A DNA stretch of 64,000 nucleotides from the IMG/VR virus record IMGVR_UViG_3300048587_000983. One strand, 5' to 3'. This document shows, one piece after another, positions 1-64,000 of the stretch. The position numbers and the translations under genes were made by a program. This DNA comes from a virus. A model generated the notes under the pieces. The model searched no databases, was not told where the DNA came from, and worked only from the letters and a program-made list of their open reading frames with translations. Each line of letters begins with the position of its first letter. Position 1 is the stretch's first letter.

Positions 1-152
1 AATACATCCACACCAACGATCAGCAGTGGTACGGGCGCAGGCGTCAAAGAAGGCCCCAGCATATTGAAAGGCTTATAAACGAGGGCTATCCCGGGCTTTT
101 CGGCGACTATTTTGGGTACGACGACGATTGCGTAAATTTTATTCTGGAGCAG

Positions 153-1169
153 ATGGAAAGAAACGGCATCCCTATCAATGACGGTACGGTTTCGGTTGCG
201 AATTGTGGTGCCTACCAAGGCATTGGATTTGTAAGTTGGAGCGACCCTTACGTTCTTTTCACGAGGGGTCTTTCTGATGTGAAGATGGCAGACGACTGGC
301 ACGAGTGTACCTACCAGATCCCTAAACAAATGCCCAACGGCAGAACCATGATGATCGAGCCGGATTTCGATGAGGTGGAGGCTTTTTCGCTCGATATCGC
401 TCAGGGCGAATGGGCTTTCCGCGAGTTTCTGCGGCGTCCGTTTCTCGATCTTGAGCCAGCCCTCTACGGTTCCGGGCGCATCAAGGGCTATTCTAATGGA
501 GAGCCCATCTATGAGGTAACGCCTCACGCACTCCATGATATTGCGGTGGGCCTTGCAGACTGGACCACAAGGGAACTTTATGAGTGCGGTTACGATGAGA
601 TTCTGGGTGAGACGGAGTACCGTCTTTTGGAGCAAACCTGCTCTTATGTGCAGGAGGGTACGGGCAAGATCATCGTTGACTACGAACGCATCGATTTTCT
701 TTGTATATTTGCCGCCTGGGCCTCCTTTGTATGGGTCCTCAGCCCAAGGAGTCGCAGGTGGCGTTGTGAGCAGAGCGGGATCATCCACGCCGTCCATGAG
801 GAGGGCGAGGCGATCACGATCGGCATCACGGACGTCTTTGGCAGAAGCCAGTACCAAAAGTTCAGGCGTCCGGCTCAGAGCTGCTACCTGTGCGAAGTTG
901 AAAGCTGGTGCCTTACAACGATCTTTGCCGAAAATACATGGCTCCATATCTGCAATGCCTGCGACAGCCGCGGTCTTCCCGTAAGGCCACCGGCCAACTG
1001 CGGGGCAAAGCTTTGCCGCATGCCTCAGTGCAAGCACCATCCGTTCTTCATCTTCCCGACCGAAAGAAGACTTCACGAGTCGTTAAGGAAAGACGGCCTT
1101 CTTACCGCAAAAACCGGCCAAAACCCACTTCTTGCTGCGCGCCAGGCCGAGCAGAAACTTCTCCAGTAA
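153..1169 (+). CDS. Hypothetical protein with C-terminal Cys/His clusters (possible multi-Zn-binding)
   Basis: 338-aa ORF; C-terminus has CYLC, CNAC, C-x4-C-x4-C-x-HH; no recognised family. Confidence 0.7.
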   Translation: MERNGIPINDGTVSVANCGAYQGIGFVSWSDPYVLFTRGLSDVKMADDWHECTYQIPKQMPNGRTMMIEPDFDEVEAFSLDIAQGEWAFREFLRRPFLDLEPALYGSGRIKGYSNGEPIYEVTPHALHDIAVGLADWTTRELYECGYDEILGETEYRLLEQTCSYVQEGTGKIIVDYERIDFLCIFAAWASFVWVLSPRSRRWRCEQSGIIHAVHEEGEAITIGITDVFGRSQYQKFRRPAQSCYLCEVESWCLTTIFAENTWLHICNACDSRGLPVRPPANCGAKLCRMPQCKHHPFFIFPTERRLHESLRKDGLLTAKTGQNPLLAARQAEQKLLQ

Positions 1170-1222
1170 TTTCATAGGAAAGCCCCTTCGCCTCGTGGTA
1201 GTTTAGGCCTATATCCTGAGCA

Positions 1223-1657
1223 ATGGGGTTTTCCATGTCCGACACGAACAAGGTGTGGCTCAGCGGCGTTGCCGTGAGCCGCCCGTTTTTGTCCCGTCTT
1301 CCTGGCAAAGGCCTCCCCTTTTGCTGGTTCGAGCTTTTGGTCCGGGAGGACTACGTGAGCAAAGGGCAGCCGTCGAGCCGCGACATGCTCATCCGTGTCG
1401 AGGCTCTCGGCCAGCAGTCAGAGAAGGTCTTTGAAAAAGTCCACGAGGGGCAGCGCTATGAGGTCCACGGCTACCTGAGAAAGGGCGAGGACGGTGAAAT
1501 GCTCGTGAGAGCCTTCAACGTCCTTCCGGACCTTTCGGCCGAGGGTCGGGCCCACGAGGACGGTCTTCGAGCCGCCCTGGGCGTTTTGATGAAAAGCGTC
1601 GATGTAAAGTCGGCAGCCGAAAGCATTCGGCTTCTTTTTAACAATCCGAGGAGATGA
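1223..1657 (+). CDS. ssb: Single-stranded DNA-binding protein (SSB-type OB fold); probable start 1235
   Basis: NKVWLSG...F-x-L...IRVEALGQQSE...EGQRYEVHGYLR follows the SSB pattern (NkViLiG...v..wg..ae....kG..v.V.G.l). Confidence 0.7.
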   Translation: MGFSMSDTNKVWLSGVAVSRPFLSRLPGKGLPFCWFELLVREDYVSKGQPSSRDMLIRVEALGQQSEKVFEKVHEGQRYEVHGYLRKGEDGEMLVRAFNVLPDLSAEGRAHEDGLRAALGVLMKSVDVKSAAESIRLLFNNPRR

Positions 1658-1661
1658 AGCC

Positions 1662-2345
1662 ATGGATATGGCTCGCCATATAGACCTTTACTACAAATCC
1701 CTTGTTGAAGACTCGTTTGAGGGGTTTGCGGCGTTTGTGGACGCGCAAACCTTCGGGCTGGACACGGCAAGGGATCTTGTCAAGGGCAGCGCACATGGAG
1801 CCTGCAAGGCTATTAACGAAAGAGACGAGAGGGCCTACTGGGAGGCTATTGCGCAGCATCAGGCGATTTGTCTTGAGCTTCATAGGAGGTTTACAACAGA
1901 CCTTCTCGAAAAAAACCCGCTCGACGCATCCAATGTTTTTGATTTCATCCAGGAGCACGGCTGGCGGCGATTTCGCTTTACCGACCGCATCCTTCACATG
2001 GAGATGCGGATAGGTGAGGAGGACTGGCTTGTGAGCATCGTAGCGAACTACCTTCCCCATACGCTTGAAAAGCTTAAGGGGTTTAGCGGAATCTCCGAGC
2101 GGCACGTGACTCTGGACGCCCTTGAGATGGAGCGCCTGTTACTGTACGGCAACCCCAGGACGATCCATCTCGTGCTCCAGGAAAAGCTTGAAGGTTTTGC
2201 GGACAGCCGACACATTGTCACGGGCGAAGAGCACAACCCCCGCTTTGTCAAGATCTCGCTAAAGAATACGAACTCAAGCCTCCACGTAAGTGACTGGATT
2301 CTCCCTCTTAGGAGTCAGTATGGCGACGGAAAACGACTTCAATAG
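1662..2345 (+). CDS. Hypothetical protein
   Basis: 227-aa ORF tightly packed between ssb and the nuclease gene. Confidence 0.7.
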   Translation: MDMARHIDLYYKSLVEDSFEGFAAFVDAQTFGLDTARDLVKGSAHGACKAINERDERAYWEAIAQHQAICLELHRRFTTDLLEKNPLDASNVFDFIQEHGWRRFRFTDRILHMEMRIGEEDWLVSIVANYLPHTLEKLKGFSGISERHVTLDALEMERLLLYGNPRTIHLVLQEKLEGFADSRHIVTGEEHNPRFVKISLKNTNSSLHVSDWILPLRSQYGDGKRLQ

Positions 2346-2775
2346 CTACCTCTCCACTCACATCCGCCGTATGGGCAAGGCTTTCAAAGCCGTAAAGATC
2401 GCCGACAAGGTCAAGACGGGGATACCTGACTTTCTCGTGTTTCACGAGGGGCGGGCCGTCGCAATCGAGTGCAAGCACATAGCCGAGCTGCCTTCCGGCG
2501 AGCGTCTCGCTCTCAGACACCCGGTGTCGGGGCCGCAGAGGACCTTTCTCATCGCGCTCGGCTTTGCCGGCGTTCCGGGCTTTGTCGTAATTGCCTGCGC
2601 GGCGGACCGGACGATGACCATTGTCCCGGCGGCTTACGTGCCGCCGTCCGGCAACTGGACAAGAGAGGGGATTTTGGATGCTCGAAAGGCTTACGGCGTC
2701 TACCCTTACATGGAAGCTCAACGCATGATAAACGAGCTCTTTGAGGTAAAGGTGCCGTTAAGCCTTCCCGCGTAA
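2320..2775 (+). CDS. PD-(D/E)XK nuclease, VRR-NUC/Holliday-junction-resolvase-like
   Basis: TENDF...GIPDFLV...AIECK catalytic motif; AGGAG upstream of ATG 2320. Confidence 0.75.
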   Translation: MATENDFNSYLSTHIRRMGKAFKAVKIADKVKTGIPDFLVFHEGRAVAIECKHIAELPSGERLALRHPVSGPQRTFLIALGFAGVPGFVVIACAADRTMTIVPAAYVPPSGNWTREGILDARKAYGVYPYMEAQRMINELFEVKVPLSLPA

Positions 2776-2802
2776 AATTGGTGTTTTCACGGAGGACAAT
2801 CG

Positions 2803-3354
2803 TTGTCAAAATCAAAGAAGGGGATGTTACTCGACGAGTTTTTTGGAAAAGAGCATTCGAGTTCGTCCAGAAAGGCTTTGCTTCGAGAAATTTACGACAC
2901 GCCGAAAGAAGATGTGGAGCAGTTTTTCGAGGCCATCTCGCAAAACGTCTCCGAGGAACTTTTCCCGGGTGCCCCAAAGGAGTCGAGTCGCAAACTCATC
3001 TCGGGCAAGCCCGACGCCGTAAAAGGGCCGAAAAATCTCAGCCAGGAGGTTTCCGGCTTTGTCCGCATCTGGTCCGGCTGGCATGACGACGCCTTTGTCT
3101 GGCATATAGAGCCTGCCCAGATCCGGCGGCCATGGAAGGTTTCCGATCAGCACGTTATGTATGCCGTGGCACAAACCATGAATAAGGTCATCCCGAAACG
3201 CATCAAGGTCGATATCTGGAAGCCGCAGCGGGACTGGGAGATCAAGACCTTCACTTTCAAGGCGCAGGAGATTCGGCTCGAATGGTCGATCCAGGAGGAG
3301 GACCTTCAGCGGCTGACACGGTTGCTCTTTGAGGTGCTTGCGCCAATGGTGTAG
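2803..3354 (+). CDS. Hypothetical protein
   Basis: 183-aa ORF in same-strand gene chain, GGAGG upstream. Confidence 0.7.
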   Translation: MSKSKKGMLLDEFFGKEHSSSSRKALLREIYDTPKEDVEQFFEAISQNVSEELFPGAPKESSRKLISGKPDAVKGPKNLSQEVSGFVRIWSGWHDDAFVWHIEPAQIRRPWKVSDQHVMYAVAQTMNKVIPKRIKVDIWKPQRDWEIKTFTFKAQEIRLEWSIQEEDLQRLTRLLFEVLAPMV

Positions 3355-3355
3355 C

Positions 3356-3580
3356 ATGCTTCGATTTTTTTTAGTTCTCCCTCTGCTCCTTGCTGCCTGC
3401 AGTCACGCGTCGAGAGTCGATCGCCTCGAAAAAGAGGTGCGCTCTCTTAGGCTGCGACTCTCCGAACTCGAAACTGAATGGGCGCTTTACGATGCGACTC
3501 CTGGCAGAGAGCCCGACCCCCGGACCAAAGAGGGTCGTGAGCGCGCCGGACAAAAAAATGAGCGGAGAGCAAAAAGATGA
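3356..3580 (+). CDS. Small coiled-coil lipoprotein
   Basis: MLRFFLVLPLLLAAC signal peptide with LAAC lipobox followed by a heptad-like segment (RVDRLEKEVRSLRLRLSELE). Confidence 0.65.
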   Translation: MLRFFLVLPLLLAACSHASRVDRLEKEVRSLRLRLSELETEWALYDATPGREPDPRTKEGRERAGQKNERRAKR

Positions 3581-3777
3581 GTACAAATATTTCCAGTTGG
3601 AGTAGAAAAGACCTCGCCTCGTCAGGCGGCGGCGCTGAAGTCGGAAAAGCCCGTCAGTATTGGGTTTGGGGTGAATCCGGCAGGGGTTTATCCTTATTCC
3701 CGAACTCACAGAATGAAGGTCTCTTTGACTTTCGGTCATATAACCGGGAGCTTTCGGGGCAGGGCGGGGGCCCATGA
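3577..3777 (+). CDS. Hypothetical protein
   Basis: 66 aa; ATGA overlaps with both neighbours (translational coupling). Confidence 0.5.
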   Translation: MSTNISSWSRKDLASSGGGAEVGKARQYWVWGESGRGLSLFPNSQNEGLFDFRSYNRELSGQGGGP

Positions 3778-4043
3778 GGGGCGACGAAGGCGATCTGTCA
3801 GAGAAATCCCCCCGGCTGAGCGTCTTTCTCCTCCGCTCGCGCCTGCCGCCGAGGGAGGATCTGGAAAGACTGGCATCATATCTGCAAAAGGATTACCTGC
3901 GGCAGATAAACGACCCCGACAAGGTTCTTGGTATTCTTGCCGAAACGAGAGCTATGCTTTTGAGTATGGCAAAGGCTCTTGAGGGCTATGATTCCGTATT
4001 AGGAGGGATGGAGAATGATCACCCAAAGACGCAGAAGCCGTAG
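3774..4043 (+). CDS. Hypothetical helical protein
   Basis: 89 aa, ATGA-coupled. Confidence 0.6.
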   Translation: MRGDEGDLSEKSPRLSVFLLRSRLPPREDLERLASYLQKDYLRQINDPDKVLGILAETRAMLLSMAKALEGYDSVLGGMENDHPKTQKP

Positions 4044-4380
4044 GTGCCTCTCGGAGAACCGGGACATTGCCATAGAATGTCTCTCCTGCCAAAAGACTTT
4101 CTATGCGGTCGTGCCGCTCCTTTCCCACATCTGCCCGGACTGCCAACTGCAGCGTCCGAAGCGGCCGGAAAGATCGAAGTTTTCAGTCACCGAAGCCTTC
4201 GAGGGGCGGAGGGTTTTTATCGTAAAAAAATTCATGGAGGTTGGCGGAAAGCCCTACTGGCAGCATTATCATGAGGCTGACGATATCGAAAACGCAAGGA
4301 CGGTAATCCCTGAGGGCGCGCGGCGCTATAGCAAGGGGATCCTTGACCCGTCGGATGTCGTCGAAACCTGGATAGGCTGA
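4015..4380 (+). CDS. Zn-ribbon hypothetical protein (start uncertain)
   Basis: CLSC...CPDC pair. Confidence 0.55.
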   Translation: MITQRRRSRRCLSENRDIAIECLSCQKTFYAVVPLLSHICPDCQLQRPKRPERSKFSVTEAFEGRRVFIVKKFMEVGGKPYWQHYHEADDIENARTVIPEGARRYSKGILDPSDVVETWIG

Positions 4381-4388
4381 GGAAATCC

Positions 4389-4691
4389 ATGCTTTTTTTC
4401 AGAGGGCATCCCGTTCGGGTTCGCCAGGTCGTTGCCAATGCTGTGACCGCCGCCGGCATTCGGACTGGCTGGCAGAATATTCCCGTCCAGGACTCAGGCA
4501 GCCTTGAAATTGGCTTTTTCCAGATGAGGCCGGTGCACATCCATTTTGAAAGGCTCGGTGACACCCTCTGGCGAATTCAGGGCCCCGAGAACCCCTACCC
4601 GATCATTCACGGCTGGGCGCATGCCTACCCGTCCTGGCTAAGTCTTCTTCAGTCCGTCTCAGGGATCACGGTCCTAAATTCCGACGCATAG
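4389..4691 (+). CDS. Hypothetical protein
   Basis: 100 aa, GAGGA upstream. Confidence 0.6.
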   Translation: MLFFRGHPVRVRQVVANAVTAAGIRTGWQNIPVQDSGSLEIGFFQMRPVHIHFERLGDTLWRIQGPENPYPIIHGWAHAYPSWLSLLQSVSGITVLNSDA

Positions 4692-4746
4692 GGTTTTCCT
4701 TGAGATCCCGGTATAAGGATCCGGGTGAAATTTACCAAGGAGGACT

Positions 4747-5190
4747 ATGAGTGTGAATGACGACAGTTCCGGCCCCTCGCTCTCTATCCGGATTACAGCC
4801 AAGGGCACGCTTGAGTACCGAACAAAGGGCGATCACATGGTGATCATGCCGCCCCGGCAGCTTCTTGTCTGCCTTCACTGCGGCTACTGGCTCAAGCCTT
4901 TCCCTGAGTCCAACTGCGTATCGCTATCGGTCCGGATTTACTGCGCCATCTCCAAGGCTTTTAACGCCGACCACAAACACTGCAAGCCTTCCCCTGAAGG
5001 CCGCAGCACCTACATCATCCTGAAAAGGGAGTGGGACGATTTTATGGAGAGTTACCCGAAAGAGCGTGAGGAGTGGGAAAAGGACCACGAAACCAAATGG
5101 GAGCGGCGCGATTGGGGCAAAGAGTACGACGAGTGGTTTAATCTTCCGTTTAAAAAGAAAGGCGGGAAGAATGAAGGCATATCAGGGTAG
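4747..5190 (+). CDS. Hypothetical protein (CxxC, C/H ligands)
   Basis: 147 aa, AAGGAGG SD. Confidence 0.65.
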   Translation: MSVNDDSSGPSLSIRITAKGTLEYRTKGDHMVIMPPRQLLVCLHCGYWLKPFPESNCVSLSVRIYCAISKAFNADHKHCKPSPEGRSTYIILKREWDDFMESYPKEREEWEKDHETKWERRDWGKEYDEWFNLPFKKKGGKNEGISG

Positions 5191-5473
5191 TTTTCACATG
5201 GGCGGCATGAGCGAGCAGAAAAGGCCGTTCGCAGAGCTTCTGGAAGGGGAAACGCTGACCGTAAGGCAGCTCATCCACCACTGGAAAAATCCGGAAGAAG
5301 CCGTCCCCGGCCAGCCTCACATTGACAAGATGCGCCAGGAGATTCCGGCCCCGCCCGGCTACCGTTTCTCCGTGCTTTTCCTCGGGCGCCACCATGTGGA
5401 TGAGCCTTTTTCCGAGGAGGAAATTGAGAAGCGGCTTAACAGCCTCGGCTGGTTTCGCCGCGAGAATGGCTAA
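5171..5473 (+). CDS. Hypothetical protein
   Basis: 100 aa from ATG 5171, overlaps end of previous gene. Confidence 0.55.
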   Translation: MKAYQGSFHMGGMSEQKRPFAELLEGETLTVRQLIHHWKNPEEAVPGQPHIDKMRQEIPAPPGYRFSVLFLGRHHVDEPFSEEEIEKRLNSLGWFRRENG

Positions 5474-5474
5474 G

Positions 5475-5526
5475 TTGTAAAAAAACACCTCTTGCATTAG
5501 ACTGGCCCCTACACAATGGGGCCAGT
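5475..5526 (+). promoter_or_regulatory. Sigma70-like promoter overlapped by a perfect 9-bp inverted repeat (putative operator)
   Basis: TTGTAA(5475)-17 nt-TAGACT(5498); ACTGGCCCC(5501-5509)/GGGGCCAGT(5518-5526). Confidence 0.5.
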
Positions 5527-5568
5527 TCTCCCCCAAAATCAGATTTTCTTTAAATATCGGAGCAGCCC

Positions 5569-5970
5569 GTGAAGAAGAATACGGCGAAGAAAAACGAGGT
5601 CCCTGTTGACCATAACGCAAAATCAAACCAGGCGATTCAGCGCCAGCTGAAGCTTGTTGCCGGAAAGCTTTCCGAGCTTGACCAGCTTTCGAGTGAGCTC
5701 CGCACGCTTGTGGCGGATACTCAAAGCGCCCTGCGCCCTCCCCAAAAAGCCAAGTCTTCTGTTACGGGAAGACCTGAAAAAACCGAGACGCAGGTGACCG
5801 TCAACGAGCTGCAGGCCCTTCGTGAGCGGCGCTCGAAAAAGCTGAAGGCCGGGGTCGATGCCGAGAAAAAGGCAGCTCCCGTGAAAGCCGTACCCGCTGC
5901 TAAAGCCCAAAGCAAGGCCTTTAGCGTCAGTCGCCCGGCACAGCCTGCAAAGAAGAAAAAACCTGCTTGA
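5569..5970 (+). CDS. Lys/Ala/Pro-rich histone-H1-like basic protein with N-terminal coiled coil
   Basis: GTG start with GGAG SD; C-terminus KKAAPVKAVPAAKAQSK...PAKKKKPA. Confidence 0.65.
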   Translation: MKKNTAKKNEVPVDHNAKSNQAIQRQLKLVAGKLSELDQLSSELRTLVADTQSALRPPQKAKSSVTGRPEKTETQVTVNELQALRERRSKKLKAGVDAEKKAAPVKAVPAAKAQSKAFSVSRPAQPAKKKKPA

Positions 5971-6011
5971 TGTCCTTGTGATGGATAGATAAATTCTGAC
6001 CGCTGTTGGCG

Positions 6012-6043
6012 CCCGGCACAAATGTTGCCGGGTTTTTATTTTT
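6012..6043 (+). terminator. Rho-independent terminator
   Basis: CCCGGCA-caaatgt-TGCCGGG followed by TTTTTATTTTT. Confidence 0.85.
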
Positions 6044-6068
6044 AGGGCTTCTATGGTACTCTGGGTAG

Positions 6069-6148
6069 GCTCAGGGAGGGAAAAGTGGGAATCCGCCGAG
6101 GTCTCCGCGCCGAGGAGAAAGACGGTTCGACTCCGTCCCCTGGGCCCT
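6069..6148 (+). ncRNA. tRNA-like element with aberrant anticodon arm (pseudo-tRNA?)
   Basis: Acceptor CTCAGGG/CCCTGGG, D-arm GGA-AAAGTGGGAA-TCC, T-arm GACGG-TTCGACT-CCGTC; anticodon region non-canonical; no encoded CCA. Confidence 0.5.
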
Positions 6149-6220
6149 CAGAAATCCCGATCCCACGCCTGAGGGCTGGAGCTTCTGCTGTGCAGCGGCA
6201 ACGATGGCCCCGGTCGTGGC

Positions 6221-6565
6221 CTACTCCTTTTCCATCTTTTGGAGCTTATCGTAGTACGCCGGATCTTCCGTAAGATGATCCTTGGCGATCTCCTTGGCCA
6301 GCTCCGGGTCTGAGGTGTGCTCCCGCTCGACCTTCTGTCCCTTGCGAAGATCCTTTGCCGCAAATCCGCTGTCAGGCGCATTGTCCGCGAGCCCGCCCGG
6401 GATCTTGTCCTTGGCGGCCTTCTTCTCATTGTCGGTCTTCATAAGGTCTCTTTGCTGCGCCGCCTGCTGGGGAAGCTCTTTTTTGAGCTTTTGAAAAGCG
6501 TCGCTCTCGCTCAGAAACCCTGGGCGGCCCATTTTGCGTGCGTTCTGCCAAAATCCGCTTGTCAT
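6221..6565 (-). CDS. DUF5661-like protein
   Basis: GQKVEREHTSDPELAKEIAKDHLTEDPAYYDKLQKME is the hallmark motif; N-terminal SGFWQN is a degenerate tag. Confidence 0.75.
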   Translation of the reverse strand: MTSGFWQNARKMGRPGFLSESDAFQKLKKELPQQAAQQRDLMKTDNEKKAAKDKIPGGLADNAPDSGFAAKDLRKGQKVEREHTSDPELAKEIAKDHLTEDPAYYDKLQKMEKE

Positions 6566-7098
6566 GCTGCTCCTTTCCTAAACCCTCGCCAAAAGGCCTC
6601 TTTGAGACCCCCGGCAGGTTTTAAGGTTTCGTTTTCTTCCGAGAGGTTGAGGCTGTCGAGAAGGATATTGCGACCGAGCGGCACGTGAAGGTTGTCCCGG
6701 ATCTCCTTGGGGAGCCCGCCCGGCATCGGGATCCATTTCCAGCCGTGAACCTCGTCGTCGGGGTCGTTGCGCGTCGTAGTTCTGGGCAGGCGGTCCGAGC
6801 CAAAGAAGACCTTGAAGGCATGGATCTTGAGCTTTTCGCCGCCGGGCTTGGTCACGGTCTTTGATTTTATGTGAATGAGATCGTCCTCGCCGAGGCTTAT
6901 TCCGGCCTCCTCCTTCACCTCACGGATCGCTCCGTGGATCGGGGTTTCGCCGGGGTCGAGGTGGCCTCCTGGATTCGTCCAGCGACCGTTATCCTTTCTT
7001 TTGCCCATGAGGAGCTTTCTACCATCGACATCTATGATCCCGACAGTCGCCACCTCTTTCATGGCTCTTTTCTGAAAGCCTTCCCAGAAATCCCGCAT
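6562..7098 (-). CDS. NUDIX hydrolase carrying FWxGFxKxA tags at both termini
   Basis: Canonical Nudix box GGHLDPGETPIHGAIREVKEEAGI; N-term MRDFWEGFQKRA, C-term EAFWRGFRKGAA. Confidence 0.9.
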   Translation of the reverse strand: MRDFWEGFQKRAMKEVATVGIIDVDGRKLLMGKRKDNGRWTNPGGHLDPGETPIHGAIREVKEEAGISLGEDDLIHIKSKTVTKPGGEKLKIHAFKVFFGSDRLPRTTTRNDPDDEVHGWKWIPMPGGLPKEIRDNLHVPLGRNILLDSLNLSEENETLKPAGGLKEAFWRGFRKGAA

Positions 7099-7106
7099 GC
7101 CCTCTC

Positions 7107-7298
7107 CTATGGCCAGTAACGCTGCCAGGTATCCGGTGTAAACCCTTCCGAGAGTTCACGCGGATCCACCCGATAGGGTCGTGTTTTTTTCTCATCAATC
7201 GTCTTTTGCTCATCCTCCGCTTCCTGCAGCCAGAGTGCAAGAGGGTCTTCGGTGGCCTCGGCCGCCCGTTTTTTAAAGCCGGTCCAGAAGTCTTTCAT
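7107..7298 (-). CDS. Small tagged protein (putative virion cargo)
   Basis: MKDFWTGFKKRAA N-terminus; GAGG SD. Confidence 0.7.
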   Translation of the reverse strand: MKDFWTGFKKRAAEATEDPLALWLQEAEDEQKTIDEKKTRPYRVDPRELSEGFTPDTWQRYWP

Positions 7299-7305
7299 GC
7301 CTACC

Positions 7306-7599
7306 TCAAAATTTGGCGGGAGTCTGCGCTTGCGCCTCCAGTTCGGCCGAAATCAGATTTGCGGCTTTCAGGGCACCCTCGATACTCATATCCAGGACCT
7401 CGATTTCCAGTGAGACCTTGAGCGCCCTTAGCACCCCATCGGTCAGCGCGCGGGTAAGACCCTGCTCCCTTTGCGCGAGTTCCTGGCGTAAAGCGGAGCC
7501 CAGCGGTAAAAGGTCAAGTTCGATAAACAGGTCCGCGACGCCCACCGCGACGGCACCTTTGATTGCGGTCTTCAGCTTTTCAATATCGGACATCAACAT
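7306..7599 (-). CDS. Hypothetical helical protein
   Basis: 97 aa from ATG 7599, downstream of the hairpin at 7605-7643. Confidence 0.55.
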   Translation of the reverse strand: MLMSDIEKLKTAIKGAVAVGVADLFIELDLLPLGSALRQELAQREQGLTRALTDGVLRALKVSLEIEVLDMSIEGALKAANLISAELEAQAQTPAKF

Positions 7600-7604
7600 C
7601 CCCG

Positions 7605-7643
7605 AAAAGAAACCGCCTGACACGGGCTTGTCCCGGCAGGCGG
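7605..7643 (-). terminator. Rho-independent terminator/attenuator
   Basis: CCGCCTG...CAGGCGG stem with inner CGGG/CCCG, followed by TTTCTTTT on the minus strand. Confidence 0.65.
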
Positions 7644-7676
7644 CTTTGGTTGCGTCTTCCCATTTACCGGCGAGAC

Positions 7677-7976
7677 TCAGTAGTACGCGGCTTGTGCCCC
7701 ATACTGCATCGGAGTCTCGCTCGGCCTCGTCAGGGCATAGGTCCCCGCCGCTCCACCCGCAACGCCAGCTGCAAGAGCCCGCTGCGGGGTTTTCATGACG
7801 GCCTGCTGCCCTTTGGTCGCCATGGTTTTACCCTTGGCCACTGCCGATTGCATAACGGGACGTGCCTGCTGCCAGGCGGCCTGGGCTTTCGGCACCATGC
7901 GCTGAACAAAAGCCCGCCCTGCATTCATAAACGAGGCCTGTTTTTCAAAGCCTATCCAGAAAGACTCCATGATCAA
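7677..7976 (-). CDS. Small tagged Ala/Gly-rich protein (putative virion cargo/ejection protein)
   Basis: ESFWIGFEKQAS tag; ALAAGVAGGAAGTYAL hydrophobic Gly-zipper. Confidence 0.7.
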   Translation of the reverse strand: MIMESFWIGFEKQASFMNAGRAFVQRMVPKAQAAWQQARPVMQSAVAKGKTMATKGQQAVMKTPQRALAAGVAGGAAGTYALTRPSETPMQYGAQAAYY

Positions 7977-8380
7977 TCCTCTTTTATTCGGCGCGGGCTG
8001 TAACGGCCGTGGATCTCGCTGGCTTTGCGACCGTGCTGACCTACCATGGAGCCGATAGCTCCGCCCAGGTAAGAACCCCCGCCTGCACCCAGGGCTGCGA
8101 GAAGTTTTACCGCCTCCGGGTCAATCCTTTTTGACTTCGCCAGCGACGCCAAAGCCCCGGCAGCAGCACCGAGTCCTGCGCCCCCGACACCGCCTATACC
8201 CATGCCTTTGAGGCCTTGGATCGTTTGGTGTTTAAATGCTTCGCCGAAGCCCTGCATTTTTTTTCCCGGTTCCGCTTCGATCGCAGTCGAGATGGGGTTG
8301 CCGAGCAGAAAACGGCGGCCGTGGTGACCCTCGGGGTTCCCGGCTGCCGCTTTTTCAAAACCTTCCCAGAAAGAGTTCAT
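7973..8380 (-). CDS. Tagged glycine-zipper protein (putative virion cargo/ejection protein)
   Basis: MNSFWEGFEKAAA tag; GIGGVGGAGLGAAAGALA and GAGGGSYLGGAIG segments. Confidence 0.7.
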   Translation of the reverse strand: MNSFWEGFEKAAAGNPEGHHGRRFLLGNPISTAIEAEPGKKMQGFGEAFKHQTIQGLKGMGIGGVGGAGLGAAAGALASLAKSKRIDPEAVKLLAALGAGGGSYLGGAIGSMVGQHGRKASEIHGRYSPRRIKED

Positions 8381-8392
8381 GGTTTGCTCCCA

Positions 8393-9100
8393 TTAAAACG
8401 CATCGACGTTCAGCGGTACGAGGCGATCGTACTGGACGCTGACACCTTCCATGATCAAGACAGAGCCCGATGATACCGTCATCTGGTGGCCTTGAACATA
8501 GGAGTCTTCGACATAAAAGCCGCCCACCGTGTCCGTGTTTGCGTCCTTGAAGTAGACGGCCAGACCGGTCGGCTGCGCGAAGAGGTCGGAAGCGAGGTCG
8601 ATGATGAGATAGCCGTAACCCGGGTTTCTCTTCAGCTCGTGAAGATCCCCCACGGAAAAGGTATCGAGAAGCGCCGCGCTGGGGTCCGGGACCTCATTGC
8701 GACCTTCAGGAGAGGTTACCGTTGCGCCTACCGCCGCCGTACCCAGATCAAAGGTGCCGGCGTTGCTTCGGTAGTACGCGTAGAGCACGCGAAGCAGCGA
8801 GGGTCCAAAGTAGAACGTCCGGCCGATCGAAATCGAGCCGACGGTCCTGCCGGGGATAAAGTAGGACCGGGTGGAGCCGATCTCAAAAATCCGCTGCAGC
8901 TGGCGGCTTTGCTGAATACCGAACGTCTCAAGAAGGCCAATCGGGTAGGCGATCTCCGTCCCTGCACCACCCTCCGTGGTCAGCCGGGGAGGGCCGGCAG
9001 CGATGAGCGTGGACTCAGCGCTGACGAACTGCCCACCGACAAGCTCCTGCTGAACCCTGTAGTTATAAAAGTCCCAGTTGCTGTAGCTCGTGGTAGCCAT
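8393..9100 (-). CDS. Contractile tail tube protein
   Basis: Immediately downstream of sheath; IGLLETFGIQQSRQLQRIFEIGS...FIPG...GSISIGR pattern typical of myophage tube proteins. Confidence 0.75.
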   Translation of the reverse strand: MATTSYSNWDFYNYRVQQELVGGQFVSAESTLIAAGPPRLTTEGGAGTEIAYPIGLLETFGIQQSRQLQRIFEIGSTRSYFIPGRTVGSISIGRTFYFGPSLLRVLYAYYRSNAGTFDLGTAAVGATVTSPEGRNEVPDPSAALLDTFSVGDLHELKRNPGYGYLIIDLASDLFAQPTGLAVYFKDANTDTVGGFYVEDSYVQGHQMTVSSGSVLIMEGVSVQYDRLVPLNVDAF

Positions 9101-9112
9101 GTGTACTCCTCC

Positions 9113-11587
9113 TTAGACCTGGATGGTGATGTCGATGTTGTTGAGCGGGATCGGTATCTGAAAGTTGAACAGCACATCGACGGTGTCGATCTGTGTTTCA
9201 GATTCCGTAAGAGAGACAAGCTTTCCGGCTCGGATGACGCCACCAAACCTTGGGACGCGGGTGGTGTCGCGGAGAAAGATGATTTCCCCTTCCCCGGTCG
9301 TCTTCAGGGCATCAAGAGTGGTGTCGATGATGTTGTACTGGCCGATGTATGGCGCATACGTGCTCCGAAGGTGCTTGGCCATGAAATCGACGTTTTTGGT
9401 GACCGAATACTCCTGGAACTTGATGCTCGACAGATCCGTCGTCAGCTGGTGACGAACGTAAAGAGGCGTGTCGGGCGTGTCCTGAGCAAAGATCAGCGTA
9501 CCGCCACCTGCAATGGTGTCGAGCTGCGCTTCGGTGAAGTAGCGCGTCGAGTGTTTGAAGCCGAGAAAGCCCGAGACTGCGAGGTTTGTAAAACCTTGCT
9601 GGGTTGGAAGACCTGACGTCAGGGCGGCGATGGTACACGCTCCGTAAAAGCCAGGGACATCCTCTGTCTCCGATCCGACGGGCGCCTGAAGAACATCGGG
9701 CCAGCAGTGGACAACGCGGCGATCGGCAAAGGCCTCACTGTAGGAGGCGACCTGAGCTGCCTGCTCAGCCTTGGTCAAATCGCGGTTGATCTCGTAGGTG
9801 ATTCCCGTTTGAAGGGACACGATGCCTGGGATTGCAGTCGCAAGGGTCAGCTGACGATCGCTTTGAACGGAGCCGATTTTGTAGCGACCCTCAAACGAAA
9901 CTCCGCTGATCTCGATGTAGTGCCCGGCGGCGACGCCGTTGGCAAGAAAGGCCGCATTGCGGTCGTAAAAAATAAGACCGCCGGCCGAGAGGCCATCGCG
10001 CCGGTAGATGTAATACTGGATGTCTGTGGGAGTGCCGGCCGTGATGAAGCTCGACGCCAGAGTGAGCGAGTTGTCGCTCGTCTTTGTCGTGACGACATAG
10101 GTTCCGGGGTTGACGTTGGTACCGCCAACGATCACAACCGAATCACCGAGGGCCACGTTCAAAAACGCGTCGGGCGTGGCGTCGTTGAGCACGGCGGGGT
10201 TTGTGACAAAGCTGCCTGACCCATCGACTTGTGTGTTGACGATAACTCTGGAGTTATTCGCCGTCGTGACCGTCGTCTGCTCCTCCTGAAGCAGAAGGGT
10301 TGTCTTCAAAAGACTTGAAATCAGTACCACGCGCTCCTGCTTTCTCTGTGGCTGAGACAGCTGATCGACGTGGTTTTTGAAGAGTGTGTGGACAACAGGC
10401 GACTGCGAAAGAGGCGCTAGTGCGTACATTTCGGTGGTTTCGAGAACCTCGGTTGCCGCGGTGTAGGAGAGCACTTCGTCAGTGACCGCGTTTTCGTCAA
10501 GACCAAGGCCGTTGACCGGAGTCACCGTGTTTTGAAGCATGATGGAAAGCCCGTAGCCAAGCGGGTTCGATGGAACCAGCTGCCCGCTTCCAAAGACGCT
10601 CGTCAGGTCGGTCGTGCCCTCATACTCGCGCACCTCGGCTGCGAGGTCGTTGCGGAGAGCTCGATAGCTCGCATAGAACGTACCCGAGAGCACGTCGTAG
10701 AGAGTGGAATCGACTTCCGTCTGAAGACCAAGCGGGAGAGTGACCCCGTCAGCGTCAGCCGTGAAACCGTTTCCGGGTGAATCCAGGTACTCGACCTCGA
10801 TTTCACCGATGCGGCGCTTGATGGAATAGGTCAGCGGCGCTTCGGGAGTATCAAGAAACGGCGTTTGCAAAACGAGCGTGTTGTCGTCGGTTTTGCTTTT
10901 GATTACGTAATCGCCCTGGTTGGTCGTTCCGCGATCGCCGGAGATCGAGTAGGCAACATCCGTTGATGCGCCGACGCCATCGTTGACATCCGCGTCGAGC
11001 AAAAGCAGCGAGTCGGAGAGTTTTGCAGTGACAAGGTAGGTTCCGGTATTCGTGTTTGTACCGGCTGTGACAACAACCTCATCGCCGGCCTTCACCTGCG
11101 CGAATTGGCCTACGACACCGGCCGTGAGGCGGTTGCGCTGTCCGGCGGTGTCGGTCGTAACACCATCAGTTTGCGCGGCGACGATTTCAACGCCGGTTTC
11201 CTCGACGATTGTGACAATATCCCCTGCCACGACGTCCGCGAAAAGGGTAGGCGAGCTATCGTCGGTGAGAACATCACCCGCGCCCGATCCGTTTGTCTGC
11301 TCCGCCAGCACCTGGATAATGGTGTTTCGCATGACCCCGGACAGCTGTTTTTTGGTGGCCGGGAACATTTCGTCTTCAGCCGTAAAGCTGAGGTCGACAA
11401 CTGCTCCACCGAGAAGCCCAGCGTAGGCGTAGGTTTGCTCAGCGCCCGAATAGGTGCCAAGCAGATCGTTGTTGACGACCTGGTAGGCTGGGCCAATCAC
11501 GCAACATGGTAGCGCAAATGCTGCCAGAGCGGGCGCTGCATTCTGAAACTCTTGAGTGACAATCACTCCGGGGCGGCGATAAGCCAT
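9113..11587 (-). CDS. Tail sheath protein (824 aa, with repeated beta-rich insertion domains)
   Basis: N-term YRRPGVIVTQEF; C-terminal sheath core (DTIAGGGTLIF...YVRHQLTTD...EYSVTKNVDF...FQIPIPLNNIDITIQV); AAGGAGG SD before ATG 11587. Confidence 0.9.
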   Translation of the reverse strand: MAYRRPGVIVTQEFQNAAPALAAFALPCCVIGPAYQVVNNDLLGTYSGAEQTYAYAGLLGGAVVDLSFTAEDEMFPATKKQLSGVMRNTIIQVLAEQTNGSGAGDVLTDDSSPTLFADVVAGDIVTIVEETGVEIVAAQTDGVTTDTAGQRNRLTAGVVGQFAQVKAGDEVVVTAGTNTNTGTYLVTAKLSDSLLLLDADVNDGVGASTDVAYSISGDRGTTNQGDYVIKSKTDDNTLVLQTPFLDTPEAPLTYSIKRRIGEIEVEYLDSPGNGFTADADGVTLPLGLQTEVDSTLYDVLSGTFYASYRALRNDLAAEVREYEGTTDLTSVFGSGQLVPSNPLGYGLSIMLQNTVTPVNGLGLDENAVTDEVLSYTAATEVLETTEMYALAPLSQSPVVHTLFKNHVDQLSQPQRKQERVVLISSLLKTTLLLQEEQTTVTTANNSRVIVNTQVDGSGSFVTNPAVLNDATPDAFLNVALGDSVVIVGGTNVNPGTYVVTTKTSDNSLTLASSFITAGTPTDIQYYIYRRDGLSAGGLIFYDRNAAFLANGVAAGHYIEISGVSFEGRYKIGSVQSDRQLTLATAIPGIVSLQTGITYEINRDLTKAEQAAQVASYSEAFADRRVVHCWPDVLQAPVGSETEDVPGFYGACTIAALTSGLPTQQGFTNLAVSGFLGFKHSTRYFTEAQLDTIAGGGTLIFAQDTPDTPLYVRHQLTTDLSSIKFQEYSVTKNVDFMAKHLRSTYAPYIGQYNIIDTTLDALKTTGEGEIIFLRDTTRVPRFGGVIRAGKLVSLTESETQIDTVDVLFNFQIPIPLNNIDITIQV

Positions 11588-11598
11588 TGAAAACCTCC

Positions 11599-12267
11599 TT
11601 ACTCGTTGTCGATGAGAAGATCCGTAACGATTTTCTGCAGTTTCCTCTCCGCGACTGTGTCGAGAGTCCAACGATCCTGGATTTGTGCGGTGAGATAGAT
11701 AGGGACGATGTAAGTCTTGTCGTCAGCCCCTTCCGACTCGATCAACTGCTCTGCACCGATGTTTAGGCTCTTGATGGAAAGAAACCCATATTTTCGCAAG
11801 ACAGGAGCAAACCATTTGAACGAATTGAACACGATGTGCCCAATCTGTTCGGCCTCCACGCCTTCACGCGAAACGCAGGAAATTGCCAGGGATCCGGTGA
11901 GAATGTCGTTGAACGTGTATTTGCCGGTTGCGACTTTACGCTGCTCGAGGCTACTGCCCCCAAGACCTGTTCCAGTCCACGTCAGCGGCCCACGCACGGC
12001 CACGATTGCAGGACGGCTGCCCACAGTCTGAAGATCGACCGCATGAACATCCGCTATGATGATTTCTGTCTGCTCGTCATCCTGGTCGAAGTGAAACGAC
12101 CCTGGTGCCCTTTGGGAAAAGATCACCTGGAGGAATTCTAACGCTGTTCTCTTTAAAAAAACAGCCACATTCGGAATGAGATCGCCGCCGGCAATCGACT
12201 GCCTGCGGATGCCAAACCCGGTGTCGCTACCAGGCGAGGTCGGGTTGCCCTTCTTCATCGAGACCAT
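11599..12267 (-). CDS. Tail completion/terminator-like protein
   Basis: Position just before sheath; size and alpha/beta pattern of tail completion proteins. Confidence 0.5.
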   Translation of the reverse strand: MVSMKKGNPTSPGSDTGFGIRRQSIAGGDLIPNVAVFLKRTALEFLQVIFSQRAPGSFHFDQDDEQTEIIIADVHAVDLQTVGSRPAIVAVRGPLTWTGTGLGGSSLEQRKVATGKYTFNDILTGSLAISCVSREGVEAEQIGHIVFNSFKWFAPVLRKYGFLSIKSLNIGAEQLIESEGADDKTYIVPIYLTAQIQDRWTLDTVAERKLQKIVTDLLIDNE

Positions 12268-12287
12268 CGGCTAAAATCCTCATCGGT

Positions 12288-12449
12288 TTAGCCGGAAGGG
12301 GCTTTGGCGGCCTTTTTGGCCTTGACGGCCTTTGCTTTCTCCCGGCTTACAGTTGCGAAATGCTGCTGCTCCATCTCAGCTCCGATAGCTGAAAGGGCGT
12401 CCTTGATTGATTTATGGACAGTCACTCCCGGGATGCGCCCGCGTTTCAT
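12288..12449 (-). CDS. Small basic Lys/Ala-rich protein (53 aa, below the ORF-track cutoff)
   Basis: MKRGRIPGVTVHKSIKDALSAIGAEMEQQHFATVSREKAKAVKAKKAAKAPSG; AGGAG SD overlapping the upstream stop. Confidence 0.65.
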   Translation of the reverse strand: MKRGRIPGVTVHKSIKDALSAIGAEMEQQHFATVSREKAKAVKAKKAAKAPSG

Positions 12450-12457
12450 GACAGCTC

Positions 12458-13633
12458 CTATATCCAGCTGCCCATAAGGCGGCTGCCGTAACTCATGGGT
12501 TTTGGGACGTTTGCGGTCAAAACCTGACTGTTTGCCGCGCCCGGTGTGCCCGCATTTGGCGGCTTTGTCGGTGAGGGCGTCGGGCTTGGCTTGCTCCTTG
12601 GGCCAATCGACTGCCCCGAGACGGGTCTCGCGGTTCTTATCTTGCCGAAAGATTTCATTGTTCTGAGGCCCGAGGTGACCCCTGGCATGACCCCTATGAG
12701 GCTCGCTGCGGTCTTGGCCCTATCGAAGCCTTGGAGGGCACCGGAGGCCGTTTTGCTTGCAAAGTGGCGATCGACGCTTTTTTGGATATCGCCGCTCCTG
12801 AGTTTTGCCGCGAGATTGCCCACCGCCTCCGAGATGGCAGGTCTCGCAAGGGTCGTGACATAGCCCGTGGCAAGGGCGCTCCCTGCCAGTGCGAGTGCGA
12901 GGTGGGGAAGAGTCCCTGCGGTTCCAGGGCCAAGCACCTTGCTGGCAAGCCTGTCGGCAACCTGTCGCGCCCAACCTGGCTTCGCGTTTATGACGGGTCT
13001 CGACGCTTTCAAGAGCTCATAGCCTGCGAGGACGCCTGCTGTTCCCGCTGCGACCTCAGCCGCCCGCGCCCCCACGCCGCTTGCCGACGCCAGAGCAGAG
13101 AGTGAACTGGTATCCTCCTGCTCGAATTCATCGCTCTTCAAAAGAGCGCTCATCGTCCGGTCCTCTATTCCCTTCTTTCGTACGCCACGCACCTTCTCGC
13201 CAAGGGCTGCGCCCGGTGTCAGGGCGAGTTTATTGCCGAGGTCACTGAACATGCTGCCCCAAAGATTACGGGCCAGGGCCGCAGAGGCATCGAAAGCGGA
13301 CTTTTCCCCCGCCCACTCCCGCTCCTTCGCTCGATTGAAGCCCGCATCGAAGGCCGCAATTTTCTTCCAGGCCTTATAAGCGCTACCGCCTCCGAGAAGA
13401 GCACCACCGAGGCTCCCAAGGCCGGGCGCAGTATCGAGAAGCTTATTGCGGAGGTTTCCTTTCCTGGGATCCGCAAAGCTATCCTTGCCGAGACCTTTGG
13501 CTATATCACCGACCCCGCCCCCGGCAAGAGATCCTCCGGCGACGCCTGCGAGGATACTGAGCCCCTTTAAAAGCGTGAGTGCAGGGCTACGACCTTGTGC
13601 TCTTTTATTGAAACCCGCATCGAAAGCGCTCAT
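12458..13633 (-). CDS. Tagged Gly/Ala-rich protein (putative internal head/ejection protein)
   Basis: MSAFDAGFNKRA tag, internal AFDAGFNRAK and ALQGFDRAKTAAS copies; several Gly-zipper hydrophobic segments. Confidence 0.7.
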   Translation of the reverse strand: MSAFDAGFNKRAQGRSPALTLLKGLSILAGVAGGSLAGGGVGDIAKGLGKDSFADPRKGNLRNKLLDTAPGLGSLGGALLGGGSAYKAWKKIAAFDAGFNRAKEREWAGEKSAFDASAALARNLWGSMFSDLGNKLALTPGAALGEKVRGVRKKGIEDRTMSALLKSDEFEQEDTSSLSALASASGVGARAAEVAAGTAGVLAGYELLKASRPVINAKPGWARQVADRLASKVLGPGTAGTLPHLALALAGSALATGYVTTLARPAISEAVGNLAAKLRSGDIQKSVDRHFASKTASGALQGFDRAKTAASLIGVMPGVTSGLRTMKSFGKIRTARPVSGQSIGPRSKPSPTPSPTKPPNAGTPGAANSQVLTANVPKPMSYGSRLMGSWI

Positions 13634-14499
13634 CAGAATTCCCTCTGCTTTTCCCGTTTTTCAGCTTCAGCAAGAAGCGCCAGCTTCCGGGCCTCGGGCA
13701 CATCAAGTCGCTGCTCCACATCGGAAGGGTTGATTGCGTCGAGCCGGGCAAACTGGAGCATGACAGTGCGGTTTTTCTCCGGCCCTCTGACGTTGGAAAC
13801 CTTCCAGAAGCGCCCAGGCTTGAGTTCGAGGATCACGTCGTCGTTGTTGAGGAGCGGGTAGTTTGTGAACATGATATCGGTCTGAGTCGGCTGGCGCTTG
13901 CCCCACTCGGTGACCTGCTCGACACGGGGGTCGGGCTCAAAGCTCATCCAGACATCGATGGGCGGATAAAAACCCCCGATGCGGCCCGTTCCGTAGCAGG
14001 TTTGGCAGTTGCTTTTGGTGACGCGCTTTAGAACCTGATCCCAGCACTCGGGGCAGTTGGTTCCCTCGCGTCTTTTTTTATAAACCATGGCCGGCACACC
14101 AAAGACCCAGCGCATCGCAAAAAGATGCTCGTCGACCACGTAGATGCCGACAAGGTCAAGGTCACCGTCCCAGGTCGTCTCCTTTGAGGTGAAGGTCTGA
14201 ACCGGGGTATCGCCCTCGTACTCAACGGCGCGCACCCTGTAGTAGTAGATCTTGTTGAGGTCCTTCAGGTTCGCCGTGAAGTCCACGTACTCGGGAAGAT
14301 CCCCGATCGTAAGAGGCTCGGCATTGAGCTGGCGCATCTCGCTCGGGCTCTCGCCCCGGTCGATAAAAAAGCGCAGCCGCGACAGGTTTTGTGCGGATTT
14401 GGCGAGCCTCCAGCCAACCCTTACGCGCGATATGTGTTCGATCGAAAGGATCGTCACAGATATTTCCGCGAACTCTATGCGCCTAAGGATTGCTGGCAT
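13633..14499 (-). CDS. Neck/head-closure-like protein with N-terminal beta-sandwich and Zn finger
   Basis: YYYRVRAV (FN3-like); CPEC...CQTCYGTG; position between capsid and tail genes. Confidence 0.55.
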   Translation of the reverse strand: MPAILRRIEFAEISVTILSIEHISRVRVGWRLAKSAQNLSRLRFFIDRGESPSEMRQLNAEPLTIGDLPEYVDFTANLKDLNKIYYYRVRAVEYEGDTPVQTFTSKETTWDGDLDLVGIYVVDEHLFAMRWVFGVPAMVYKKRREGTNCPECWDQVLKRVTKSNCQTCYGTGRIGGFYPPIDVWMSFEPDPRVEQVTEWGKRQPTQTDIMFTNYPLLNNDDVILELKPGRFWKVSNVRGPEKNRTVMLQFARLDAINPSDVEQRLDVPEARKLALLAEAEKREKQREF

Positions 14500-14511
14500 G
14501 AAAGCCCCTTG

Positions 14512-14904
14512 TCAGTCGGCAAGTATTTTTTCGTCCTTTTTGAAACGTGCTTCGAGGGGCGGCGGCTGAGAAAGAAGAGCGCGCTGCTGCCGAAGGAGCT
14601 TCAAAAGGATGGCATAGTTGGCAAGATCGAGAAGCGTGTCTTCCACGGACTCGTCTGTGACCATGGCCTGCTTTCCCTTTATAAGAGAAATGACCCGCTT
14701 GAACTTATCGGTCATCCGAGTCAGCAGTCCGATTTCCGCAGGACATACCCCCAAAAGCTCCACGGCCATGAAGTTGTCGAACGGGTCGTCGGAGACGGTG
14801 TAATCATTATTTTTCTTCTCGGCCGTCCGCGCCATCCTCTCGATGGTTTCATTGAAGGCTGAGAGGAAGTGCTCCTTGTCCATTCCGGTGGCGTACATGA
14901 TCAT
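14512..14904 (-). CDS. DUF1599 / nucleotide-modification-associated domain (Nmad1)-like protein
   Basis: KKNNDY...DPFDNF...GLLTRMTDKFKR...ESVEDTLLDLANYAIL motif. Confidence 0.8.
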   Translation of the reverse strand: MIMYATGMDKEHFLSAFNETIERMARTAEKKNNDYTVSDDPFDNFMAVELLGVCPAEIGLLTRMTDKFKRVISLIKGKQAMVTDESVEDTLLDLANYAILLKLLRQQRALLSQPPPLEARFKKDEKILAD

Positions 14905-15095
14905 CCTTTGAAAGTTTCAAACTTTCCGCGATCGCTCTCCATCGTCAAATCTGAGAGGACCGGGCCAGATTTGGAAATGCTTCGCTGCATGATGGGAGGC
15001 GGGACCTCGCTATTTTCACGAGGCATCGCCTTCTCCGCCACTGCGAGGACTTCCGCCTTTTTGTAGAACCCTTGCCAAAAGCTCTCACCAGGCAT
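14901..15095 (-). CDS. Small tagged protein
   Basis: MPGESFWQGFYKKAE; start overlaps the adaptor stop. Confidence 0.6.
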   Translation of the reverse strand: MPGESFWQGFYKKAEVLAVAEKAMPRENSEVPPPIMQRSISKSGPVLSDLTMESDRGKFETFKG

Positions 15096-15564
15096 AGCCG
15101 ATCCAATCGTACTCACTGTTGACACCGCCCCAACCACGATTGATGTTCTGCTGGATTTTCATGTTCCTTTTTTTGGTTTCGTACTCGTTGGCGAAGTTTA
15201 CCATCCAGCTCATATAGTAGTTGCTCTTGTTGGAGCGAATGAAGCTGGAGCCACCGGCTGAGTAGTTGAGCTCGTTTCGTGCCTGCCGCAGACCCTGCGA
15301 TTTAAGCAGCTGAATGGCAGCACCGTGCATGAGCAGGTAAAGGCTCGGAAAGTTCCCGATGTCCTTTGCACCAATAAGAGGCGTCGTCGAATTCCAGTCA
15401 GAGATTGTCATCTCGATTGCGAAAGTCAGCATCTCGTCATCCGACTCGTACTTGTTGATGAGCCGGTTGAGTTCAGGAGTATCCATCATGAAAAGGCGAA
15501 GATAACGCTTCGCTTTTGCCATGCGCGAGGTATCGGTCGTTGACTGCTTTGTGCTCGTGGCCAT
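15085..15564 (-). CDS. Head-tail adaptor/connector protein
   Basis: Helical ~160-aa protein two genes downstream of MCP; NELNYSAGG motif typical of adaptors. Confidence 0.6.
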   Translation of the reverse strand: MATSTKQSTTDTSRMAKAKRYLRLFMMDTPELNRLINKYESDDEMLTFAIEMTISDWNSTTPLIGAKDIGNFPSLYLLMHGAAIQLLKSQGLRQARNELNYSAGGSSFIRSNKSNYYMSWMVNFANEYETKKRNMKIQQNINRGWGGVNSEYDWIGYAW

Positions 15565-15575
15565 GGGTGCCCCGC

Positions 15576-16097
15576 TTAACGTTGACGCCGCTGACGTGGA
15601 GGAATGGAATTTTTAGTAGCCGTGACGGTGAAGTTCGGCGTTCCATCCGGATTCACAGCCCCCTCAAGCTCAGGCTTTGTCGGCATTTTCTTTGCCTGGC
15701 TTTCAAGCTCGGTGACGCCCGTCTCGTTCTGGGCTTCACCCATAAGGCTTGCGCGGGCCTGTCTTGCCCTTTGGCCTTGAGCTGTCGCAACTGCGACTTC
15801 AGAATCAACGCCGCTCTTTGCCTGCTTCTTACGGCCCTGGTTGCTGTGGCCTTGCAAGGCGTCCGTGATATCTTTCAGAGGCTGGCAGGACAGATAGCCC
15901 TGGCTGACGAGCGTTATGATGTCGTCGTTGGGCTCGTTGATGATCTTCACTTCGTCCGGACGAAGCATGATCACCTTGTCCTGAGCGTTGCGATAGCTTA
16001 CGTAGTGACCTTTCTTTTGGATCACTGTTCGCGTATCAGGACCATGGAGGGGCCTTGGTAACTTCGTGATGTTTCGGATTTGAAATTTTTGCCGCAT
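15576..16097 (-). CDS. Hypothetical virion-associated protein
   Basis: 173 aa from ATG 16097 with AGAGGA SD, directly after MCP. Confidence 0.6.
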   Translation of the reverse strand: MRQKFQIRNITKLPRPLHGPDTRTVIQKKGHYVSYRNAQDKVIMLRPDEVKIINEPNDDIITLVSQGYLSCQPLKDITDALQGHSNQGRKKQAKSGVDSEVAVATAQGQRARQARASLMGEAQNETGVTELESQAKKMPTKPELEGAVNPDGTPNFTVTATKNSIPPRQRRQR

Positions 16098-16117
16098 GGT
16101 ACAATTCCTCTCTAATG

Positions 16118-16149
16118 TGAAAACTGCCGGGCGTTTCCACCCGGCAGCC
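16118..16149 (-). terminator. Terminator/stabilising hairpin after major capsid gene
   Basis: CTGCCGGG-TGGAAACG-CCCGGCAG then TTTTC on the minus strand. Confidence 0.7.
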
Positions 16150-16164
16150 TTTGGAACCACGATC

Positions 16165-17091
16165 TTAGATCGTACCGCCCGTTGGGATTGGGTTTGGTAC
16201 ATCCATCTCGATCTTGGCGATCGACTTGATGTTACCGAAACCTTGGGCAATATACTCCCAAGTTTTCCAGACGATCAGATCGGCCTCTTTCTTGATCCAA
16301 AACTTGACGTCGTTCAGGATAAAGAAGTTGCCGAGGTAGGCGGGCTCAGTGAAGGCCCAGGTTTCGCCGGGAAGAACGAGGTCGTGCTTGTTGGTTACAA
16401 CAAGACGGCGCTTGAGGATCGACTCGTACTTGTAGCCATCCACGGTGATCTCGGAGGCCAAAGGCGAACCGATTTCGCTCGCGGGCTGGATCATGTAGTC
16501 GTCATAATCCACGGTGTTCATGAGGCAGCAGCCGACGGTCAGCTGATCGAAGTCGATCATTTTGAAGAGACTGTTCATCTCCTTACGATCGACCTGAGTC
16601 GCAGGCGACACGAGGCGCTTTCCGGTGATGGAGATGGCAGCTTCAGCGTGCTCCAAAAAGCGGAAATCTTCCACCTTCTGGATGTCCTTGATGCTGTTCT
16701 CCTCGATCACCTTTGTGATGGGGTAATCGTAGGCCAGCAGTTCGCCTTCGGACTTCACGAACTTCTCGGATTCGATCTTGTAGAAGGGAATCGCGTAACG
16801 TTTCCCTTGGATGTAGCGCTCGCTGGCGGTGCCAACGAAGTTTACAGCCATCGCTGCCGAATCGTGTTCGATGTCCACGATTTTGATCAGCGTATCATGA
16901 TCGGTCGAGCGGGTCAGATCCGCGCGAGTCACTGACTCTGGCGGGAGGATCCGGCGGGCGAAACCAATTTCACGAATCTTCGCGCGAATGAACGCGGCAC
17001 CTGCAGCTGCTGTTTTTTGCAAGCCCTCGACTGTGTCCAACTTCTCGATAAACAAATTGTTGAACGTCTGGGCGTCAAGACCTTCGTACAT
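16165..17091 (-). CDS. Major capsid protein (HK97-type fold, 308 aa)
   Basis: Follows protease/scaffold/decoration genes and has its own downstream hairpin; FARRILPP...PFYKIES...IQKVED pattern of HK97-type capsids; N-terminal QKTAAA. Confidence 0.8.
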   Translation of the reverse strand: MYEGLDAQTFNNLFIEKLDTVEGLQKTAAAGAAFIRAKIREIGFARRILPPESVTRADLTRSTDHDTLIKIVDIEHDSAAMAVNFVGTASERYIQGKRYAIPFYKIESEKFVKSEGELLAYDYPITKVIEENSIKDIQKVEDFRFLEHAEAAISITGKRLVSPATQVDRKEMNSLFKMIDFDQLTVGCCLMNTVDYDDYMIQPASEIGSPLASEITVDGYKYESILKRRLVVTNKHDLVLPGETWAFTEPAYLGNFFILNDVKFWIKKEADLIVWKTWEYIAQGFGNIKSIAKIEMDVPNPIPTGGTI

Positions 17092-17146
17092 CTATTCTTC
17101 TCCTTGATGTCTCAAAAGTGGTTGAATGTCGGAATCAAAGCTTCAA

Positions 17147-17635
17147 TTAAGGAGCTTCAAATCCGCCGCCCAGGGTTTCGTATTCCAGCCAGCCTGAGCC
17201 AACTGCAATCACGCGGGCCAGGGCTGCCTCACCGCTCGCGGCCTTGGTCAGTGCGGACTCGCCGCCGCCAAGGTCTTTCACAGTGAGCAGGTCACCGACA
17301 GCGTAGCTTTGCCCATCGTCATAGACGCTGGACTTGGCCTGAATCGGCCAGCTTGTGATGAGTGTTACCTGGCCAGTCGCCTTCACATCGAAACGGTCTG
17401 TTCCGGCGAAGACGAGATAAGTTTGGCCCACGGGAACCGCGCCTGCACGCTCGGCTTTACCGTCGGCATTCAGAACGGCCCACTCGCCAAGCCCAAGGAC
17501 TGTGTCCGCGGTGTTAAGCTTGACGTCCTTGCGGAACATGGACTCGAGACCCCGTGTAACAGACAAACGCATTTCGCTCGTCGTCAGGTCTTCGGTGATG
17601 GGCGCCACGCGGGCATCCGAAATGGCAACTACCAT
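17147..17635 (-). CDS. Capsid decoration/cement protein
   Basis: 162-aa beta-rich protein directly upstream of MCP; GEWAVL...YAVGDLLTV pattern; GGAGG SD. Confidence 0.65.
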   Translation of the reverse strand: MVVAISDARVAPITEDLTTSEMRLSVTRGLESMFRKDVKLNTADTVLGLGEWAVLNADGKAERAGAVPVGQTYLVFAGTDRFDVKATGQVTLITSWPIQAKSSVYDDGQSYAVGDLLTVKDLGGGESALTKAASGEAALARVIAVGSGWLEYETLGGGFEAP

Positions 17636-17665
17636 TCAGCATTCCTCCAAAAAAAGATTGTTCGC

Positions 17666-18547
17666 TCAATCGAGGAGGTCAGCCTGGAATTTCTCACTGG
17701 GCGTCAGACCTTGCGCGGCATCGCGGGACGAACCGTCCAGCTCACCGAGTTTCATCGTGCCTCCAGCTAACTCCACAGCCTTCTCCAATACCTTCAAATC
17801 CTCATTTACGAGCGACGCCAACTTTGATTGGAGTTCGCTATACGACTCGGGCGGCTGTTCGAGGCCACGCTCCACCTGTTTCCAGAAGATGCGTTCGGCC
17901 TGCGCCCGCTTCTCATGCTCCCTATTCTTCGCGTGAAGTTGGAGCATCACAGAAGCAACTTTTTCCCGCAGGTTTTGGTCCTGCGCTGAGGATTCAAGCG
18001 ATTGCGACGGTCTATTTGTTAAATGCTTCATGCCTTTTTCCAAGCCTACACCTACAATGATGGGGGTTGCAATATCTCTTGCCTTTGTAATTGGACCAAG
18101 AGCGGAAGATCGCATGACCTCCCGATGCAGCTTACCCTTCCAGGGGATGTTTTCTTTCACCCGGAAAAGGCGATCGCCAACGAGCGGCGTCTTTCTAAGG
18201 ACGTTGCCTACAGCGGTATCGGCCGCAAGTGCCGGGCCGCTTATGTGCTTCCAGATCGCGTTACGAACCCGTTCCTTGCCAAACATCTTTTCGGCTGCAA
18301 ACTGAGCGGGGAAGAGGAGAAGGGACTCTGCGCCTCCGCCCCCTTCAGTTGCCTGGGACTTGTAACCCTGCCATGCTCTTTCAACATTTTTCGTGTCGAT
18401 GCCTTTGGCAAAACCTTTGGGGATCCTGCCGACCGAGTTGGCCGCAGCCCTCATAACGGACGGAGCGGAACCCGCCTGTCCTTTGAGCCGCCGCACAAAC
18501 CCTCTCAGAAAGGCTTCCTTTGTCGTTTGTCCAAGGCTTATCGTCAC
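17666..18547 (-). CDS. Scaffold-like/internal head protein
   Basis: Upstream of decoration/MCP; coiled-coil C-terminus ending PSEKFQADLLD; variant tag EAFLRGF; KVA and KRA sites. Confidence 0.55.
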   Translation of the reverse strand: MTISLGQTTKEAFLRGFVRRLKGQAGSAPSVMRAAANSVGRIPKGFAKGIDTKNVERAWQGYKSQATEGGGGAESLLLFPAQFAAEKMFGKERVRNAIWKHISGPALAADTAVGNVLRKTPLVGDRLFRVKENIPWKGKLHREVMRSSALGPITKARDIATPIIVGVGLEKGMKHLTNRPSQSLESSAQDQNLREKVASVMLQLHAKNREHEKRAQAERIFWKQVERGLEQPPESYSELQSKLASLVNEDLKVLEKAVELAGGTMKLGELDGSSRDAAQGLTPSEKFQADLLD

Positions 18548-18549
18548 GA

Positions 18550-18948
18550 TCAGTTCTCCGTATGAAACCAGGGCATCTCACTGAGGACCGAGCGGAACTG
18601 GATCCCGGCAGTCTTTTCGAGCTGCGCGGTGATTTCGGCATCGCTATAGCCCTGGGCTTTGGCGGAGTCTTCAAACTGCGCGACCTTGATCAGGGTCGGC
18701 AGATTCAAAAGCGTATCGACGAGGGCCACGGCGTGCGCGATCTTTTCACGCATCGTGAATTCGAGGTCTTCATTCTGCGAGGCCTTTTTCTCGGTGGGGA
18801 CCGAGGGGGCTTTGCGAATTTGCTCGGCGAGCTTAAAGACATCGTCATCAGTCAGCTCGTCCTGTGAAGGCGAGGCTGTTTTCTCCGACACCCGGCGGGA
18901 TACGATCTCATCTGTGTCGCGGATGATTTCGGAAAGAGGTCTAACCAT
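18550..18948 (-). CDS. KxA-rich internal head/scaffold protein
   Basis: 6 of 9 Lys residues are in K-x-A (KTAS, KLAE, KKAS, KIAH, KVAQ, KTAG). Confidence 0.65.
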   Translation of the reverse strand: MVRPLSEIIRDTDEIVSRRVSEKTASPSQDELTDDDVFKLAEQIRKAPSVPTEKKASQNEDLEFTMREKIAHAVALVDTLLNLPTLIKVAQFEDSAKAQGYSDAEITAQLEKTAGIQFRSVLSEMPWFHTEN

Positions 18949-18971
18949 GAGGGCGACTCCTTAAGAAATGA

Positions 18972-18993
18972 CGGGAGAGCAGGTGCCCTCCCG
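18972..18993 (-). promoter_or_regulatory. Intergenic GC-rich hairpin in head operon
   Basis: CGGGAGGGC...GCTCTCCCG stem followed by TCATTTCTT on the minus strand. Confidence 0.45.
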
Positions 18994-19002
18994 CAGCCGT
19001 TT

Positions 19003-19674
19003 TTAGTCGTCCTTTTTTCTGCTCGCCGCGTAGCCGGCCGCGCCGCCAGCCGCCAGGTAAGGCGATGCTTTGGCGAGGGCCTTGCCGCCCGCTGCCGCGC
19101 GCTGCTTGGCGTTCAGGTTGCCCTTGACGCCGACGTTATCCATAAAGGAGTTACGACCGGTGGCTGCTGAACGAGCGTCGTCAGCCATTCCCTTGTGATA
19201 ATCCTTCACGGCCTTGCCGGCCTGACTGGCTTTGTCCTTGGCTTTGCCGGCAAAGTCTTTCGCCTTTTGCGCGCCGCCTGCCATAAACTTGCGGAAGCGG
19301 TCGAGGCCGGCCTTGGCTGCAGCCGAAGCCACCTTTTCTTCAACGAATGGTGCTATGTAGTGCCACTCGTTGCCATGACGATCGGAGCCCAGCTTGCGGA
19401 GACCATCATACTGGCCGCGCTCGATGAAGGCACCCATCTGCGCCGCGATTTTCTCGGCTTCCGGGTTATTCAGCTCGTCGCTTTCGCTGGCGATCTTTTC
19501 GGCTTCAGCAGCCTGCTTGTCCATGGCGTCGGCGATGTTCAGGGCAATTTCGAGGCCCTTATTGTACATCTCGCCGGCGACCTTGGCCTGCTCAGCGGCG
19601 ACCTTTTCAGTTTCTGCGCCGAAGTCGGTACTGAGGATGGCTTGCTGCTCTGGGGTCAGATCTTGAATACGCAT
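19003..19674 (-). CDS. KxA-rich internal head protein with Ala/Gly/Lys tail
   Basis: EKVAAE, DKQAAE, EKIASE, EKIAAQ, EKVASA; AAGGAG SD at 19674. Confidence 0.7.
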   Translation of the reverse strand: MRIQDLTPEQQAILSTDFGAETEKVAAEQAKVAGEMYNKGLEIALNIADAMDKQAAEAEKIASESDELNNPEAEKIAAQMGAFIERGQYDGLRKLGSDRHGNEWHYIAPFVEEKVASAAAKAGLDRFRKFMAGGAQKAKDFAGKAKDKASQAGKAVKDYHKGMADDARSAATGRNSFMDNVGVKGNLNAKQRAAAGGKALAKASPYLAAGGAAGYAASRKKDD

Positions 19675-19745
19675 ATCACTTGCTCCTTTTTGTCTATTTT
19701 TAGTTCGACTGCTCTGGAACCGGCTCATGCTGCCAATGGACTATT

Positions 19746-20387
19746 TCAGTCTTCCAACTGAGCCAGCAGCAGGTGCTTGGTCAGAGCCAGAGCTGCGGCA
19801 TGCTTTTGCTCGAAATGACCAACGGTGGACGCATTGTTTTTTGCCTTCACTTCGTCCTGAATGCTCACAGACTTGGTGTTGACGGCAGACGACGAGTCCG
19901 CGGGTTTGTTGTTGGCCTGGCCTTGTGGTGGCTCGACATCGGTTTGAACGGGACCGTCGTGATGAGCGGCGGTCGACGCGCTGATGGTTGCGCCGCCAGT
20001 GAGGGCCTCGGCAGCAATCTTTTCGATGCGACGATCCCACTGACTTGCATAGTGATCGAACGCGCGGGCGCCAAGGGCTTCCTCGGCTGCGTTTTTCTCT
20101 TCCTCGGCAGTCTTCACTGCGATGTCACGATCCTCTGGAAAGAGGGCTCCGTAGACGCCGTCAAGGTTAAACGAGGCGGATTTTTCCTCGTCCTTGTCTT
20201 CCTTGTCGTCGTCCTCCTTCTCCTCCTTTTCCTCTTCCTCGGCCTGCTTTCCGAAAAAGCCGTCGAATTTCAGTTCTTTTGCCAGCTTGGTCAGGGCATC
20301 ATCAGATTCCTGAGAGTTGACGGAAGCGGTTTTTGTCGAGGCGTTGTCGCCAAACGATGCTGCGAGCAGATCCTGAAGTGTAGCCAT
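19746..20387 (-). CDS. Acidic KxA-rich scaffold-like protein
   Basis: TKTASV, GKQAEE, EKSASF, VKTAEE, EKIAAE; poly-E/D/K tract; GGAGG SD. Confidence 0.7.
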   Translation of the reverse strand: MATLQDLLAASFGDNASTKTASVNSQESDDALTKLAKELKFDGFFGKQAEEEEKEEKEDDDKEDKDEEKSASFNLDGVYGALFPEDRDIAVKTAEEEKNAAEEALGARAFDHYASQWDRRIEKIAAEALTGGATISASTAAHHDGPVQTDVEPPQGQANNKPADSSSAVNTKSVSIQDEVKAKNNASTVGHFEQKHAAALALTKHLLLAQLED

Positions 20388-20422
20388 GGTTTCCTCCAAA
20401 AAAATGTCTGATTGCCACGAGA

Positions 20423-22444
20423 TCAACTGCGCTCGGACTTCTTTCTTCGAGCGAGCCAGGAGCCCCCGGCCATGATTCCCGAATCAAGAAGCCCGCCGAC
20501 GATTTTCCCAGGAAGGTTGACCTTGCCCGTGGCCAAAGGCCAAAGAAGGGCATTGCTCGCCAGTTCCTGGACATCTGCCGTCTTCATAGGGGCGCTCTCG
20601 TCACCAGTGCCGTCTTCAGCGACTTTTTTTAAGCCGCCGAGAACATTCTTGATGACCTTATGAGTTCCGCCTCCTCTGGCAGACTGCATGGCGTCCGCAA
20701 TCAGACCACCGCTTACGACGTCAGGGTGTTGCCGAAGAAACGCGCTCAATCGGCCCTCCGTCTCGTAGGGGTTTGCGTCTCGATGCGCCGCTAAAACTCC
20801 TGAGCCCATGTAGGCAGCTGGAATGCCTAGAAAGAGCCGCCTACCCGCTGCGCCGAGGTTTTGGGTAACCCCGCCGAGTTTGAGATACGGCTTTTGCTTC
20901 AGATCCTCGATCCGAGAATGCATGTCGTTGGCATCAGGGTTCGTATAGTCGCCGGTATTAAATTGTCCCTTAACTTTAGGTCCAAACGTACTATGAAATA
21001 CGGACAGAAGTCCAATGCCGAGTGCAGTCGCCAGACCTAAACCTGCATTTGATTGTAGCAGCTTATCTATTCCTTGAAGACTCCCTGCCGGGGCCTTTTT
21101 TGAAAGGGCTGCGTAGGCTCCCGCGGCCGCGAGCATAATCGGAACGATCCCCAGCGGGGTTCTATCCTTGGGCTTGCCGTCTTCGCCAATCTTCATGAAG
21201 GTCGGCAGATCGCTCCGGTTTTGAGCAGAGCCGGTTTTGATAAGGATGGCGATCCGCTTGGAAAGATGGGGGCTCGCATAGCTTCTCTCCGGCAGGAACG
21301 GCAAAAGGCTCTGCATCGCACCCTCATCGAAGTGGCGATGGCTGATATCAAAGGCGCCCATATCCGAAGCTCCGGGGTCGGGGCGCATCATTGGATCAAA
21401 GCAGAGGGCTCTTTGCTCCAGGGCGTCGGCCAATTCGCGCAGACCTTTGGAGAGCAAAAAGAGTCTTTGGAACTCCTCGGGCTTCGGAAGGATGCCGAGC
21501 ATCGTCATGGTGGAAAGTGAGCGGCTGAGGGGCAGTTTTGAGAGCCCATCGAGGACTTCCTTGGGCAGTCTCCGCTCCCGCGCCTTCACATCGGGGATCA
21601 TGCGGGCGATATCCTTCAGCGCCTCCCCGGCAGTCTGACTTGAAGGAGGGTCTTTGGCTGTTCCGGCCGGCACATGCTTTTCTATGGTTGCCGCCTTCGC
21701 AAGCTGGGCGGCTTTTTCCGCGAGCGCAGCCGAACTTACCCCGTAATAGATAGGGCGCGCGTGGGCGACCTTGCGAAGTGTCTTGGCGATCCGATCGGCG
21801 CCGATCAGCACATAGCTGATGTCAAAGAACTTCGGCTTGTAGTTTCTCACGAAGACCTTTTTGCCTGTCTCGGGATCGATTCGCCCCATGAGGTACTTTG
21901 CATGGTGGCAATAAAACTTCATGTTGGGAGCCTTGTTGCCGCAGATGCTGCAGACGTCGTAGGGTATCCGTGTTCCCATGGACCAGTCGGGGTACTGCCC
22001 GTGCTCAATCCTCTCGGCAATGTCAGGGGCTTTTGCGTCGTCCAAAAGAACGATGAGCTCCACCCTATGAAACTGTGCATTATAAACGGCGAGCGGGACA
22101 TCGCCGAAGGATGCCGCCGGGTTTTTGTTTACATGGTGCTTATAGATTTTTGCGTATTTTACAAAGGTTCTATAGCCGTAGTCCTCATCCCCTTCGTAGG
22201 CCAGCTCCGATTCCGGGAAGTAGTCGCCGTTGGCGTTATCACCCCAATACTCCCCTGCGCCGAGCGCCGTGAGGAGGATCTGCGTTTTGCCTGGAATCTT
22301 TTTCGCCGCGCCGATATACGAGGCAATCGTCGGATGGTAGGCGCCCTGCGAGGCCGTCTTCGTGAGGTAGCCTCGCTCGTAGTCGATAAGGTGGGTGAAA
22401 ATACCTTGCTCGGTTTTACCCGGAAAAAGAAGGAGCTTATCCAT
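20423..22444 (-). CDS. Prohead (capsid maturation) serine protease with long C-terminal extension
   Basis: NANGDYFP, KHH, WSMG nucleophile motif, CSICG...C Zn insertion, FFDISYV...GAD; located in head operon. Confidence 0.8.
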   Translation of the reverse strand: MDKLLLFPGKTEQGIFTHLIDYERGYLTKTASQGAYHPTIASYIGAAKKIPGKTQILLTALGAGEYWGDNANGDYFPESELAYEGDEDYGYRTFVKYAKIYKHHVNKNPAASFGDVPLAVYNAQFHRVELIVLLDDAKAPDIAERIEHGQYPDWSMGTRIPYDVCSICGNKAPNMKFYCHHAKYLMGRIDPETGKKVFVRNYKPKFFDISYVLIGADRIAKTLRKVAHARPIYYGVSSAALAEKAAQLAKAATIEKHVPAGTAKDPPSSQTAGEALKDIARMIPDVKARERRLPKEVLDGLSKLPLSRSLSTMTMLGILPKPEEFQRLFLLSKGLRELADALEQRALCFDPMMRPDPGASDMGAFDISHRHFDEGAMQSLLPFLPERSYASPHLSKRIAILIKTGSAQNRSDLPTFMKIGEDGKPKDRTPLGIVPIMLAAAGAYAALSKKAPAGSLQGIDKLLQSNAGLGLATALGIGLLSVFHSTFGPKVKGQFNTGDYTNPDANDMHSRIEDLKQKPYLKLGGVTQNLGAAGRRLFLGIPAAYMGSGVLAAHRDANPYETEGRLSAFLRQHPDVVSGGLIADAMQSARGGGTHKVIKNVLGGLKKVAEDGTGDESAPMKTADVQELASNALLWPLATGKVNLPGKIVGGLLDSGIMAGGSWLARRKKSERS

Positions 22445-23640
22445 CAGCTGCCCTTCGATGATTGGTTTTTCATGTTGACGCCAAGGTCACGCGCAAACAT
22501 CTGCCTGTTCTGCTGGCGCAAGGGCTCGGTCGTATCCTTGATTGCCGCGCGCAGGCCTTCGCCAAGCCCAAACGCTGTCGCTGCACCAGAAAAGCCAGCC
22601 ATGAAGGGGCTCGTCTGACCGGCTGAGGCAAGGTTTCGCTCGATATCGGTCAGCTGCTTGATGTCGGGGAGCTCCACATCCTGCGCCTGACCCATGATTC
22701 TGGCCATAAACGTCCGGGCCGAATCCGGGTGGAGGGCGACGTGGGGAGCAAAATGGACGAGCGTTTCAAATGCCCGGTAGGCTTCTGCCGGATTATCGTT
22801 GAGAGCCACCTGACTCTGCTGGTCAGGGTTTGTGAGCTTGTCGCGGCGCATGGCTTCTTCGTAGGATGCGCGAAGGCGCTGGGACATAACCTTGCTGTCG
22901 CGGCTCGCCTGCACCTGATTGATGACGCCATGACCAATGCCAGCGAGAAGTGGAATCGAACTCACGAGAGCCACGTTTTTGAGGGCCTGACCCACCGTCC
23001 CAGGGCGGATACCGCCAGCGGCTCTTGCGGCCATACCGCTCGCAGCGGCTCCGCCTCGGCGTATGGCATCGCCAATGCCGCCCATGATACCGGCTTCCTT
23101 GACGAGGCAGAAGACATCGGCGTACATCTCGCCGAGCCTTTCCGCAGAGGCCTTCTTCGACATTTTGCTATCGACCTTGCCTGCAAAGCCTGGATCCTTG
23201 GCCGTGTAGACGGCCTGAAGAACGGCGAGATGGTTCATGTCGTCGTTGGAAAAACCCGTGTGAAGAGTGCGGCCGATAAGGTCTTTTGCTTTTTTTGGGT
23301 CGGCGGCAATCGTCGGCGCAACCTTGGCGAGATCCGCGAAGCGCTTGTCTGCCAGCTCCAGATGACCCTGGAACGCGGGGTCCTGCATGACCGCGTCACG
23401 CGATTTTTGTATTTTGCCCACGACCCTTTGCACCTTCATCAGATCGAAAAGCTTTATACCCCCGAGGATGGCGGCACCGACGGCTGCGTTGCCTGCGTGC
23501 CTTCCGAAATGGGCGTCTGAAAAAGCTCCTTCGTCAGCGCCCAGCTTCAAAAGCGCGCTGCAGTCTTCGTAGATTTTGGCCTTTGCTTCAGGGCGAATCT
23601 CACCTGCGGAAGCCATCTTTTCAAGCCACACGATTTGCAT
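22444..23640 (-). CDS. Internal head protein (two related helical halves, Gly-rich hydrophobic segments)
   Basis: 398 aa; KMAS, KKAS, KEAG sites; repeated ...APxxAxxPxxA... motif in both halves. Confidence 0.65.
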   Translation of the reverse strand: MQIVWLEKMASAGEIRPEAKAKIYEDCSALLKLGADEGAFSDAHFGRHAGNAAVGAAILGGIKLFDLMKVQRVVGKIQKSRDAVMQDPAFQGHLELADKRFADLAKVAPTIAADPKKAKDLIGRTLHTGFSNDDMNHLAVLQAVYTAKDPGFAGKVDSKMSKKASAERLGEMYADVFCLVKEAGIMGGIGDAIRRGGAAASGMAARAAGGIRPGTVGQALKNVALVSSIPLLAGIGHGVINQVQASRDSKVMSQRLRASYEEAMRRDKLTNPDQQSQVALNDNPAEAYRAFETLVHFAPHVALHPDSARTFMARIMGQAQDVELPDIKQLTDIERNLASAGQTSPFMAGFSGAATAFGLGEGLRAAIKDTTEPLRQQNRQMFARDLGVNMKNQSSKGS

Positions 23641-23647
23641 GGAAACC

Positions 23648-23905
23648 TCACATATTGGCAGGAGCCGTCATTTTACTGGTCATAAGGTTTTTTGCACCGG
23701 TCGTGAGATCGTTCATCCGGCCAACCGACTTCGTCATGTCGTAGCCCGCACCCGCGGCCGTAGCGCTTACCATTGGATTTTTTACGAGCACCTTCCCTGC
23801 CCGGGACATACCCTGAAGTCCCATGCGTGCGACGGCCCCGATCATGGCCTCTTTGATAAGGTCTTTTGCGTCCGGAGCCAGCCTGGAGAGAAGATCGTCT
23901 TTCAC
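23648..23905 (-). CDS. Small Ala/Gly-rich head-operon protein
   Basis: 85 aa, coupled to upstream gene; IKEAMIG. Confidence 0.6.
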   Translation of the reverse strand: MKDDLLSRLAPDAKDLIKEAMIGAVARMGLQGMSRAGKVLVKNPMVSATAAGAGYDMTKSVGRMNDLTTGAKNLMTSKMTAPANM

Positions 23906-24816
23906 AGCGCGCGCACCTTTTGTTTGATGATGCGAAGCTGATCCTGCGTGAGTTTCAGCTGCTGATCATAGTTACGAAGATCGTTGCTCTGATCGCGGAA
24001 AGTCTTGAGCGTAATGTAGAGCGGGTGGTTGCCGTTGACGATCTGCGCGGGAAGGGTGGGGCTGATGAGGCCTTCCGGGGCTTTGAGGTCAGCCCTCTTT
24101 TCGGCTTTTTCGCTGGCGGTTTTTACCTGCTCACGCGTAAGAAGCCCGTCACGGCCCAGCGAGGCTGCAACCTCCGAAACAAGGGGAGCCGCAAACTGCA
24201 TGCCGGCGCATTTGACAAACGAAGCCAGCTTATCGAGCGCTTCGAGTCGTTGTGGCTGATTCATGGCACTTGAGAGCACGAAATCACGCGCCTGCTTTAT
24301 GAAGGTGGCGGCGGTTGACTCACGCTGCATCGAGAGCATGGCGACCTTGTCCTGAAGCATCCTGTCCATGGCCTCAAGCTTTTGATTTGCATGCCGCAAC
24401 TCATGACGAAGCGAGGCCGTCTTGTCCTGCGACTCGGGTTTTACACCGAAGGCTTCAAAGGGGTCGGCTTCCGCTTTTTTGATGACAGGCTCCGGCATGG
24501 CGCTCGCAACTTTAGTTTCTCCCCCATCAGCCTGAAGCCGGCGAATGGCAACGGCGGCATCGGCAAGCGGGAAGTCGGCTGCAAAGTATTTGTCCTCGGC
24601 CGAGGCGAACTTTTGCCTATGGATTTCCTTGTTAATCTCGGCTGCCAGCACGTTGATGCTGTCAGGTGTGAGGTCTTCGGCCTGAGCTGTCTTGCAGAGG
24701 GCTTCGGTCGGAAGAGTCCCCTCATTCAGATACTGGCCTGCGATGGTCCCTGCCCATTCACGGAAATGATCCATGCTGAGCTTGCGGGCCCCGAACGAGC
24801 TGGGCTCAAAAAACAT
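23902..24816 (-). CDS. First gene of head operon; KxA-rich helical protein
   Basis: 11 K-x-A sites in 304 aa; GGGAGG SD. Confidence 0.75.
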   Translation of the reverse strand: MFFEPSSFGARKLSMDHFREWAGTIAGQYLNEGTLPTEALCKTAQAEDLTPDSINVLAAEINKEIHRQKFASAEDKYFAADFPLADAAVAIRRLQADGGETKVASAMPEPVIKKAEADPFEAFGVKPESQDKTASLRHELRHANQKLEAMDRMLQDKVAMLSMQRESTAATFIKQARDFVLSSAMNQPQRLEALDKLASFVKCAGMQFAAPLVSEVAASLGRDGLLTREQVKTASEKAEKRADLKAPEGLISPTLPAQIVNGNHPLYITLKTFRDQSNDLRNYDQQLKLTQDQLRIIKQKVRAL

Positions 24817-24873
24817 ATATGCCTCCCGCAGAAGGATTTAGCTTGTCATATTGTCGTGTGTATGTCTTATGGA

Positions 24874-24903
24874 AGTATAGCCGCAGGCAGGTTCTTAGTC
24901 CAA
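24874..24903 (-). promoter_or_regulatory. Putative sigma70-like promoter of structural operon
   Basis: TTGGAC-18 nt-TATACT on the minus strand in AT-rich intergenic DNA about 60 nt upstream of ATG 24816. Confidence 0.4.
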
Positions 24904-25013
24904 ATATTTTATCTATTTTCCAGCCTTAGGCCACTTCTTTTTCGGAAGCGGCCTCCGTCGCCGGAGACCGCACTTGCGGGGGTTTTTCGGTAGGAGGACA
25001 GAAGAGCTAAAGC

Positions 25014-25262
25014 TCACTCTTTTCCGAGCACGCTATCGGCGATACGATTACCTAGACGCTCACCAAGCTTCCAGGCCCAACCTCTAACCGAGGAGATGAG
25101 ATGGGCACAGATAATCTGCTCGAAACTGGCCACAGCCTCCACATGCCTGTCCGTGTACCCCTTCATTCCGTGTTCCAGTTTTGCTCGAAGGGGAGGCGCA
25201 AAGAGAGGGTAATCCCGGTTTTCCTTGTGCCTCATAAAATCAATCACGTTTGACTTATCCAT
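25014..25262 (-). CDS. Hypothetical protein
   Basis: 82 aa, AGGAG SD. Confidence 0.55.
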   Translation of the reverse strand: MDKSNVIDFMRHKENRDYPLFAPPLRAKLEHGMKGYTDRHVEAVASFEQIICAHLISSVRGWAWKLGERLGNRIADSVLGKE

Positions 25263-25345
25263 ACGTACTCCTGCAATGGATTGACCGTCACTAGACTAAG
25301 GCAGTTTTTTATCAAACTGTCAATGTCCATCTGAAGGAAAAGTGC

Positions 25346-25585
25346 ATGTACCAATGTATTGGTTGCGAAACCCATGTCGATGAGAGCGGCCAGTGTTTCT
25401 GTGGAAAAACCTGCGTGGACCATAAGGGGCGCGTGTTTGGGGAGAACTTCATCGAGGTTGACGTATGCACAAGATCTGCTCGTAAATCCCATGTCTCAAC
25501 GTGTCCCTTCTGCGGATGGCGGGGTCTATGTGCCCCCCGTATTGGTCTGGGATGCCCGCGCCACGGGCTATGGGCGGAAAAGTAA
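25346..25585 (+). CDS. Small Cys-rich (multi-Zn-finger) protein
   Basis: CIGC, CFC, CPFC, CPRH. Confidence 0.55.
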   Translation: MYQCIGCETHVDESGQCFCGKTCVDHKGRVFGENFIEVDVCTRSARKSHVSTCPFCGWRGLCAPRIGLGCPRHGLWAEK

Positions 25586-25646
25586 AAGCTCTTCTTTTTT
25601 CTTTCGATTTGCGCCGGTATGATGGCGAAAACATCGAGGGGAAAAC

Positions 25647-26111
25647 ATGAGGTTTGCTGAAATCGAGCGGCGCCTTCGCCGCCAGGCCAAGAGATTGCCA
25701 AAAAACGCAAGGTACACAAAACGCACCCAAAAGCTGGAGGTGGACCTTCTTCCCGAAACACGGACGGCCCCCCAGGAGCTAAAAAAGATCAAATCCTTTT
25801 TCAAGCTCGTGGCAAGCATTCCGACGACCCTTCCTGCTGAAGGGCAGATGGTCCTGCAGGCGCTCTTTGACTGTTTCGAGCGGAACGGCAATGTCCAGGA
25901 GGGGATCGTCGAGGAGCTGATGTGGGGTTTTGAGCAGTGCGGCTTTCCCAGAAAGCTGACCGCCCACGGACTCGTCTTCCTTGAAAAAGCCGGCTACGTG
26001 AAATTCCAGACCCGCGATGGTCTCTTCGTGGAGTTCGTTTCGGCAAAGCTTTCGGACAGCTGGATCCGCTACCAGCCCAAGCTTTTGGGGATGGTCTATG
26101 AAGCTGGTTGA
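25647..26111 (+). CDS. Hypothetical protein (possible winged-helix C-terminus)
   Basis: 154 aa, GAGGGG SD. Confidence 0.6.
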   Translation: MRFAEIERRLRRQAKRLPKNARYTKRTQKLEVDLLPETRTAPQELKKIKSFFKLVASIPTTLPAEGQMVLQALFDCFERNGNVQEGIVEELMWGFEQCGFPRKLTAHGLVFLEKAGYVKFQTRDGLFVEFVSAKLSDSWIRYQPKLLGMVYEAG

Positions 26112-27129
26112 GGGTGAGTGTGTCATCAACTATCCTTCGCGGACAGAGCCAAGGAAGCCTCTTAGGGTCCTGCACCTTAGCGATACGCAGCTCTCTGGCA
26201 GCCCCGTGCGAATCTCAAAGCTTTTGAATAAATATAGCGACGGCCGAATCGAATCGAAGCATATCACCTGGCAGCCGACCTTCGGCTACAGGAGCTTCGA
26301 GTGCGATCTCATAGGCATGGATCTGAGGCCGGCGCAGCTCGCGTATCTCGTCTATGAATGGGCGGACGTCATCCACTATCACAACAGATGGCGGCGGCAG
26401 GAGATCTTCAGAAGAATGGAGCTGGCCCCGCCTTGCAGGCCGTCTGTCATCCAAATGCACAGCCCGCGACACGAGGGTGAGGACTTTCGGGATGAGGTCA
26501 ACTCAAAAATCCCTTTGGCCATCATTGCCCAGTATCATGTGCGTCAGTGGCCGGAGCTCTCCTTTATCGTCCCGAATGTCGTCGACATCCACTCCCCGGA
26601 AAACACAAGAGAGCCGCCGCCCGAGGTCGTCAAGCGCCCCGTGGTTTCATTTGCGCCGAGCAATACCAACGGCAGGGGCTGGAACGACAAGGGTTATGGT
26701 GTCGTTGCGCCTGTTCTCAAAAGGATGAAGATTCGGGGCGACATAAGCTTTCAGCTTCTCACGGGTCTGCCCCACCGCGACGTGATGGCTAAAAAAAGAC
26801 TTGCCCATATCGGCATCGATGAGATCGTAACGGGCAGCTACCATCTCAGCAGCCTGGAGTACCTTTCGCTCGGCATCGCCTGCTTTGCCAATATCGACCG
26901 CGCGACGGAAAGAGCCGTGAAGGATCTTACGGGTTGCGAGTGGCTGCCGTGGCTTGCGGCCTCCGAGTCAAACTTTGAAAGTCGCATCAGACACACTGTT
27001 CAGAGCGGAAGCTGGCTTGAGCAGGGGCGTTCCTCACGCCTTTGGATGGAAAGATACTGGAGTCCGGGCCGCCTTATCGAGCACTATGAGCGCATGTACC
27101 ACACTCTTGTCACGAACTTTACTCCGTAG
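26098..27129 (+). CDS. GT-B fold glycosyltransferase (GT4-like)
   Basis: ADVIHYHN; NDKG; GSYHLSSLEYLSLG...C-terminal GT-B helix. Confidence 0.7.
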   Translation: MKLVEGECVINYPSRTEPRKPLRVLHLSDTQLSGSPVRISKLLNKYSDGRIESKHITWQPTFGYRSFECDLIGMDLRPAQLAYLVYEWADVIHYHNRWRRQEIFRRMELAPPCRPSVIQMHSPRHEGEDFRDEVNSKIPLAIIAQYHVRQWPELSFIVPNVVDIHSPENTREPPPEVVKRPVVSFAPSNTNGRGWNDKGYGVVAPVLKRMKIRGDISFQLLTGLPHRDVMAKKRLAHIGIDEIVTGSYHLSSLEYLSLGIACFANIDRATERAVKDLTGCEWLPWLAASESNFESRIRHTVQSGSWLEQGRSSRLWMERYWSPGRLIEHYERMYHTLVTNFTP

Positions 27130-27137
27130 GAGAGTCC

Positions 27138-27467
27138 ATGAACGACAAGCCCTTCGATCCGGATCCCGTGATTGAAGCTCTAAGAATGCCCTATCACGTT
27201 GCGTCGGCCTTTAAAAGCATCTGTCTTGCCGCCCAGGCCTCCGCCCCTGAGGATAAGCTCATACTGATGGCGGCAGCCCAGGAGCACGTCGACAATGAGC
27301 TCGTACGTCTTCGGCTCATCCTTCAAAAGCCAAAGGAAACGTCTCAACCTGATCGGCTTTTCGGAGCTGTCCTCGATCCGGATTACGGCCTGACCGAGGA
27401 GGCTCTGAGCGAGGCTTACCAGATTAGAGATAACCTCCGCCAAAGAAAGGATGGAGGCGAAAAATGA
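27138..27467 (+). CDS. Hypothetical protein
   Basis: 109 aa within GT cluster, AGGAG SD. Confidence 0.6.
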   Translation: MNDKPFDPDPVIEALRMPYHVASAFKSICLAAQASAPEDKLILMAAAQEHVDNELVRLRLILQKPKETSQPDRLFGAVLDPDYGLTEEALSEAYQIRDNLRQRKDGGEK

Positions 27468-29410
27468 AGGTCCTCTTTCACATCCCCTTTCCGGCCGTTG
27501 GCGGTGCGGAAACGCAGATCCAGTATCTTATCCGCCACCTCTCGCCCGGCATCGCTCCCGTGGTTACATACGAATACCCGGAGGTAGAGGCCTTCGTTAA
27601 GTCGCTTCCTCGTGTCGTGGCCTATCGCGTTTTCTCGCCGATGAATCTTGCAAAAGTTATCGACCAGAGTCGCCCCGATGTGATCCATTTCTACCACTCC
27701 CATACCATGTACGGCGCTCTGAAAAAGGCAAGGCATCGCCCGAAGACGGTCGAGGTTGTCCACAATCGTCTCGGCTTTGGCGGTGATTCAACAAGCTACG
27801 CAAAAGACCTGACCGACATCGTCGTCTGCGTATCGCCCGATGCCGAGAAGTATTTCAAATCGAAGATGCCCGATGTCCTGACGAGGGTCATCCCGAACGG
27901 CGTGGACACCTCAGTCTTTACCCCCGCACCGCAGCGGACAAAGCGCGCAATCCCCAAGGGTGGGTTCACGGGACGGCTTGAGGCCGGGTGGGGCAAGGGC
28001 ATCCCGGAGCTGATAAGCCTGATGGCCGGGCAGCCCGCCGAGTTCGAGCTTGTCGGCGTGGACTACGGCGGCTACAAAAAAAAGCTTAAGGACGAGGCAA
28101 TTTTTAACGTCAAGGTCCGCGACTACACGCCCGATACGGTGCGCTACTACCACGACTGGGACTTTTTCGTGAGTTACAGCCCCAGCGAAGGTTTCGGACT
28201 TTCCATAGCCGAGGCCCTGGCTTGCGGCCTCCCAACCCTGGTCTTTAACTGCGGGGGCGTCTGTCACTGGATCGAGCGTGACAAGCATGCCTTCGTCGCT
28301 GACTCGGACAGTGAGATGCGGGCTCTTTTGCCAAAACTATGGTCGCCTGAAGGGGCAACGCTTACCCCTCTTGCGCTCGATCTTTCTGCCGCAAAGATGG
28401 CTCGCGCCTATGAAGAGCTCTGGGTTGATCTTACGCTCGGCCGCATCAGGAAAAACCCAAATCCTCCTCGTGCCGCACGCGGGAGAATTCCCTTAAGCAA
28501 CGCTGTTCTGGGTGTCACGTGCCACGACTGGTGGGGCGTCAGGCGCGCTCTTGATGGGGTGTGTACGAACTTCTCAACGCCGCAGGACGCCGTCCGGACG
28601 ATCAAGCTTACAAGGCCGAAGGTGGTGGTCTTCGGCTGTTATCAGATGGCCTGGGAGAATGTTCTTCATGCGGCAAAGGCTGAGGGCTGCACGACGGTCC
28701 TCACGTGGCACGCGAGCTACATCCTCAACGAATTCAATCACGTCAACCGCGAGTGGATGTTCCATGGGCTCAAAGCCGCAAAGGCCGGGTTTTTCGACTT
28801 CGTGGCGACCCCTCACGAAGGGCTTGCGAAAACATGGACCCATTACGGAATCGAAACCGATTTCCTGCCCAACGTCGTTGCCGCCGAGCTCCACCCTGTG
28901 CCAAAACTTGAGGGTTTTCATGTCGGCATCTGGGGTTCGGGTCAGCCCTGGAAAAATATGGATGCCCAGATAATAGCAGCGGACATGGCGGGAGCCGACG
29001 TGCATATCCAGGCCATCCAGCACCCGCAGTCCCTCGAATCGCTCGGCATCACCCCAAAGCGCCACCCAAGACTTCCATCCGATGAGGCCTACTATCGTCT
29101 TGTCGGGAGCATGCAGATCAACCTTTGCATGAGTCTCAGTGAAGTCTACAGCTACCTGACGGCCGAGAGTCTTCTCATGGGGGTTCCGATCCTGACAACG
29201 CCGATCACTCCGGTGTTAAAGGACGCCCCGGGAATCCTGAACGTTTGCCGCAACCCGCACTTTGAAGACCCTTATGAAATCGCGCAGGCGCTCCGATGTA
29301 TAGCTGAAAACCACGATGCAATATCGAAGGCGGGCCAGCAGCACATGACCGCCCTCAACGAGATGAACAAAGAGATTGCTGCCCGCGTTCGGGCCAAATG
29401 GCTGGAGTAG
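27464..29410 (+). CDS. Tandem (two-module) GT4-like glycosyltransferase
   Basis: GGAE, IPNGVD, FTGRL, EGFGLSIAEALACGLP (E-x7-E); second module EVYSYLTAESLLMGVP. Confidence 0.85.
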   Translation: MKVLFHIPFPAVGGAETQIQYLIRHLSPGIAPVVTYEYPEVEAFVKSLPRVVAYRVFSPMNLAKVIDQSRPDVIHFYHSHTMYGALKKARHRPKTVEVVHNRLGFGGDSTSYAKDLTDIVVCVSPDAEKYFKSKMPDVLTRVIPNGVDTSVFTPAPQRTKRAIPKGGFTGRLEAGWGKGIPELISLMAGQPAEFELVGVDYGGYKKKLKDEAIFNVKVRDYTPDTVRYYHDWDFFVSYSPSEGFGLSIAEALACGLPTLVFNCGGVCHWIERDKHAFVADSDSEMRALLPKLWSPEGATLTPLALDLSAAKMARAYEELWVDLTLGRIRKNPNPPRAARGRIPLSNAVLGVTCHDWWGVRRALDGVCTNFSTPQDAVRTIKLTRPKVVVFGCYQMAWENVLHAAKAEGCTTVLTWHASYILNEFNHVNREWMFHGLKAAKAGFFDFVATPHEGLAKTWTHYGIETDFLPNVVAAELHPVPKLEGFHVGIWGSGQPWKNMDAQIIAADMAGADVHIQAIQHPQSLESLGITPKRHPRLPSDEAYYRLVGSMQINLCMSLSEVYSYLTAESLLMGVPILTTPITPVLKDAPGILNVCRNPHFEDPYEIAQALRCIAENHDAISKAGQQHMTALNEMNKEIAARVRAKWLE

Positions 29411-29412
29411 GC

Positions 29413-30357
29413 ATGAGAGTCGCTCTGATCGACACTGATAAAAACGGCTACGAGTATTCCTTCGCCCCGATTGCCAGACTTCTTCTTGAGGCAGGGCATG
29501 AGGTCATGGCCGTTTATAGCGGTGCCGTCGGCCCGTCCGACCCTCGTGTGCGGTTTGGAAGCTGCAGCTGGGCCCTTTTCGATCTCGCCCCGCTTGTGGC
29601 TTTCGACCCGGATCGCGTCATCATCTTTAATGGTTTTCATAAGGCCATCCATGCCGCCGCCCGCTGCATTGAGCAGAGGTGGCGAACGCTTTATATGGAA
29701 CACGGCTGGCTTCCCCAGAGGGAAAATAACTACATCGACCCAAAGGGGACGGGTGCGAGGAGTTCGCTTTTGACCTCGTGGGAACGTTACAAAGGAAAGC
29801 CGGATCGGGTTTTTGCGACGATGCGCGAGCTCAAGAACATCTATAAGCCCTCGCGCCCCGAAATGCAGCTGCCGCGGAACTATATCCTCGTCCCTCTCCA
29901 GCTGGAGCGCGACACCTCCATCGTCTACGACAGCCCTTACTTCAAGTCGATGGCAAGCCTTGTGGGTTTTGTGCAAAGGCATTTCCCTGACTACCCCCTC
30001 GTTGTAAAGCTCCACCCAATGGACGATACACTTTTCGACTTCAATAACGTGACAATGGTTCCGAAAAACGTGCCTATCAACGATCTCGTGCCAGGGGCGG
30101 AGTTCGTGATTGGGATCAATTCGACAAGCCTCATCGAAGCCCTCGTCCACGGAAAGCGTGTGGGCGCCCTCGGGCTCAGTGTGGCCAGCGGCAAAGGCGT
30201 TTTCTACGAAGGGGATCGCATGTGGAAAAATCCACGAGGAATCCTCAGCTGGGAAGCGGACCCTTCCATTCGTTGGCAGGTGCTCGACGCGCTCTGCCAC
30301 GCGCAGTATCCGCGCGCAAGCCCGCCACGGGCACTACTTCAAAAAATATTCAGCTAG
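29413..30357 (+). CDS. Capsule_synth/KpsS-KpsC-like (beta-Kdo-transferase-like) glycosyltransferase
   Basis: YMEHGWLP...YIDPKG, VPLQLERD, VVKLHP, INSTSLIEAL motifs. Confidence 0.8.
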   Translation: MRVALIDTDKNGYEYSFAPIARLLLEAGHEVMAVYSGAVGPSDPRVRFGSCSWALFDLAPLVAFDPDRVIIFNGFHKAIHAAARCIEQRWRTLYMEHGWLPQRENNYIDPKGTGARSSLLTSWERYKGKPDRVFATMRELKNIYKPSRPEMQLPRNYILVPLQLERDTSIVYDSPYFKSMASLVGFVQRHFPDYPLVVKLHPMDDTLFDFNNVTMVPKNVPINDLVPGAEFVIGINSTSLIEALVHGKRVGALGLSVASGKGVFYEGDRMWKNPRGILSWEADPSIRWQVLDALCHAQYPRASPPRALLQKIFS

Positions 30358-30472
30358 TCGGGTATAAGTATTGTGAAGGAAAAAATACGTTTTTCCGCCT
30401 GCCGCGAGAGATGGGGGCAGACGAAAGAACGGTATAGGCGACGCTGTCGTTGTCATAACTGTGGCTTCGGCC

Positions 30473-30500
30473 GAGCCGCCGGGGCAGCCCGGCTCTTTTT
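30473..30500 (+). terminator. Rho-independent terminator after GT cluster
   Basis: GAGCCG...CGGCTC followed by TTTTT. Confidence 0.55.
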
Positions 30501-30535
30501 AGCTGTGGACTAACCATAACCATAACCATATCCAG

Positions 30536-30856
30536 TTATGAATCCTCCCGCTCGCAGTCCCAATCGCTATTTTGGAGCTTGAGCGCAACCTCTTCAGCCT
30601 TCGCCTCACAAAAGGAAAAATCCCGCAGAGCCTTGCCAATGATGGCGTCGGGTCTACCCTCGTCTGCTTTCCTGTAGACGATCTCACAGGGGAGAACGCC
30701 GTAGGGCTCGGCCTGGATCAGGAGTTTACGGACCACTCCATTTTTTTTACAGATCCACTCCTGCTTCCCCTCTGCCGGGGTTGAGCCCAAAAGCAGAGAC
30801 GCCAAAAAGACAAGTCCTGGCAGACAAAGCCTCGGTCGCCGTGGCCTCAAATCCAT
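30536..30856 (-). CDS. Secreted four-Cys protein of bacterial type
   Basis: Signal peptide; W-x-C...R...PCEIVYRK..EG...C..KA...L...W-x-C pattern. Confidence 0.65.
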   Translation of the reverse strand: MDLRPRRPRLCLPGLVFLASLLLGSTPAEGKQEWICKKNGVVRKLLIQAEPYGVLPCEIVYRKADEGRPDAIIGKALRDFSFCEAKAEEVALKLQNSDWDCEREDS

Positions 30857-30926
30857 GCGTGATCCTTTCAGGATTGCGGTATAAGCTCGTTGGAAAATCC
30901 TATGCTCTAATATTTTCGGAGTCTAA

Positions 30927-32804
30927 ATGAATGTCAAGCTGCTGCGAACCACGCAGGAAGTTCACGAGCTTTTGCCGACAGTCATGGGTAAGCCGGCCTG
31001 GGGTGTTGACTCGGAAACAACAGGCCTCGACCCGCTCGTGGACTCCATACTCATGTTTCAGATCGGCAACTACGACGACCAGTACATCATCGACACGCGA
31101 ACGGCCTCGCTTGAGCCCTTGAGACCTTTCTTTGAGAGCACCTCCCATAAAAAAATCGCCCACAACATGGCCTTTGACTGGAAGATGGTGAAGGCGAACT
31201 ACGGGATCGAGCTTGAAAATATCCGCGATACCTTCCTCGCCGAGCACCTTCTTTTCAACGGGAAAAGGTTCAACGGCTTCGGTCTTGACGACGTCCTCCT
31301 CTCCTATCTCGATGTCGTTATTTCAAAGGAGGAGCGAAAGATCTTCGGCAAGGGGATGATCCACGGCGAGTACAGCCGCGAGTCGATTGAGTACGCCGGC
31401 AACGACGTCAAGTTCCTCCTGCCCCTTGCCCAAAAGCAGTGCGAGGCCCTTTTCCGGGACGACCTCGCCAACGTCTGGCTTCTTGAGTGCGATGTGCTTC
31501 CCTGCTTTTGCGAAATGGAGCTGGAGGGACACTACCTCAACAGTGCCGAGTGGCGAAAGCTTATGGAGATCAATCTCAAAAAACTCCTCGATATTGAGAA
31601 CTACCTCGACGTCATGGCGAGGCCTTACGTCCAAAGCGATCTTTTCGGAAAGCCTGACATCAACTACGCCTCGACCGAGCAGATCCTGGAGCTTCTGCAA
31701 AAGATGGGCGTGACCAAGACCGAGCAGAACCGTAAGACCCGCGTATGGGAACAGGTTCCGCTCAACGACACGAGCAAGAAAACCCTCCTGAAGATAGAAA
31801 ACAACGAGTTCGTGGATGCCATCAAACAGTACCGAGCCCTTAAAAAGAGAATCACCGACTTTGGTCAAACCTTCCTCGACGCCGAGCACCCGGCCACGGG
31901 CCGCATCCACCCCATGTATAAGCAGATGGGCGCTGAAACAGGAAGACCTTCCAAGGCGACCGACGGCAAATTCAACCCGCTCAATATCCCGCGTGACCTG
32001 GAGATGCGGGTGTGCTTTCACGGCGAGCCTTACGAGCTGATTGAAACGGACGATTTTTCCGGCTGTGAGCTTAGGATCTGGGCTGAAATCTCGGGCGATC
32101 CACAGCTCCGCGACGCCTTCAACAGAAAGGTGGACGTTCACTCCTACGCGGCTACAAAATGCTTTGCCCGCGAGGTTTCCAAGAAGGTGAACCCTCACCT
32201 GCGGAATGCGGCCAAGGCGGTGAACTTTGGGATCATCTACGGCATGGGAGTCTATTCCCTTGTCGATCAGATCAATGCCCAGGGCTACCGCGATCCTGAA
32301 GGCCGGCAGATGTCCATCGAAACGGGCCAGGAGCTCTACGACAAGTATATCCAGGAGTTCTCGGTGGGTATCGACTACCTTCGCGCCGTGGGGAGGGAGG
32401 CTGCTGAGAAAGGTTGGGTGAGCGACCTTTTCGGCCGTCGCCGCTACTATCGCCTTCCTGATCCGACCGACGTGGAGAAGTTCCCGCGCGGGCGGCAGGA
32501 CTTCGCCTACAAGGGGCTCATCTCCCGAATCGAGCGACAGGGCGGAAACTTTAAGATTCAGGCCATGAATGCGGAAATGACCAAACTTGCGATGGTGCTT
32601 ATCCGGCAATACGCGCGCAAGAACGGGATCAGGACCAAATTTATGAACCAGGTGTATGATGAAGTTGTAACCAGAACGCACAAGGACGACTCCCCCTCCT
32701 TCGCGCCAGTCAAGAAAAAGCTCATGGAGGAGGCGGCTCACAGGTGGCTTAAAACCGTGCCTATGGAGGTCGAGCAGAATGTCGGGCCCACGTGGACAAA
32801 GTAA
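30927..32804 (+). CDS. polA: DNA polymerase family A (3'-5' exonuclease + polymerase, no 5'-3' exonuclease)
   Basis: DSETTG, HNMAFD, YAGND exo motifs; DFSGCELR (motif A), AKAVNFGIIYG (B), QVYDE (C). Confidence 0.95.
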   Translation: MNVKLLRTTQEVHELLPTVMGKPAWGVDSETTGLDPLVDSILMFQIGNYDDQYIIDTRTASLEPLRPFFESTSHKKIAHNMAFDWKMVKANYGIELENIRDTFLAEHLLFNGKRFNGFGLDDVLLSYLDVVISKEERKIFGKGMIHGEYSRESIEYAGNDVKFLLPLAQKQCEALFRDDLANVWLLECDVLPCFCEMELEGHYLNSAEWRKLMEINLKKLLDIENYLDVMARPYVQSDLFGKPDINYASTEQILELLQKMGVTKTEQNRKTRVWEQVPLNDTSKKTLLKIENNEFVDAIKQYRALKKRITDFGQTFLDAEHPATGRIHPMYKQMGAETGRPSKATDGKFNPLNIPRDLEMRVCFHGEPYELIETDDFSGCELRIWAEISGDPQLRDAFNRKVDVHSYAATKCFAREVSKKVNPHLRNAAKAVNFGIIYGMGVYSLVDQINAQGYRDPEGRQMSIETGQELYDKYIQEFSVGIDYLRAVGREAAEKGWVSDLFGRRRYYRLPDPTDVEKFPRGRQDFAYKGLISRIERQGGNFKIQAMNAEMTKLAMVLIRQYARKNGIRTKFMNQVYDEVVTRTHKDDSPSFAPVKKKLMEEAAHRWLKTVPMEVEQNVGPTWTK

Positions 32805-33150
32805 GACCAACCCTAACCGCCCGCTGCCCCTCCCCGAGGATCGGCCGTGGGCTGCCCTTCCTTTGCAAACAAGACAGGACTTCCGGGTTTTCTTTGCCCT
32901 TCGCGGGGTTCCGGCTTACCGCGTGCTCATCTACCCCAAGCTTCTTATTTTTCAGATCCACCCGCGTTACTTCAGCTGCCTTTATAATGAGTACGAGAAG
33001 AAACCCGAGCACGTCCAGTGGATCGTGGAGCCGATCTCCATGTGGCGTCATGTCCTCGGGCTGCAGGTCTTTGAGGACCACCTTGGGGCTGCTCGAATGA
33101 TTGAAGGGGAAGGTTATGGCGTCATATACCGCGACTCCAGAGACGGCTAG
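32779..33150 (+). CDS. Hypothetical protein
   Basis: 123 aa, overlaps polA end. Confidence 0.5.
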   Translation: MSGPRGQSKTNPNRPLPLPEDRPWAALPLQTRQDFRVFFALRGVPAYRVLIYPKLLIFQIHPRYFSCLYNEYEKKPEHVQWIVEPISMWRHVLGLQVFEDHLGAARMIEGEGYGVIYRDSRDG

Positions 33151-33859
33151 CTGTATTTTCCAACTCGCTGAAGGCAAGGTCTGTGGCGAGACCAAGGTTT
33201 ACGGGACAGGCAAGGACGCTCTTCGTTTTTGCTGGTCTCATTACGCTCTTCGCTGCGCCGAGTGTCAGACGAGGCAGGCCCTGTTTGAATGCGCGATGCT
33301 GACCGACGCGGGTACGGTTTGCCGGGCCCCCATGTGCTCGGTGGAATGCTACAAGGCCCACCAGCAAAAGCACCACCCGGTCTCCCGGCAACCGCTCAAA
33401 AAGAATGTGCCAATTCAAGTCGTATTTGCTGACGGCAGTATATACGACCACGAGGCCTTGGAGAGTGCGCTCGTCGAAGAGATCGTCTTCGAGCATCCCG
33501 TCACCAAAGCTCACGCCAGGTGTCTCAGAAGGCCGGGAGCCAGTCCAGGAGGCGTTCCCGTTTATGCAGAGCTTCCTCAGATCCGAAAGCCGCTCCCGCC
33601 CCCTCTGGAGCTGCCGAGGGTGTCCCCTCAGCCGTCTCCTCAACCCCAGCCCTCTCAAAGGAGCGGAGCGAGCCATCAGCATCATCCGAAAAACGCCGTG
33701 ACGGCATTCTCGCTTCATGTCAGTTGGCTTCTTGCATTGATCGAAACCCGCGACGAGCGCATTTTGAAGGTGCTTTCCGTCGAACACCTTCAGCGCCTTG
33801 AAAAGGTGCTGTGTGAAACAACCATTGCTCTTTTGGAGACAAACAATCATGGTGGCTAA
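33116..33859 (+). CDS. Cys-rich N-terminal Zn-binding hypothetical protein with Pro-rich linker
   Basis: C...C...CWSH, CAEC, C...C..C...C..H. Confidence 0.6.
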   Translation: MASYTATPETASCIFQLAEGKVCGETKVYGTGKDALRFCWSHYALRCAECQTRQALFECAMLTDAGTVCRAPMCSVECYKAHQQKHHPVSRQPLKKNVPIQVVFADGSIYDHEALESALVEEIVFEHPVTKAHARCLRRPGASPGGVPVYAELPQIRKPLPPPLELPRVSPQPSPQPQPSQRSGASHQHHPKNAVTAFSLHVSWLLALIETRDERILKVLSVEHLQRLEKVLCETTIALLETNNHGG

Positions 33860-34079
33860 AACCAACCAATGCCAGCGCTGCAGCAGCACGACGGAGTGCC
33901 GCACGGTTTACCGTCTCGACTTTTCCATCGTTCTCTGCGAAAGCTGCCGGCTCGGGTTTTACAGGGCCGAGTCCAGCTGGTTTTATCCTGAATTCGATTT
34001 TAAAGGAGCCTTCTCTGATGACCAAAAAGAGATCCTTCCACCTTCGTCTTGTCCAGCCCCCTCTTCCGCAGCGGAATGA
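33849..34079 (+). CDS. Small Zn-finger protein
   Basis: CQRC...CESC. Confidence 0.5.
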   Translation: MVAKTNQCQRCSSTTECRTVYRLDFSIVLCESCRLGFYRAESSWFYPEFDFKGAFSDDQKEILPPSSCPAPSSAAE

Positions 34080-34461
34080 AAAAGGTCCTGGTTATGATAC
34101 CGACCCTCATCTGAAAACCCACATGCAGAGCGTTTTCCTTCCTTTCAGCAGGGAGACGCTCTGGCTTCGCATCGAGCCCTGTGTCTGCGGCGGGGCCCAT
34201 CTTTTTTACGTAAGGCTCGTTGACGTTGACGACCTTTGCGACCACAAGCCCTGCCTTCGCGTAAAAGGCAGGATTGCGGAAGAGATCGTCCTCTCGCAAC
34301 ACGTCGAGTACAAGAGAGTCCATAGGTTTTTTGGCATAAGTCCTTTGAGATTGGTTTTAAAACACGTCTTCCGACTGCGGCGAAAGCTTGTCATGCGTGA
34401 TTTTGGTTTGCATCAGTCAACGGTCGTCAAGCAATACTTCGAGGATGCTTTTGGAATTTGA
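34018..34461 (+). CDS. Hypothetical protein
   Basis: 147 aa in + chain. Confidence 0.5.
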   Translation: MTKKRSFHLRLVQPPLPQRNEKGPGYDTDPHLKTHMQSVFLPFSRETLWLRIEPCVCGGAHLFYVRLVDVDDLCDHKPCLRVKGRIAEEIVLSQHVEYKRVHRFFGISPLRLVLKHVFRLRRKLVMRDFGLHQSTVVKQYFEDAFGI

Positions 34462-34520
34462 CTCGTGTATGAATGCTTTGCAGAGAAAATCAGGTCAAGC
34501 ATTCCCATGCAGGAGGCCCT

Positions 34521-35282
34521 ATGAGCATCGTTACAAAAACAGGAGTGGTCTGGGACGTTGAGACCACAGGTCTTGACCCCGAAACATGCGACATCATCGA
34601 GATTGGGGCCGTAAAGTTTGAGTGGGAAGAAGAGGAGACGGACACAGGTCTTCGCATCGGCTCTCCTTCCATAATTTCTGTCTACGGTGGCCTTAGGGAT
34701 CCGGGCAAACCAATCCCTCCTGAGATCACAAAACTCACGGGCATCACCGATAAGGACGTCAAGGGTAAAAGTCTCAGTCAGAACGTTCTCCGCTCCTACG
34801 TCGAGGGCACTGACCTTCACGTCGCGCACAACGCGTTTTTCGATAAAGGCTTTCTTCTTAAAGCCCCGTTTTTCGCTGGGGCCGAAGGGGTGCGGTGGGC
34901 CTGCACGATCAAGCACATCGACTGGATGGAGAAAGGTTTTAAAAGCACGTCGCTCGCCTATCTTGGCTGCGACAATGGGTTTTTGAACCCCTTCCCTCAC
35001 CGCGCGGTCTTTGACTGCGCCTCAACCTTCAGGCTTATGGCTCCACATTTTGGAGAGCTTCTTCAAAACCATACGCAAAGGCTTATGCGGATTTACGCCT
35101 GGCGCTCGCCTTTTCACACCAAGGACACGCTTCGAGAGCGGAAGTATTTCTGGGATCCTGACCTTAAGGTTTGGAAGAAGGAATGCATCGAATCGAAGAT
35201 CGCCGACGAAGTCCAGTTTTTGCAACAAATGGTTTACGGTCATGCCAATTCCGGTCATGAAATCGAAGAGATAGCCATGTAA
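34521..35282 (+). CDS. DEDDh 3'-5' exonuclease (DnaQ/epsilon-like) with C-terminal KD..W..W domain
   Basis: DVETTG, AHNAFFD, HRAVFD motifs; AGGAGG SD. Confidence 0.9.
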   Translation: MSIVTKTGVVWDVETTGLDPETCDIIEIGAVKFEWEEEETDTGLRIGSPSIISVYGGLRDPGKPIPPEITKLTGITDKDVKGKSLSQNVLRSYVEGTDLHVAHNAFFDKGFLLKAPFFAGAEGVRWACTIKHIDWMEKGFKSTSLAYLGCDNGFLNPFPHRAVFDCASTFRLMAPHFGELLQNHTQRLMRIYAWRSPFHTKDTLRERKYFWDPDLKVWKKECIESKIADEVQFLQQMVYGHANSGHEIEEIAM

Positions 35283-35320
35283 ATGTACTGCGCAATGGAT
35301 TAGCCCAAACCGTTATGCGG

Positions 35321-35351
35321 GCCCGCCTCCAGAGTTGGAAGCGGGCTTTTT
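35321..35351 (+). terminator. Rho-independent terminator
   Basis: GCCCGCCTCCA-GAGT-TGGAAGCGGGC then TTTTT. Confidence 0.8.
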
Positions 35352-35368
35352 CACATTAAGGAGACAAA

Positions 35369-36046
35369 ATGGAACAGAAGTGGAGCAACGAAGAGATTGG
35401 CCGTCTGATCGAAATAGCCTGTAAGGCACAGACCGGCTTGCTGCTCGGAAGAGAAAGCTATCAGGACACCAGGAAAGCCTTTCAGGACGCTCTTCGTACA
35501 GCTTACGACGCCGGACTCAGCATGAACAGCGAAAGGCTGCGGAGTGCTCACGAGGCCATGGACTCCACCAGCCGCCTCTGCGATGGTGCAAAAGCGGCGA
35601 TCGCGCAATACGAGGTGGTCCTCGAAACTGTAATGCGTGCTCTGTCGACGAGGATGACAACCGAAGACTACAAAACGCTTTGCCGTCACGACCTTGCCAC
35701 TTATCTGCTGAAAAAACTGCCCCAGTATCCAACCGGCGAGATTTACCAGATCTCCTGGCCGATGACGCTTGAAACAGCTGCGTTTCACGCCCGAAATCAC
35801 TGGGATCAATCCGGGTGTCACTATACCAGCTGCGCGCATTATGGTGGCGATGAGATTTACGTAACTGTTGTCGGGACGCCGCGAGCGCTTCTTCTCTGGG
35901 TGTGTGAGGAGTTTGACAACCTCGATGATATCCTCAAAAACTTCCACGTTTGCGACGACCCGGCGCTTATAAGACACTACATCTCTCAGCACCGCACAGT
36001 CGTCGATCCGACCGAAGAGCTCGAAGAAAAATTGGGTACAAGTTAA
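35369..36046 (+). CDS. Hypothetical protein
   Basis: 225 aa, AAGGAG SD. Confidence 0.7.
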   Translation: MEQKWSNEEIGRLIEIACKAQTGLLLGRESYQDTRKAFQDALRTAYDAGLSMNSERLRSAHEAMDSTSRLCDGAKAAIAQYEVVLETVMRALSTRMTTEDYKTLCRHDLATYLLKKLPQYPTGEIYQISWPMTLETAAFHARNHWDQSGCHYTSCAHYGGDEIYVTVVGTPRALLLWVCEEFDNLDDILKNFHVCDDPALIRHYISQHRTVVDPTEELEEKLGTS

Positions 36047-36077
36047 TTGTAGAATCTCTTTAAACAAGGAAGGTTTC

Positions 36078-36479
36078 ATGACTAAAGAAAAAAGCATTCG
36101 CTTGCACCCGGAGTTTGGCGTCAACCCCACCGTGCTCCAGTGCCCGATTTGCGGCGATGAGTACGGGGTTGCGTTGCTTGGTTATAACAGAGGGAAGGAG
36201 GCGCCACGGGTATCGTGCGACCCCAACTCGATTTGCGGCAAGTGCGAGGAACACAGAAAGATCGGCATTATCCTCATTGAGACGCGCGACGGTGAGTCTG
36301 GCAAAAACCCCCACAGAACGGGCCGCCTCTGGGTTGTAAAGGAAGAGTTCTTCACTCGCGCAGGCGAGCCGGATTCAAACACGGCGGAAATCCTCAAATC
36401 CCGAGTAGCCTTTATAACAAGAGCAACGGCAGATGCGATGGGTCTTCCGGACCCTGAACCCGAAAAAACTGGAGGTTAA
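36078..36479 (+). CDS. Conserved phage Zn-binding protein
   Basis: SIRLHPEFGVNPTV..CPICG...EAP...CGKC...RTG pattern familiar from phage genomes. Confidence 0.7.
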   Translation: MTKEKSIRLHPEFGVNPTVLQCPICGDEYGVALLGYNRGKEAPRVSCDPNSICGKCEEHRKIGIILIETRDGESGKNPHRTGRLWVVKEEFFTRAGEPDSNTAEILKSRVAFITRATADAMGLPDPEPEKTGG

Positions 36480-36482
36480 ATT

Positions 36483-37355
36483 GTGAGCGTCGAATACTGG
36501 CTCGTCACTGAAGCCGTGCCCTATTTCACAAAAAGACTCGGCGGTGACGTCTCTTTTTCAAACGGCGCGAGGATGTTCCAACTCCTCTTCGCCGCCGGCT
36601 GGGAGCCGACAAAAACCCATTACTCTGAAATACCGGACGTCATCTGGCGCATGCACGAAAGCGATGCGCGCGCGAGGATCATACGGCCCATAACGTTCTC
36701 GCTCATGCCCCCGCAGTCAAGACTTCCCGACAAGCAGAGCATCCCCCAATCCCCGCAGGACAGCATGATCCCGGTGGGTTTCCACGCAGACAACCGAACC
36801 TTCATAGTTCCTCTCATCGCTGACGTCGGTTATCGGAATAACGACAGCCCCTATCTTCAGGTCTACTTCGATCATGGAAACCAGGAGGGCCCCTACTTTG
36901 ACGAGACCGGTCATGTCTTTGAAGAAGGCTACGAGTGCGGTGGCGACCAGTTTGCGGAGTTCCTCCTTCCGTCTCTCAGCGAGGAGTGCGAGGAAACGGA
37001 TTTTGATGACGCCCTCCGGGAATTTCTTTTCGATCGCGTCAGCGGTCTTGCGCTAAAGCTCGGCTCGCAGTCTTTCTACAAAGGCTGGAACGAGTACCTC
37101 GTCTCGATTGAGCGGGAGAACTTCAGCTACACGGCCTTCACGGCCGAAGTCAGAGGGCTGCGGGATGAGGTCACAAGGCGAGGCGGCTCCTACGCTCTGG
37201 CGGTCTTCAACGCCGAAGTGAGGCGCATCGTGGATCACTTCTCAAAGCAGGCTTCCCTCTCTGAGCAGGAAAAGCACCGGCAGGCGCTGCGGTACCTCAA
37301 AGACTTTGCGCCGCAATCGATCCAGTCCGCACAGCAAGCCGGTTACGTTCACTAA
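36483..37355 (+). CDS. Hypothetical protein
   Basis: 290 aa, GGAGG SD, GTG start. Confidence 0.7.
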   Translation: MSVEYWLVTEAVPYFTKRLGGDVSFSNGARMFQLLFAAGWEPTKTHYSEIPDVIWRMHESDARARIIRPITFSLMPPQSRLPDKQSIPQSPQDSMIPVGFHADNRTFIVPLIADVGYRNNDSPYLQVYFDHGNQEGPYFDETGHVFEEGYECGGDQFAEFLLPSLSEECEETDFDDALREFLFDRVSGLALKLGSQSFYKGWNEYLVSIERENFSYTAFTAEVRGLRDEVTRRGGSYALAVFNAEVRRIVDHFSKQASLSEQEKHRQALRYLKDFAPQSIQSAQQAGYVH

Positions 37356-37404
37356 CCTTTTAATACCGCACCACAACGGTATGATCCTTGTAGAGATTTC
37401 TTCA

Positions 37405-37437
37405 GGGCCTGCCCGGTTTTCGGGTGGGCCCGATTTT
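37405..37437 (+). terminator. Intergenic 11-bp hairpin (probable terminator)
   Basis: GGGCCTGCCCG-GTTTT-CGGGTGGGCCC then GATTTT. Confidence 0.55.
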
Positions 37438-37467
37438 CCCAACCGATTGGATCTTATAGGAGCCTGA

Positions 37468-38277
37468 ATGGAAACGAATCTAAAAAAATCAACGTTTGAG
37501 GAATTTAAGGCCTGTGCGGAGCAGCGTTTAAGCCTGTCTCAGAACCGGAAAGAGGTCGACGGTGAATACACGGACTCTTACGTCAAACTTTCCGAGATGG
37601 CCCGAGAACTCCTGAAGGACGTCACTGCCGAGGATCTGCGTCGGTTAATTTTTGCCAGTCTTTCAGAAGAACACAAGCAGTCCGACCTCTACGGCTCCGG
37701 CGAGCTGATGCCGGTTCTTTCCGAAAATATTGTAGTCGCCGACTGGTGGTCAGACGAACCGTTTCCGCTGGCCTACTGCATTTTCCGTTTAGCTCATTTA
37801 CCGTGGGGCCAAGGGTCTCTTTGGCGAGCGCATCTCCATGTCAGCCTCCACGCTATCGAGCAGCTCAATTATACGGGACGGTCGAGGTCTGTTAAGACAT
37901 CGGTTTGTCACAACTGCGTTCGTGACTTCACTTGCTCTTCCGGAAAGATCTGTGTTGTCATCGAAGGTCAAGTCGATCAGGTAGCGCGGGCTGTTATCTT
38001 CGCCGTTGAAAACGGTTTCGCTCCCGTCACCGCGCTGGAGACTCTTGAAAAACTCGATAGTTCTGCGGAAGCACTGGATATCAAGTTCAAAAAGTATCAT
38101 GTGGTGCGGGAGTACAAAAGCGAAAAGACTTACGAGGTGCTTGCCTCCAGTCATGATAATGCTCTAAGGCTTGTCAACGAGAGTCTTTTGACCTCCGGCT
38201 CAACGCCTATTTCAGAAAGCGACCTCACATTCCATGGGGAGCGCGTTTACTGTGTGGACGAAGAGGCCGCGTTTTAA
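37468..38277 (+). CDS. Hypothetical protein
   Basis: 269 aa, AGGAG SD. Confidence 0.7.
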   Translation: METNLKKSTFEEFKACAEQRLSLSQNRKEVDGEYTDSYVKLSEMARELLKDVTAEDLRRLIFASLSEEHKQSDLYGSGELMPVLSENIVVADWWSDEPFPLAYCIFRLAHLPWGQGSLWRAHLHVSLHAIEQLNYTGRSRSVKTSVCHNCVRDFTCSSGKICVVIEGQVDQVARAVIFAVENGFAPVTALETLEKLDSSAEALDIKFKKYHVVREYKSEKTYEVLASSHDNALRLVNESLLTSGSTPISESDLTFHGERVYCVDEEAAF

Positions 38278-38391
38278 TCAGGTACTAAGGAGTCGAAATT
38301 CTCTAGTGGCTGACCGGCACCCTTCCTGATACTGTCTTTCCCTATTAGCAGCCAAACAGTCAGTTATCCTCTGCGAACGGGAGCCTTCCGT

Positions 38392-38784
38392 ATGACAGTG
38401 CCGCCGACAGCCGTTGGTACGTTTCGGGACAAGCGTGGGAATTTCTGGGTTAGCGTCGAGGCGGTTTGTGACTTCCTCGGCGTGGACTTTGGGTGTGAGC
38501 GAAAGCGCATAAAGGCCATGAGCCGGGCTTTGCACCCGCACAACTTCATGCGCCACCGCTTCACCTCTCCCCGCTCGCGCACTCGCTACTATATCTTCAG
38601 CCTGCCGGCCGGCGAGCTTTTGCTTTGGATCAATGCCATGGCGGAGACGCCATCCTATAAATGCCCGAAATCGGGTAAAAGATTTACGGTGGATCGCCAG
38701 CGCCTTCTTCATATTCGGCGGTCGCTCAAGAATCAAAAAGCGCTTTCAAAAGCCAGGGAGCTTGAGGAAGTGCTCTCAGCCTAA
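38392..38784 (+). CDS. Phage antirepressor N-terminal (P22_AR_N)-like protein
   Basis: WVSVEAVCDFLGVDF...RKRI...SLP...LLLWI pattern. Confidence 0.55.
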   Translation: MTVPPTAVGTFRDKRGNFWVSVEAVCDFLGVDFGCERKRIKAMSRALHPHNFMRHRFTSPRSRTRYYIFSLPAGELLLWINAMAETPSYKCPKSGKRFTVDRQRLLHIRRSLKNQKALSKARELEEVLSA

Positions 38785-38795
38785 AGGACACACTA

Positions 38796-39515
38796 ATGCA
38801 AGAGCAAACATCGCTTGTGGCACGGGATGTCGTGCTGCAGCCCGGGGATCGTTTTGTCGTCAAGGAGCAGCCCTATGTTCTGAACGCCTGGCGCAAAATT
38901 CTCGGGATCGTGCAGGACGACGACCTTCTCAATGCCAAAATCCGTTACGTAAGAGTTTTTCAAGGAACGGCCACCATCGCCGCCCCCCACGTCCTTCTTC
39001 GCACGGGCTTAAACCTGCCTGACGGCTTTTACCAGCTGACGATCGACAACTGCCTCGTTTTCAGCGATCGGTGCGAGGAGGACATCAACAGGCCAAACCT
39101 TAAGGCCATGACAGCCAGCGAGCCCGTTCCGAGACAAGCCATGCACGATCTTTTAAACTGGGTTACCTGGGTCGGCGACCTCGATCGGCAAAAGCCTGCA
39201 ACGATCGGCATCAACCGTAAAGGGTTCTGGCTGGCGGACAACCCCAAGGCCCCTCCGCATCGAATCCCAAGCAGCCGTGAGGGTTACGCACTGGACCTCC
39301 CGGTACCCGAGGATGACCCGATTTTCGTGAGCGGCTTCAATCTTGAACTGGCGCTCAAGGAAATCACGCGGTACGATACGGTCGTAATCGCATACGAGAG
39401 AAACCCTAACGACCTCACGCCGCTTTTCATCGGGCAGAAGTGGGAACGGTGCGCTCTCGTTATGACAAAACCGCCGTATTTGACCCATTCGAGGCCACAT
39501 GGACAACAGCTTTGA
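38796..39515 (+). CDS. Possible divergent sliding-clamp-like protein
   Basis: C-terminus FVSGFNLELAL...TVVIAY...TPLFI...ALVM resembles the beta-clamp C-terminal domain; 239 aa. Confidence 0.35.
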   Translation: MQEQTSLVARDVVLQPGDRFVVKEQPYVLNAWRKILGIVQDDDLLNAKIRYVRVFQGTATIAAPHVLLRTGLNLPDGFYQLTIDNCLVFSDRCEEDINRPNLKAMTASEPVPRQAMHDLLNWVTWVGDLDRQKPATIGINRKGFWLADNPKAPPHRIPSSREGYALDLPVPEDDPIFVSGFNLELALKEITRYDTVVIAYERNPNDLTPLFIGQKWERCALVMTKPPYLTHSRPHGQQL

Positions 39516-40314
39516 CAAGCTTTTCTACCATCACGGGCGTTTTGTTGCCGGCGTGGACGAGACCGGCGTCTCCGATATCGCCGGGCCGCTCATTGCGGCC
39601 TGCGTGATCCTGCCCCAATTCCAGGGGCGGGCGGACGACGTCCGGATCTTTGAAGTGGACGACTCCAAAAAGGTCCCGGAGCGCTACCGCAAGAAAAAGG
39701 CCGAAGTGATCTGGCAATGCGCGCTCGGCATCGGCATAGGGGAGGTGACCCCGACCGAGATCGACGCTCTTGGACAGGAGGCCTCGGTTCGTCTGGCCAT
39801 GCTGCGCTCGATTATGGCGTGCAAGGCGCCAGGCAGCAACAAGCCGGCACGCCCTGATTTTTTAATGATTGACGATGCGCAGGGCGTCTACGCCCCGCTC
39901 AAAATCAAACAGGCCAACATTCCCGGCGGTGACGGAAAAAGCCTTTGCATCGCCGCGGCCAGCATCATAGCCAAGGTCTATCGTGACGAGTATATGTGCA
40001 AGCTCCACCAGAGCTACCCCTATTACGATTGGATCAACAACAAGGGCCACCCCTGTAAAAACCACTTCGATGGCCTTGACTCCCATGGTTTTCAGGTGGG
40101 GATTCACCGGGTCAAGCGCTGGCCGTTTGTCAAAAACCCGCGCCTTGCTGAAGATGCCGCGGAGTCAGCCATGTGGAACAGACGGCGAAGGCTCTGGCGC
40201 AAAATCACCGAGCAGAAACTGGAATCGGAAATAGGAGAGGGTCTATGGACTTTAAAACCTCAATCCTTTCGTCCCTCACAGCGCTCCAGGAGCCCTATAC
40301 AAAAGGCTCTGTGA
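39499..40314 (+). CDS. rnhB: Ribonuclease HII
   Basis: GVDETG..IAGP, DDSKK, GDGKSLCIAAASIIAKVYRD, NNKG, IHR motifs. Confidence 0.9.
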   Translation: MDNSFDKLFYHHGRFVAGVDETGVSDIAGPLIAACVILPQFQGRADDVRIFEVDDSKKVPERYRKKKAEVIWQCALGIGIGEVTPTEIDALGQEASVRLAMLRSIMACKAPGSNKPARPDFLMIDDAQGVYAPLKIKQANIPGGDGKSLCIAAASIIAKVYRDEYMCKLHQSYPYYDWINNKGHPCKNHFDGLDSHGFQVGIHRVKRWPFVKNPRLAEDAAESAMWNRRRRLWRKITEQKLESEIGEGLWTLKPQSFRPSQRSRSPIQKAL

Positions 40315-40452
40315 CGTGGAAGCAGATCGAGGAGATGAAACTTATGGTCGGCCGCGAGGACAACGTGACCAAGCTCGCCCACATGCTCAAGATCATGCAG
40401 GAGCTTCTGGGCCGTGAGATCAAGGTCACAGCACCGGAAGAGGAGACGGTCG

Positions 40453-41037
40453 ATGACAGCACCCTATGAAAACTCCGAGCCCATTGTGAGCCGCTACAGC
40501 GAAATCCTCTTCGGCGTCAGGCACGGTTCGGAAAGCTTCACCGTCGCATTTCTTCCTGGAAAGATCGCCCTTGCGGGAACGCCGGGCCACCAGTTTTTTT
40601 TAAATCCTGGCAATGTCCCGGCGGAGCGCCTCGGTGAGGTCATGCAGTCGAGAAAGGACCTTATGGAGCGCGCTCTTGTCCATAAGGAAACCAGCTCGGA
40701 TCGTGCCAAATTTCTAACGTCAATCGACACCCTTTTGCATGAGGGCGTGATCGATGGGGTCGGGCGGGCCACCCTCCGCGCTTTCATCATGAAGTGCGAC
40801 TGCCCTCCGAAAAGAATCAAGGAAAAACTGAGAGCTATGGGTTACGCCCATATCATCCCGCAGCTCGACTTTGAGCGTTACCCCGACGAGCTGACGAGCA
40901 CCATCGATGCCATGGAGAAGTTTTTGAATGGCCTCCCAAAGACTACAGAAGCCGCCGCGCAAAGTGAAACCAGGAGCACTCGCGCCCGAGCTGCAATTTC
41001 GCCTTCACCTCAGCGAAGGCCATCTAAAAGTTCTTGA
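40453..41037 (+). CDS. Hypothetical protein
   Basis: 194 aa, AGGAG SD. Confidence 0.6.
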   Translation: MTAPYENSEPIVSRYSEILFGVRHGSESFTVAFLPGKIALAGTPGHQFFLNPGNVPAERLGEVMQSRKDLMERALVHKETSSDRAKFLTSIDTLLHEGVIDGVGRATLRAFIMKCDCPPKRIKEKLRAMGYAHIIPQLDFERYPDELTSTIDAMEKFLNGLPKTTEAAAQSETRSTRARAAISPSPQRRPSKSS

Positions 41038-41407
41038 AAAAGCCCTCGACCTTTATTCGCGCGTCGGCATGGGGCAGCTCGCCGAACCCATCCGAATCAT
41101 GGCCGAGGGGCGGCCGGATGCCGCCGGGATCACAGAAATCCGCGATGCCCTCGTTACGGCTTTGGGCGGGGTGGAGTTTCCCGATCAATCGCAGTCCATC
41201 AGCTCCAGCCGCATCTCTGATGAGTTTCGTGTGGCCTACGATATCCAGCAGGTTGCGCGCCATGCGCTCCATACCGTTCGCTTTTACCGCGACCCGGGCT
41301 ATAGGCAAAATTGTAATGCTTACGTCTACGGCGATCTGCCGAGAAGGTATTCGGCCTATGAGCCGATCATGCCCATTCTGCTCATGAGGCCTCTTCTTAG
41401 GAGGTAG
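40928..41407 (+). CDS. Conserved phage hypothetical protein (start uncertain)
   Basis: ALDLYSRVGMGQ...AYDIQQVARH pattern. Confidence 0.6.
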   Translation: MASQRLQKPPRKVKPGALAPELQFRLHLSEGHLKVLEKALDLYSRVGMGQLAEPIRIMAEGRPDAAGITEIRDALVTALGGVEFPDQSQSISSSRISDEFRVAYDIQQVARHALHTVRFYRDPGYRQNCNAYVYGDLPRRYSAYEPIMPILLMRPLLRR

Positions 41408-41410
41408 GTC

Positions 41411-41644
41411 GTGAGTGTCAAAGCCCGTCTTGAATTTCTCGATGGTTCCGTATTCGAGGTCGCCCTCCCCGCCTGGCATCAGGAAGCGGTGATTCTCGTT
41501 TCGCCAAAACCGGGTACAATGGAGAACGTAAACCTCGATTATGTTAGAACGACAAGGGCGCTTGTGCGGGTTTACCGTGAACGGCCCCCGGCCCGGATCA
41601 TTCCCTTTCCTCTCGACAGGGTGAAGCGAAAGGCCGGCAGTTAA
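41411..41644 (+). CDS. Hypothetical protein
   Basis: 77 aa, AGGAGG SD. Confidence 0.55.
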   Translation: MSVKARLEFLDGSVFEVALPAWHQEAVILVSPKPGTMENVNLDYVRTTRALVRVYRERPPARIIPFPLDRVKRKAGS

Positions 41645-41669
41645 GCCTACTTACCGTGGAGTTACCGTG

Positions 41670-42083
41670 ATGAGAAGTTTCTGGGATGGCTTTGAAAAGA
41701 AGGCCAATGCGCTCGCCGCCTTCAAGGGGCTCGCCAAAAGAACGAGGCTGCCCGAGACCGCTGGTCAGGCGGAACGGGTGTTGAACTACGGGGCCATGAA
41801 GGCCGCACCGAAGCCCGCCACCAGGACGCTCGACTACGGGGCCATGAACGCCGAGAGGAGCCACGCAAGGGCCATGAAGGAGCACGATGCCGCCCGGATC
41901 AATTACTCGAGCGGGAAGCCCGTTTTGGAGGCCAAGGGGGCTCCTGTGCAGACCCCCGCTTCCCAGACGGTCGCCCCACCTCCCAGCCCTGATGCTGTGG
42001 CCATGAAGCGCATCCAGAATGCAACCAAGGGGTCAACGCCGATCACCCACTGGAATGATGCCCTAAAGGAGGGGACCCGGTAG
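41670..42083 (+). CDS. Tagged protein outside the structural operon (putative virion cargo)
   Basis: MRSFWDGFEKKANA; GGAG SD 8 nt before ATG 41670. Confidence 0.7.
   Translation: MRSFWDGFEKKANALAAFKGLAKRTRLPETAGQAERVLNYGAMKAAPKPATRTLDYGAMNAERSHARAMKEHDAARINYSSGKPVLEAKGAPVQTPASQTVAPPPSPDAVAMKRIQNATKGSTPITHWNDALKEGTR
41785..41848 (+). repeat. 16-bp intragenic direct repeat
   Basis: ACTACGGGGCCATGAA at 41785-41800 and 41833-41848 (L[N/D]YGAM peptide repeat). Confidence 0.8.
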
Positions 42084-42086
42084 GAA

Positions 42087-42371
42087 TTATTCCTTCGAGT
42101 AAGCCTCGATCTCAAAGGGTATCCGGCGATAGGCCTCGTCGTGATTCCGGTAGCGAATGAGGTTTGCGAAATAATCCTTGAGGTAGATCACGTAGAACAT
42201 GAAAATTCCGTGTCGATCCATTTGGGCTTGATGGACGAGCTCGTGACGAATCACCCTTCGCGGGAGCTCGCCCTTTTTATAGCCGGTCAGCATCCACCTT
42301 CCAAGAACCATGGCCGCGTAGTTTTTCATGGGCCAGAATCGGAAAATCCACGAGTTATAGATGATCTTCAT
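42087..42371 (-). CDS. Small HExxH metallopeptidase-like protein
   Basis: IRHELVHQAQ...YRRIPFEIEAY. Confidence 0.7.
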   Translation of the reverse strand: MKIIYNSWIFRFWPMKNYAAMVLGRWMLTGYKKGELPRRVIRHELVHQAQMDRHGIFMFYVIYLKDYFANLIRYRNHDEAYRRIPFEIEAYSKE

Positions 42372-42558
42372 GGCGTCCCTCCGCGGATCTTATCGGAGGA
42401 AACGGGCGCGGGTAAAGCTTTGGCGCGTTTTGCCGAAAGGGGCGGGGGAGACGGCCAGCTCCATGTACCTCCTTCACTGCAAGCGAAGAGGTCCCCCTGA
42501 AAAGAGCGGCGTTTCCTGGAGGCCGGGGGTTTTTCGGAGCCTCGTAGCACCCGGCCTT

Positions 42559-42834
42559 TCAATCCCTTCGGCCAGCGCCGGCGACGTTCATGTGAAATTT
42601 AAAGCCATAGCGGGCACAGATCGCCCCACAAAGAATACGCAGCGATTCTATGTTGCGCCCCTTGATGCCTATGACCTTGCCCCGATCCGAGGGCGCGGTA
42701 TCCACCGTGAAGGCGACGGTCTTCTCCGAGCAGATAAACTCAATCGAAACTTCCGACGGGTGGTCCAGAAGCTGCCGAAAAAGGGGAGCTATGACGTCAT
42801 CGTGCAGGTATCGGGACAATGTCCGGGTGTCCAT
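42559..42834 (-). CDS. khpA: KhpA-like single KH-domain RNA-binding protein
   Basis: LLDHPSEVSI...VDTAPSDRGKVIGIKGRNIESLRIL (GKVIGxxG KH motif). Confidence 0.8.
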   Translation of the reverse strand: MDTRTLSRYLHDDVIAPLFRQLLDHPSEVSIEFICSEKTVAFTVDTAPSDRGKVIGIKGRNIESLRILCGAICARYGFKFHMNVAGAGRRD

Positions 42835-43651
42835 AGGCAATCGCTCCAATGGTGACGGTGAATCCGGCGGCGCTATGGTGCCCGCCTCCACCGAAGGCTT
42901 CGGCGATAGCGGCGACGTTAAACCCCTTTTCGGAGCGAAGGGAATAAGTTCGCAGCCACGTCCTGTCAGCCGTCTCCGTATCGTAGTAGACCACCGAAAA
43001 ATCGCTGTCAGGAAACTTTTCGAGAAGGGCATGACCGATCTCCGACCGGTATAGCGGGCTGTTGACTGCCGGAACTCTATGACCTTTGATTTCAAGATGG
43101 CCGCTCCTTTCGGTGAGAAACCGCACGCTCTCGTTGACGACAGACAACTGGATTGCGCCGATCTCTGAGAGTGTGGAGGTGTCGTGCATGTTCCGCTTCC
43201 AGACCTCAAAGTCCTCAGAGATTGACCGGAGCGCTGTGGTTATCTCCCGCGTCTCAAACATCTGAAACTTCCAGAGGTCTCTGTCCTGGATATGACGCAG
43301 GAGCTTTGGCGTATGCCTGCCAGGGTGAAAGTATTCCCAGGCCATGACCGCGCCGGACTTGTCGGGGTTGAAGTGGCAAAAGTCGAGCCCTTCCAAGTCC
43401 GCTTTGGCCGTCTTATGGTGGTCGAGCACCGTAATCTTGAGCCGCGTCACCTCGCGTAGAAGAATGTCACGCTTGAAGCTGAAGTCGAGAACAAAGACCT
43501 CATCCCCGGTCTCACACATATCAAAAGGCGCATCGCCTTCATCGTAGCGACAGGCCCTGTACATGGCGCCATAACCGAACTTTTCCCAGGCCGCGTAGGC
43601 AGCCCCATAGCCATCGAGACAGTCGGCGTGATAAAAAATCCATGTTGTCAT
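42797..43651 (-). CDS. DHH/DHHA1 phosphoesterase
   Basis: YHADCLDG, LDFS, LDHH, SLRS...GGGGHHSAAGF. Confidence 0.9.
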   Translation of the reverse strand: MTTWIFYHADCLDGYGAAYAAWEKFGYGAMYRACRYDEGDAPFDMCETGDEVFVLDFSFKRDILLREVTRLKITVLDHHKTAKADLEGLDFCHFNPDKSGAVMAWEYFHPGRHTPKLLRHIQDRDLWKFQMFETREITTALRSISEDFEVWKRNMHDTSTLSEIGAIQLSVVNESVRFLTERSGHLEIKGHRVPAVNSPLYRSEIGHALLEKFPDSDFSVVYYDTETADRTWLRTYSLRSEKGFNVAAIAEAFGGGGHHSAAGFTVTIGAIAYGHPDIVPIPAR

Positions 43652-43893
43652 TCGACTTCATCCTCATCATCCTTGCGGCGTGTGACCACCCAGTGTGTGG
43701 TAACCTCGGCCCTCAGGGTGTAGCCCGTTTTTTTGCCCGTGGCCTTTTCGAGGACTGTGACCTCGAACTCATCGTCGTCCATCGCGTCGTCAGTGAGAAC
43801 GGTCTCCGCGTAACGGCTCGCCGCACCGTAGGCTGTGCCCGCCTGTATCGTCCGCGACTCAAGACCCTCGCCTGATACAATAAATTCAGCCAT
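43648..43893 (-). CDS. Small acidic hypothetical protein
   Basis: 81 aa, ATGA-coupled. Confidence 0.55.
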   Translation of the reverse strand: MAEFIVSGEGLESRTIQAGTAYGAASRYAETVLTDDAMDDDEFEVTVLEKATGKKTGYTLRAEVTTHWVVTRRKDDEDEVE

Positions 43894-43895
43894 GT

Positions 43896-44225
43896 CTACC
43901 CTTTTGCGTCTGGTTTTTTGGAATTGTAGTCGAGAAGGCCGCGCGCGACAACAAAGAGAAAGTAGCCCAAAAACCCGGCTGTCACAGTTTTCATGGCGGG
44001 TTTCGCCAGCGTGATAACAAGGAGCGCCGTAACAAAGCCGAAGAACGCGCCCTCGACAAAGGCGTTAAGAGTGCGGTCGCGCTCCTTCAGCCTGTAGGCC
44101 TTTTTTGAGACCCGAATGATCCGCTCCTTTTTGGCTTTCGCTTCAGCGGAGCGTGCAAAAACGCTGGAAATGGAGGTGAACCTCCGCACGGGCGTCGAGC
44201 GTGTCACTGGCCCAAAGGATCTCAT
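43896..44225 (-). CDS. Two-TM membrane protein
   Basis: Two hydrophobic helices near C-terminus. Confidence 0.55.
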   Translation of the reverse strand: MRSFGPVTRSTPVRRFTSISSVFARSAEAKAKKERIIRVSKKAYRLKERDRTLNAFVEGAFFGFVTALLVITLAKPAMKTVTAGFLGYFLFVVARGLLDYNSKKPDAKG

Positions 44226-44461
44226 TCCTCTTTCTCCCTCGCACCACCAGCCTTCTTGAGGTGGACAGTGACCTCCAATGTCTCCGGGCAGACCTCCACC
44301 CAGTCGACTTCCAGGTCTTTCACCGGCAGACCGTCGAGCGTATTTTCCGTCGCCCCGCATAGCCAATCGCGGACCTCGTCATTCAGCTCTCCAACAAGAC
44401 CCCCCAGGCGTTCGGCGATAGCCTCCGCCACTTTTTTTACCAAATCCTCATCGGCACTCAT
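44222..44461 (-). CDS. Hypothetical protein
   Basis: 79 aa, coupled. Confidence 0.5.
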   Translation of the reverse strand: MSADEDLVKKVAEAIAERLGGLVGELNDEVRDWLCGATENTLDGLPVKDLEVDWVEVCPETLEVTVHLKKAGGAREKEE

Positions 44462-44900
44462 CGCCACTTCCTTTGTCCGAAGGGGAAACGACCGGCACGG
44501 CAAACGTGACGAGAATCTCATCCTTCTGCGCATCCACGGTTTCTATTCGGTAGTCCTTGCTGAAACCTGCGAGGGTCTTCTTTAAGCGCCCTAAAAAGTC
44601 CCCCATGTCTGTGCGCCTCTCGGCTGGTGCCTCCAGCGGGGGAGACAGGCCAAGCGTGGAGTATTCGTAGGCTTTAAGGTGCAAAGGATCGAAACTATGA
44701 ATGCCTTTTTTGCTTCTGTGGATCACTATGGTGTCGAGCGGCGAATAGCATGGTTCGGAAGGATCAATCTTTCTAATTTTACGAAACCTGTAGGCCTCCC
44801 ACAGTCCGGTGGAGCAGTTGGCCCAGCCCCCGCTTTCCAGAATAAACTCCGCAAAACGCTCGGCCGCCTCCTTGCTGATCTGCACAAAGCCCATTAGCAA
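44448..44900 (-). CDS. Hypothetical protein
   Basis: 150 aa in minus chain. Confidence 0.55.
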   Translation of the reverse strand: MLMGFVQISKEAAERFAEFILESGGWANCSTGLWEAYRFRKIRKIDPSEPCYSPLDTIVIHRSKKGIHSFDPLHLKAYEYSTLGLSPPLEAPAERRTDMGDFLGRLKKTLAGFSKDYRIETVDAQKDEILVTFAVPVVSPSDKGSGDECR

Positions 44901-45199
44901 GGACCCCCCTTGTAGCGCACATGAAACGCAAAAGCCGACCAGGCGTCAAAGAGTGGTCGAAACTCGTTGCGGATCGTGCAGCTCCCGTCATCCTCCTTTT
45001 GGACAACAAGGTCCATCCGGGGAATACCGGCCTTGTTCTCAGGATTCATGACGCGAATCAGTCGATGAATGATGGGGTCCTCGACCGGACTCGACGCTGC
45101 CCAGCCTCCAAGGGCCACGAGCCATGCGCAGAAAAGATCGGCGCTTTGCCGTTCGGTGAAGAAGACGGGTTCAGCCAGCTGCATTTTTTCGCTCCACAA
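44894..45199 (-). CDS. Hypothetical protein
   Basis: 101 aa in minus chain. Confidence 0.5.
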   Translation of the reverse strand: MWSEKMQLAEPVFFTERQSADLFCAWLVALGGWAASSPVEDPIIHRLIRVMNPENKAGIPRMDLVVQKEDDGSCTIRNEFRPLFDAWSAFAFHVRYKGGPC

Positions 45200-45467
45200 T
45201 ATGACTTCTTATGTCAAGGCCGCAAAAGGGGCAGAAGTTGGCGACGATGCCCTTTTTCTGAAACTCCCCGAGCTTGATTCGGATAAAAGACATCGACATC
45301 TCACCCGTCTGAAGGTTCATATATGTATCGAGGAAAAACCCTTTCCCCCTGGGTGAGCCTGGAGCCTGTTCCACGATTCGGCTGAGGCCCGCGCACGGCC
45401 TTAAAAAGCTGCCTTCTATTTTGCAGGGGTAGTGCCCCTTCAGATCCTCGACTATGACTTTTGCCAT
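45171..45467 (-). CDS. Hypothetical protein with C-terminal CPFCG
   Basis: 98 aa. Confidence 0.55.
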   Translation of the reverse strand: MAKVIVEDLKGHYPCKIEGSFLRPCAGLSRIVEQAPGSPRGKGFFLDTYMNLQTGEMSMSFIRIKLGEFQKKGIVANFCPFCGLDIRSHIVERKNAAG

Positions 45468-45772
45468 TTTTTTCGATGCTCCCTTAGGGCTAGTTCCCTT
45501 GCCGCCTCTTCAATTCGTGCTGGTATCTGGAGTGCCTTTAATGGTTGAAACAGCTCCTCACGCAAAAGTCTACTCTTTTGCGCAGAGAGCCTCAGCTCCT
45601 CGCCAGCGCGCGGCAGCGCAATACCTTCGGGAGTCCTTGCCTGACAGATTTTTTGCTCATATTCCTCAAGCTGGTCATAATAGGACAGCCAGGCCTGAAA
45701 AGCTTTTTTAAAATTCGGGTCCGGTCGGTTGCATACACCTAAATGCCGTCCTCCAGCCATTTCCTCTTTCAT
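45452..45772 (-). CDS. Hypothetical helical protein
   Basis: 106 aa from ATG 45772. Confidence 0.5.
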   Translation of the reverse strand: MKEEMAGGRHLGVCNRPDPNFKKAFQAWLSYYDQLEEYEQKICQARTPEGIALPRAGEELRLSAQKSRLLREELFQPLKALQIPARIEEAARELALREHRKKWQKS

Positions 45773-45889
45773 GTCCTCACTCTCCCTCTGCAGATTTCTT
45801 CCCCAATTCTTACCAAATTTGACCAACATGCAGACACTCCTAATTGGGCCCCCGTCAGCCGATACCTCGTGATCATCAGAGGAGGGCGT

Positions 45890-46609
45890 ATGCTCGATAT
45901 CATCATCTCGATCCAAAGCGAAGACATCACCAATGCCCAGGCGAAACGGGTGGTTTCAGCCCTCAATACGCAGCTGAAGGACCATTTCGGGCCTGCCTGG
46001 CACATTGTTGCCAAAAGCCGCCTCGTCATGGGCCCCGTGGACCCCTTGGCAACGCCCGCCGGCGCCGTGCTCGTCGTGGCCGATGAAGCGCACATCGAGG
46101 GGGCTCTCGGTTATCATGATCGGATAGTGGAAACCGGGCTCCCAATTGGCTTTGTTTTCGAGGATATATGTCGCGAACTGGGCGAACCCTGGTCGGTGAC
46201 TTTGAGCCACGAGCTTTTGGAGCTCTGCCTGAACTCGATGATCAACGACTATTGCGTGGGGCCGCACCCAACGGACAGGAAAAGAAACGTCTGGCACTGG
46301 AAGGAAGCCTGCGACGCCGTGCAGGACCAGACCTATACCATCCGTAATGTTGAGGTCTCCGACTTTGTTCTGCCTCATTTTTTTACGCCGGAGCGGGAAA
46401 ATAACGAGAAAGTAAATTTTCTCGAAACCTCTGGGCTTCGTAGCTTTGACGTCACCGCCGGAGGCTACCTTGGCTTCTTCGATCCAAAGATAGGCCGTGA
46501 GACGACCTACTTCAAATCCGAAATCGGAAAAAAGCGCTCCGCCATCAAGCAAAAGATGAAGCAGCTTCGTAGAAAGGAAAAGGTTGCCAGTCTTTTGAAG
46601 AAGATCTAG
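45890..46609 (+). CDS. Zincin-like metallopeptidase-family protein
   Basis: ALGYH...GFVF...WSVTLSHELLE...EACDAVQ pattern; GGAGG SD. Confidence 0.65.
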   Translation: MLDIIISIQSEDITNAQAKRVVSALNTQLKDHFGPAWHIVAKSRLVMGPVDPLATPAGAVLVVADEAHIEGALGYHDRIVETGLPIGFVFEDICRELGEPWSVTLSHELLELCLNSMINDYCVGPHPTDRKRNVWHWKEACDAVQDQTYTIRNVEVSDFVLPHFFTPERENNEKVNFLETSGLRSFDVTAGGYLGFFDPKIGRETTYFKSEIGKKRSAIKQKMKQLRRKEKVASLLKKI

Positions 46610-46956
46610 TCCGCTGCGTCGAGCGGCAGATGGTCGGCTGGACCGGGAAGCCTGCGAAGGATCTCAAAAGTCACAACGCAGCGATCAACGTCGTCGTCAC
46701 AGTCGGAGATGAGCGTGCACGAGGGCTGGGTCCGGTCGATTGTTCTGCACCGCACGAGTCTTGAATCGTCAAGGACAATGTTCATGTAGACCCCGGAGAG
46801 AGGCGGTCGTGGCGAGCTTTCCGGCGGTTTTCTCGTGATAAAAAACTCGGCGAGATAAAGAAAACCCGTTATCGCGCAGATCAGGACCGCCGCCTTGAAG
46901 AGGGGGATGGTTGCAGATATGAGGGCTTCAAAGGCTGCCGGCGCAGCTTCACGCAT
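46606..46956 (-). CDS. Possible membrane-anchored protein
   Basis: N-terminal TM; divergent from SNase gene with only 16 bp between starts. Confidence 0.35.
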   Translation of the reverse strand: MREAAPAAFEALISATIPLFKAAVLICAITGFLYLAEFFITRKPPESSPRPPLSGVYMNIVLDDSRLVRCRTIDRTQPSCTLISDCDDDVDRCVVTFEILRRLPGPADHLPLDAAD

Positions 46957-46972
46957 CCAGGAGAAAAGTGTG

Positions 46973-47437
46973 ATGAGTCTTTTCAAAATAAGCACTCCGT
47001 TTCTTGTCCGGGTCACGATTGCTCTGGTGCTTGTCATTGTCAGCGCCATAGCCCTCGGCTCGGATTTTACTGATGTGGAATACCTAAAAAATTACGACGG
47101 CGACACGCTTACGGTCAATATCAAGGATTTGCCGGACGTCTTCGGCAAGGAGATTCCCGTGAGGATTCGCGGCGTTGACACGCCCGAGATGAATGCCTCA
47201 AGAAACTGTGAGCGCAAGGCCGCGGACGACGCCCGCCGCTTCCTTAGGCGCGCCCTCTCGGGCACCAAAATAAGGCTGCTCGGGTGCGAGAGGGACAAGT
47301 ATTTCAGACTCCTCTGCACCGTAAAAGCAGGTGAGGTGGATATAGGGGAGAGAATTCTCAAAGGAAGGTGGGGTATAGCATACGATGGGGGGACCAAGGC
47401 CGACTGGTACTGTGGCAACCCCGAAAAGCAGGACTAG
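46973..47437 (+). CDS. Membrane-anchored/secreted staphylococcal-nuclease (SNase/thermonuclease) homolog
   Basis: YDGDT, VRIRGVDTPE, DKYFRLL motifs after a hydrophobic leader; AGGAG SD. Confidence 0.9.
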   Translation: MSLFKISTPFLVRVTIALVLVIVSAIALGSDFTDVEYLKNYDGDTLTVNIKDLPDVFGKEIPVRIRGVDTPEMNASRNCERKAADDARRFLRRALSGTKIRLLGCERDKYFRLLCTVKAGEVDIGERILKGRWGIAYDGGTKADWYCGNPEKQD

Positions 47438-47498
47438 ATTATAACCCGTCCTGCCGCGTAACTGTAAAAGGTTACGCATAAATCAGAATCGGCAGGTT

Positions 47499-47933
47499 TC
47501 ACACCGAGCGCCTCCCCTTGTCAAAGCCAGAGAACTCGGGCAGTGGCCAGCCTTCAAGGCAATGCCAAAGATGAAGGCAGTAGCTATGGATGTTCACAAA
47601 ACGGTCCTCGGGCGGAAAGACCATGGCCGCATACTTGTCTTTTCCAATGAACCTCTCTTTGACGAGCTTGATTTCATCGTAGCTCGGAAGCCTCTTCTGG
47701 TGGGCCAGCGAAACGTGAAGCCAGGGTTTCATGTCCTCTTCAATGCAGACCGAGGAGATGACGGTGAGAGGGTAGAGGTAGTGCTGCCAGCGGAGCCCAT
47801 CGATGCGCCGCCCGGTTTCCTGAAAAACCCCCTGAAGGCCGCTCGTGTGAGCGATGACTATGTCGAGCGCGTTAATGGGAATCGCCCTCATTGTTGTCAC
47901 GTTGCTCATGTCGTGCGGCAGTTCTGTTTCCAT
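47499..47933 (-). CDS. Conserved phage protein (WxHVS...LP...K..F...PP...VN.H...LHLW family)
   Basis: PWLHVSLAHQKRLPSYDEIKLVK...FPPEDRFVNIHSYCLHLW. Confidence 0.7.
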   Translation of the reverse strand: METELPHDMSNVTTMRAIPINALDIVIAHTSGLQGVFQETGRRIDGLRWQHYLYPLTVISSVCIEEDMKPWLHVSLAHQKRLPSYDEIKLVKERFIGKDKYAAMVFPPEDRFVNIHSYCLHLWHCLEGWPLPEFSGFDKGRRSV

Positions 47934-48123
47934 GGACTTTAACCTTTCCTTTAGAAGAGTCAGCTCGGACCTGTTTTTCGAGCATTGTAATCATTTCGTC
48001 GAGCATTACAAGATCGGGGTCCTCCGCCTTCGGTGCTTCCGGTTTTGAGGGAGTGGGCAGGGGCCTTTCATCGGCACAGGCCGTCAAAGCACAAAAGGCG
48101 GGAACCAGCAAAAAAGCTCGCAC
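47872..48123 (-). CDS. Small lipoprotein
   Basis: MRAFLLVPAFCALTAC lipobox. Confidence 0.6.
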   Translation of the reverse strand: MRAFLLVPAFCALTACADERPLPTPSKPEAPKAEDPDLVMLDEMITMLEKQVRADSSKGKVKVHGNRTAARHEQRDNNEGDSH

Positions 48124-48140
48124 GCGGTATTTACCTCGTT

Positions 48141-48175
48141 AAAAAAAAAGAAGGCCTGGGGTTTCCCCCAAGCCT
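48141..48175 (-). terminator. Rho-independent terminator
   Basis: AGGCTTGGGG-GAAA-CCCCAGGCCT then TCTTTTTTTTT on the minus strand. Confidence 0.85.
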
Positions 48176-48209
48176 AATGAACGAGGCCTCGCTACGCAAC
48201 AGTTATCCG

Positions 48210-48566
48210 TTATGGAGCTGTGCGCACGATATTCTTGATGACCATTTTCCCTGCCACATGCATGAGCTCAAAGCTCTCGACGCCACGCGACATGCTCTCA
48301 AGGATGAAAGGAGGGGTGAGGCCGTTGGCCGGGTCGGTCGGCTGCGAGCGCAAAGAAAAGGTGCCGGCCCCTGTGCCAGGATAATCCTTGCCAGGACCCT
48401 CCGTGGAGCCTCCGCCCCACTTGATGCACTCCGTTTCCCATGCGATGCAGGTGCCGTACTCATCCTTTTCGGTGCAGCGGTATTTCCACTGCAGACAATG
48501 CCCCGGGCCTTGAGCCAGTGCGTTACCAGCCAGAAGGGCTGCTGCGACTGAGATCAAAAACTTCAT
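48210..48566 (-). CDS. Secreted Cys/Trp-rich protein
   Basis: Signal MKFLISVAAALLAGNALA; CLQW..C...CIAW..CIKW. Confidence 0.65.
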   Translation of the reverse strand: MKFLISVAAALLAGNALAQGPGHCLQWKYRCTEKDEYGTCIAWETECIKWGGGSTEGPGKDYPGTGAGTFSLRSQPTDPANGLTPPFILESMSRGVESFELMHVAGKMVIKNIVRTAP

Positions 48567-48569
48567 ACG

Positions 48570-49124
48570 TTATCTCCTTAGTGAACTCCGGACACCCTGT
48601 CCAGAGGAATTCGATTTGTTCTCAGGATAGGCTAGCCAGGCTATCCCGAAGGTGTAGGCGACGAGCCATAGTCCAAAGCTCAAGGCTGCAGGCTGCTGAC
48701 CTCGCTCAAAGGTCGCCTGAAGCGAGAGAAGGCCCGTGCGCGTCCAGCCGGCAATCTCGGGATCGCTCACGTTAGCCGGATTCACGACCATGAGCTTGAA
48801 CTGAAGGACCCACCAGCACGTCAGTACAAGGCAGATTGTTGCGAGAAACATCGCCATGCGGAGCCACGGCCTTTCGGTCACAACAAGGTTTCTGAATGCC
48901 ACCGAAAAGGCTATGCCTGCTGAGAATTTGAAGCCGAGGATGGGCGCCACGATTGGCGAGACAGACCCCTTTTGAAGAATCTCAACCCCGTTCATGGTCA
49001 GCCTGGGCGGAAGGCCGGGCTGAAGTCTGAGGATGGCATCCATCAGATGAGAGGCATTGAGCCACACCATCGAAACGGCGAGCGTAAGCAGGGCCCAAAG
49101 AGCAAGCGAGCTTTTATCTTTCAT
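48570..49124 (-). CDS. Four-TM integral membrane protein
   Basis: Four hydrophobic segments; coupled to upstream gene. Confidence 0.65.
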   Translation of the reverse strand: MKDKSSLALWALLTLAVSMVWLNASHLMDAILRLQPGLPPRLTMNGVEILQKGSVSPIVAPILGFKFSAGIAFSVAFRNLVVTERPWLRMAMFLATICLVLTCWWVLQFKLMVVNPANVSDPEIAGWTRTGLLSLQATFERGQQPAALSFGLWLVAYTFGIAWLAYPENKSNSSGQGVRSSLRR

Positions 49125-49789
49125 AATTTCCTTCCATCATTGTTTGACGGCTTGTGCTCTGCGCCGACAATCCGCGTAAGCCGGCCGACCTGAGTGGCAG
49201 CGAGACAGCCCGATTTTGAACGATCGTTGGTCTGATAGGCCATTCCAATTTGCTGGCCGTTGAGATTATTGCGAAGATCCATAAGTTTTTCCATGGGGGG
49301 ATTTCCCGGGTATTCCTCGTGAGCCTTGGTCCAGCTGTGAGTCCAGCTTCTCTCGATGTTGATCGTCATAAGAGCGTTCCAATAGCAGTGGCGGAAGGCG
49401 TCGGCATTGCCGTTATGAAAGCCGCTTGTCCAGTTGTCTTCGGTGGCGAGGGAGGCCGTGTAGCCGTAGCGAATGGCCATCACGCCACGCGAAGGGCTCT
49501 CGTTGAAGAGCCTTCTCTCGTCGGCGGTGAGGTTCAACCGGCCTTTGATGAACTCGATATCGGAGGCGTTGAGCGCATCAATAATCGAGGCGTAGTCGTA
49601 ATCGTCAGCGTTTTCTGTCCGGCTTTGAACCGAGAAGAAAAGGTCGTGGTCAATTTCCTCCCAGCTCTTCTCCGGGTGAGCCTCACGGTAGGACTCGACA
49701 TACTCTATGAGATCGTCCATACCATCGGCAAAAGCGTTTGGGGCGAGTGGTGCAAGGAAAGCCGCTGCCAGAAATCCGAAAACCTTCAT
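49121..49789 (-). CDS. Secreted DUF6973-like protein
   Basis: Signal peptide; ADAFRHCYWNALM...AHE...MDLRNNLNG motifs. Confidence 0.75.
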   Translation of the reverse strand: MKVFGFLAAAFLAPLAPNAFADGMDDLIEYVESYREAHPEKSWEEIDHDLFFSVQSRTENADDYDYASIIDALNASDIEFIKGRLNLTADERRLFNESPSRGVMAIRYGYTASLATEDNWTSGFHNGNADAFRHCYWNALMTINIERSWTHSWTKAHEEYPGNPPMEKLMDLRNNLNGQQIGMAYQTNDRSKSGCLAATQVGRLTRIVGAEHKPSNNDGRKL

Positions 49790-49886
49790 GAAAATTCCTT
49801 TGTGAAGGGTGAATGAAAAATAGCGTCCTACGGGGTTTTCCGTAAGACGCCATGTTATTTCCATCGAGAGAATGATGGGAGTGAAT

Positions 49887-50150
49887 CTAATTGTCAGGCC
49901 GAGAAAGATTGGCCGCCGTGGGCGGTTTTTCACCTCTTTCGGCTATCCGTCGCTGGCGATTGTACTTGATGCGCAGACAGATCCCCAAGGGAAGAAAGAT
50001 GGTGACCCCGGCTGCGTCGATCGCTGCCATGAACCACTGTCCAAAGAAAACGTCGATGGCGAGGAACATTCCAAAAGCGGCGGCGAGGGAAAGGCAGAAC
50101 GTGCCAGAATCCCCGGCCCATATAAAGAGGCTTTTCAACCATTCAGCCAT
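49887..50150 (-). CDS. Two-TM membrane protein
   Basis: Two hydrophobic helices, basic tail. Confidence 0.55.
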   Translation of the reverse strand: MAEWLKSLFIWAGDSGTFCLSLAAAFGMFLAIDVFFGQWFMAAIDAAGVTIFLPLGICLRIKYNRQRRIAERGEKPPTAANLSRPDN

Positions 50151-50968
50151 TTCCGACCCCCCTCGTATTTTTTATCCACGTAGCTCTTATGGGCCTCAGC
50201 CATATCAATCATCCACCAGCGACCCTCCACATCCTGAAGGAAGTCGATCGACCAGGCCCCTGGAATGGCGGTTGTGATCGATTCGGCCAGCCCTGCGAGG
50301 TAGCGAACCTCGTCCTCGGTCTCGGCGTTTAAAACCTCAAGCGCGGCGTCGATGGAGGGGTATTCCAGAGTGTCCACTTCGGCCCAGTCCGGGAACGCCT
50401 CGCGTGGCCAGTAGGGCTGGTGCCAGCTCACCTTTCCGTTTTCAGCAAAGTAGCGGCGCTCCTTGGTCACAGGCATCTTACCCTCAAAGAGCATGTGAGT
50501 CTTGGTTGGAATGAGGCGGCGAACCACCATGAAGTTGGTGTCTTCTGTGCCCATGCCTCCGACGCAAGCCCAGTTGTAGACGATGTTGTAGACTGCCTCC
50601 CTCACGTTTTCCTTTTTCTCGACGTAACAGCTCCAGTTATGCTTGTCCGAAAAAAGTCCCGTCTTGACAAAGCAGGGATAGCCAAAGAGGTCGCACATTT
50701 CCTCCACTTTGCTTATTCCACGATCCACGGCTTTTTGCGTGACCTCATCGAGCTTTTCGTTTTCAGCAACGCTTAGAATTGCGAGCTGAAGCTCGTAGGG
50801 AAACTCCACCAGCGCAGTCGGGGGCACCGGAATGTCCGCCGGCAAAAGCGGAAACCAATAGCTCTGGCAGGTCTTATTCTCTTTGATGTTCTGAAGGTGC
50901 CTGCGGCGATGCTCCGCTCTCTCCTCCTCGGTCGGCAGCCTTATTTCCGGTATCGACGCTTCGCTCAT
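50135..50968 (-). CDS. ATP-grasp protein, R2K/Cdc123-like
   Basis: PCFVKTGLFSDKH, ERRYF, WSIDF, WWMIDM; AAGGAG SD. Confidence 0.6.
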   Translation of the reverse strand: MSEASIPEIRLPTEEERAEHRRRHLQNIKENKTCQSYWFPLLPADIPVPPTALVEFPYELQLAILSVAENEKLDEVTQKAVDRGISKVEEMCDLFGYPCFVKTGLFSDKHNWSCYVEKKENVREAVYNIVYNWACVGGMGTEDTNFMVVRRLIPTKTHMLFEGKMPVTKERRYFAENGKVSWHQPYWPREAFPDWAEVDTLEYPSIDAALEVLNAETEDEVRYLAGLAESITTAIPGAWSIDFLQDVEGRWWMIDMAEAHKSYVDKKYEGGRKWLNG

Positions 50969-51332
50969 CATGCGCTCCTTTAGGTTTTGGTGCTGTGGAC
51001 GAAAAGATATCCCGAACGAGTTTTTCTTTCCACTGGTCATAGCCTGGGTGCAGGCGCACCGGAATAAACTCTTTCGGGAAGTTCAGGACAGGCATGATCT
51101 TCCGGTAGACCTGCCTCGCATCGAGAAGCGTCCCTTCGGGGATGAGTTCCGCGTCCTTCGCGGCATCGTGTTCTCGTTTCATACACATCTCACATAGGTT
51201 CCAGAAGGTTTTTTTGGAATCTCCCGGACGCCCGCACGGGCACTCCTGGAGAATGGTAAAACATTCCGGGCAGACGGCCCGAAAATGCTCAAATACCGTT
51301 TTGACAAGAGGCGGTGAAAACATGGCTCTCAC
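50874..51332 (-). CDS. Zn-binding hypothetical protein
   Basis: CPEC, CPC, CEMC. Confidence 0.5.
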   Translation of the reverse strand: MRAMFSPPLVKTVFEHFRAVCPECFTILQECPCGRPGDSKKTFWNLCEMCMKREHDAAKDAELIPEGTLLDARQVYRKIMPVLNFPKEFIPVRLHPGYDQWKEKLVRDIFSSTAPKPKGAHDERSVDTGNKAADRGGESGASPQAPSEHQRE

Positions 51333-51646
51333 TTTTGAAGCGGGTTTTCATGGATGGTGTGTTGAGCGCTAGCGGCTCGCAGCTCCTTGACCGCAATCCA
51401 GCACTGGCAGAGGTAAAGGCCGAGGTGGATCGGTGGGCACTCTCCCGCGTCGTTTCTCCACCAGCTGTTGTGCCCGCAGAAGGTCTGGGGCTTGCCGGCA
51501 AAAAAGACAAAGAAGCGTTCGCGGACCGTGATCATCCAAAGCCCTTTGGGAAGAGGGCTTGCCGCGAGGAACTCGTAGGTGCGGAACAGAGCCTCGATAC
51601 CGTTGTCATATCTGATTTTCAGACCGGTTATCGTCTCAGTGCGCAT
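51329..51646 (-). CDS. Hypothetical protein
   Basis: 105 aa, coupled. Confidence 0.45.
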   Translation of the reverse strand: MRTETITGLKIRYDNGIEALFRTYEFLAASPLPKGLWMITVRERFFVFFAGKPQTFCGHNSWWRNDAGECPPIHLGLYLCQCWIAVKELRAASAQHTIHENPLQK

Positions 51647-51866
51647 GGCTTTTGTCCACAAGGATCTCTCCAAAAACGCCGTGTTCGTTTAGCTGCAGGG
51701 TGCCGCCGATCTCCTTATATTCCTCAAGGCTTATCTCAACGACGTGCCCATTTCGTATGACCAGCGCTCCGCGGACAGGGGCTGCACAGGGGCGCAGATC
51801 CTCAGAGCTAAGGTCTTCTGAATATACCGGGAGGGGCCTTGCCCCTTTCCTGAACTCGTTTGCCAT
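51636..51866 (-). CDS. Hypothetical protein
   Basis: 76 aa. Confidence 0.45.
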   Translation of the reverse strand: MANEFRKGARPLPVYSEDLSSEDLRPCAAPVRGALVIRNGHVVEISLEEYKEIGGTLQLNEHGVFGEILVDKSHAH

Positions 51867-52254
51867 CGACCATCCTTTCGTATACGGCCTCGCCTTCCTT
51901 AAGATCGGAGGGCACAGCCTCTTTGCGCAGCGTGTTGTTGATAAGATCAATTCCGTGCTTGGCGGACTCCACGTAGAAAAGAACAACATTGTAGGCGGAG
52001 TGCTCGCCCATGTCGATTTTTGTGTAGCCGCCTTTTTTCCAGGCCTGCAAAACCCCCTCGCTGATGCTGATCAGCATGCACTTGCGGTCATCAACGGCCA
52101 CGGCCTCGCCGTTTGCCGTGACCTGAATGTCTGTGTCAATCTCCAGCTCTTCCTTTGAGATATAGACAGGGCCGATCTCTCTCAACCCTCTCAGATTTTC
52201 TGGAGTGAAGCCGAGGATAACGATATCCCTCATTTTCCCTTTGATCATGAGCAA
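51808..52254 (-). CDS. Hypothetical protein
   Basis: 148 aa. Confidence 0.55.
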   Translation of the reverse strand: MLMIKGKMRDIVILGFTPENLRGLREIGPVYISKEELEIDTDIQVTANGEAVAVDDRKCMLISISEGVLQAWKKGGYTKIDMGEHSAYNVVLFYVESAKHGIDLINNTLRKEAVPSDLKEGEAVYERMVDGKRVQERGKAPPGIFRRP

Positions 52255-52338
52255 ATCCTGTGGTTTTATGATGCCCTTGCACGTGATAAAAGTCTGAAAA
52301 TCCTTTTGATGGCCCGGAAAACTACCTGCCGGGCTTTT

Positions 52339-52800
52339 TCATATCCAGTTCTCAACGACCGTCGGCGGGTCGCTTTCATCCTTTGGAATTTTCACCAGGG
52401 GCCCAAATGTGTCCTCCATCGCGGCAATGACAGCCTCGTATTCGCCGTAAACGACCCAGCCCGTCCTCACAGCGGTCCCTGAGCCCGCATGAAACTCGAC
52501 CGCAGCAAACTCCTTTTCGTTCTGCGGGTTACTGTAGATGGTCACGATACGAAGCGGCGCCTTTTCCATGCTACTTAGCACTTTTTCAGATGGCGCCATC
52601 ACCCTCTCGTAGACAGAGCGGATGAATTTTTCCTTATCCTCTCCGAGGTCTTGCGAGGAGAGAAGCACTTCCATACACTTGACCCAGAGGATATAGGTCT
52701 GGCCTGTGTCGGGCTCGTCGCCCTCAAGGTTCAGCCTGTAGCGTCCGTCGCCATTGTCTTTAAACGTGAAGGTAACCCTCGTCTCTTTGATTTCTGTCAT
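52339..52800 (-). CDS. Hypothetical protein
   Basis: 153 aa, GGAGAGG SD. Confidence 0.6.
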   Translation of the reverse strand: MTEIKETRVTFTFKDNGDGRYRLNLEGDEPDTGQTYILWVKCMEVLLSSQDLGEDKEKFIRSVYERVMAPSEKVLSSMEKAPLRIVTIYSNPQNEKEFAAVEFHAGSGTAVRTGWVVYGEYEAVIAAMEDTFGPLVKIPKDESDPPTVVENWI

Positions 52801-52990
52801 GACCTCTCCGTTGCTATTCAGAATGTGATACCAGGACTCTTAATCCCAGGGCACAGGTTTTTTGGCGAGAAACGAAAAAAGCGCATCGTCCAAAAGGGCG
52901 CTGCGCTTCGTCGATATATGGAACCAGGTTCCGGATGATTCTTTCTGAAAGGTATCCTGCCTTAAAACTGCCGCCGTGTCTTCTCTTTCT

Positions 52991-53359
52991 TCAGGGGATA
53001 TCCGTATTGACGACGACATACGGCATTCCGCCAGGAAGCAGATGCCAGCTGTCACGCTTCATACAGAATTCCAGCATGTTGACCGCAAGACCAAGGCACA
53101 TAAGGTCCTCGCACCTGTTATGCTCACCCCACTGTCTGCCTTCCCTGTCTTCACAGAGGGCGAGAAACGACCAACCTTCACCTTTACCCTTATGAAATGT
53201 GTCAGGCAGCTGCCGCAAAAGCTCCCGTATCGCCTCTTTCTTCTCCAAAAGACGACCAGGGTGAAAGCCGAATTTCCGGATAACCCCTTCGACGATAACG
53301 GCGTCCGGAGGCGGCTTATGGTCGGGAACCTCTTCGTCACTGTAGAGGACGTGATTCAT
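52991..53359 (-). CDS. Conserved phage hypothetical protein
   Basis: VEGV...FHP.RL...GWSFL..C.D..G.QW...LPGGMPY family pattern. Confidence 0.65.
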   Translation of the reverse strand: MNHVLYSDEEVPDHKPPPDAVIVEGVIRKFGFHPGRLLEKKEAIRELLRQLPDTFHKGKGEGWSFLALCEDREGRQWGEHNRCEDLMCLGLAVNMLEFCMKRDSWHLLPGGMPYVVVNTDIP

Positions 53360-53372
53360 GATCTCGCGTACA

Positions 53373-53618
53373 TTAGCATCCGTCAGCTGCAAGAGAGCTC
53401 TCCTCGCTTTTATCCCTGTAGATAACCCTGCCTTTGTCGTCAAGGTATTCAATTTTCCAGGTTGGGTGATAGTTGAGAACGTGGGCCTGATCGTCAAGCC
53501 TGATGCGAATATACGGGCCCTGCGTGGACACGATGGTTCCCGGCTTTCCCTTGTAAAGTACCCGGCCGCCACGCTTTGCCGGGACGCCGTAGGTTTTTTG
53601 AATGTACTCAAAACTCAC
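53373..53618 (-). CDS. Conserved small phage protein (SH3-like)
   Basis: YGVPAKRGGRV..G..GTI...IRIRLD...YHPTW. Confidence 0.7.
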   Translation of the reverse strand: MSFEYIQKTYGVPAKRGGRVLYKGKPGTIVSTQGPYIRIRLDDQAHVLNYHPTWKIEYLDDKGRVIYRDKSEESSLAADGC

Positions 53619-53826
53619 AGCCGCTTTTCTCCTTGTCGTAAATTTCCTGAGTTTTCAGAAACTGCGACGCCACGCTTCTTCCCGCACGTTCACGGGCGGC
53701 ATCGCTCGAAAACTTTTTGATAAGCATGGTGGAAAGCCAGACTTTCTCCTGCCGCTCCATGTCGCGCCTGAGTTTGTAGAGCTTTATCTCCCGCGTCACC
53801 CATTGGACGAGCCTTGTTATGAGCAT
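53608..53826 (-). CDS. Small basic hypothetical protein
   Basis: 72 aa, coupled. Confidence 0.45.
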   Translation of the reverse strand: MLITRLVQWVTREIKLYKLRRDMERQEKVWLSTMLIKKFSSDAARERAGRSVASQFLKTQEIYDKEKSGCEF

Positions 53827-54215
53827 TAACCGCCGCCTCCAATGATTCCAAAACGTACAAGAAGCTGGGCTACAGAGATGCCTGCCTGCACTCCCGTGAC
53901 AAGAACAAGAAGGAGCGATATGAAGTGGAGCTTCTCGACGTTTTTTACAACCTCCACCGGCACAGACACCCGCCCGTCCATGGACTCGGGCGCGGCGCTC
54001 TCAGGGGGTCTGGGCTGCTGTTCGACAGGCTCCTCGCTGACCGCCAGCACGTACTTCCGCCTGTTCCACTGCTCTCCGCACCACTCACCTGTCTCGTTAG
54101 TCTCAAGCCTGCAGCCGCAGTTTTCGCAATTGATGATACACGACTGCCGGTTGGTCCCGAGTCTTTCAAAGCTGGCTTCACCGCCACAAAAAGGGCATGG
54201 ATCAAGTTTTGTCAT
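53826..54215 (-). CDS. Lar-like restriction-alleviation Zn-finger protein with C-terminal TM
   Basis: LDPCPFCGG...CENCG...WNRR. Confidence 0.7.
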   Translation of the reverse strand: MTKLDPCPFCGGEASFERLGTNRQSCIINCENCGCRLETNETGEWCGEQWNRRKYVLAVSEEPVEQQPRPPESAAPESMDGRVSVPVEVVKNVEKLHFISLLLVLVTGVQAGISVAQLLVRFGIIGGGG

Positions 54216-54312
54216 GGCTCTCTCACGATGGTTATCTGAAAGGTATAAAGTGATAAATGCGATGGCTCAAGGATTTTGTGAAGGGCGCAGAACGCGCCCT
54301 TTTTTGGCTGGA

Positions 54313-54615
54313 TTACTGGTCGCTGCCCGTCGCAGCGCTCTCCTCCTGCAGGACGGCAGAAGCGGCTTGACCTTCAACCAAAAGCTCGACGGTCTTTTGC
54401 TTGAAATTCACGTTTACGACCACGGCGGGAGTGCCGTTGAAGTCGACAGCCTCACCGTTCCAACCGGAAACGACGAGGTCCTGGAAAAGCTCCTTTGATA
54501 TCATAGGGGAATCCTGACGGATGATAAGACCAGTCCCCCCTCCTATGGCGCCACCGGCCTTCAGTTCAGACGAAAGCAAAAGAGTCAAAAGAGACGATGC
54601 GATGATAGCTTTCAT
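54313..54615 (-). CDS. Small secreted protein (AGGAIGGG motif after signal peptide)
   Basis: MKAIIASSLLTLLLSSELKA-GGAIGGGTG. Confidence 0.65.
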   Translation of the reverse strand: MKAIIASSLLTLLLSSELKAGGAIGGGTGLIIRQDSPMISKELFQDLVVSGWNGEAVDFNGTPAVVVNVNFKQKTVELLVEGQAASAVLQEESAATGSDQ

Positions 54616-55343
54616 GGATACTCCTCCGTTCCTTTCAGTACGTTAAAGAGCGTGCCGACCATTATCAGCACATCGCCCTTGTTCCGCTCATCACGGACGA
54701 GCGTCATGGTGTGTCGGACAAAATCGATCGCGGCATGATAGACAGCGAGTGCGGTTTCAAAGTTCACGCTTTCCCAGGCCACATGGGCGAGCGAGGATCG
54801 CTCCACGTCGTCGTTCTGGGATGGACATATGGAGGCCATGACCCCGATCCACTGGCGGGCCGTATCAAGACTCACGCTGCCGAGCGCGCGGTCGAGCCTG
54901 AAATTGCCGCCGCTGGCCGGTGCCAGATGGCCCGCGCTCACAAGCTCGGAAAAACGCCGGGCCGCCTCCCGCCCAAAAAAGTCGCGGACCTCGGCCTCAT
55001 TCGTGCCGCTCCTATGGCTTGCAAGAAGAAGGACGGGCACATAGTCGCGGTTCTCCAGGTACTCCATCATGTCTTCGTCTTCGGTGCGCTCAGAGACCTC
55101 CGTGCGCGTCCTGGCGAAGGTCGGCATATAGGTCTGCACAAAAGCCTGAAGCTCCGTCTGGCTCATGATGCGCTCGGCTATCCTCATGGCCGTTTCCGGC
55201 ATGACGGACGTTTCATTTTGCACGATCCTTCGTATTGTCGAATAGGAAACGTGAGTCAGCCTTTTGAGCATCGTGAGGTTCCGGCTTTCGCGCCCGGCCT
55301 CCCATTTTTTTATAGCAAGGCTTAAAGCCTCAGTCATGGTCAT
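54612..55343 (-). CDS. HTH transcription regulator, TIGR02147/DUF4423-like architecture
   Basis: N-terminal XRE-like HTH (LTMLKRLTHVSYSTIRRIVQNE), central winged helix, C-terminal alpha/beta domain. Confidence 0.55.
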   Translation of the reverse strand: MTMTEALSLAIKKWEAGRESRNLTMLKRLTHVSYSTIRRIVQNETSVMPETAMRIAERIMSQTELQAFVQTYMPTFARTRTEVSERTEDEDMMEYLENRDYVPVLLLASHRSGTNEAEVRDFFGREAARRFSELVSAGHLAPASGGNFRLDRALGSVSLDTARQWIGVMASICPSQNDDVERSSLAHVAWESVNFETALAVYHAAIDFVRHTMTLVRDERNKGDVLIMVGTLFNVLKGTEEYP

Positions 55344-55362
55344 AGCGTTCTCCAATCCCACA

Positions 55363-56001
55363 TCAGTTTTTCAGGTCAACTTCTGTAACGGGAATACCTT
55401 TGTGTTCCATAAAGGCACTCATATAGCCCCAAAGCTCTTTTTTGGTGACACCCGCCGCCTTAAAATCCGCCTCTTTTGAAAGAGGGATGAGGTTTCTGAA
55501 CGCCTCGACAATAAAGCGATCGTCATCCGTACACTTGCGCGCCCTGCTTGTCAGCTTATGGGTCCGCGAGTCGTGATCCTGCCCATACGCGAATTCCAGC
55601 CCGCTTTCACCATACATGCCCCAAAGTATACATTCGGTGCGCTCAGGGAAATCCTCTGCAGAGAAGTCCTCTGGAAAAGTCGCCCGCTTTTTTTTAGCTT
55701 CGTCCAGAAGCTCCTCGTCGGTTTTGCTTTCCGTCTTGTCGATTTTGACCGCAACACACCATGTGTCAACGAGAAAGCCGAAGCGCTCGACATCCTTGGC
55801 CGCAAAGGCTCCGGCCAGCAGCAGCATAAACTTCTGTTTATCCCGGATGGTCGTAAAATCCAGCGGTATGACCCACGCTTTTTTGTCACGAAAAGCAACG
55901 ACCGCTGACGCAAAAGGCTTCTTCCGGTTCAGATAATGCTGCTTCGCGCGGTCGATATAGTCATCGAGAAATTTCTTTTGTAAGTAAACGTAGTCCTGCA
56001 T
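55363..56001 (-). CDS. Hypothetical protein
   Basis: 212 aa. Confidence 0.65.
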   Translation of the reverse strand: MQDYVYLQKKFLDDYIDRAKQHYLNRKKPFASAVVAFRDKKAWVIPLDFTTIRDKQKFMLLLAGAFAAKDVERFGFLVDTWCVAVKIDKTESKTDEELLDEAKKKRATFPEDFSAEDFPERTECILWGMYGESGLEFAYGQDHDSRTHKLTSRARKCTDDDRFIVEAFRNLIPLSKEADFKAAGVTKKELWGYMSAFMEHKGIPVTEVDLKN

Positions 56002-56090
56002 TCTTCAATCCCTGTAGCCGGTTGAACGTCTGTTTAAAATGCGAAAAGGGGCTGGAAACGAGCCCTGCCCCCTTACTTTCTGTCAGAATT

Positions 56091-56561
56091 CTACGCGCCC
56101 GGCACATCCCAGCAGATGGTCTTCGCGGTGTTGTCTCTGACGTCAATTTGAATGTGAAAATGCTTCTTGCAGCCAAGGCAGCGCCCGTGACCCGAGTTTC
56201 TCCCCATCTGAAGGGAAAGACCGGGTCTCATGAAAAAGGACGCCTCGCAGTAGGGGCAGGATATGTCGTAGCGCTCCTTCAGAGGAAAGCCTTCCGGCAG
56301 GCTCTCGCCGAAGCGGTGCTTATCCTGCGCCCGTCTTCCGACCATGATCACATCCCGGAGATCGTCCTCCGTTGCATCTTTCAATGCTGCCGTGACAACG
56401 TCTGCGATGGCATCGACGCCGGCCTCCTTCATACAGGAAGGGCAGGGTACCTGCACGCCGTTCCCACCACCGCCGTCCGACATTCGGAGGAGCTTTTTAT
56501 CACGGCAAATCTTGCAATTATACTGCTCAGGCGCTGGCGTCAGTTCCGGATTTATCCCCAT
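56091..56561 (-). CDS. Multi-Zn-ribbon protein
   Basis: CKIC, CPSC, CPYC, CLGC. Confidence 0.65.
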   Translation of the reverse strand: MGINPELTPAPEQYNCKICRDKKLLRMSDGGGGNGVQVPCPSCMKEAGVDAIADVVTAALKDATEDDLRDVIMVGRRAQDKHRFGESLPEGFPLKERYDISCPYCEASFFMRPGLSLQMGRNSGHGRCLGCKKHFHIQIDVRDNTAKTICWDVPGA

Positions 56562-56562
56562 T

Positions 56563-56892
56563 TCACATGAACCCCATTTTCTTTGCCTTGTCCATCAGAC
56601 GCTTTGCTGCAGCCGTGATCTGAAGGCCGTTGTTCCAGTCGTCGACGAACTCGATCCCCTGGGCGAGTCTTTTCACGTTGTCGCAAATTTGTGACTCCAT
56701 CTCGCGCGGCGCAATCAGAAGAATCGGCTTATTCATGAGAACCGCCAGACCAAACTGCATAATGGCCTGAATGTCCTTCTCATAGTTTTTACTGAAAATT
56801 GCGGTAAAAACGCTTGATCCGGAGAGCCCTTCGATATTCCGCCGGACGCTCTCTTTGAATGCCGGGTCCTCAAAAAAATCCTCGTTTTCCAT
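56563..56892 (-). CDS. Small nucleoside-deoxyribosyltransferase/TIR-like Rossmannoid protein
   Basis: AIMQFGLAVLMNKPILLI resembles the E-x-G-x-A-x-x-x-x-K-P motif of NDT-like folds. Confidence 0.4.
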   Translation of the reverse strand: MENEDFFEDPAFKESVRRNIEGLSGSSVFTAIFSKNYEKDIQAIMQFGLAVLMNKPILLIAPREMESQICDNVKRLAQGIEFVDDWNNGLQITAAAKRLMDKAKKMGFM

Positions 56893-56910
56893 ATCCCACT
56901 TCCTTTCGGG

Positions 56911-57105
56911 TTACTTGGGCTCTGCCGGAAGCCTTTTGGCTATCTCACCGAGCATCGTCCATATCGCCATAAGATTCATGTTCAGGAGCTCAAGCTCGCC
57001 AACCGCCGTTCGCTTGCCCTCGTTCATCTCCAGAAGTTTTTTCGCGTGAAGCGGGATCGCTTGCGACAGTAGCTTCAGCCTTGTGTCAATCTCCTCGTTC
57101 GTCAC
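56911..57105 (-). CDS. Small helical hypothetical protein
   Basis: GTG start with AAGGAG SD. Confidence 0.5.
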   Translation of the reverse strand: MTNEEIDTRLKLLSQAIPLHAKKLLEMNEGKRTAVGELELLNMNLMAIWTMLGEIAKRLPAEPK

Positions 57106-57391
57106 GACCTTGCTCCTTCTCCGGCTGTTCCTTGGTTCCGCGGACTGGCGGCACCCTGCTGTAGTAGCCCACAGCGTAGTCCACTTGATTCTCCACCAGA
57201 CCAAAAAAATGCCGCATGGCGGCCTTGGGATCTTTTTGACCTCCGATATTGCTCGCAGCAATCCGGGCGAGGGCCAACATGATATGAAAACCCTCGTGCT
57301 GCCTCAGAACAGGTATCAGCGCGTCCGCCATGGCCTGTAGGCAGGCGTCCGCTTTTGCAAGCTCCCGTAGACTCCCGTTCGCTTCACTCAT
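57086..57391 (-). CDS. Hypothetical protein
   Basis: 101 aa, coupled. Confidence 0.55.
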   Translation of the reverse strand: MSEANGSLRELAKADACLQAMADALIPVLRQHEGFHIMLALARIAASNIGGQKDPKAAMRHFFGLVENQVDYAVGYYSRVPPVRGTKEQPEKEQGRDERGD

Positions 57392-57615
57392 TTGAGATCC
57401 CCCTTGTCTTCCTTGTTTGCGTAAATTGTCGGTGACATGCTGTAGCGGCCCTTCGGTGCCACAGACTCAACGCCTTCTTTCACCTTTATCCCGAGACGTT
57501 TCCCCTCACTCGTCGTAAGGGTCTTCTCGGTGCGGGATGCGACTGTAATCCTGTAAATGCAGTCGTAATCGCAAAGCGATCTGCAGTAGTAGGTTTTACC
57601 GACTTCAAACTTCAT
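57388..57615 (-). CDS. Conserved small phage protein
   Basis: FEVGKTY..RS.CDYDC...RT.KT...P.GRYSMSP family pattern. Confidence 0.7.
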   Translation of the reverse strand: MKFEVGKTYYCRSLCDYDCIYRITVASRTEKTLTTSEGKRLGIKVKEGVESVAPKGRYSMSPTIYANKEDKGDLK

Positions 57616-57848
57616 ACAGCCTCGCCCCTGACGATCACTATCGTTTTATCCGGAGTCACATAATGAAGGTAAGGTACAGCCAGCCGCACGGTCACGGCAC
57701 CATGCTCGGCGGAGGATTCTTCCAGGTCCATCGCGTACACCTCCAGCTCATCGTAAAACTCGGGGGACATCTCGTAAAGGTCCCCGTGTCTCAGCTGCGA
57801 GAAAAGAGGCTCCAATACGCTCAGGAATCCAGGTTTTTCTCTTGCCAT
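57612..57848 (-). CDS. Hypothetical protein
   Basis: 78 aa, AGGAG SD. Confidence 0.5.
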   Translation of the reverse strand: MAREKPGFLSVLEPLFSQLRHGDLYEMSPEFYDELEVYAMDLEESSAEHGAVTVRLAVPYLHYVTPDKTIVIVRGEAV

Positions 57849-57895
57849 AAAGGCTCCTTGTGAAAGCCGGTAGACGCATCCACCGGCTCTGATAG

Positions 57896-58297
57896 TTACG
57901 GTTGCTGCAGAAAAGATATCATGATGCCCGTCAGAAGTTTGGTCTGCGTTTCCACGACCCACTTTTGTTCCTCAGGGGTAAATCGGAACTGATTGAGAGC
58001 CCAGGGTGATCTTTTCACGCGCGCCATCTTCTCAACAGCGCAGCTTTCTGTAAAGCCCAGCTGATCGGCATTGTCGTTGAGGTAGCTGGCAATCGTTGCG
58101 CAGATATCTGTACCCTCTCCGTATACGACGACATCAAAAAGACTTTCTATATTAGCCTCCCGGATAAGCTCAACGGCTCGCCGTGACTCATCCAAGTTAA
58201 CCACTTTGTCGGTGTAGGTTTTAAGAAAGTCTTTCTCTTCTTTCGTCAAATCTCTAAATTCCATGCACGTCTCCTTGGTTAGTTCCTTTTTGATCAA
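57896..58297 (-). CDS. Hypothetical protein
   Basis: 133 aa. Confidence 0.6.
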   Translation of the reverse strand: MIKKELTKETCMEFRDLTKEEKDFLKTYTDKVVNLDESRRAVELIREANIESLFDVVVYGEGTDICATIASYLNDNADQLGFTESCAVEKMARVKRSPWALNQFRFTPEEQKWVVETQTKLLTGIMISFLQQP

Positions 58298-58302
58298 AAA
58301 AG

Positions 58303-58581
58303 TTAGCTGCGCGCTCTTTCTTCATCGTCCGCGTAGTAGTCGCGCGGATACACATGATTCTTGTGGTGCGCTTCCACCAGCGCGCAGAAGTCCTCCCAGT
58401 TATCCACAATGGATGCGGGTTCGATTCTATATCGACCATTCATTCCATCGAGATCGTTTAGCTCCAAACAGAGCGTTGAGGACTGCAGCCCCAAAAGGTT
58501 TGCCATAATGATCCGATTTCCGTCTCTCGTATCCACAACGCTGTAAAGCCTTTGATCCATGTACGTCCCTTCCGTCATCAA
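58303..58581 (-). CDS. Hypothetical protein
   Basis: 92 aa. Confidence 0.55.
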   Translation of the reverse strand: MMTEGTYMDQRLYSVVDTRDGNRIIMANLLGLQSSTLCLELNDLDGMNGRYRIEPASIVDNWEDFCALVEAHHKNHVYPRDYYADDEERARS

Positions 58582-58608
58582 AAAGAGCAGTTTTTCTGTT
58601 TTTTATTT

Positions 58609-58872
58609 CTACATCCCCTTCATTCGCCGAATAGCCTCCTCATTCATATCCTGAATATGCTTCTCGATTTCGTCTTTGAACGAGGTGAGAATTCTAAACG
58701 CATCCTGTTCCTCGTATTCATCGCAGACGTCGGTCACAGTGGAGAATGCTGTGGCCCATCCAGCCTTGAAGGCCTTGTCCATCTCCGTAACCTGTACGGC
58801 TGAAGCATTCGGCGGTATGACGTTTTTGCGGAAATCCTTGGCCGATTCAAAGAGACCTTTAACTTTTTCCAT
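58609..58872 (-). CDS. Conserved small phage helical protein
   Basis: VIPPNA..VQ..EM..AFKAG pattern. Confidence 0.6.
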   Translation of the reverse strand: MEKVKGLFESAKDFRKNVIPPNASAVQVTEMDKAFKAGWATAFSTVTDVCDEYEEQDAFRILTSFKDEIEKHIQDMNEEAIRRMKGM

Positions 58873-59020
58873 ATATGGGTACCTTCTGGCTTGTTGCTGT
58901 GATCAAAAAACACGTGTTTATTGGACGGAAAACCCCCGATCTGAAAAAGGCTCCTGCCAAGGTTTCTGACAACCTGACAGGAATTGTGATCATCTTCCAG
59001 TGAGTTGAGCCGTGCCTTGG

Positions 59021-60073
59021 TTACTGCTGTGCTGCACTTTCAGAATCCCCTTTCCGGTTCAACAGTTCCGTGCGCCGCGACCTCTCGTGGCCCTCGACGA
59101 TGATCCATTTGTACTTGGGGTTTTCCCGCGGCCCGTAAGGCTGGTAGCGCGGGAAAGGTTCCACGGGCCAGCTGCCCTCTGAATATTCGGCGGCGCGGCG
59201 CTCCATCATCTTTTTCCAGTTCCAGCCAACCCGATGAAACTCGACCTCACTGAACTCCCTGTGCTTACGTACAGGCTGACTGCTTTTGCCGTCTTTATAC
59301 TGGATCGGGTTGCGCTCGGACCTGAGGTCAGGGTCGCCGCTGGACACGTAGATGAGAGATTTGACGAGATCCACGATATGAGAGTCGTTGTCGTACTCCT
59401 CGGCCGTCTCAAAGTACCAGGGGCTCAGCCTACTATTCCTCCTCATCACCCGGCTCCAGTTGTCCGGAATGATTCGGTCCGTACGATCGGGAATCATCTG
59501 GCAAAAATAGCCGCCCGCCCCGGTGCGGCACAGCCACCAGGCAACAAGAACCCGTGAGCCTTCGCCGTCTTCTGCTTTAAACTCTGTTTTGCGAACAGCC
59601 TCAAGAGCAGCTTTAGGGCGGATGGCCACCATTATTTGTTCGATTTGATCACCGTCGCTGTCCCGGAGAGGCTCGGGCCAGCGGATCGTTGCTGTAAAAT
59701 ACTCGGGCAGCGCGTCCCAGGAAATATTTTTGATGCTGGTCTTGCGAAGAACCGGCCAAAACTCTTTTGTGAAGACGTAGCTCTGAACGTCGCCTTCAAG
59801 CAAAAAGTTCGAGATGTTGGCAAGGTAGGTCATCGTGGGGTCTGAAGAAAACACTTTGACCATGTTCCATATCGCGTCCGCGGGCGCATCGACCTTGTGC
59901 GCTCGAAAGATTCGCTCCACTCTTTCCCTGTCATATTGCAGAAGGACGTTACCTTCATTATCCCTCACGCCCAAATCCGATGCGCTGTTGTAGACATCGC
60001 AAAAAGCCCGCTGCATGCGCCAGAGCATACTTTGCGGTCTTCTCAGTTCTTCGTGCAGAAATCTTTTTTCCAT
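59021..60073 (-). CDS. Hypothetical protein with C-terminal W.V...R.QPYG...WI..GH motif
   Basis: 350 aa, GGAG SD at 60073. Confidence 0.7.
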   Translation of the reverse strand: MEKRFLHEELRRPQSMLWRMQRAFCDVYNSASDLGVRDNEGNVLLQYDRERVERIFRAHKVDAPADAIWNMVKVFSSDPTMTYLANISNFLLEGDVQSYVFTKEFWPVLRKTSIKNISWDALPEYFTATIRWPEPLRDSDGDQIEQIMVAIRPKAALEAVRKTEFKAEDGEGSRVLVAWWLCRTGAGGYFCQMIPDRTDRIIPDNWSRVMRRNSRLSPWYFETAEEYDNDSHIVDLVKSLIYVSSGDPDLRSERNPIQYKDGKSSQPVRKHREFSEVEFHRVGWNWKKMMERRAAEYSEGSWPVEPFPRYQPYGPRENPKYKWIIVEGHERSRRTELLNRKGDSESAAQQ

Positions 60074-60082
60074 AGCTTCTCC

Positions 60083-60120
60083 AAAGAAAAAGCCCGTGCC
60101 AGCCAGAGCTGGCGCCGGGC
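60083..60120 (-). terminator. Rho-independent terminator
   Basis: GCCCG..GCCAGC-TCTG-GCTGGC.CGGGC then TTTTTCTTT on the minus strand. Confidence 0.75.
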
Positions 60121-60126
60121 AGACAT

Positions 60127-60342
60127 TCAAACTTTTGCTTCGCGTGCAAGCAGCTTGCACACTGCAGCAAAAAGTGAGCGGTCCATCTCCAGTCTGTAGC
60201 CGTCTTCGTCCGGCGCTCTTTTCCAATAAAGCGCCTGCGTGACGTAAGCTTCAAACCCGAATTCGTCAAGCCGCTCTTGATGAAAAGTATCGGCGCACTT
60301 TAACTTCATGCGTTCGATCCAGCGACGAGGTTTGTGTTTCAC
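60127..60342 (-). CDS. Small hypothetical protein
   Basis: 71 aa, coupled. Confidence 0.45.
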   Translation of the reverse strand: MKHKPRRWIERMKLKCADTFHQERLDEFGFEAYVTQALYWKRAPDEDGYRLEMDRSLFAAVCKLLAREAKV

Positions 60343-60764
60343 GGCTCCCCTTCCTTGTCAGGTTCATAGTCAATCCGACCCCGCTCGGTGGCCAGATACC
60401 AGCCGTCATCGGCCTCGGCCTTCCTCCACCCCAGCTTTCTCAGAGCCTCGTTCTCGCTCTCTATGAGAGCCGGAACGAGCTTCCCCCTGGGCGGCACAGC
60501 GTAGGCGTAGATCGATCCCGGATAAGTAAACACATGGACGGCTGAGCCATTGCCCCTTGCAGAGGCCGCCAGGACCGTAAGGCCGAGAGCAAGCTTTTCT
60601 CCTGAACCCATGGCGGCGAGGCTCACCTCGGTTAGATCGCAGTAGATCTGCTTATTTGAATACTTTGTCATCACGTATTCGTCCGTCTCGACGGTCTCCA
60701 GCTTAAGGCGGGTTTCCATCGCAACTTCAGTCTCTTCAGCCTCTTCGTTCATCAGGCTCTCCAT
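60339..60764 (-). CDS. Hypothetical protein
   Basis: 141 aa. Confidence 0.55.
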   Translation of the reverse strand: MESLMNEEAEETEVAMETRLKLETVETDEYVMTKYSNKQIYCDLTEVSLAAMGSGEKLALGLTVLAASARGNGSAVHVFTYPGSIYAYAVPPRGKLVPALIESENEALRKLGWRKAEADDGWYLATERGRIDYEPDKEGEP

Positions 60765-61179
60765 CCCGGACGTCGCGCGGGAAAAAAGGGGTTTTCAAAA
60801 AATCGTTGAATTGCAGGATGATCGTTGGCCCGCGCATGGGGTACTGGACAATATCGACTTGGTGAACCGCACCGAAGACCGCGATGAAATCGGGGGCGGC
60901 TTCGAGAAAACTCCCGAGCCCGAAGTCCGCGCGATCCTTGCGGCTGATAGCCGCCATACGAACGAAGTTTTCAACACAGTAGGTCACGTCCCAGGTGGGA
61001 TCCGCGAGCCATGCTGTCGGCGGCTGGCTCCACTTTTTCATGGTGGCTTCACCGCGCCGCTTCAAATCCAAAAGCGCGTCTTTTGTCAATTCAGGGACGT
61101 CCACGCGGCTTCTCCTCGTATCTTTCCTGAACATCACAGCCTGCGAGGGTTTCCTGAAAGCGTTCCAAAACTTCATCAA
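60736..61179 (-). CDS. Hypothetical protein
   Basis: 147 aa. Confidence 0.55.
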   Translation of the reverse strand: MMKFWNAFRKPSQAVMFRKDTRRSRVDVPELTKDALLDLKRRGEATMKKWSQPPTAWLADPTWDVTYCVENFVRMAAISRKDRADFGLGSFLEAAPDFIAVFGAVHQVDIVQYPMRGPTIILQFNDFLKTPFFPRDVRDGEPDERRG

Positions 61180-61306
61180 GATCTTCGTGAAGTTTTTCCG
61201 GAACCAGCTTTCTCAGGTCCTGAAGCTCGGGCAGCGCATCATCCATAACCGACTTGCCGTCGAGCAGCATCCCGTGTTCAACCTCGGTCTTTTTCTCTTT
61301 CATCAC
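61091..61306 (-). CDS. Small acidic hypothetical protein
   Basis: 71 aa, GGAG SD. Confidence 0.45.
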   Translation of the reverse strand: MMKEKKTEVEHGMLLDGKSVMDDALPELQDLRKLVPEKLHEDLDEVLERFQETLAGCDVQERYEEKPRGRP

Positions 61307-61324
61307 ACTTTCTCCAGGAGTAGG

Positions 61325-61690
61325 TTACGCATCCGGATCATCCATGGAACCGAATCTCATCATTTGGTGAGGCTGCTTTGCTGCCCCAAGAATATAGTTG
61401 ACGTTTGTTTTCACGGCCTCTTCCGAGAACCCTGCGAATAGCAAAAACTGCGTGCAACTCGCCCTGAGGTAACCGCCGAGAGTTCGGGCGAATTTATCGG
61501 AGCGCACATCGGAAGACGCCATGATCTCCACTATCTTGATCCGTGCGGCCTCGCTGGTATGAAAGCTCGCCGCCAGCTCATCAATCTTATCCTTGGAAAG
61601 CCCCGCCGCCCCAAGCATTGAGCGCAGCGCAAGATCAGCAATTGCGCTTCCGTCGAACAACGCCATATGAGAAAACTTGTGTTCCTCCAC
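61325..61690 (-). CDS. Hypothetical helical protein
   Basis: 121 aa directly after the HicA-domain gene. Confidence 0.6.
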   Translation of the reverse strand: MEEHKFSHMALFDGSAIADLALRSMLGAAGLSKDKIDELAASFHTSEAARIKIVEIMASSDVRSDKFARTLGGYLRASCTQFLLFAGFSEEAVKTNVNYILGAAKQPHQMMRFGSMDDPDA

Positions 61691-61693
61691 TGC

Positions 61694-62593
61694 TCACCCC
61701 ATTTCCAAAAAGCCGTTGGCATGTTGAAGGATTGCTCTGCCGTCATCGGCATCGAGCCGCCCAAGGATCTGGATAATCTCAAGATAGGCCTGCTGTTTTG
61801 GCGAGAGGCTCCGGGCATACCTTATCTCCTGCGACTGAAGCTGGTAGGTCGCGCCGGGCCTCGACACATCGGCCAGGGCCGCAGCGGGCGGGACGGTGCT
61901 CACAGGCTTCGGCCTTTCGGCGTTCGGCTGATGGCTTCGCTCGGGCGTCCGAATCACAAAACGTGCCGCCTGGGTATCGCCCGGTTTCTCTCCGCGCGAG
62001 GGCTCGGGGTTTGCGGGGGCGGTCTTGCGGTCGAGCTCGTTATAGATCGTCTGAAGCTGAATGCTTTTGATCTTCATGAGTTCCAGGGCGTCCTGAAGAT
62101 CGAAGATCACCGAGACGTCCTCGTTTCTCTGCGCCATGTGAAGAAGGGAGTTCCAGTCGGGCAGCTGGTGTCCGTTGTGCATAAGGATGTCCCGGATCTC
62201 GTACTCGCCCGCCTTGTCTGAATTGATTTCACAAAAATGGACAAAGTCCTTGAAAACCTCATAAAGCCCTGGCGGCAGAGTCGTGGTATTCTCATCCACG
62301 ACTGCAGGCTCGCACGCGGATTCGGGTACCATGAGGTCATCGCCCACCGCAGGAAGGCTTATCGCCTCGGAGGCTGATCCCGACTGACTTGAGCCGATCT
62401 GCTTTAGAAATCTCTCGACGATGGCAACAGTGCCGTGCTTGAAGCTCTTTCCCCGTGGAATCGAAACAGTCCTGTTCCCGTAGCGGTATATCCTGTGCTT
62501 TCCGCCTTCACGTTCAAATGTGAACCCCCTGTCCCTCAGGTAGCGGTCCATTTCGTATGCTCGCATGACCTTCTCTCCGTTATTTCCATTCAT
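61694..62593 (-). CDS. HicA-like (dsRBD-fold) domain fused to a helical domain and disordered tail
   Basis: MDRYLRDRGFTFEREGGKHRIYRYGNRTVSIPRGKSFKHGTVAIV matches the HicA pattern (G-x-H, vP, GT); start 62593 or 62566. Confidence 0.65.
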   Translation of the reverse strand: MNGNNGEKVMRAYEMDRYLRDRGFTFEREGGKHRIYRYGNRTVSIPRGKSFKHGTVAIVERFLKQIGSSQSGSASEAISLPAVGDDLMVPESACEPAVVDENTTTLPPGLYEVFKDFVHFCEINSDKAGEYEIRDILMHNGHQLPDWNSLLHMAQRNEDVSVIFDLQDALELMKIKSIQLQTIYNELDRKTAPANPEPSRGEKPGDTQAARFVIRTPERSHQPNAERPKPVSTVPPAAALADVSRPGATYQLQSQEIRYARSLSPKQQAYLEIIQILGRLDADDGRAILQHANGFLEMG

Positions 62594-62657
62594 TTCGCGG
62601 ATTTCCCCTTGTGTCTGTCCGCTAAAAACTCCACCAAAAAGCTTATTCCCAGAATTT

Positions 62658-63017
62658 TCAGCCGATTCGCATGCCCGCCTCCAGCTCCCACGGATAGATA
62701 AGCCGGATTTTCTGCTCGCAGCTGTCACAGCGGGAGGGCCGTTCCTCGATGGGAAGGGGCATGGTATCGCAGTCCTCGAAAAAATAGTTTTTGCAGACCG
62801 GGCAGTCGGCGCCCCAGGCCGAATGCTGGTGGCCTTTTCCGAAGAGGGGCTCGGCCACCACAATCCGCTCCTTTTCGGGATCGGGCTCGGTCTTTTTCGG
62901 CCTCGGCCTATAAAGGTAGCGGATGACCTCGCTGAACGTCCCAAGGCCGGCATCGTCCTTGGCGAGCAAAAGAAGGCGGAGGGCTTCGTCGTCGATAAGA
63001 ATTTCATGCATCGGCAT
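62658..63017 (-). CDS. Small DNA-binding (RHH/antitoxin-like) N-terminus plus Zn ribbon
   Basis: ILIDDEALRLL..AK...TFSEVIRYL; CPVC...CDSC. Confidence 0.5.
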   Translation of the reverse strand: MPMHEILIDDEALRLLLLAKDDAGLGTFSEVIRYLYRPRPKKTEPDPEKERIVVAEPLFGKGHQHSAWGADCPVCKNYFFEDCDTMPLPIEERPSRCDSCEQKIRLIYPWELEAGMRIG

Positions 63018-63270
63018 CGTCAGGGCTCCCCAGCTTGATTCTGGCGGCGAGCTGCGACTTCAGGATCTCAATGGCGCCCAAAACGTGGAGCTTGCTACAC
63101 GTTCCGATGCTTGTGGCAAAACGCGTGCTGCCGTCCTTCATGATCCCGGTGACTGCGATGGCATCGAGCTTGTCGTCGATGGCGTCCTGCAATATCTCCT
63201 TTATGGCGTTGACGCTCTGTTCTTTGACCTGGTCATTCGACTGATGTTCTGTCATGCGCTTTCCTTTCAT
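63004..63270 (-). CDS. Small hypothetical protein
   Basis: 88 aa. Confidence 0.55.
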   Translation of the reverse strand: MKGKRMTEHQSNDQVKEQSVNAIKEILQDAIDDKLDAIAVTGIMKDGSTRFATSIGTCSKLHVLGAIEILKSQLAARIKLGSPDDADA

Positions 63271-63274
63271 GCAT

Positions 63275-63307
63275 AAAAAAAGCCGCTCCCCTGCAAAGGA
63301 GAACGGC
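63275..63307 (-). terminator. Rho-independent terminator
   Basis: GCCGTTCTCCT-TTGC-AGGGGAGCGGC then TTTTTTT on the minus strand. Confidence 0.85.
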
Positions 63308-63339
63308 CCCGGAATCGTTTGAAGACGTGATCTATGGAT

Positions 63340-63645
63340 CTAGGGAGTTTGAGACTCTCCATGGTCAGCTGTTCCTTTTTCCGTGGGCTTTTGCAGCGGG
63401 CCCTGGATAATCTCGGCCGCCCTGAGTGCTGCACCCATAAACAAACGCCCAAGATGCCACAAGCCGAGGGCGAAAGCATAGGCAAAGACGATGGGCATCC
63501 AAACAAAAAAGAGGGCGACGAGAGCCCAACCGATCGCCATATAGACGAGCGTTCTTGGGGTGAGGCTGATGCCCGGCAGAGCACCCGCGATCATCTGCCA
63601 CTCTTTTTTGAGATCTTCCTTCTCGTTGGCTGCGTCTCTTTGCAT
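63340..63645 (-). CDS. Two-TM membrane protein
   Basis: Long hydrophobic hairpin. Confidence 0.55.
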   Translation of the reverse strand: MQRDAANEKEDLKKEWQMIAGALPGISLTPRTLVYMAIGWALVALFFVWMPIVFAYAFALGLWHLGRLFMGAALRAAEIIQGPLQKPTEKGTADHGESQTP

Positions 63646-63734
63646 TTGGATCCTCTTTGCTATGCCCTCAAGGCCGCGCCCAAGAGCGTTTTGAAGAAAA
63701 CGTGGTTATGGTTAGAGGTCAGGATGCGCTGGCA

Positions 63735-64000
63735 TTATGCGCCAGTGGCTCCTTTTCTTTTGACGCCACCCTTCTCCTTTTTCAGGAACTCGGCGAGTGC
63801 CTCCGTTCCCTGCCTAAATTCCGTGGGCCAGTCTTTTCGGATCTTTCCCGTGATGTCTTCGTTATAAAAATCCTTCGTCACGCAGACGATGCAGATCCAG
63901 ACGTGATGGTTGTAGTTCTCCGGTTTCACCGGAACGTCGAGGACCTTGCCGTGAAGACCGCATCGGCCCGGGATAGGCCGGATGATTGCGGGATTTGGTT
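63735..64000 (-). CDS. Hypothetical protein, 5' truncated at window edge
   Basis: Frame is open to position 64000; C-x-x-H and C-x-x-C ligands. Confidence 0.45.
   Translation of the reverse strand, partial: PNPAIIRPIPGRCGLHGKVLDVPVKPENYNHHVWICIVCVTKDFYNEDITGKIRKDWPTEFRQGTEALAEFLKKEKGGVKRKGATGA

Follow-up and report, generated by a model that had tools for sequence, protein, structure and literature searches.

A nine-residue motif, F-W-x-G-F-E-K-x-A, is common to about eight proteins of an uncultured myovirus-like phage, studied here in a window of 64,000 nucleotides (IMG/VR record IMGVR_UViG_3300048587_000983), and the proteins behind it are mutually unrelated. Because the motif ends in the Lys-x-Ala of the head-assembly proteins, it is most likely a tag of the type "load into capsid, then clip." We consider it fairly probable that the extended form, M-x-x-F-W-x-G-F-E-K-x-A, marks cargo for the phage head and has two parts, a docking half and a protease site. 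The preliminary description of this DNA had regarded the motif as undescribed, and we too found no description of it in the literature; a full-text search for the motif strings gave no match.

The motif was far more frequent than expected by chance. The strict pattern F[WD]xGFxKxA occurred eight times in the 66,982-bp contig compared with none in 40 shuffles, and FW.GF occurred seven times against 0.2 expected. Seven of the eight strict copies lie at residues 4–12 of real ORF starts and make up the seven N-terminal copies in the window, with a Met 3–5 residues before the motif and a GGAG-like ribosome site upstream of that Met. Synonymous codons differ among the copies (TTC/TTT, GGC/GGT/GGG, and AAA/AAG), indicating that selection acts on the tag at the protein level. 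A DNA repeat or recombination linker was also considered as the nature of the tag and was ruled out by these codon differences. Every copy listed in the preliminary description was found where it had been placed, and its claim of a tag shared by unrelated proteins was borne out; its view of the tag as N-terminal holds for most strict copies and has to be widened, with the motif also present at C-terminal ends and as a linker between domains.

Both kinds of position are seen around the NUDIX hydrolase, a 178-aa protein (6562–7098, minus strand; PF00293, E = 5.8e-18; score 65.6 bits, cut-off 21.1) with the N-terminal tag MRDFWEGFQKRA at 7063–7098 and the C-terminal tag EAFWRGFRKGAA at 6565–6600. 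In its AF2 model, residues 14–150 form the folded core, and each tag is modeled as a short helix detached from it (pLDDT below 45). Among its orthologs in relatives, the tag is solely N-terminal in some, solely C-terminal in others, and present at both termini in still others. A cut at K-x-A would not remove the C-terminal copies, an observation that speaks against the head-cargo reading. The NUDIX stop is overlapped by the start of the gene for a 114-aa DUF5661 protein (6221–6565, minus strand; PF18905, E = 9.9e-11), which opens with the degenerate leader MTSGFWQN and has, ~20 residues ahead of the domain, the site E-K-K-A-A. In the relative L031, NUDIX and DUF5661 are fused as one ORF of 351 aa, and tag-like motifs lie where the domains join, a sequence arrangement that fits cleavable linkers.

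The remaining tagged proteins are of other kinds. A 63-aa acidic protein (7107–7298, minus strand) begins with MKDFWTGFKKRA, and homologous acidic proteins of ~60 aa in L011, L015, L019, and L031 are also tagged. At higher coordinates are a 97-aa Ala/Gln-rich protein with MESFWIGFEKQA (7677–7970, minus strand), for which the ATG at 7970 is probably the true start within a longer ORF (7677–7976), and a 135-aa protein with MNSFWEGFEKAA and two Gly-zipper segments (7973–8380, minus strand), which had no match in Pfam or PHROGs. A Gly/Ala-rich protein of 391 aa (12458–13633, minus strand) has the FD variant MSAFDAGFNKRA at its N-terminal end and a second, internal copy, AAFDAGFNRAK; tagged orthologs of 390–394 aa are present in L043 and L066. 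The 64-aa protein with MPGESFWQGFYKKA (14901–15095, minus strand) probably starts at the ATG at 15095 within ORF 14901–15137, whose 78-aa product was scanned with Pfam alone and gave no match. Outside the structural block, a 137-aa protein with MRSFWDGFEKKA is encoded on the plus strand (41670–42083; ATG at 41670, ORF 41667–42083) and has tagged homologs in L004 and L024. Five tagged non-NUDIX proteins were without a family match in the Pfam or PHROGs scan. Degenerate forms of the tag occur at 6565 (SGFWQN) and 18511 (EAFLRGF).

Related contigs contained 107 non-redundant copies of the tag, ~90% of them N-terminal. Conservation in the alignment ends exactly after A8, and on cargo proteins F-W (positions 0 and 1) and G-F (positions 3 and 4) hardly vary. 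Eight tagged proteins from the relatives were likewise without families in Pfam and PHROGs. Some tagged families include paralogs from one contig, such as the two MVKQAFWDGFEK proteins in L054, as might be expected if the shared N termini were leftovers of gene duplication or module shuffling with no common function. There is very little probability that this is the case: the 107 copies are distinct, with synonymous variation and with nine residues sharply conserved and none beyond, and the motif is found with folds of unrelated kinds, at either terminus of one enzyme family, and in clades with major capsid proteins (MCPs) 57–97% identical.

The preliminary description had proposed to compare the distribution of the tag with the MCP clade, and the two were found to co-occur. 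All five long tag-bearing contigs have an MCP 79–88% identical to that of the studied phage. Tag density was 2–5 per 10 kb at an MCP identity of at least 73% and close to 0 at identities up to 65%, and FW tags were confined to contigs with an MCP at least 73% identical. The clade with 57–63% MCP identity has a shorter N-terminal form, F-x-x-G-F-E-K-x-A. On distant-clade loci the 12-residue tag HMM gave weak scores (11.6 bits or less), and these matches count solely because the N-terminal position recurs. Judged from these sequences, the widely conserved core is G-F-E-K-x-A, and the FW belongs to one sub-clade.

The head module encodes a protease of the gp21/herpesvirus-assemblin fold. The protease is the N-terminal domain (approximately residues 40–228) of a 673-aa protein (20423–22444, minus strand) that matched phrog_18299, head maturation protease (E = 8e-9). 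Because a PDB sequence search with this protein gave no match, we performed a fold search, in which T4 gp21 (5JBL) was the top Foldseek hit of the AF2 model (pLDDT 73; probability 1.00, E = 6e-4), with modest TM-scores of 0.36–0.51. K-x-A sites stand at both ends of the domain, as a conserved L-x-K-T-A-S at residues 27–32 and as the invariant K225 and A227 at the domain end (alignment A1). The MCP (308 aa; 16165–17091, minus strand; phrog_2522) has a conserved G-L-Q-K-T-A-A at residues 23–29; 96% of 46 orthologs retain K26 and A28, as does Salmonella phage Arash (GLVKEAG), and this site in the N-arm is conserved in all clades. Three scaffold/core-like proteins of 132, 241, and 226 aa (18550–20426, minus strand) contain 4, 8, and 5 E-K-x-A-[S/A/G] sites, respectively, and two more head-module proteins of 398 and 304 aa (22444–24816, minus strand) contain 3 and 9 K-x-A sites, the former beginning MQIVWLEKMAS. 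A further head-module protein of 293 aa (17666–18547, minus strand) has two conserved K-x-A-S sites and, near its N-terminal end, a conserved tag-like A-F-L-x-G-F-x-R-x-L.

We compared the head-module proteins (3205 aa) with the rest of the proteome (14,269 aa), using shuffles as the control and patterns that were partly picked after the tag had been seen and were tested on proteins without the tag. EK.A was found 16 times in the head module compared with 1.8 in shuffles (6 versus 4.5 in the rest of the proteome), K.A[AGS] 30 times compared with 8.7 (15 versus 14), and [LFMIV].K.A[AGS] 12 times compared with 1.9 (5 versus 3.5). Permuted or reversed motifs in the head module gave low counts, 5–11 for K.A[AGS] and 0–3 for the EK.A set, indicating that residue order matters. 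The site Ala was kept in 0.61 of orthologs, compared with 0.43 for other Ala residues (p = 7e-4); K and A are the invariant site residues, and the residue ahead of K varies. The proposal in the preliminary description that the tag ends in a protease site gains support from these data, in that K-x-A is an order-dependent signature of the head module both here and in Arash and also marks the protease domain ends. As with a T4-type capsid targeting sequence, the end of the tag recurs in scaffold/core-like proteins and the MCP, and it would be cleaved there.

If the tag were a protease processing site only, serving without any docking role to activate proteins as a pro-peptide or to separate them as a polyprotein linker, head targeting, if there is any, would come about otherwise. 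G-Phi-x-K-x-A is indeed also the form of ordinary head-protein sites (GLQKTA in the MCP; GLLKTA and GLVKEA in Arash), the motif lies between the domains of the fused NUDIX-DUF5661 ORF, and the SNF2 ATPase found in Arash virions is untagged. We nevertheless consider this reading unlikely: F-W and G-F are missing from scaffold sites, the 60-aa cargo proteins share nothing but the tag, and gp21-type proteases work inside proheads, so that their substrates must reach the prohead anyway.

The closest cultured relatives are Arash (OQ632216; genome about 181 kb; PMC10585845) and Vibrio phages D69, D148, and D181. Their MCPs are 33.8% (Arash) and 32.8% (each of the three Vibrio phages) identical to that of the studied phage, and the Arash protease domain is 41% identical. 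Arash resembles the studied phage in the enrichment of K-x-A in its head module, with 33 occurrences of the pattern at 130–180 kb compared with 5.0 in shuffles and 3 compared with 3.9 at 1–45 kb; the sites are concentrated in gp220–226 and gp242. The FW tag was not found on any cultured phage; the single FWxGF match in Arash contains a stop codon and is therefore no real copy. A tagged SNF2 ATPase from relatives is 39% identical to Arash gp217 (E = 2e-103), and its tag is an extra segment in front of the part that aligns with gp217. In Arash virions, gp217 was abundant, with 1148 spectra (PMC10585845). The link between SNF2 and the virion is weak, however, since the Arash virion proteome is very inclusive (116 of 252 proteins, many replication enzymes among them; PMC10585845), and this inclusiveness also makes the list unsuitable as a test of cargo specificity. 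Arash SNF2 reaches virions untagged, indicating that the tag is not the sole route.

The sheath and putative tube genes are followed directly downstream by five tagged genes (6.2–8.4 kb), and the SNF2 gene adjoins an RNA polymerase gene in relatives (Arash); both would fit a tag that loads another virion compartment, such as the tail lumen or baseplate, or that binds a phage hub such as a virion RNA polymerase. The RNA polymerase N termini themselves, MPKSAS in Arash and, in G002, a leader with IKKAA at its end, are suggestive of a tag-type site (two sequences only). We rank a tail or hub destination low, with little probability, since the Arash tail proteins gp227–239 have no K-x-A sites and the motif is common to the MCP, the scaffold-like proteins, and the protease. 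We also rank low, as improbable, an amphipathic aromatic helix that binds the inner membrane in assembly, lysis, or superinfection and resembles a K-x-A site incidentally. Hydrophobic segments of the Gly-zipper or Gly/Ala-rich type do occur in several tagged proteins, and the tag is predicted as a short helix, but the soluble enzymes NUDIX and SNF2 are tagged, as are acidic 60-aa peptides without a hydrophobic segment; the tag end matches a head-specific, order-specific motif; and the tag also occurs at C-terminal ends and as a linker.

The head-cargo explanation that we favor agrees with the preliminary description, whose computationally checkable parts all held up. Under it, the C-terminal half of the tag (Phi-E-K-x-A followed by S/A/G) would be recognized by the prohead protease that the phage itself encodes, an enzyme of the T4 gp21 type; this site occurs repeatedly in the scaffold/core proteins and is also present in the MCP N-arm and at both ends of the protease domain. 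The aromatic half, F-W-x-G-F, would most likely dock the cargo to the prohead interior, that is, to the core, the protease, or the inner face of the capsid. The NUDIX hydrolase, the DUF5661 protein, the Gly-zipper proteins, and the small acidic peptides, together with SNF2 ATPases in relatives, would be co-assembled into the prohead and freed by cleavage at maturation; they would then remain with the DNA inside the head and probably enter the host during infection. It counts against this explanation that the known enzymes of the gp21 family cleave after Glu. By analogy with the sites of this family, which have a hydrophobic P3 and a charged P1, cleavage here may take place after K rather than after A; we found no precedent in the literature for a Lys-based specificity of a gp21-type protease.

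The closest parallel is the capsid targeting sequence (CTS) of T4, which is carried by the internal proteins IPI–III and Alt and removed by the prohead protease gp21. Like the tag, it is a short (about 10–12 aa) N-terminal peptide common to unrelated proteins that ends in a protease motif recurring in core proteins and the capsid protein; both systems have a protease of the gp21 fold, and in both some of the cargo plausibly consists of enzymes destined for the host. As the preliminary description had held, the two peptides are chemically unlike, with no sequence similarity and with Lys-x-Ala in place of Leu/Ile-x-Glu. The tag further differs in occurring at C-terminal ends and between domains, the protease in being the N-domain of a larger protein, and the system in being known here from sequence. 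The encapsulin cargo-loading peptide is a short terminal peptide that directs unrelated enzymes into an HK97-fold shell from either terminus; it has another consensus, is uncleaved, and binds the shell protein directly. The tag likewise occurs at both termini but carries a probable protease site. More generally, the short motif cleaved by gp21-family proteases is found repeatedly in core proteins and also in the N-terminal propeptides of head cargo, and in phiKZ-like phages and SPN3US the head propeptides are cut by gp175/gp245 at A/S/G-x-E (PMC10052503). These phages share with the studied phage a gp21-type protease and many motif copies in head-core and ejection proteins; some of their N-terminal propeptides are short (20–24 aa), and the wider group has a virion-packaged RNA polymerase. 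In contrast to the tag, their propeptides are mostly long (111–254 aa) and without a common leader, and the motif ends in Glu.

If confirmed, the tag would allow head-carried, probably injected proteins to be listed from sequence alone in the widespread uncultured large phages related to Arash, and candidate enzymes of host takeover or anti-defence (NUDIX and SNF2) are among the predicted cargo. It would be a second, unrelated capsid-targeting peptide beside the T4 CTS, to our knowledge the only well-studied one, and would mean that gp21-type head proteases can follow a Lys-based recognition rule. Because routine tryptic virion proteomics would miss cuts after Lys, such processing may have gone unnoticed in cultured relatives. 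We hold more tentatively, at somewhat less than even chances, that these uncultured phages use a portable, position-independent peptide code, in which an aromatic docking half and a Lys-x-Ala site, read by a gp21-fold protease switched from Glu to Lys specificity, serve both as capsid-loading tag and as polyprotein linker. Were this so, the whole injected proteome would become readable from sequence, with NUDIX, SNF2, possibly a single-chain RNA polymerase, and pore-forming Gly-zipper proteins, and the 9–12-aa tag could be reused for packaging foreign proteins.

A six-frame scan of the 66,982-bp contig harboring the window, which covers most of it, gave 8 matches to F[WD].GF.K.A compared with 0 in shuffles, and 7 to FW.GF compared with 0.2 (40 shuffles). 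Seven of the eight strict copies lie 3–5 residues downstream of a Met that is preceded by a GGAG-like ribosome site, and the remaining copy is the C terminus of the NUDIX protein. The positions reported in the preliminary description were all correct when the window was scanned. Comparison of codons among the window copies revealed variation at synonymous positions, indicating selection on the protein rather than on a DNA repeat. As had also been claimed, the protein bodies behind the tag are mutually unrelated among the window ORFs: one is a NUDIX domain (PF00293, E 5.8e-18), the 63-, 97-, 135-, 391-, and 137-aa tagged proteins matched no family in Pfam and PHROG scans, and the 64-aa protein matched no Pfam family. 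Several of the proteins without a family are Gly-zipper-like in character, and the DUF5661 protein next to NUDIX bears a degenerate leader. Paralogy, by which these unrelated bodies would owe their common N termini to shared descent, was ranked lower as an explanation. Near its C-terminal end the 391-aa protein (12458–13633, minus strand) contains a short motif distinct from the tag, G-x-M-P-G-[IV]-T-S-G, also present behind the tag in a family of ∼94-aa tagged proteins at four related IMG/VR loci (L013, L019, L022, and L032). Two more minus-strand proteins, at 22444–23640 and 44448–44900, begin with the tag-like leaders MQIVWLEKMAS and MGFVQISKEAA, ending K-x-A-[AS]; these may be extra, degenerate cargo leaders.

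The back-translated tag pattern recovered 34 IMG/VR loci, which together with 52 MCP-related loci yielded 107 non-redundant tags. Phe-0, Gly-3, and Phe-4 were each present in 100%, an invariance built in by the search pattern F[WDLFYM].GF.[KR], which demanded them; Trp-1 was found in 77%, Glu-5 in 54%, Lys-6 in 94%, and Ala-8 in 89%, position 7 was Arg, Gln, or Lys, and no residue conservation was seen past Ala-8. Placement was N-terminal in ∼90%. In each of the five long contigs with tags, the encoded MCP is 79–88% identical to that of the window. Consistent with the proposed co-occurrence of the tag with this MCP clade, tags tracked MCP identity, with 2–5 per 10 kb at ≥73% identity to the window and a density of about zero at ≤65%. 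The closest cultured phages are Salmonella phage Arash (MCP identity, 33.8%) and Vibrio phages D69, D148, and D181 (32.8%); a search for FWxGF in Arash found none. A shorter N-terminal form, M-F-x-x-G-F-E-K-x-A, recurs in the clade with 57–63% MCP identity, indicating that, on this comparison, G-F-E-K-x-A is the older core and FW a feature of a sub-clade. CheckV assigned 100% completeness to three related IMG/VR contigs of 82–108 kb (G001, G003, and G004), but completeness estimates for this group look unreliable because relatives with the same head module (L062, L070, L075, and L076) reach 150–180 kb.

The myovirus-type morphogenesis block occupies 6.2–24.8 kb on the minus strand and includes the sheath (9113–11671, phrog_279), the MCP (16165–17091, phrog_2522), and a 673-aa protein with an N-terminal protease domain (20423–22444, “head maturation protease” phrog_18299). 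Within this block, a gene for a DUF1599 “nucleotide modification associated domain 1” protein (14512–14904, minus strand; PF07659; phrog_1485, E 1.7e-20) is flanked by tagged genes. Two glycosyltransferase or capsule-synthesis-like genes (27464–30357, plus strand; phrog_2170; PF05159 Capsule_synth, E 7.8e-13) adjoin the DNA polymerase region.

The key test was enrichment of K-x-A in the head-module proteins of the window (3205 aa in total, all lacking a tag that fits the tested patterns) relative to the rest of the proteome (14,269 aa), with within-protein shuffles as the control. In the head module, EK.A occurred 16 times (1.8 shuffled), K.A[AGS] 30 times (8.7), and [LFMIV].K.A[AGS] 12 times (1.9), versus 6 (4.5), 15 (14), and 5 (3.5), respectively, elsewhere. 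When the motif residues were reversed or permuted at constant composition, the head module gave 5–11 matches (0–3 for the EK.A set), and Arg did not replace Lys there. The sites have the form E-K-x-A-S/A/G and are packed closely in the scaffold-like proteins, with 4 across 132 aa, 8 across 241 aa, 5 across 226 aa, and 9 across 304 aa. MCP residues 23–29, G-L-Q-K-T-A-A, are kept in all clades, including Arash (GLVKEAG); in the protease protein, L-x-K-x-A-[SAG] is conserved at residues 27–32, and Lys-225 and Ala-227 are invariant exactly at the end of the protease domain. Orthologs retained site Ala more often than other Ala (0.61 versus 0.43, p 7e-4), with a marginal difference for site Lys (p 0.056). 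This head signature replicates in Arash, where 130–180 kb contains 33 sites (5.0 expected), concentrated in gp220, gp221, gp222 (the protease homolog), gp223, gp225, gp226 (the MCP), and gp242, versus 3 (3.9 expected) in 1–45 kb; the tail proteins gp227–239 have none. Targeting of the tag to a tail or polymerase hub was ranked lower, as was its reading as a processing site only.

An AF2 model of protease residues 1–240 (13-sequence alignment, pLDDT 73) gave significant PDB matches to T4 gp21 alone (its three chains in 5JBL), with herpesvirus proteases lower in the list. Proteases of the gp21 family cleave after L/I-x-E (T4) or A-x-E (SPN3US), and the motif turns up repeatedly both in core proteins and in the propeptides at the N termini of head cargo (PMC10052503). 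Those motifs end in Glu, whereas the fixed residues here are Lys and Ala. By analogy with that family (hydrophobic P3, charged P1), the putative cut may fall after Lys (F-E-K/R-A, between K and R) and not after Ala; if so, tryptic proteomics would be blind to it. The protease takes up only the first ∼228 residues of its protein; the remaining ∼445 aa, on the C-terminal side, are conserved among FW-clade phages, and distant relatives have a shorter or different version (Arash gp222 has 491 aa). Invariance of Cys-165, Cys-168, and Cys-179 within the protease domain suggests a metal site.

A recognizable fold was assigned to tagged proteins of two kinds, NUDIX and SNF2 ATPase, the latter in two forms. 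The 476-aa tagged SNF2 protein of locus L012 is 39% identical to Arash gp217 (E 2e-103) in an alignment that begins downstream of the tag, and gp217 was detected in Arash particles with 38 unique peptides and 1148 spectra in a very inclusive proteome (PMC10585845). Another SNF2 ORF (L018:6055–7623, plus strand) has the N-terminal tag variant MNDFWEEFEKQA and a second full tag near its C-terminal end that leads directly into a Gly-zipper segment where the contig ends; this ORF may encode a polyprotein in which SNF2 is fused to a Gly-zipper protein. Among NUDIX orthologs, the tag is found at the N-terminal end, at both ends, or behind the domain. In the AF2 model of the window NUDIX protein, each tag forms a short helix of low confidence that stands apart from the folded core; a membrane helix was ranked lower as the identity of the tag. 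The window NUDIX and DUF5661 genes overlap by ATGA, and in L031:479–1531 (minus strand) the two form a single 351-aa ORF in which every junction bears tag-like motifs, suggesting that the motif also acts as an inter-domain linker, a behavior that would fit proteolytic processing. This fused ORF and the overlapping pair at window 6221–7098 show that a gene was split, or two were joined, at a tag. A 2497-aa open frame on the minus strand of locus L091 (G002:C1:94910–98818) matches the Arash RNA polymerase β subunit (E 1.7e-36); its leader ends I-K-K-A-A, Arash gp206 begins MPKSAS, and the virion polymerase may likewise be processed.

The simplest account of the tag is a system like the T4 capsid-targeting sequence, in which the tag would combine an aromatic docking half with a recognition site for the head protease, tagged cargo would be taken in by co-assembly with the prohead, and cleavage would then free it; we infer all four steps of docking, cleavage, packaging, and ejection. 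The tag motif strings had no match in a full-text literature search. The concept of capsid targeting is already known from T4, and the tag described here would be a variant of it.
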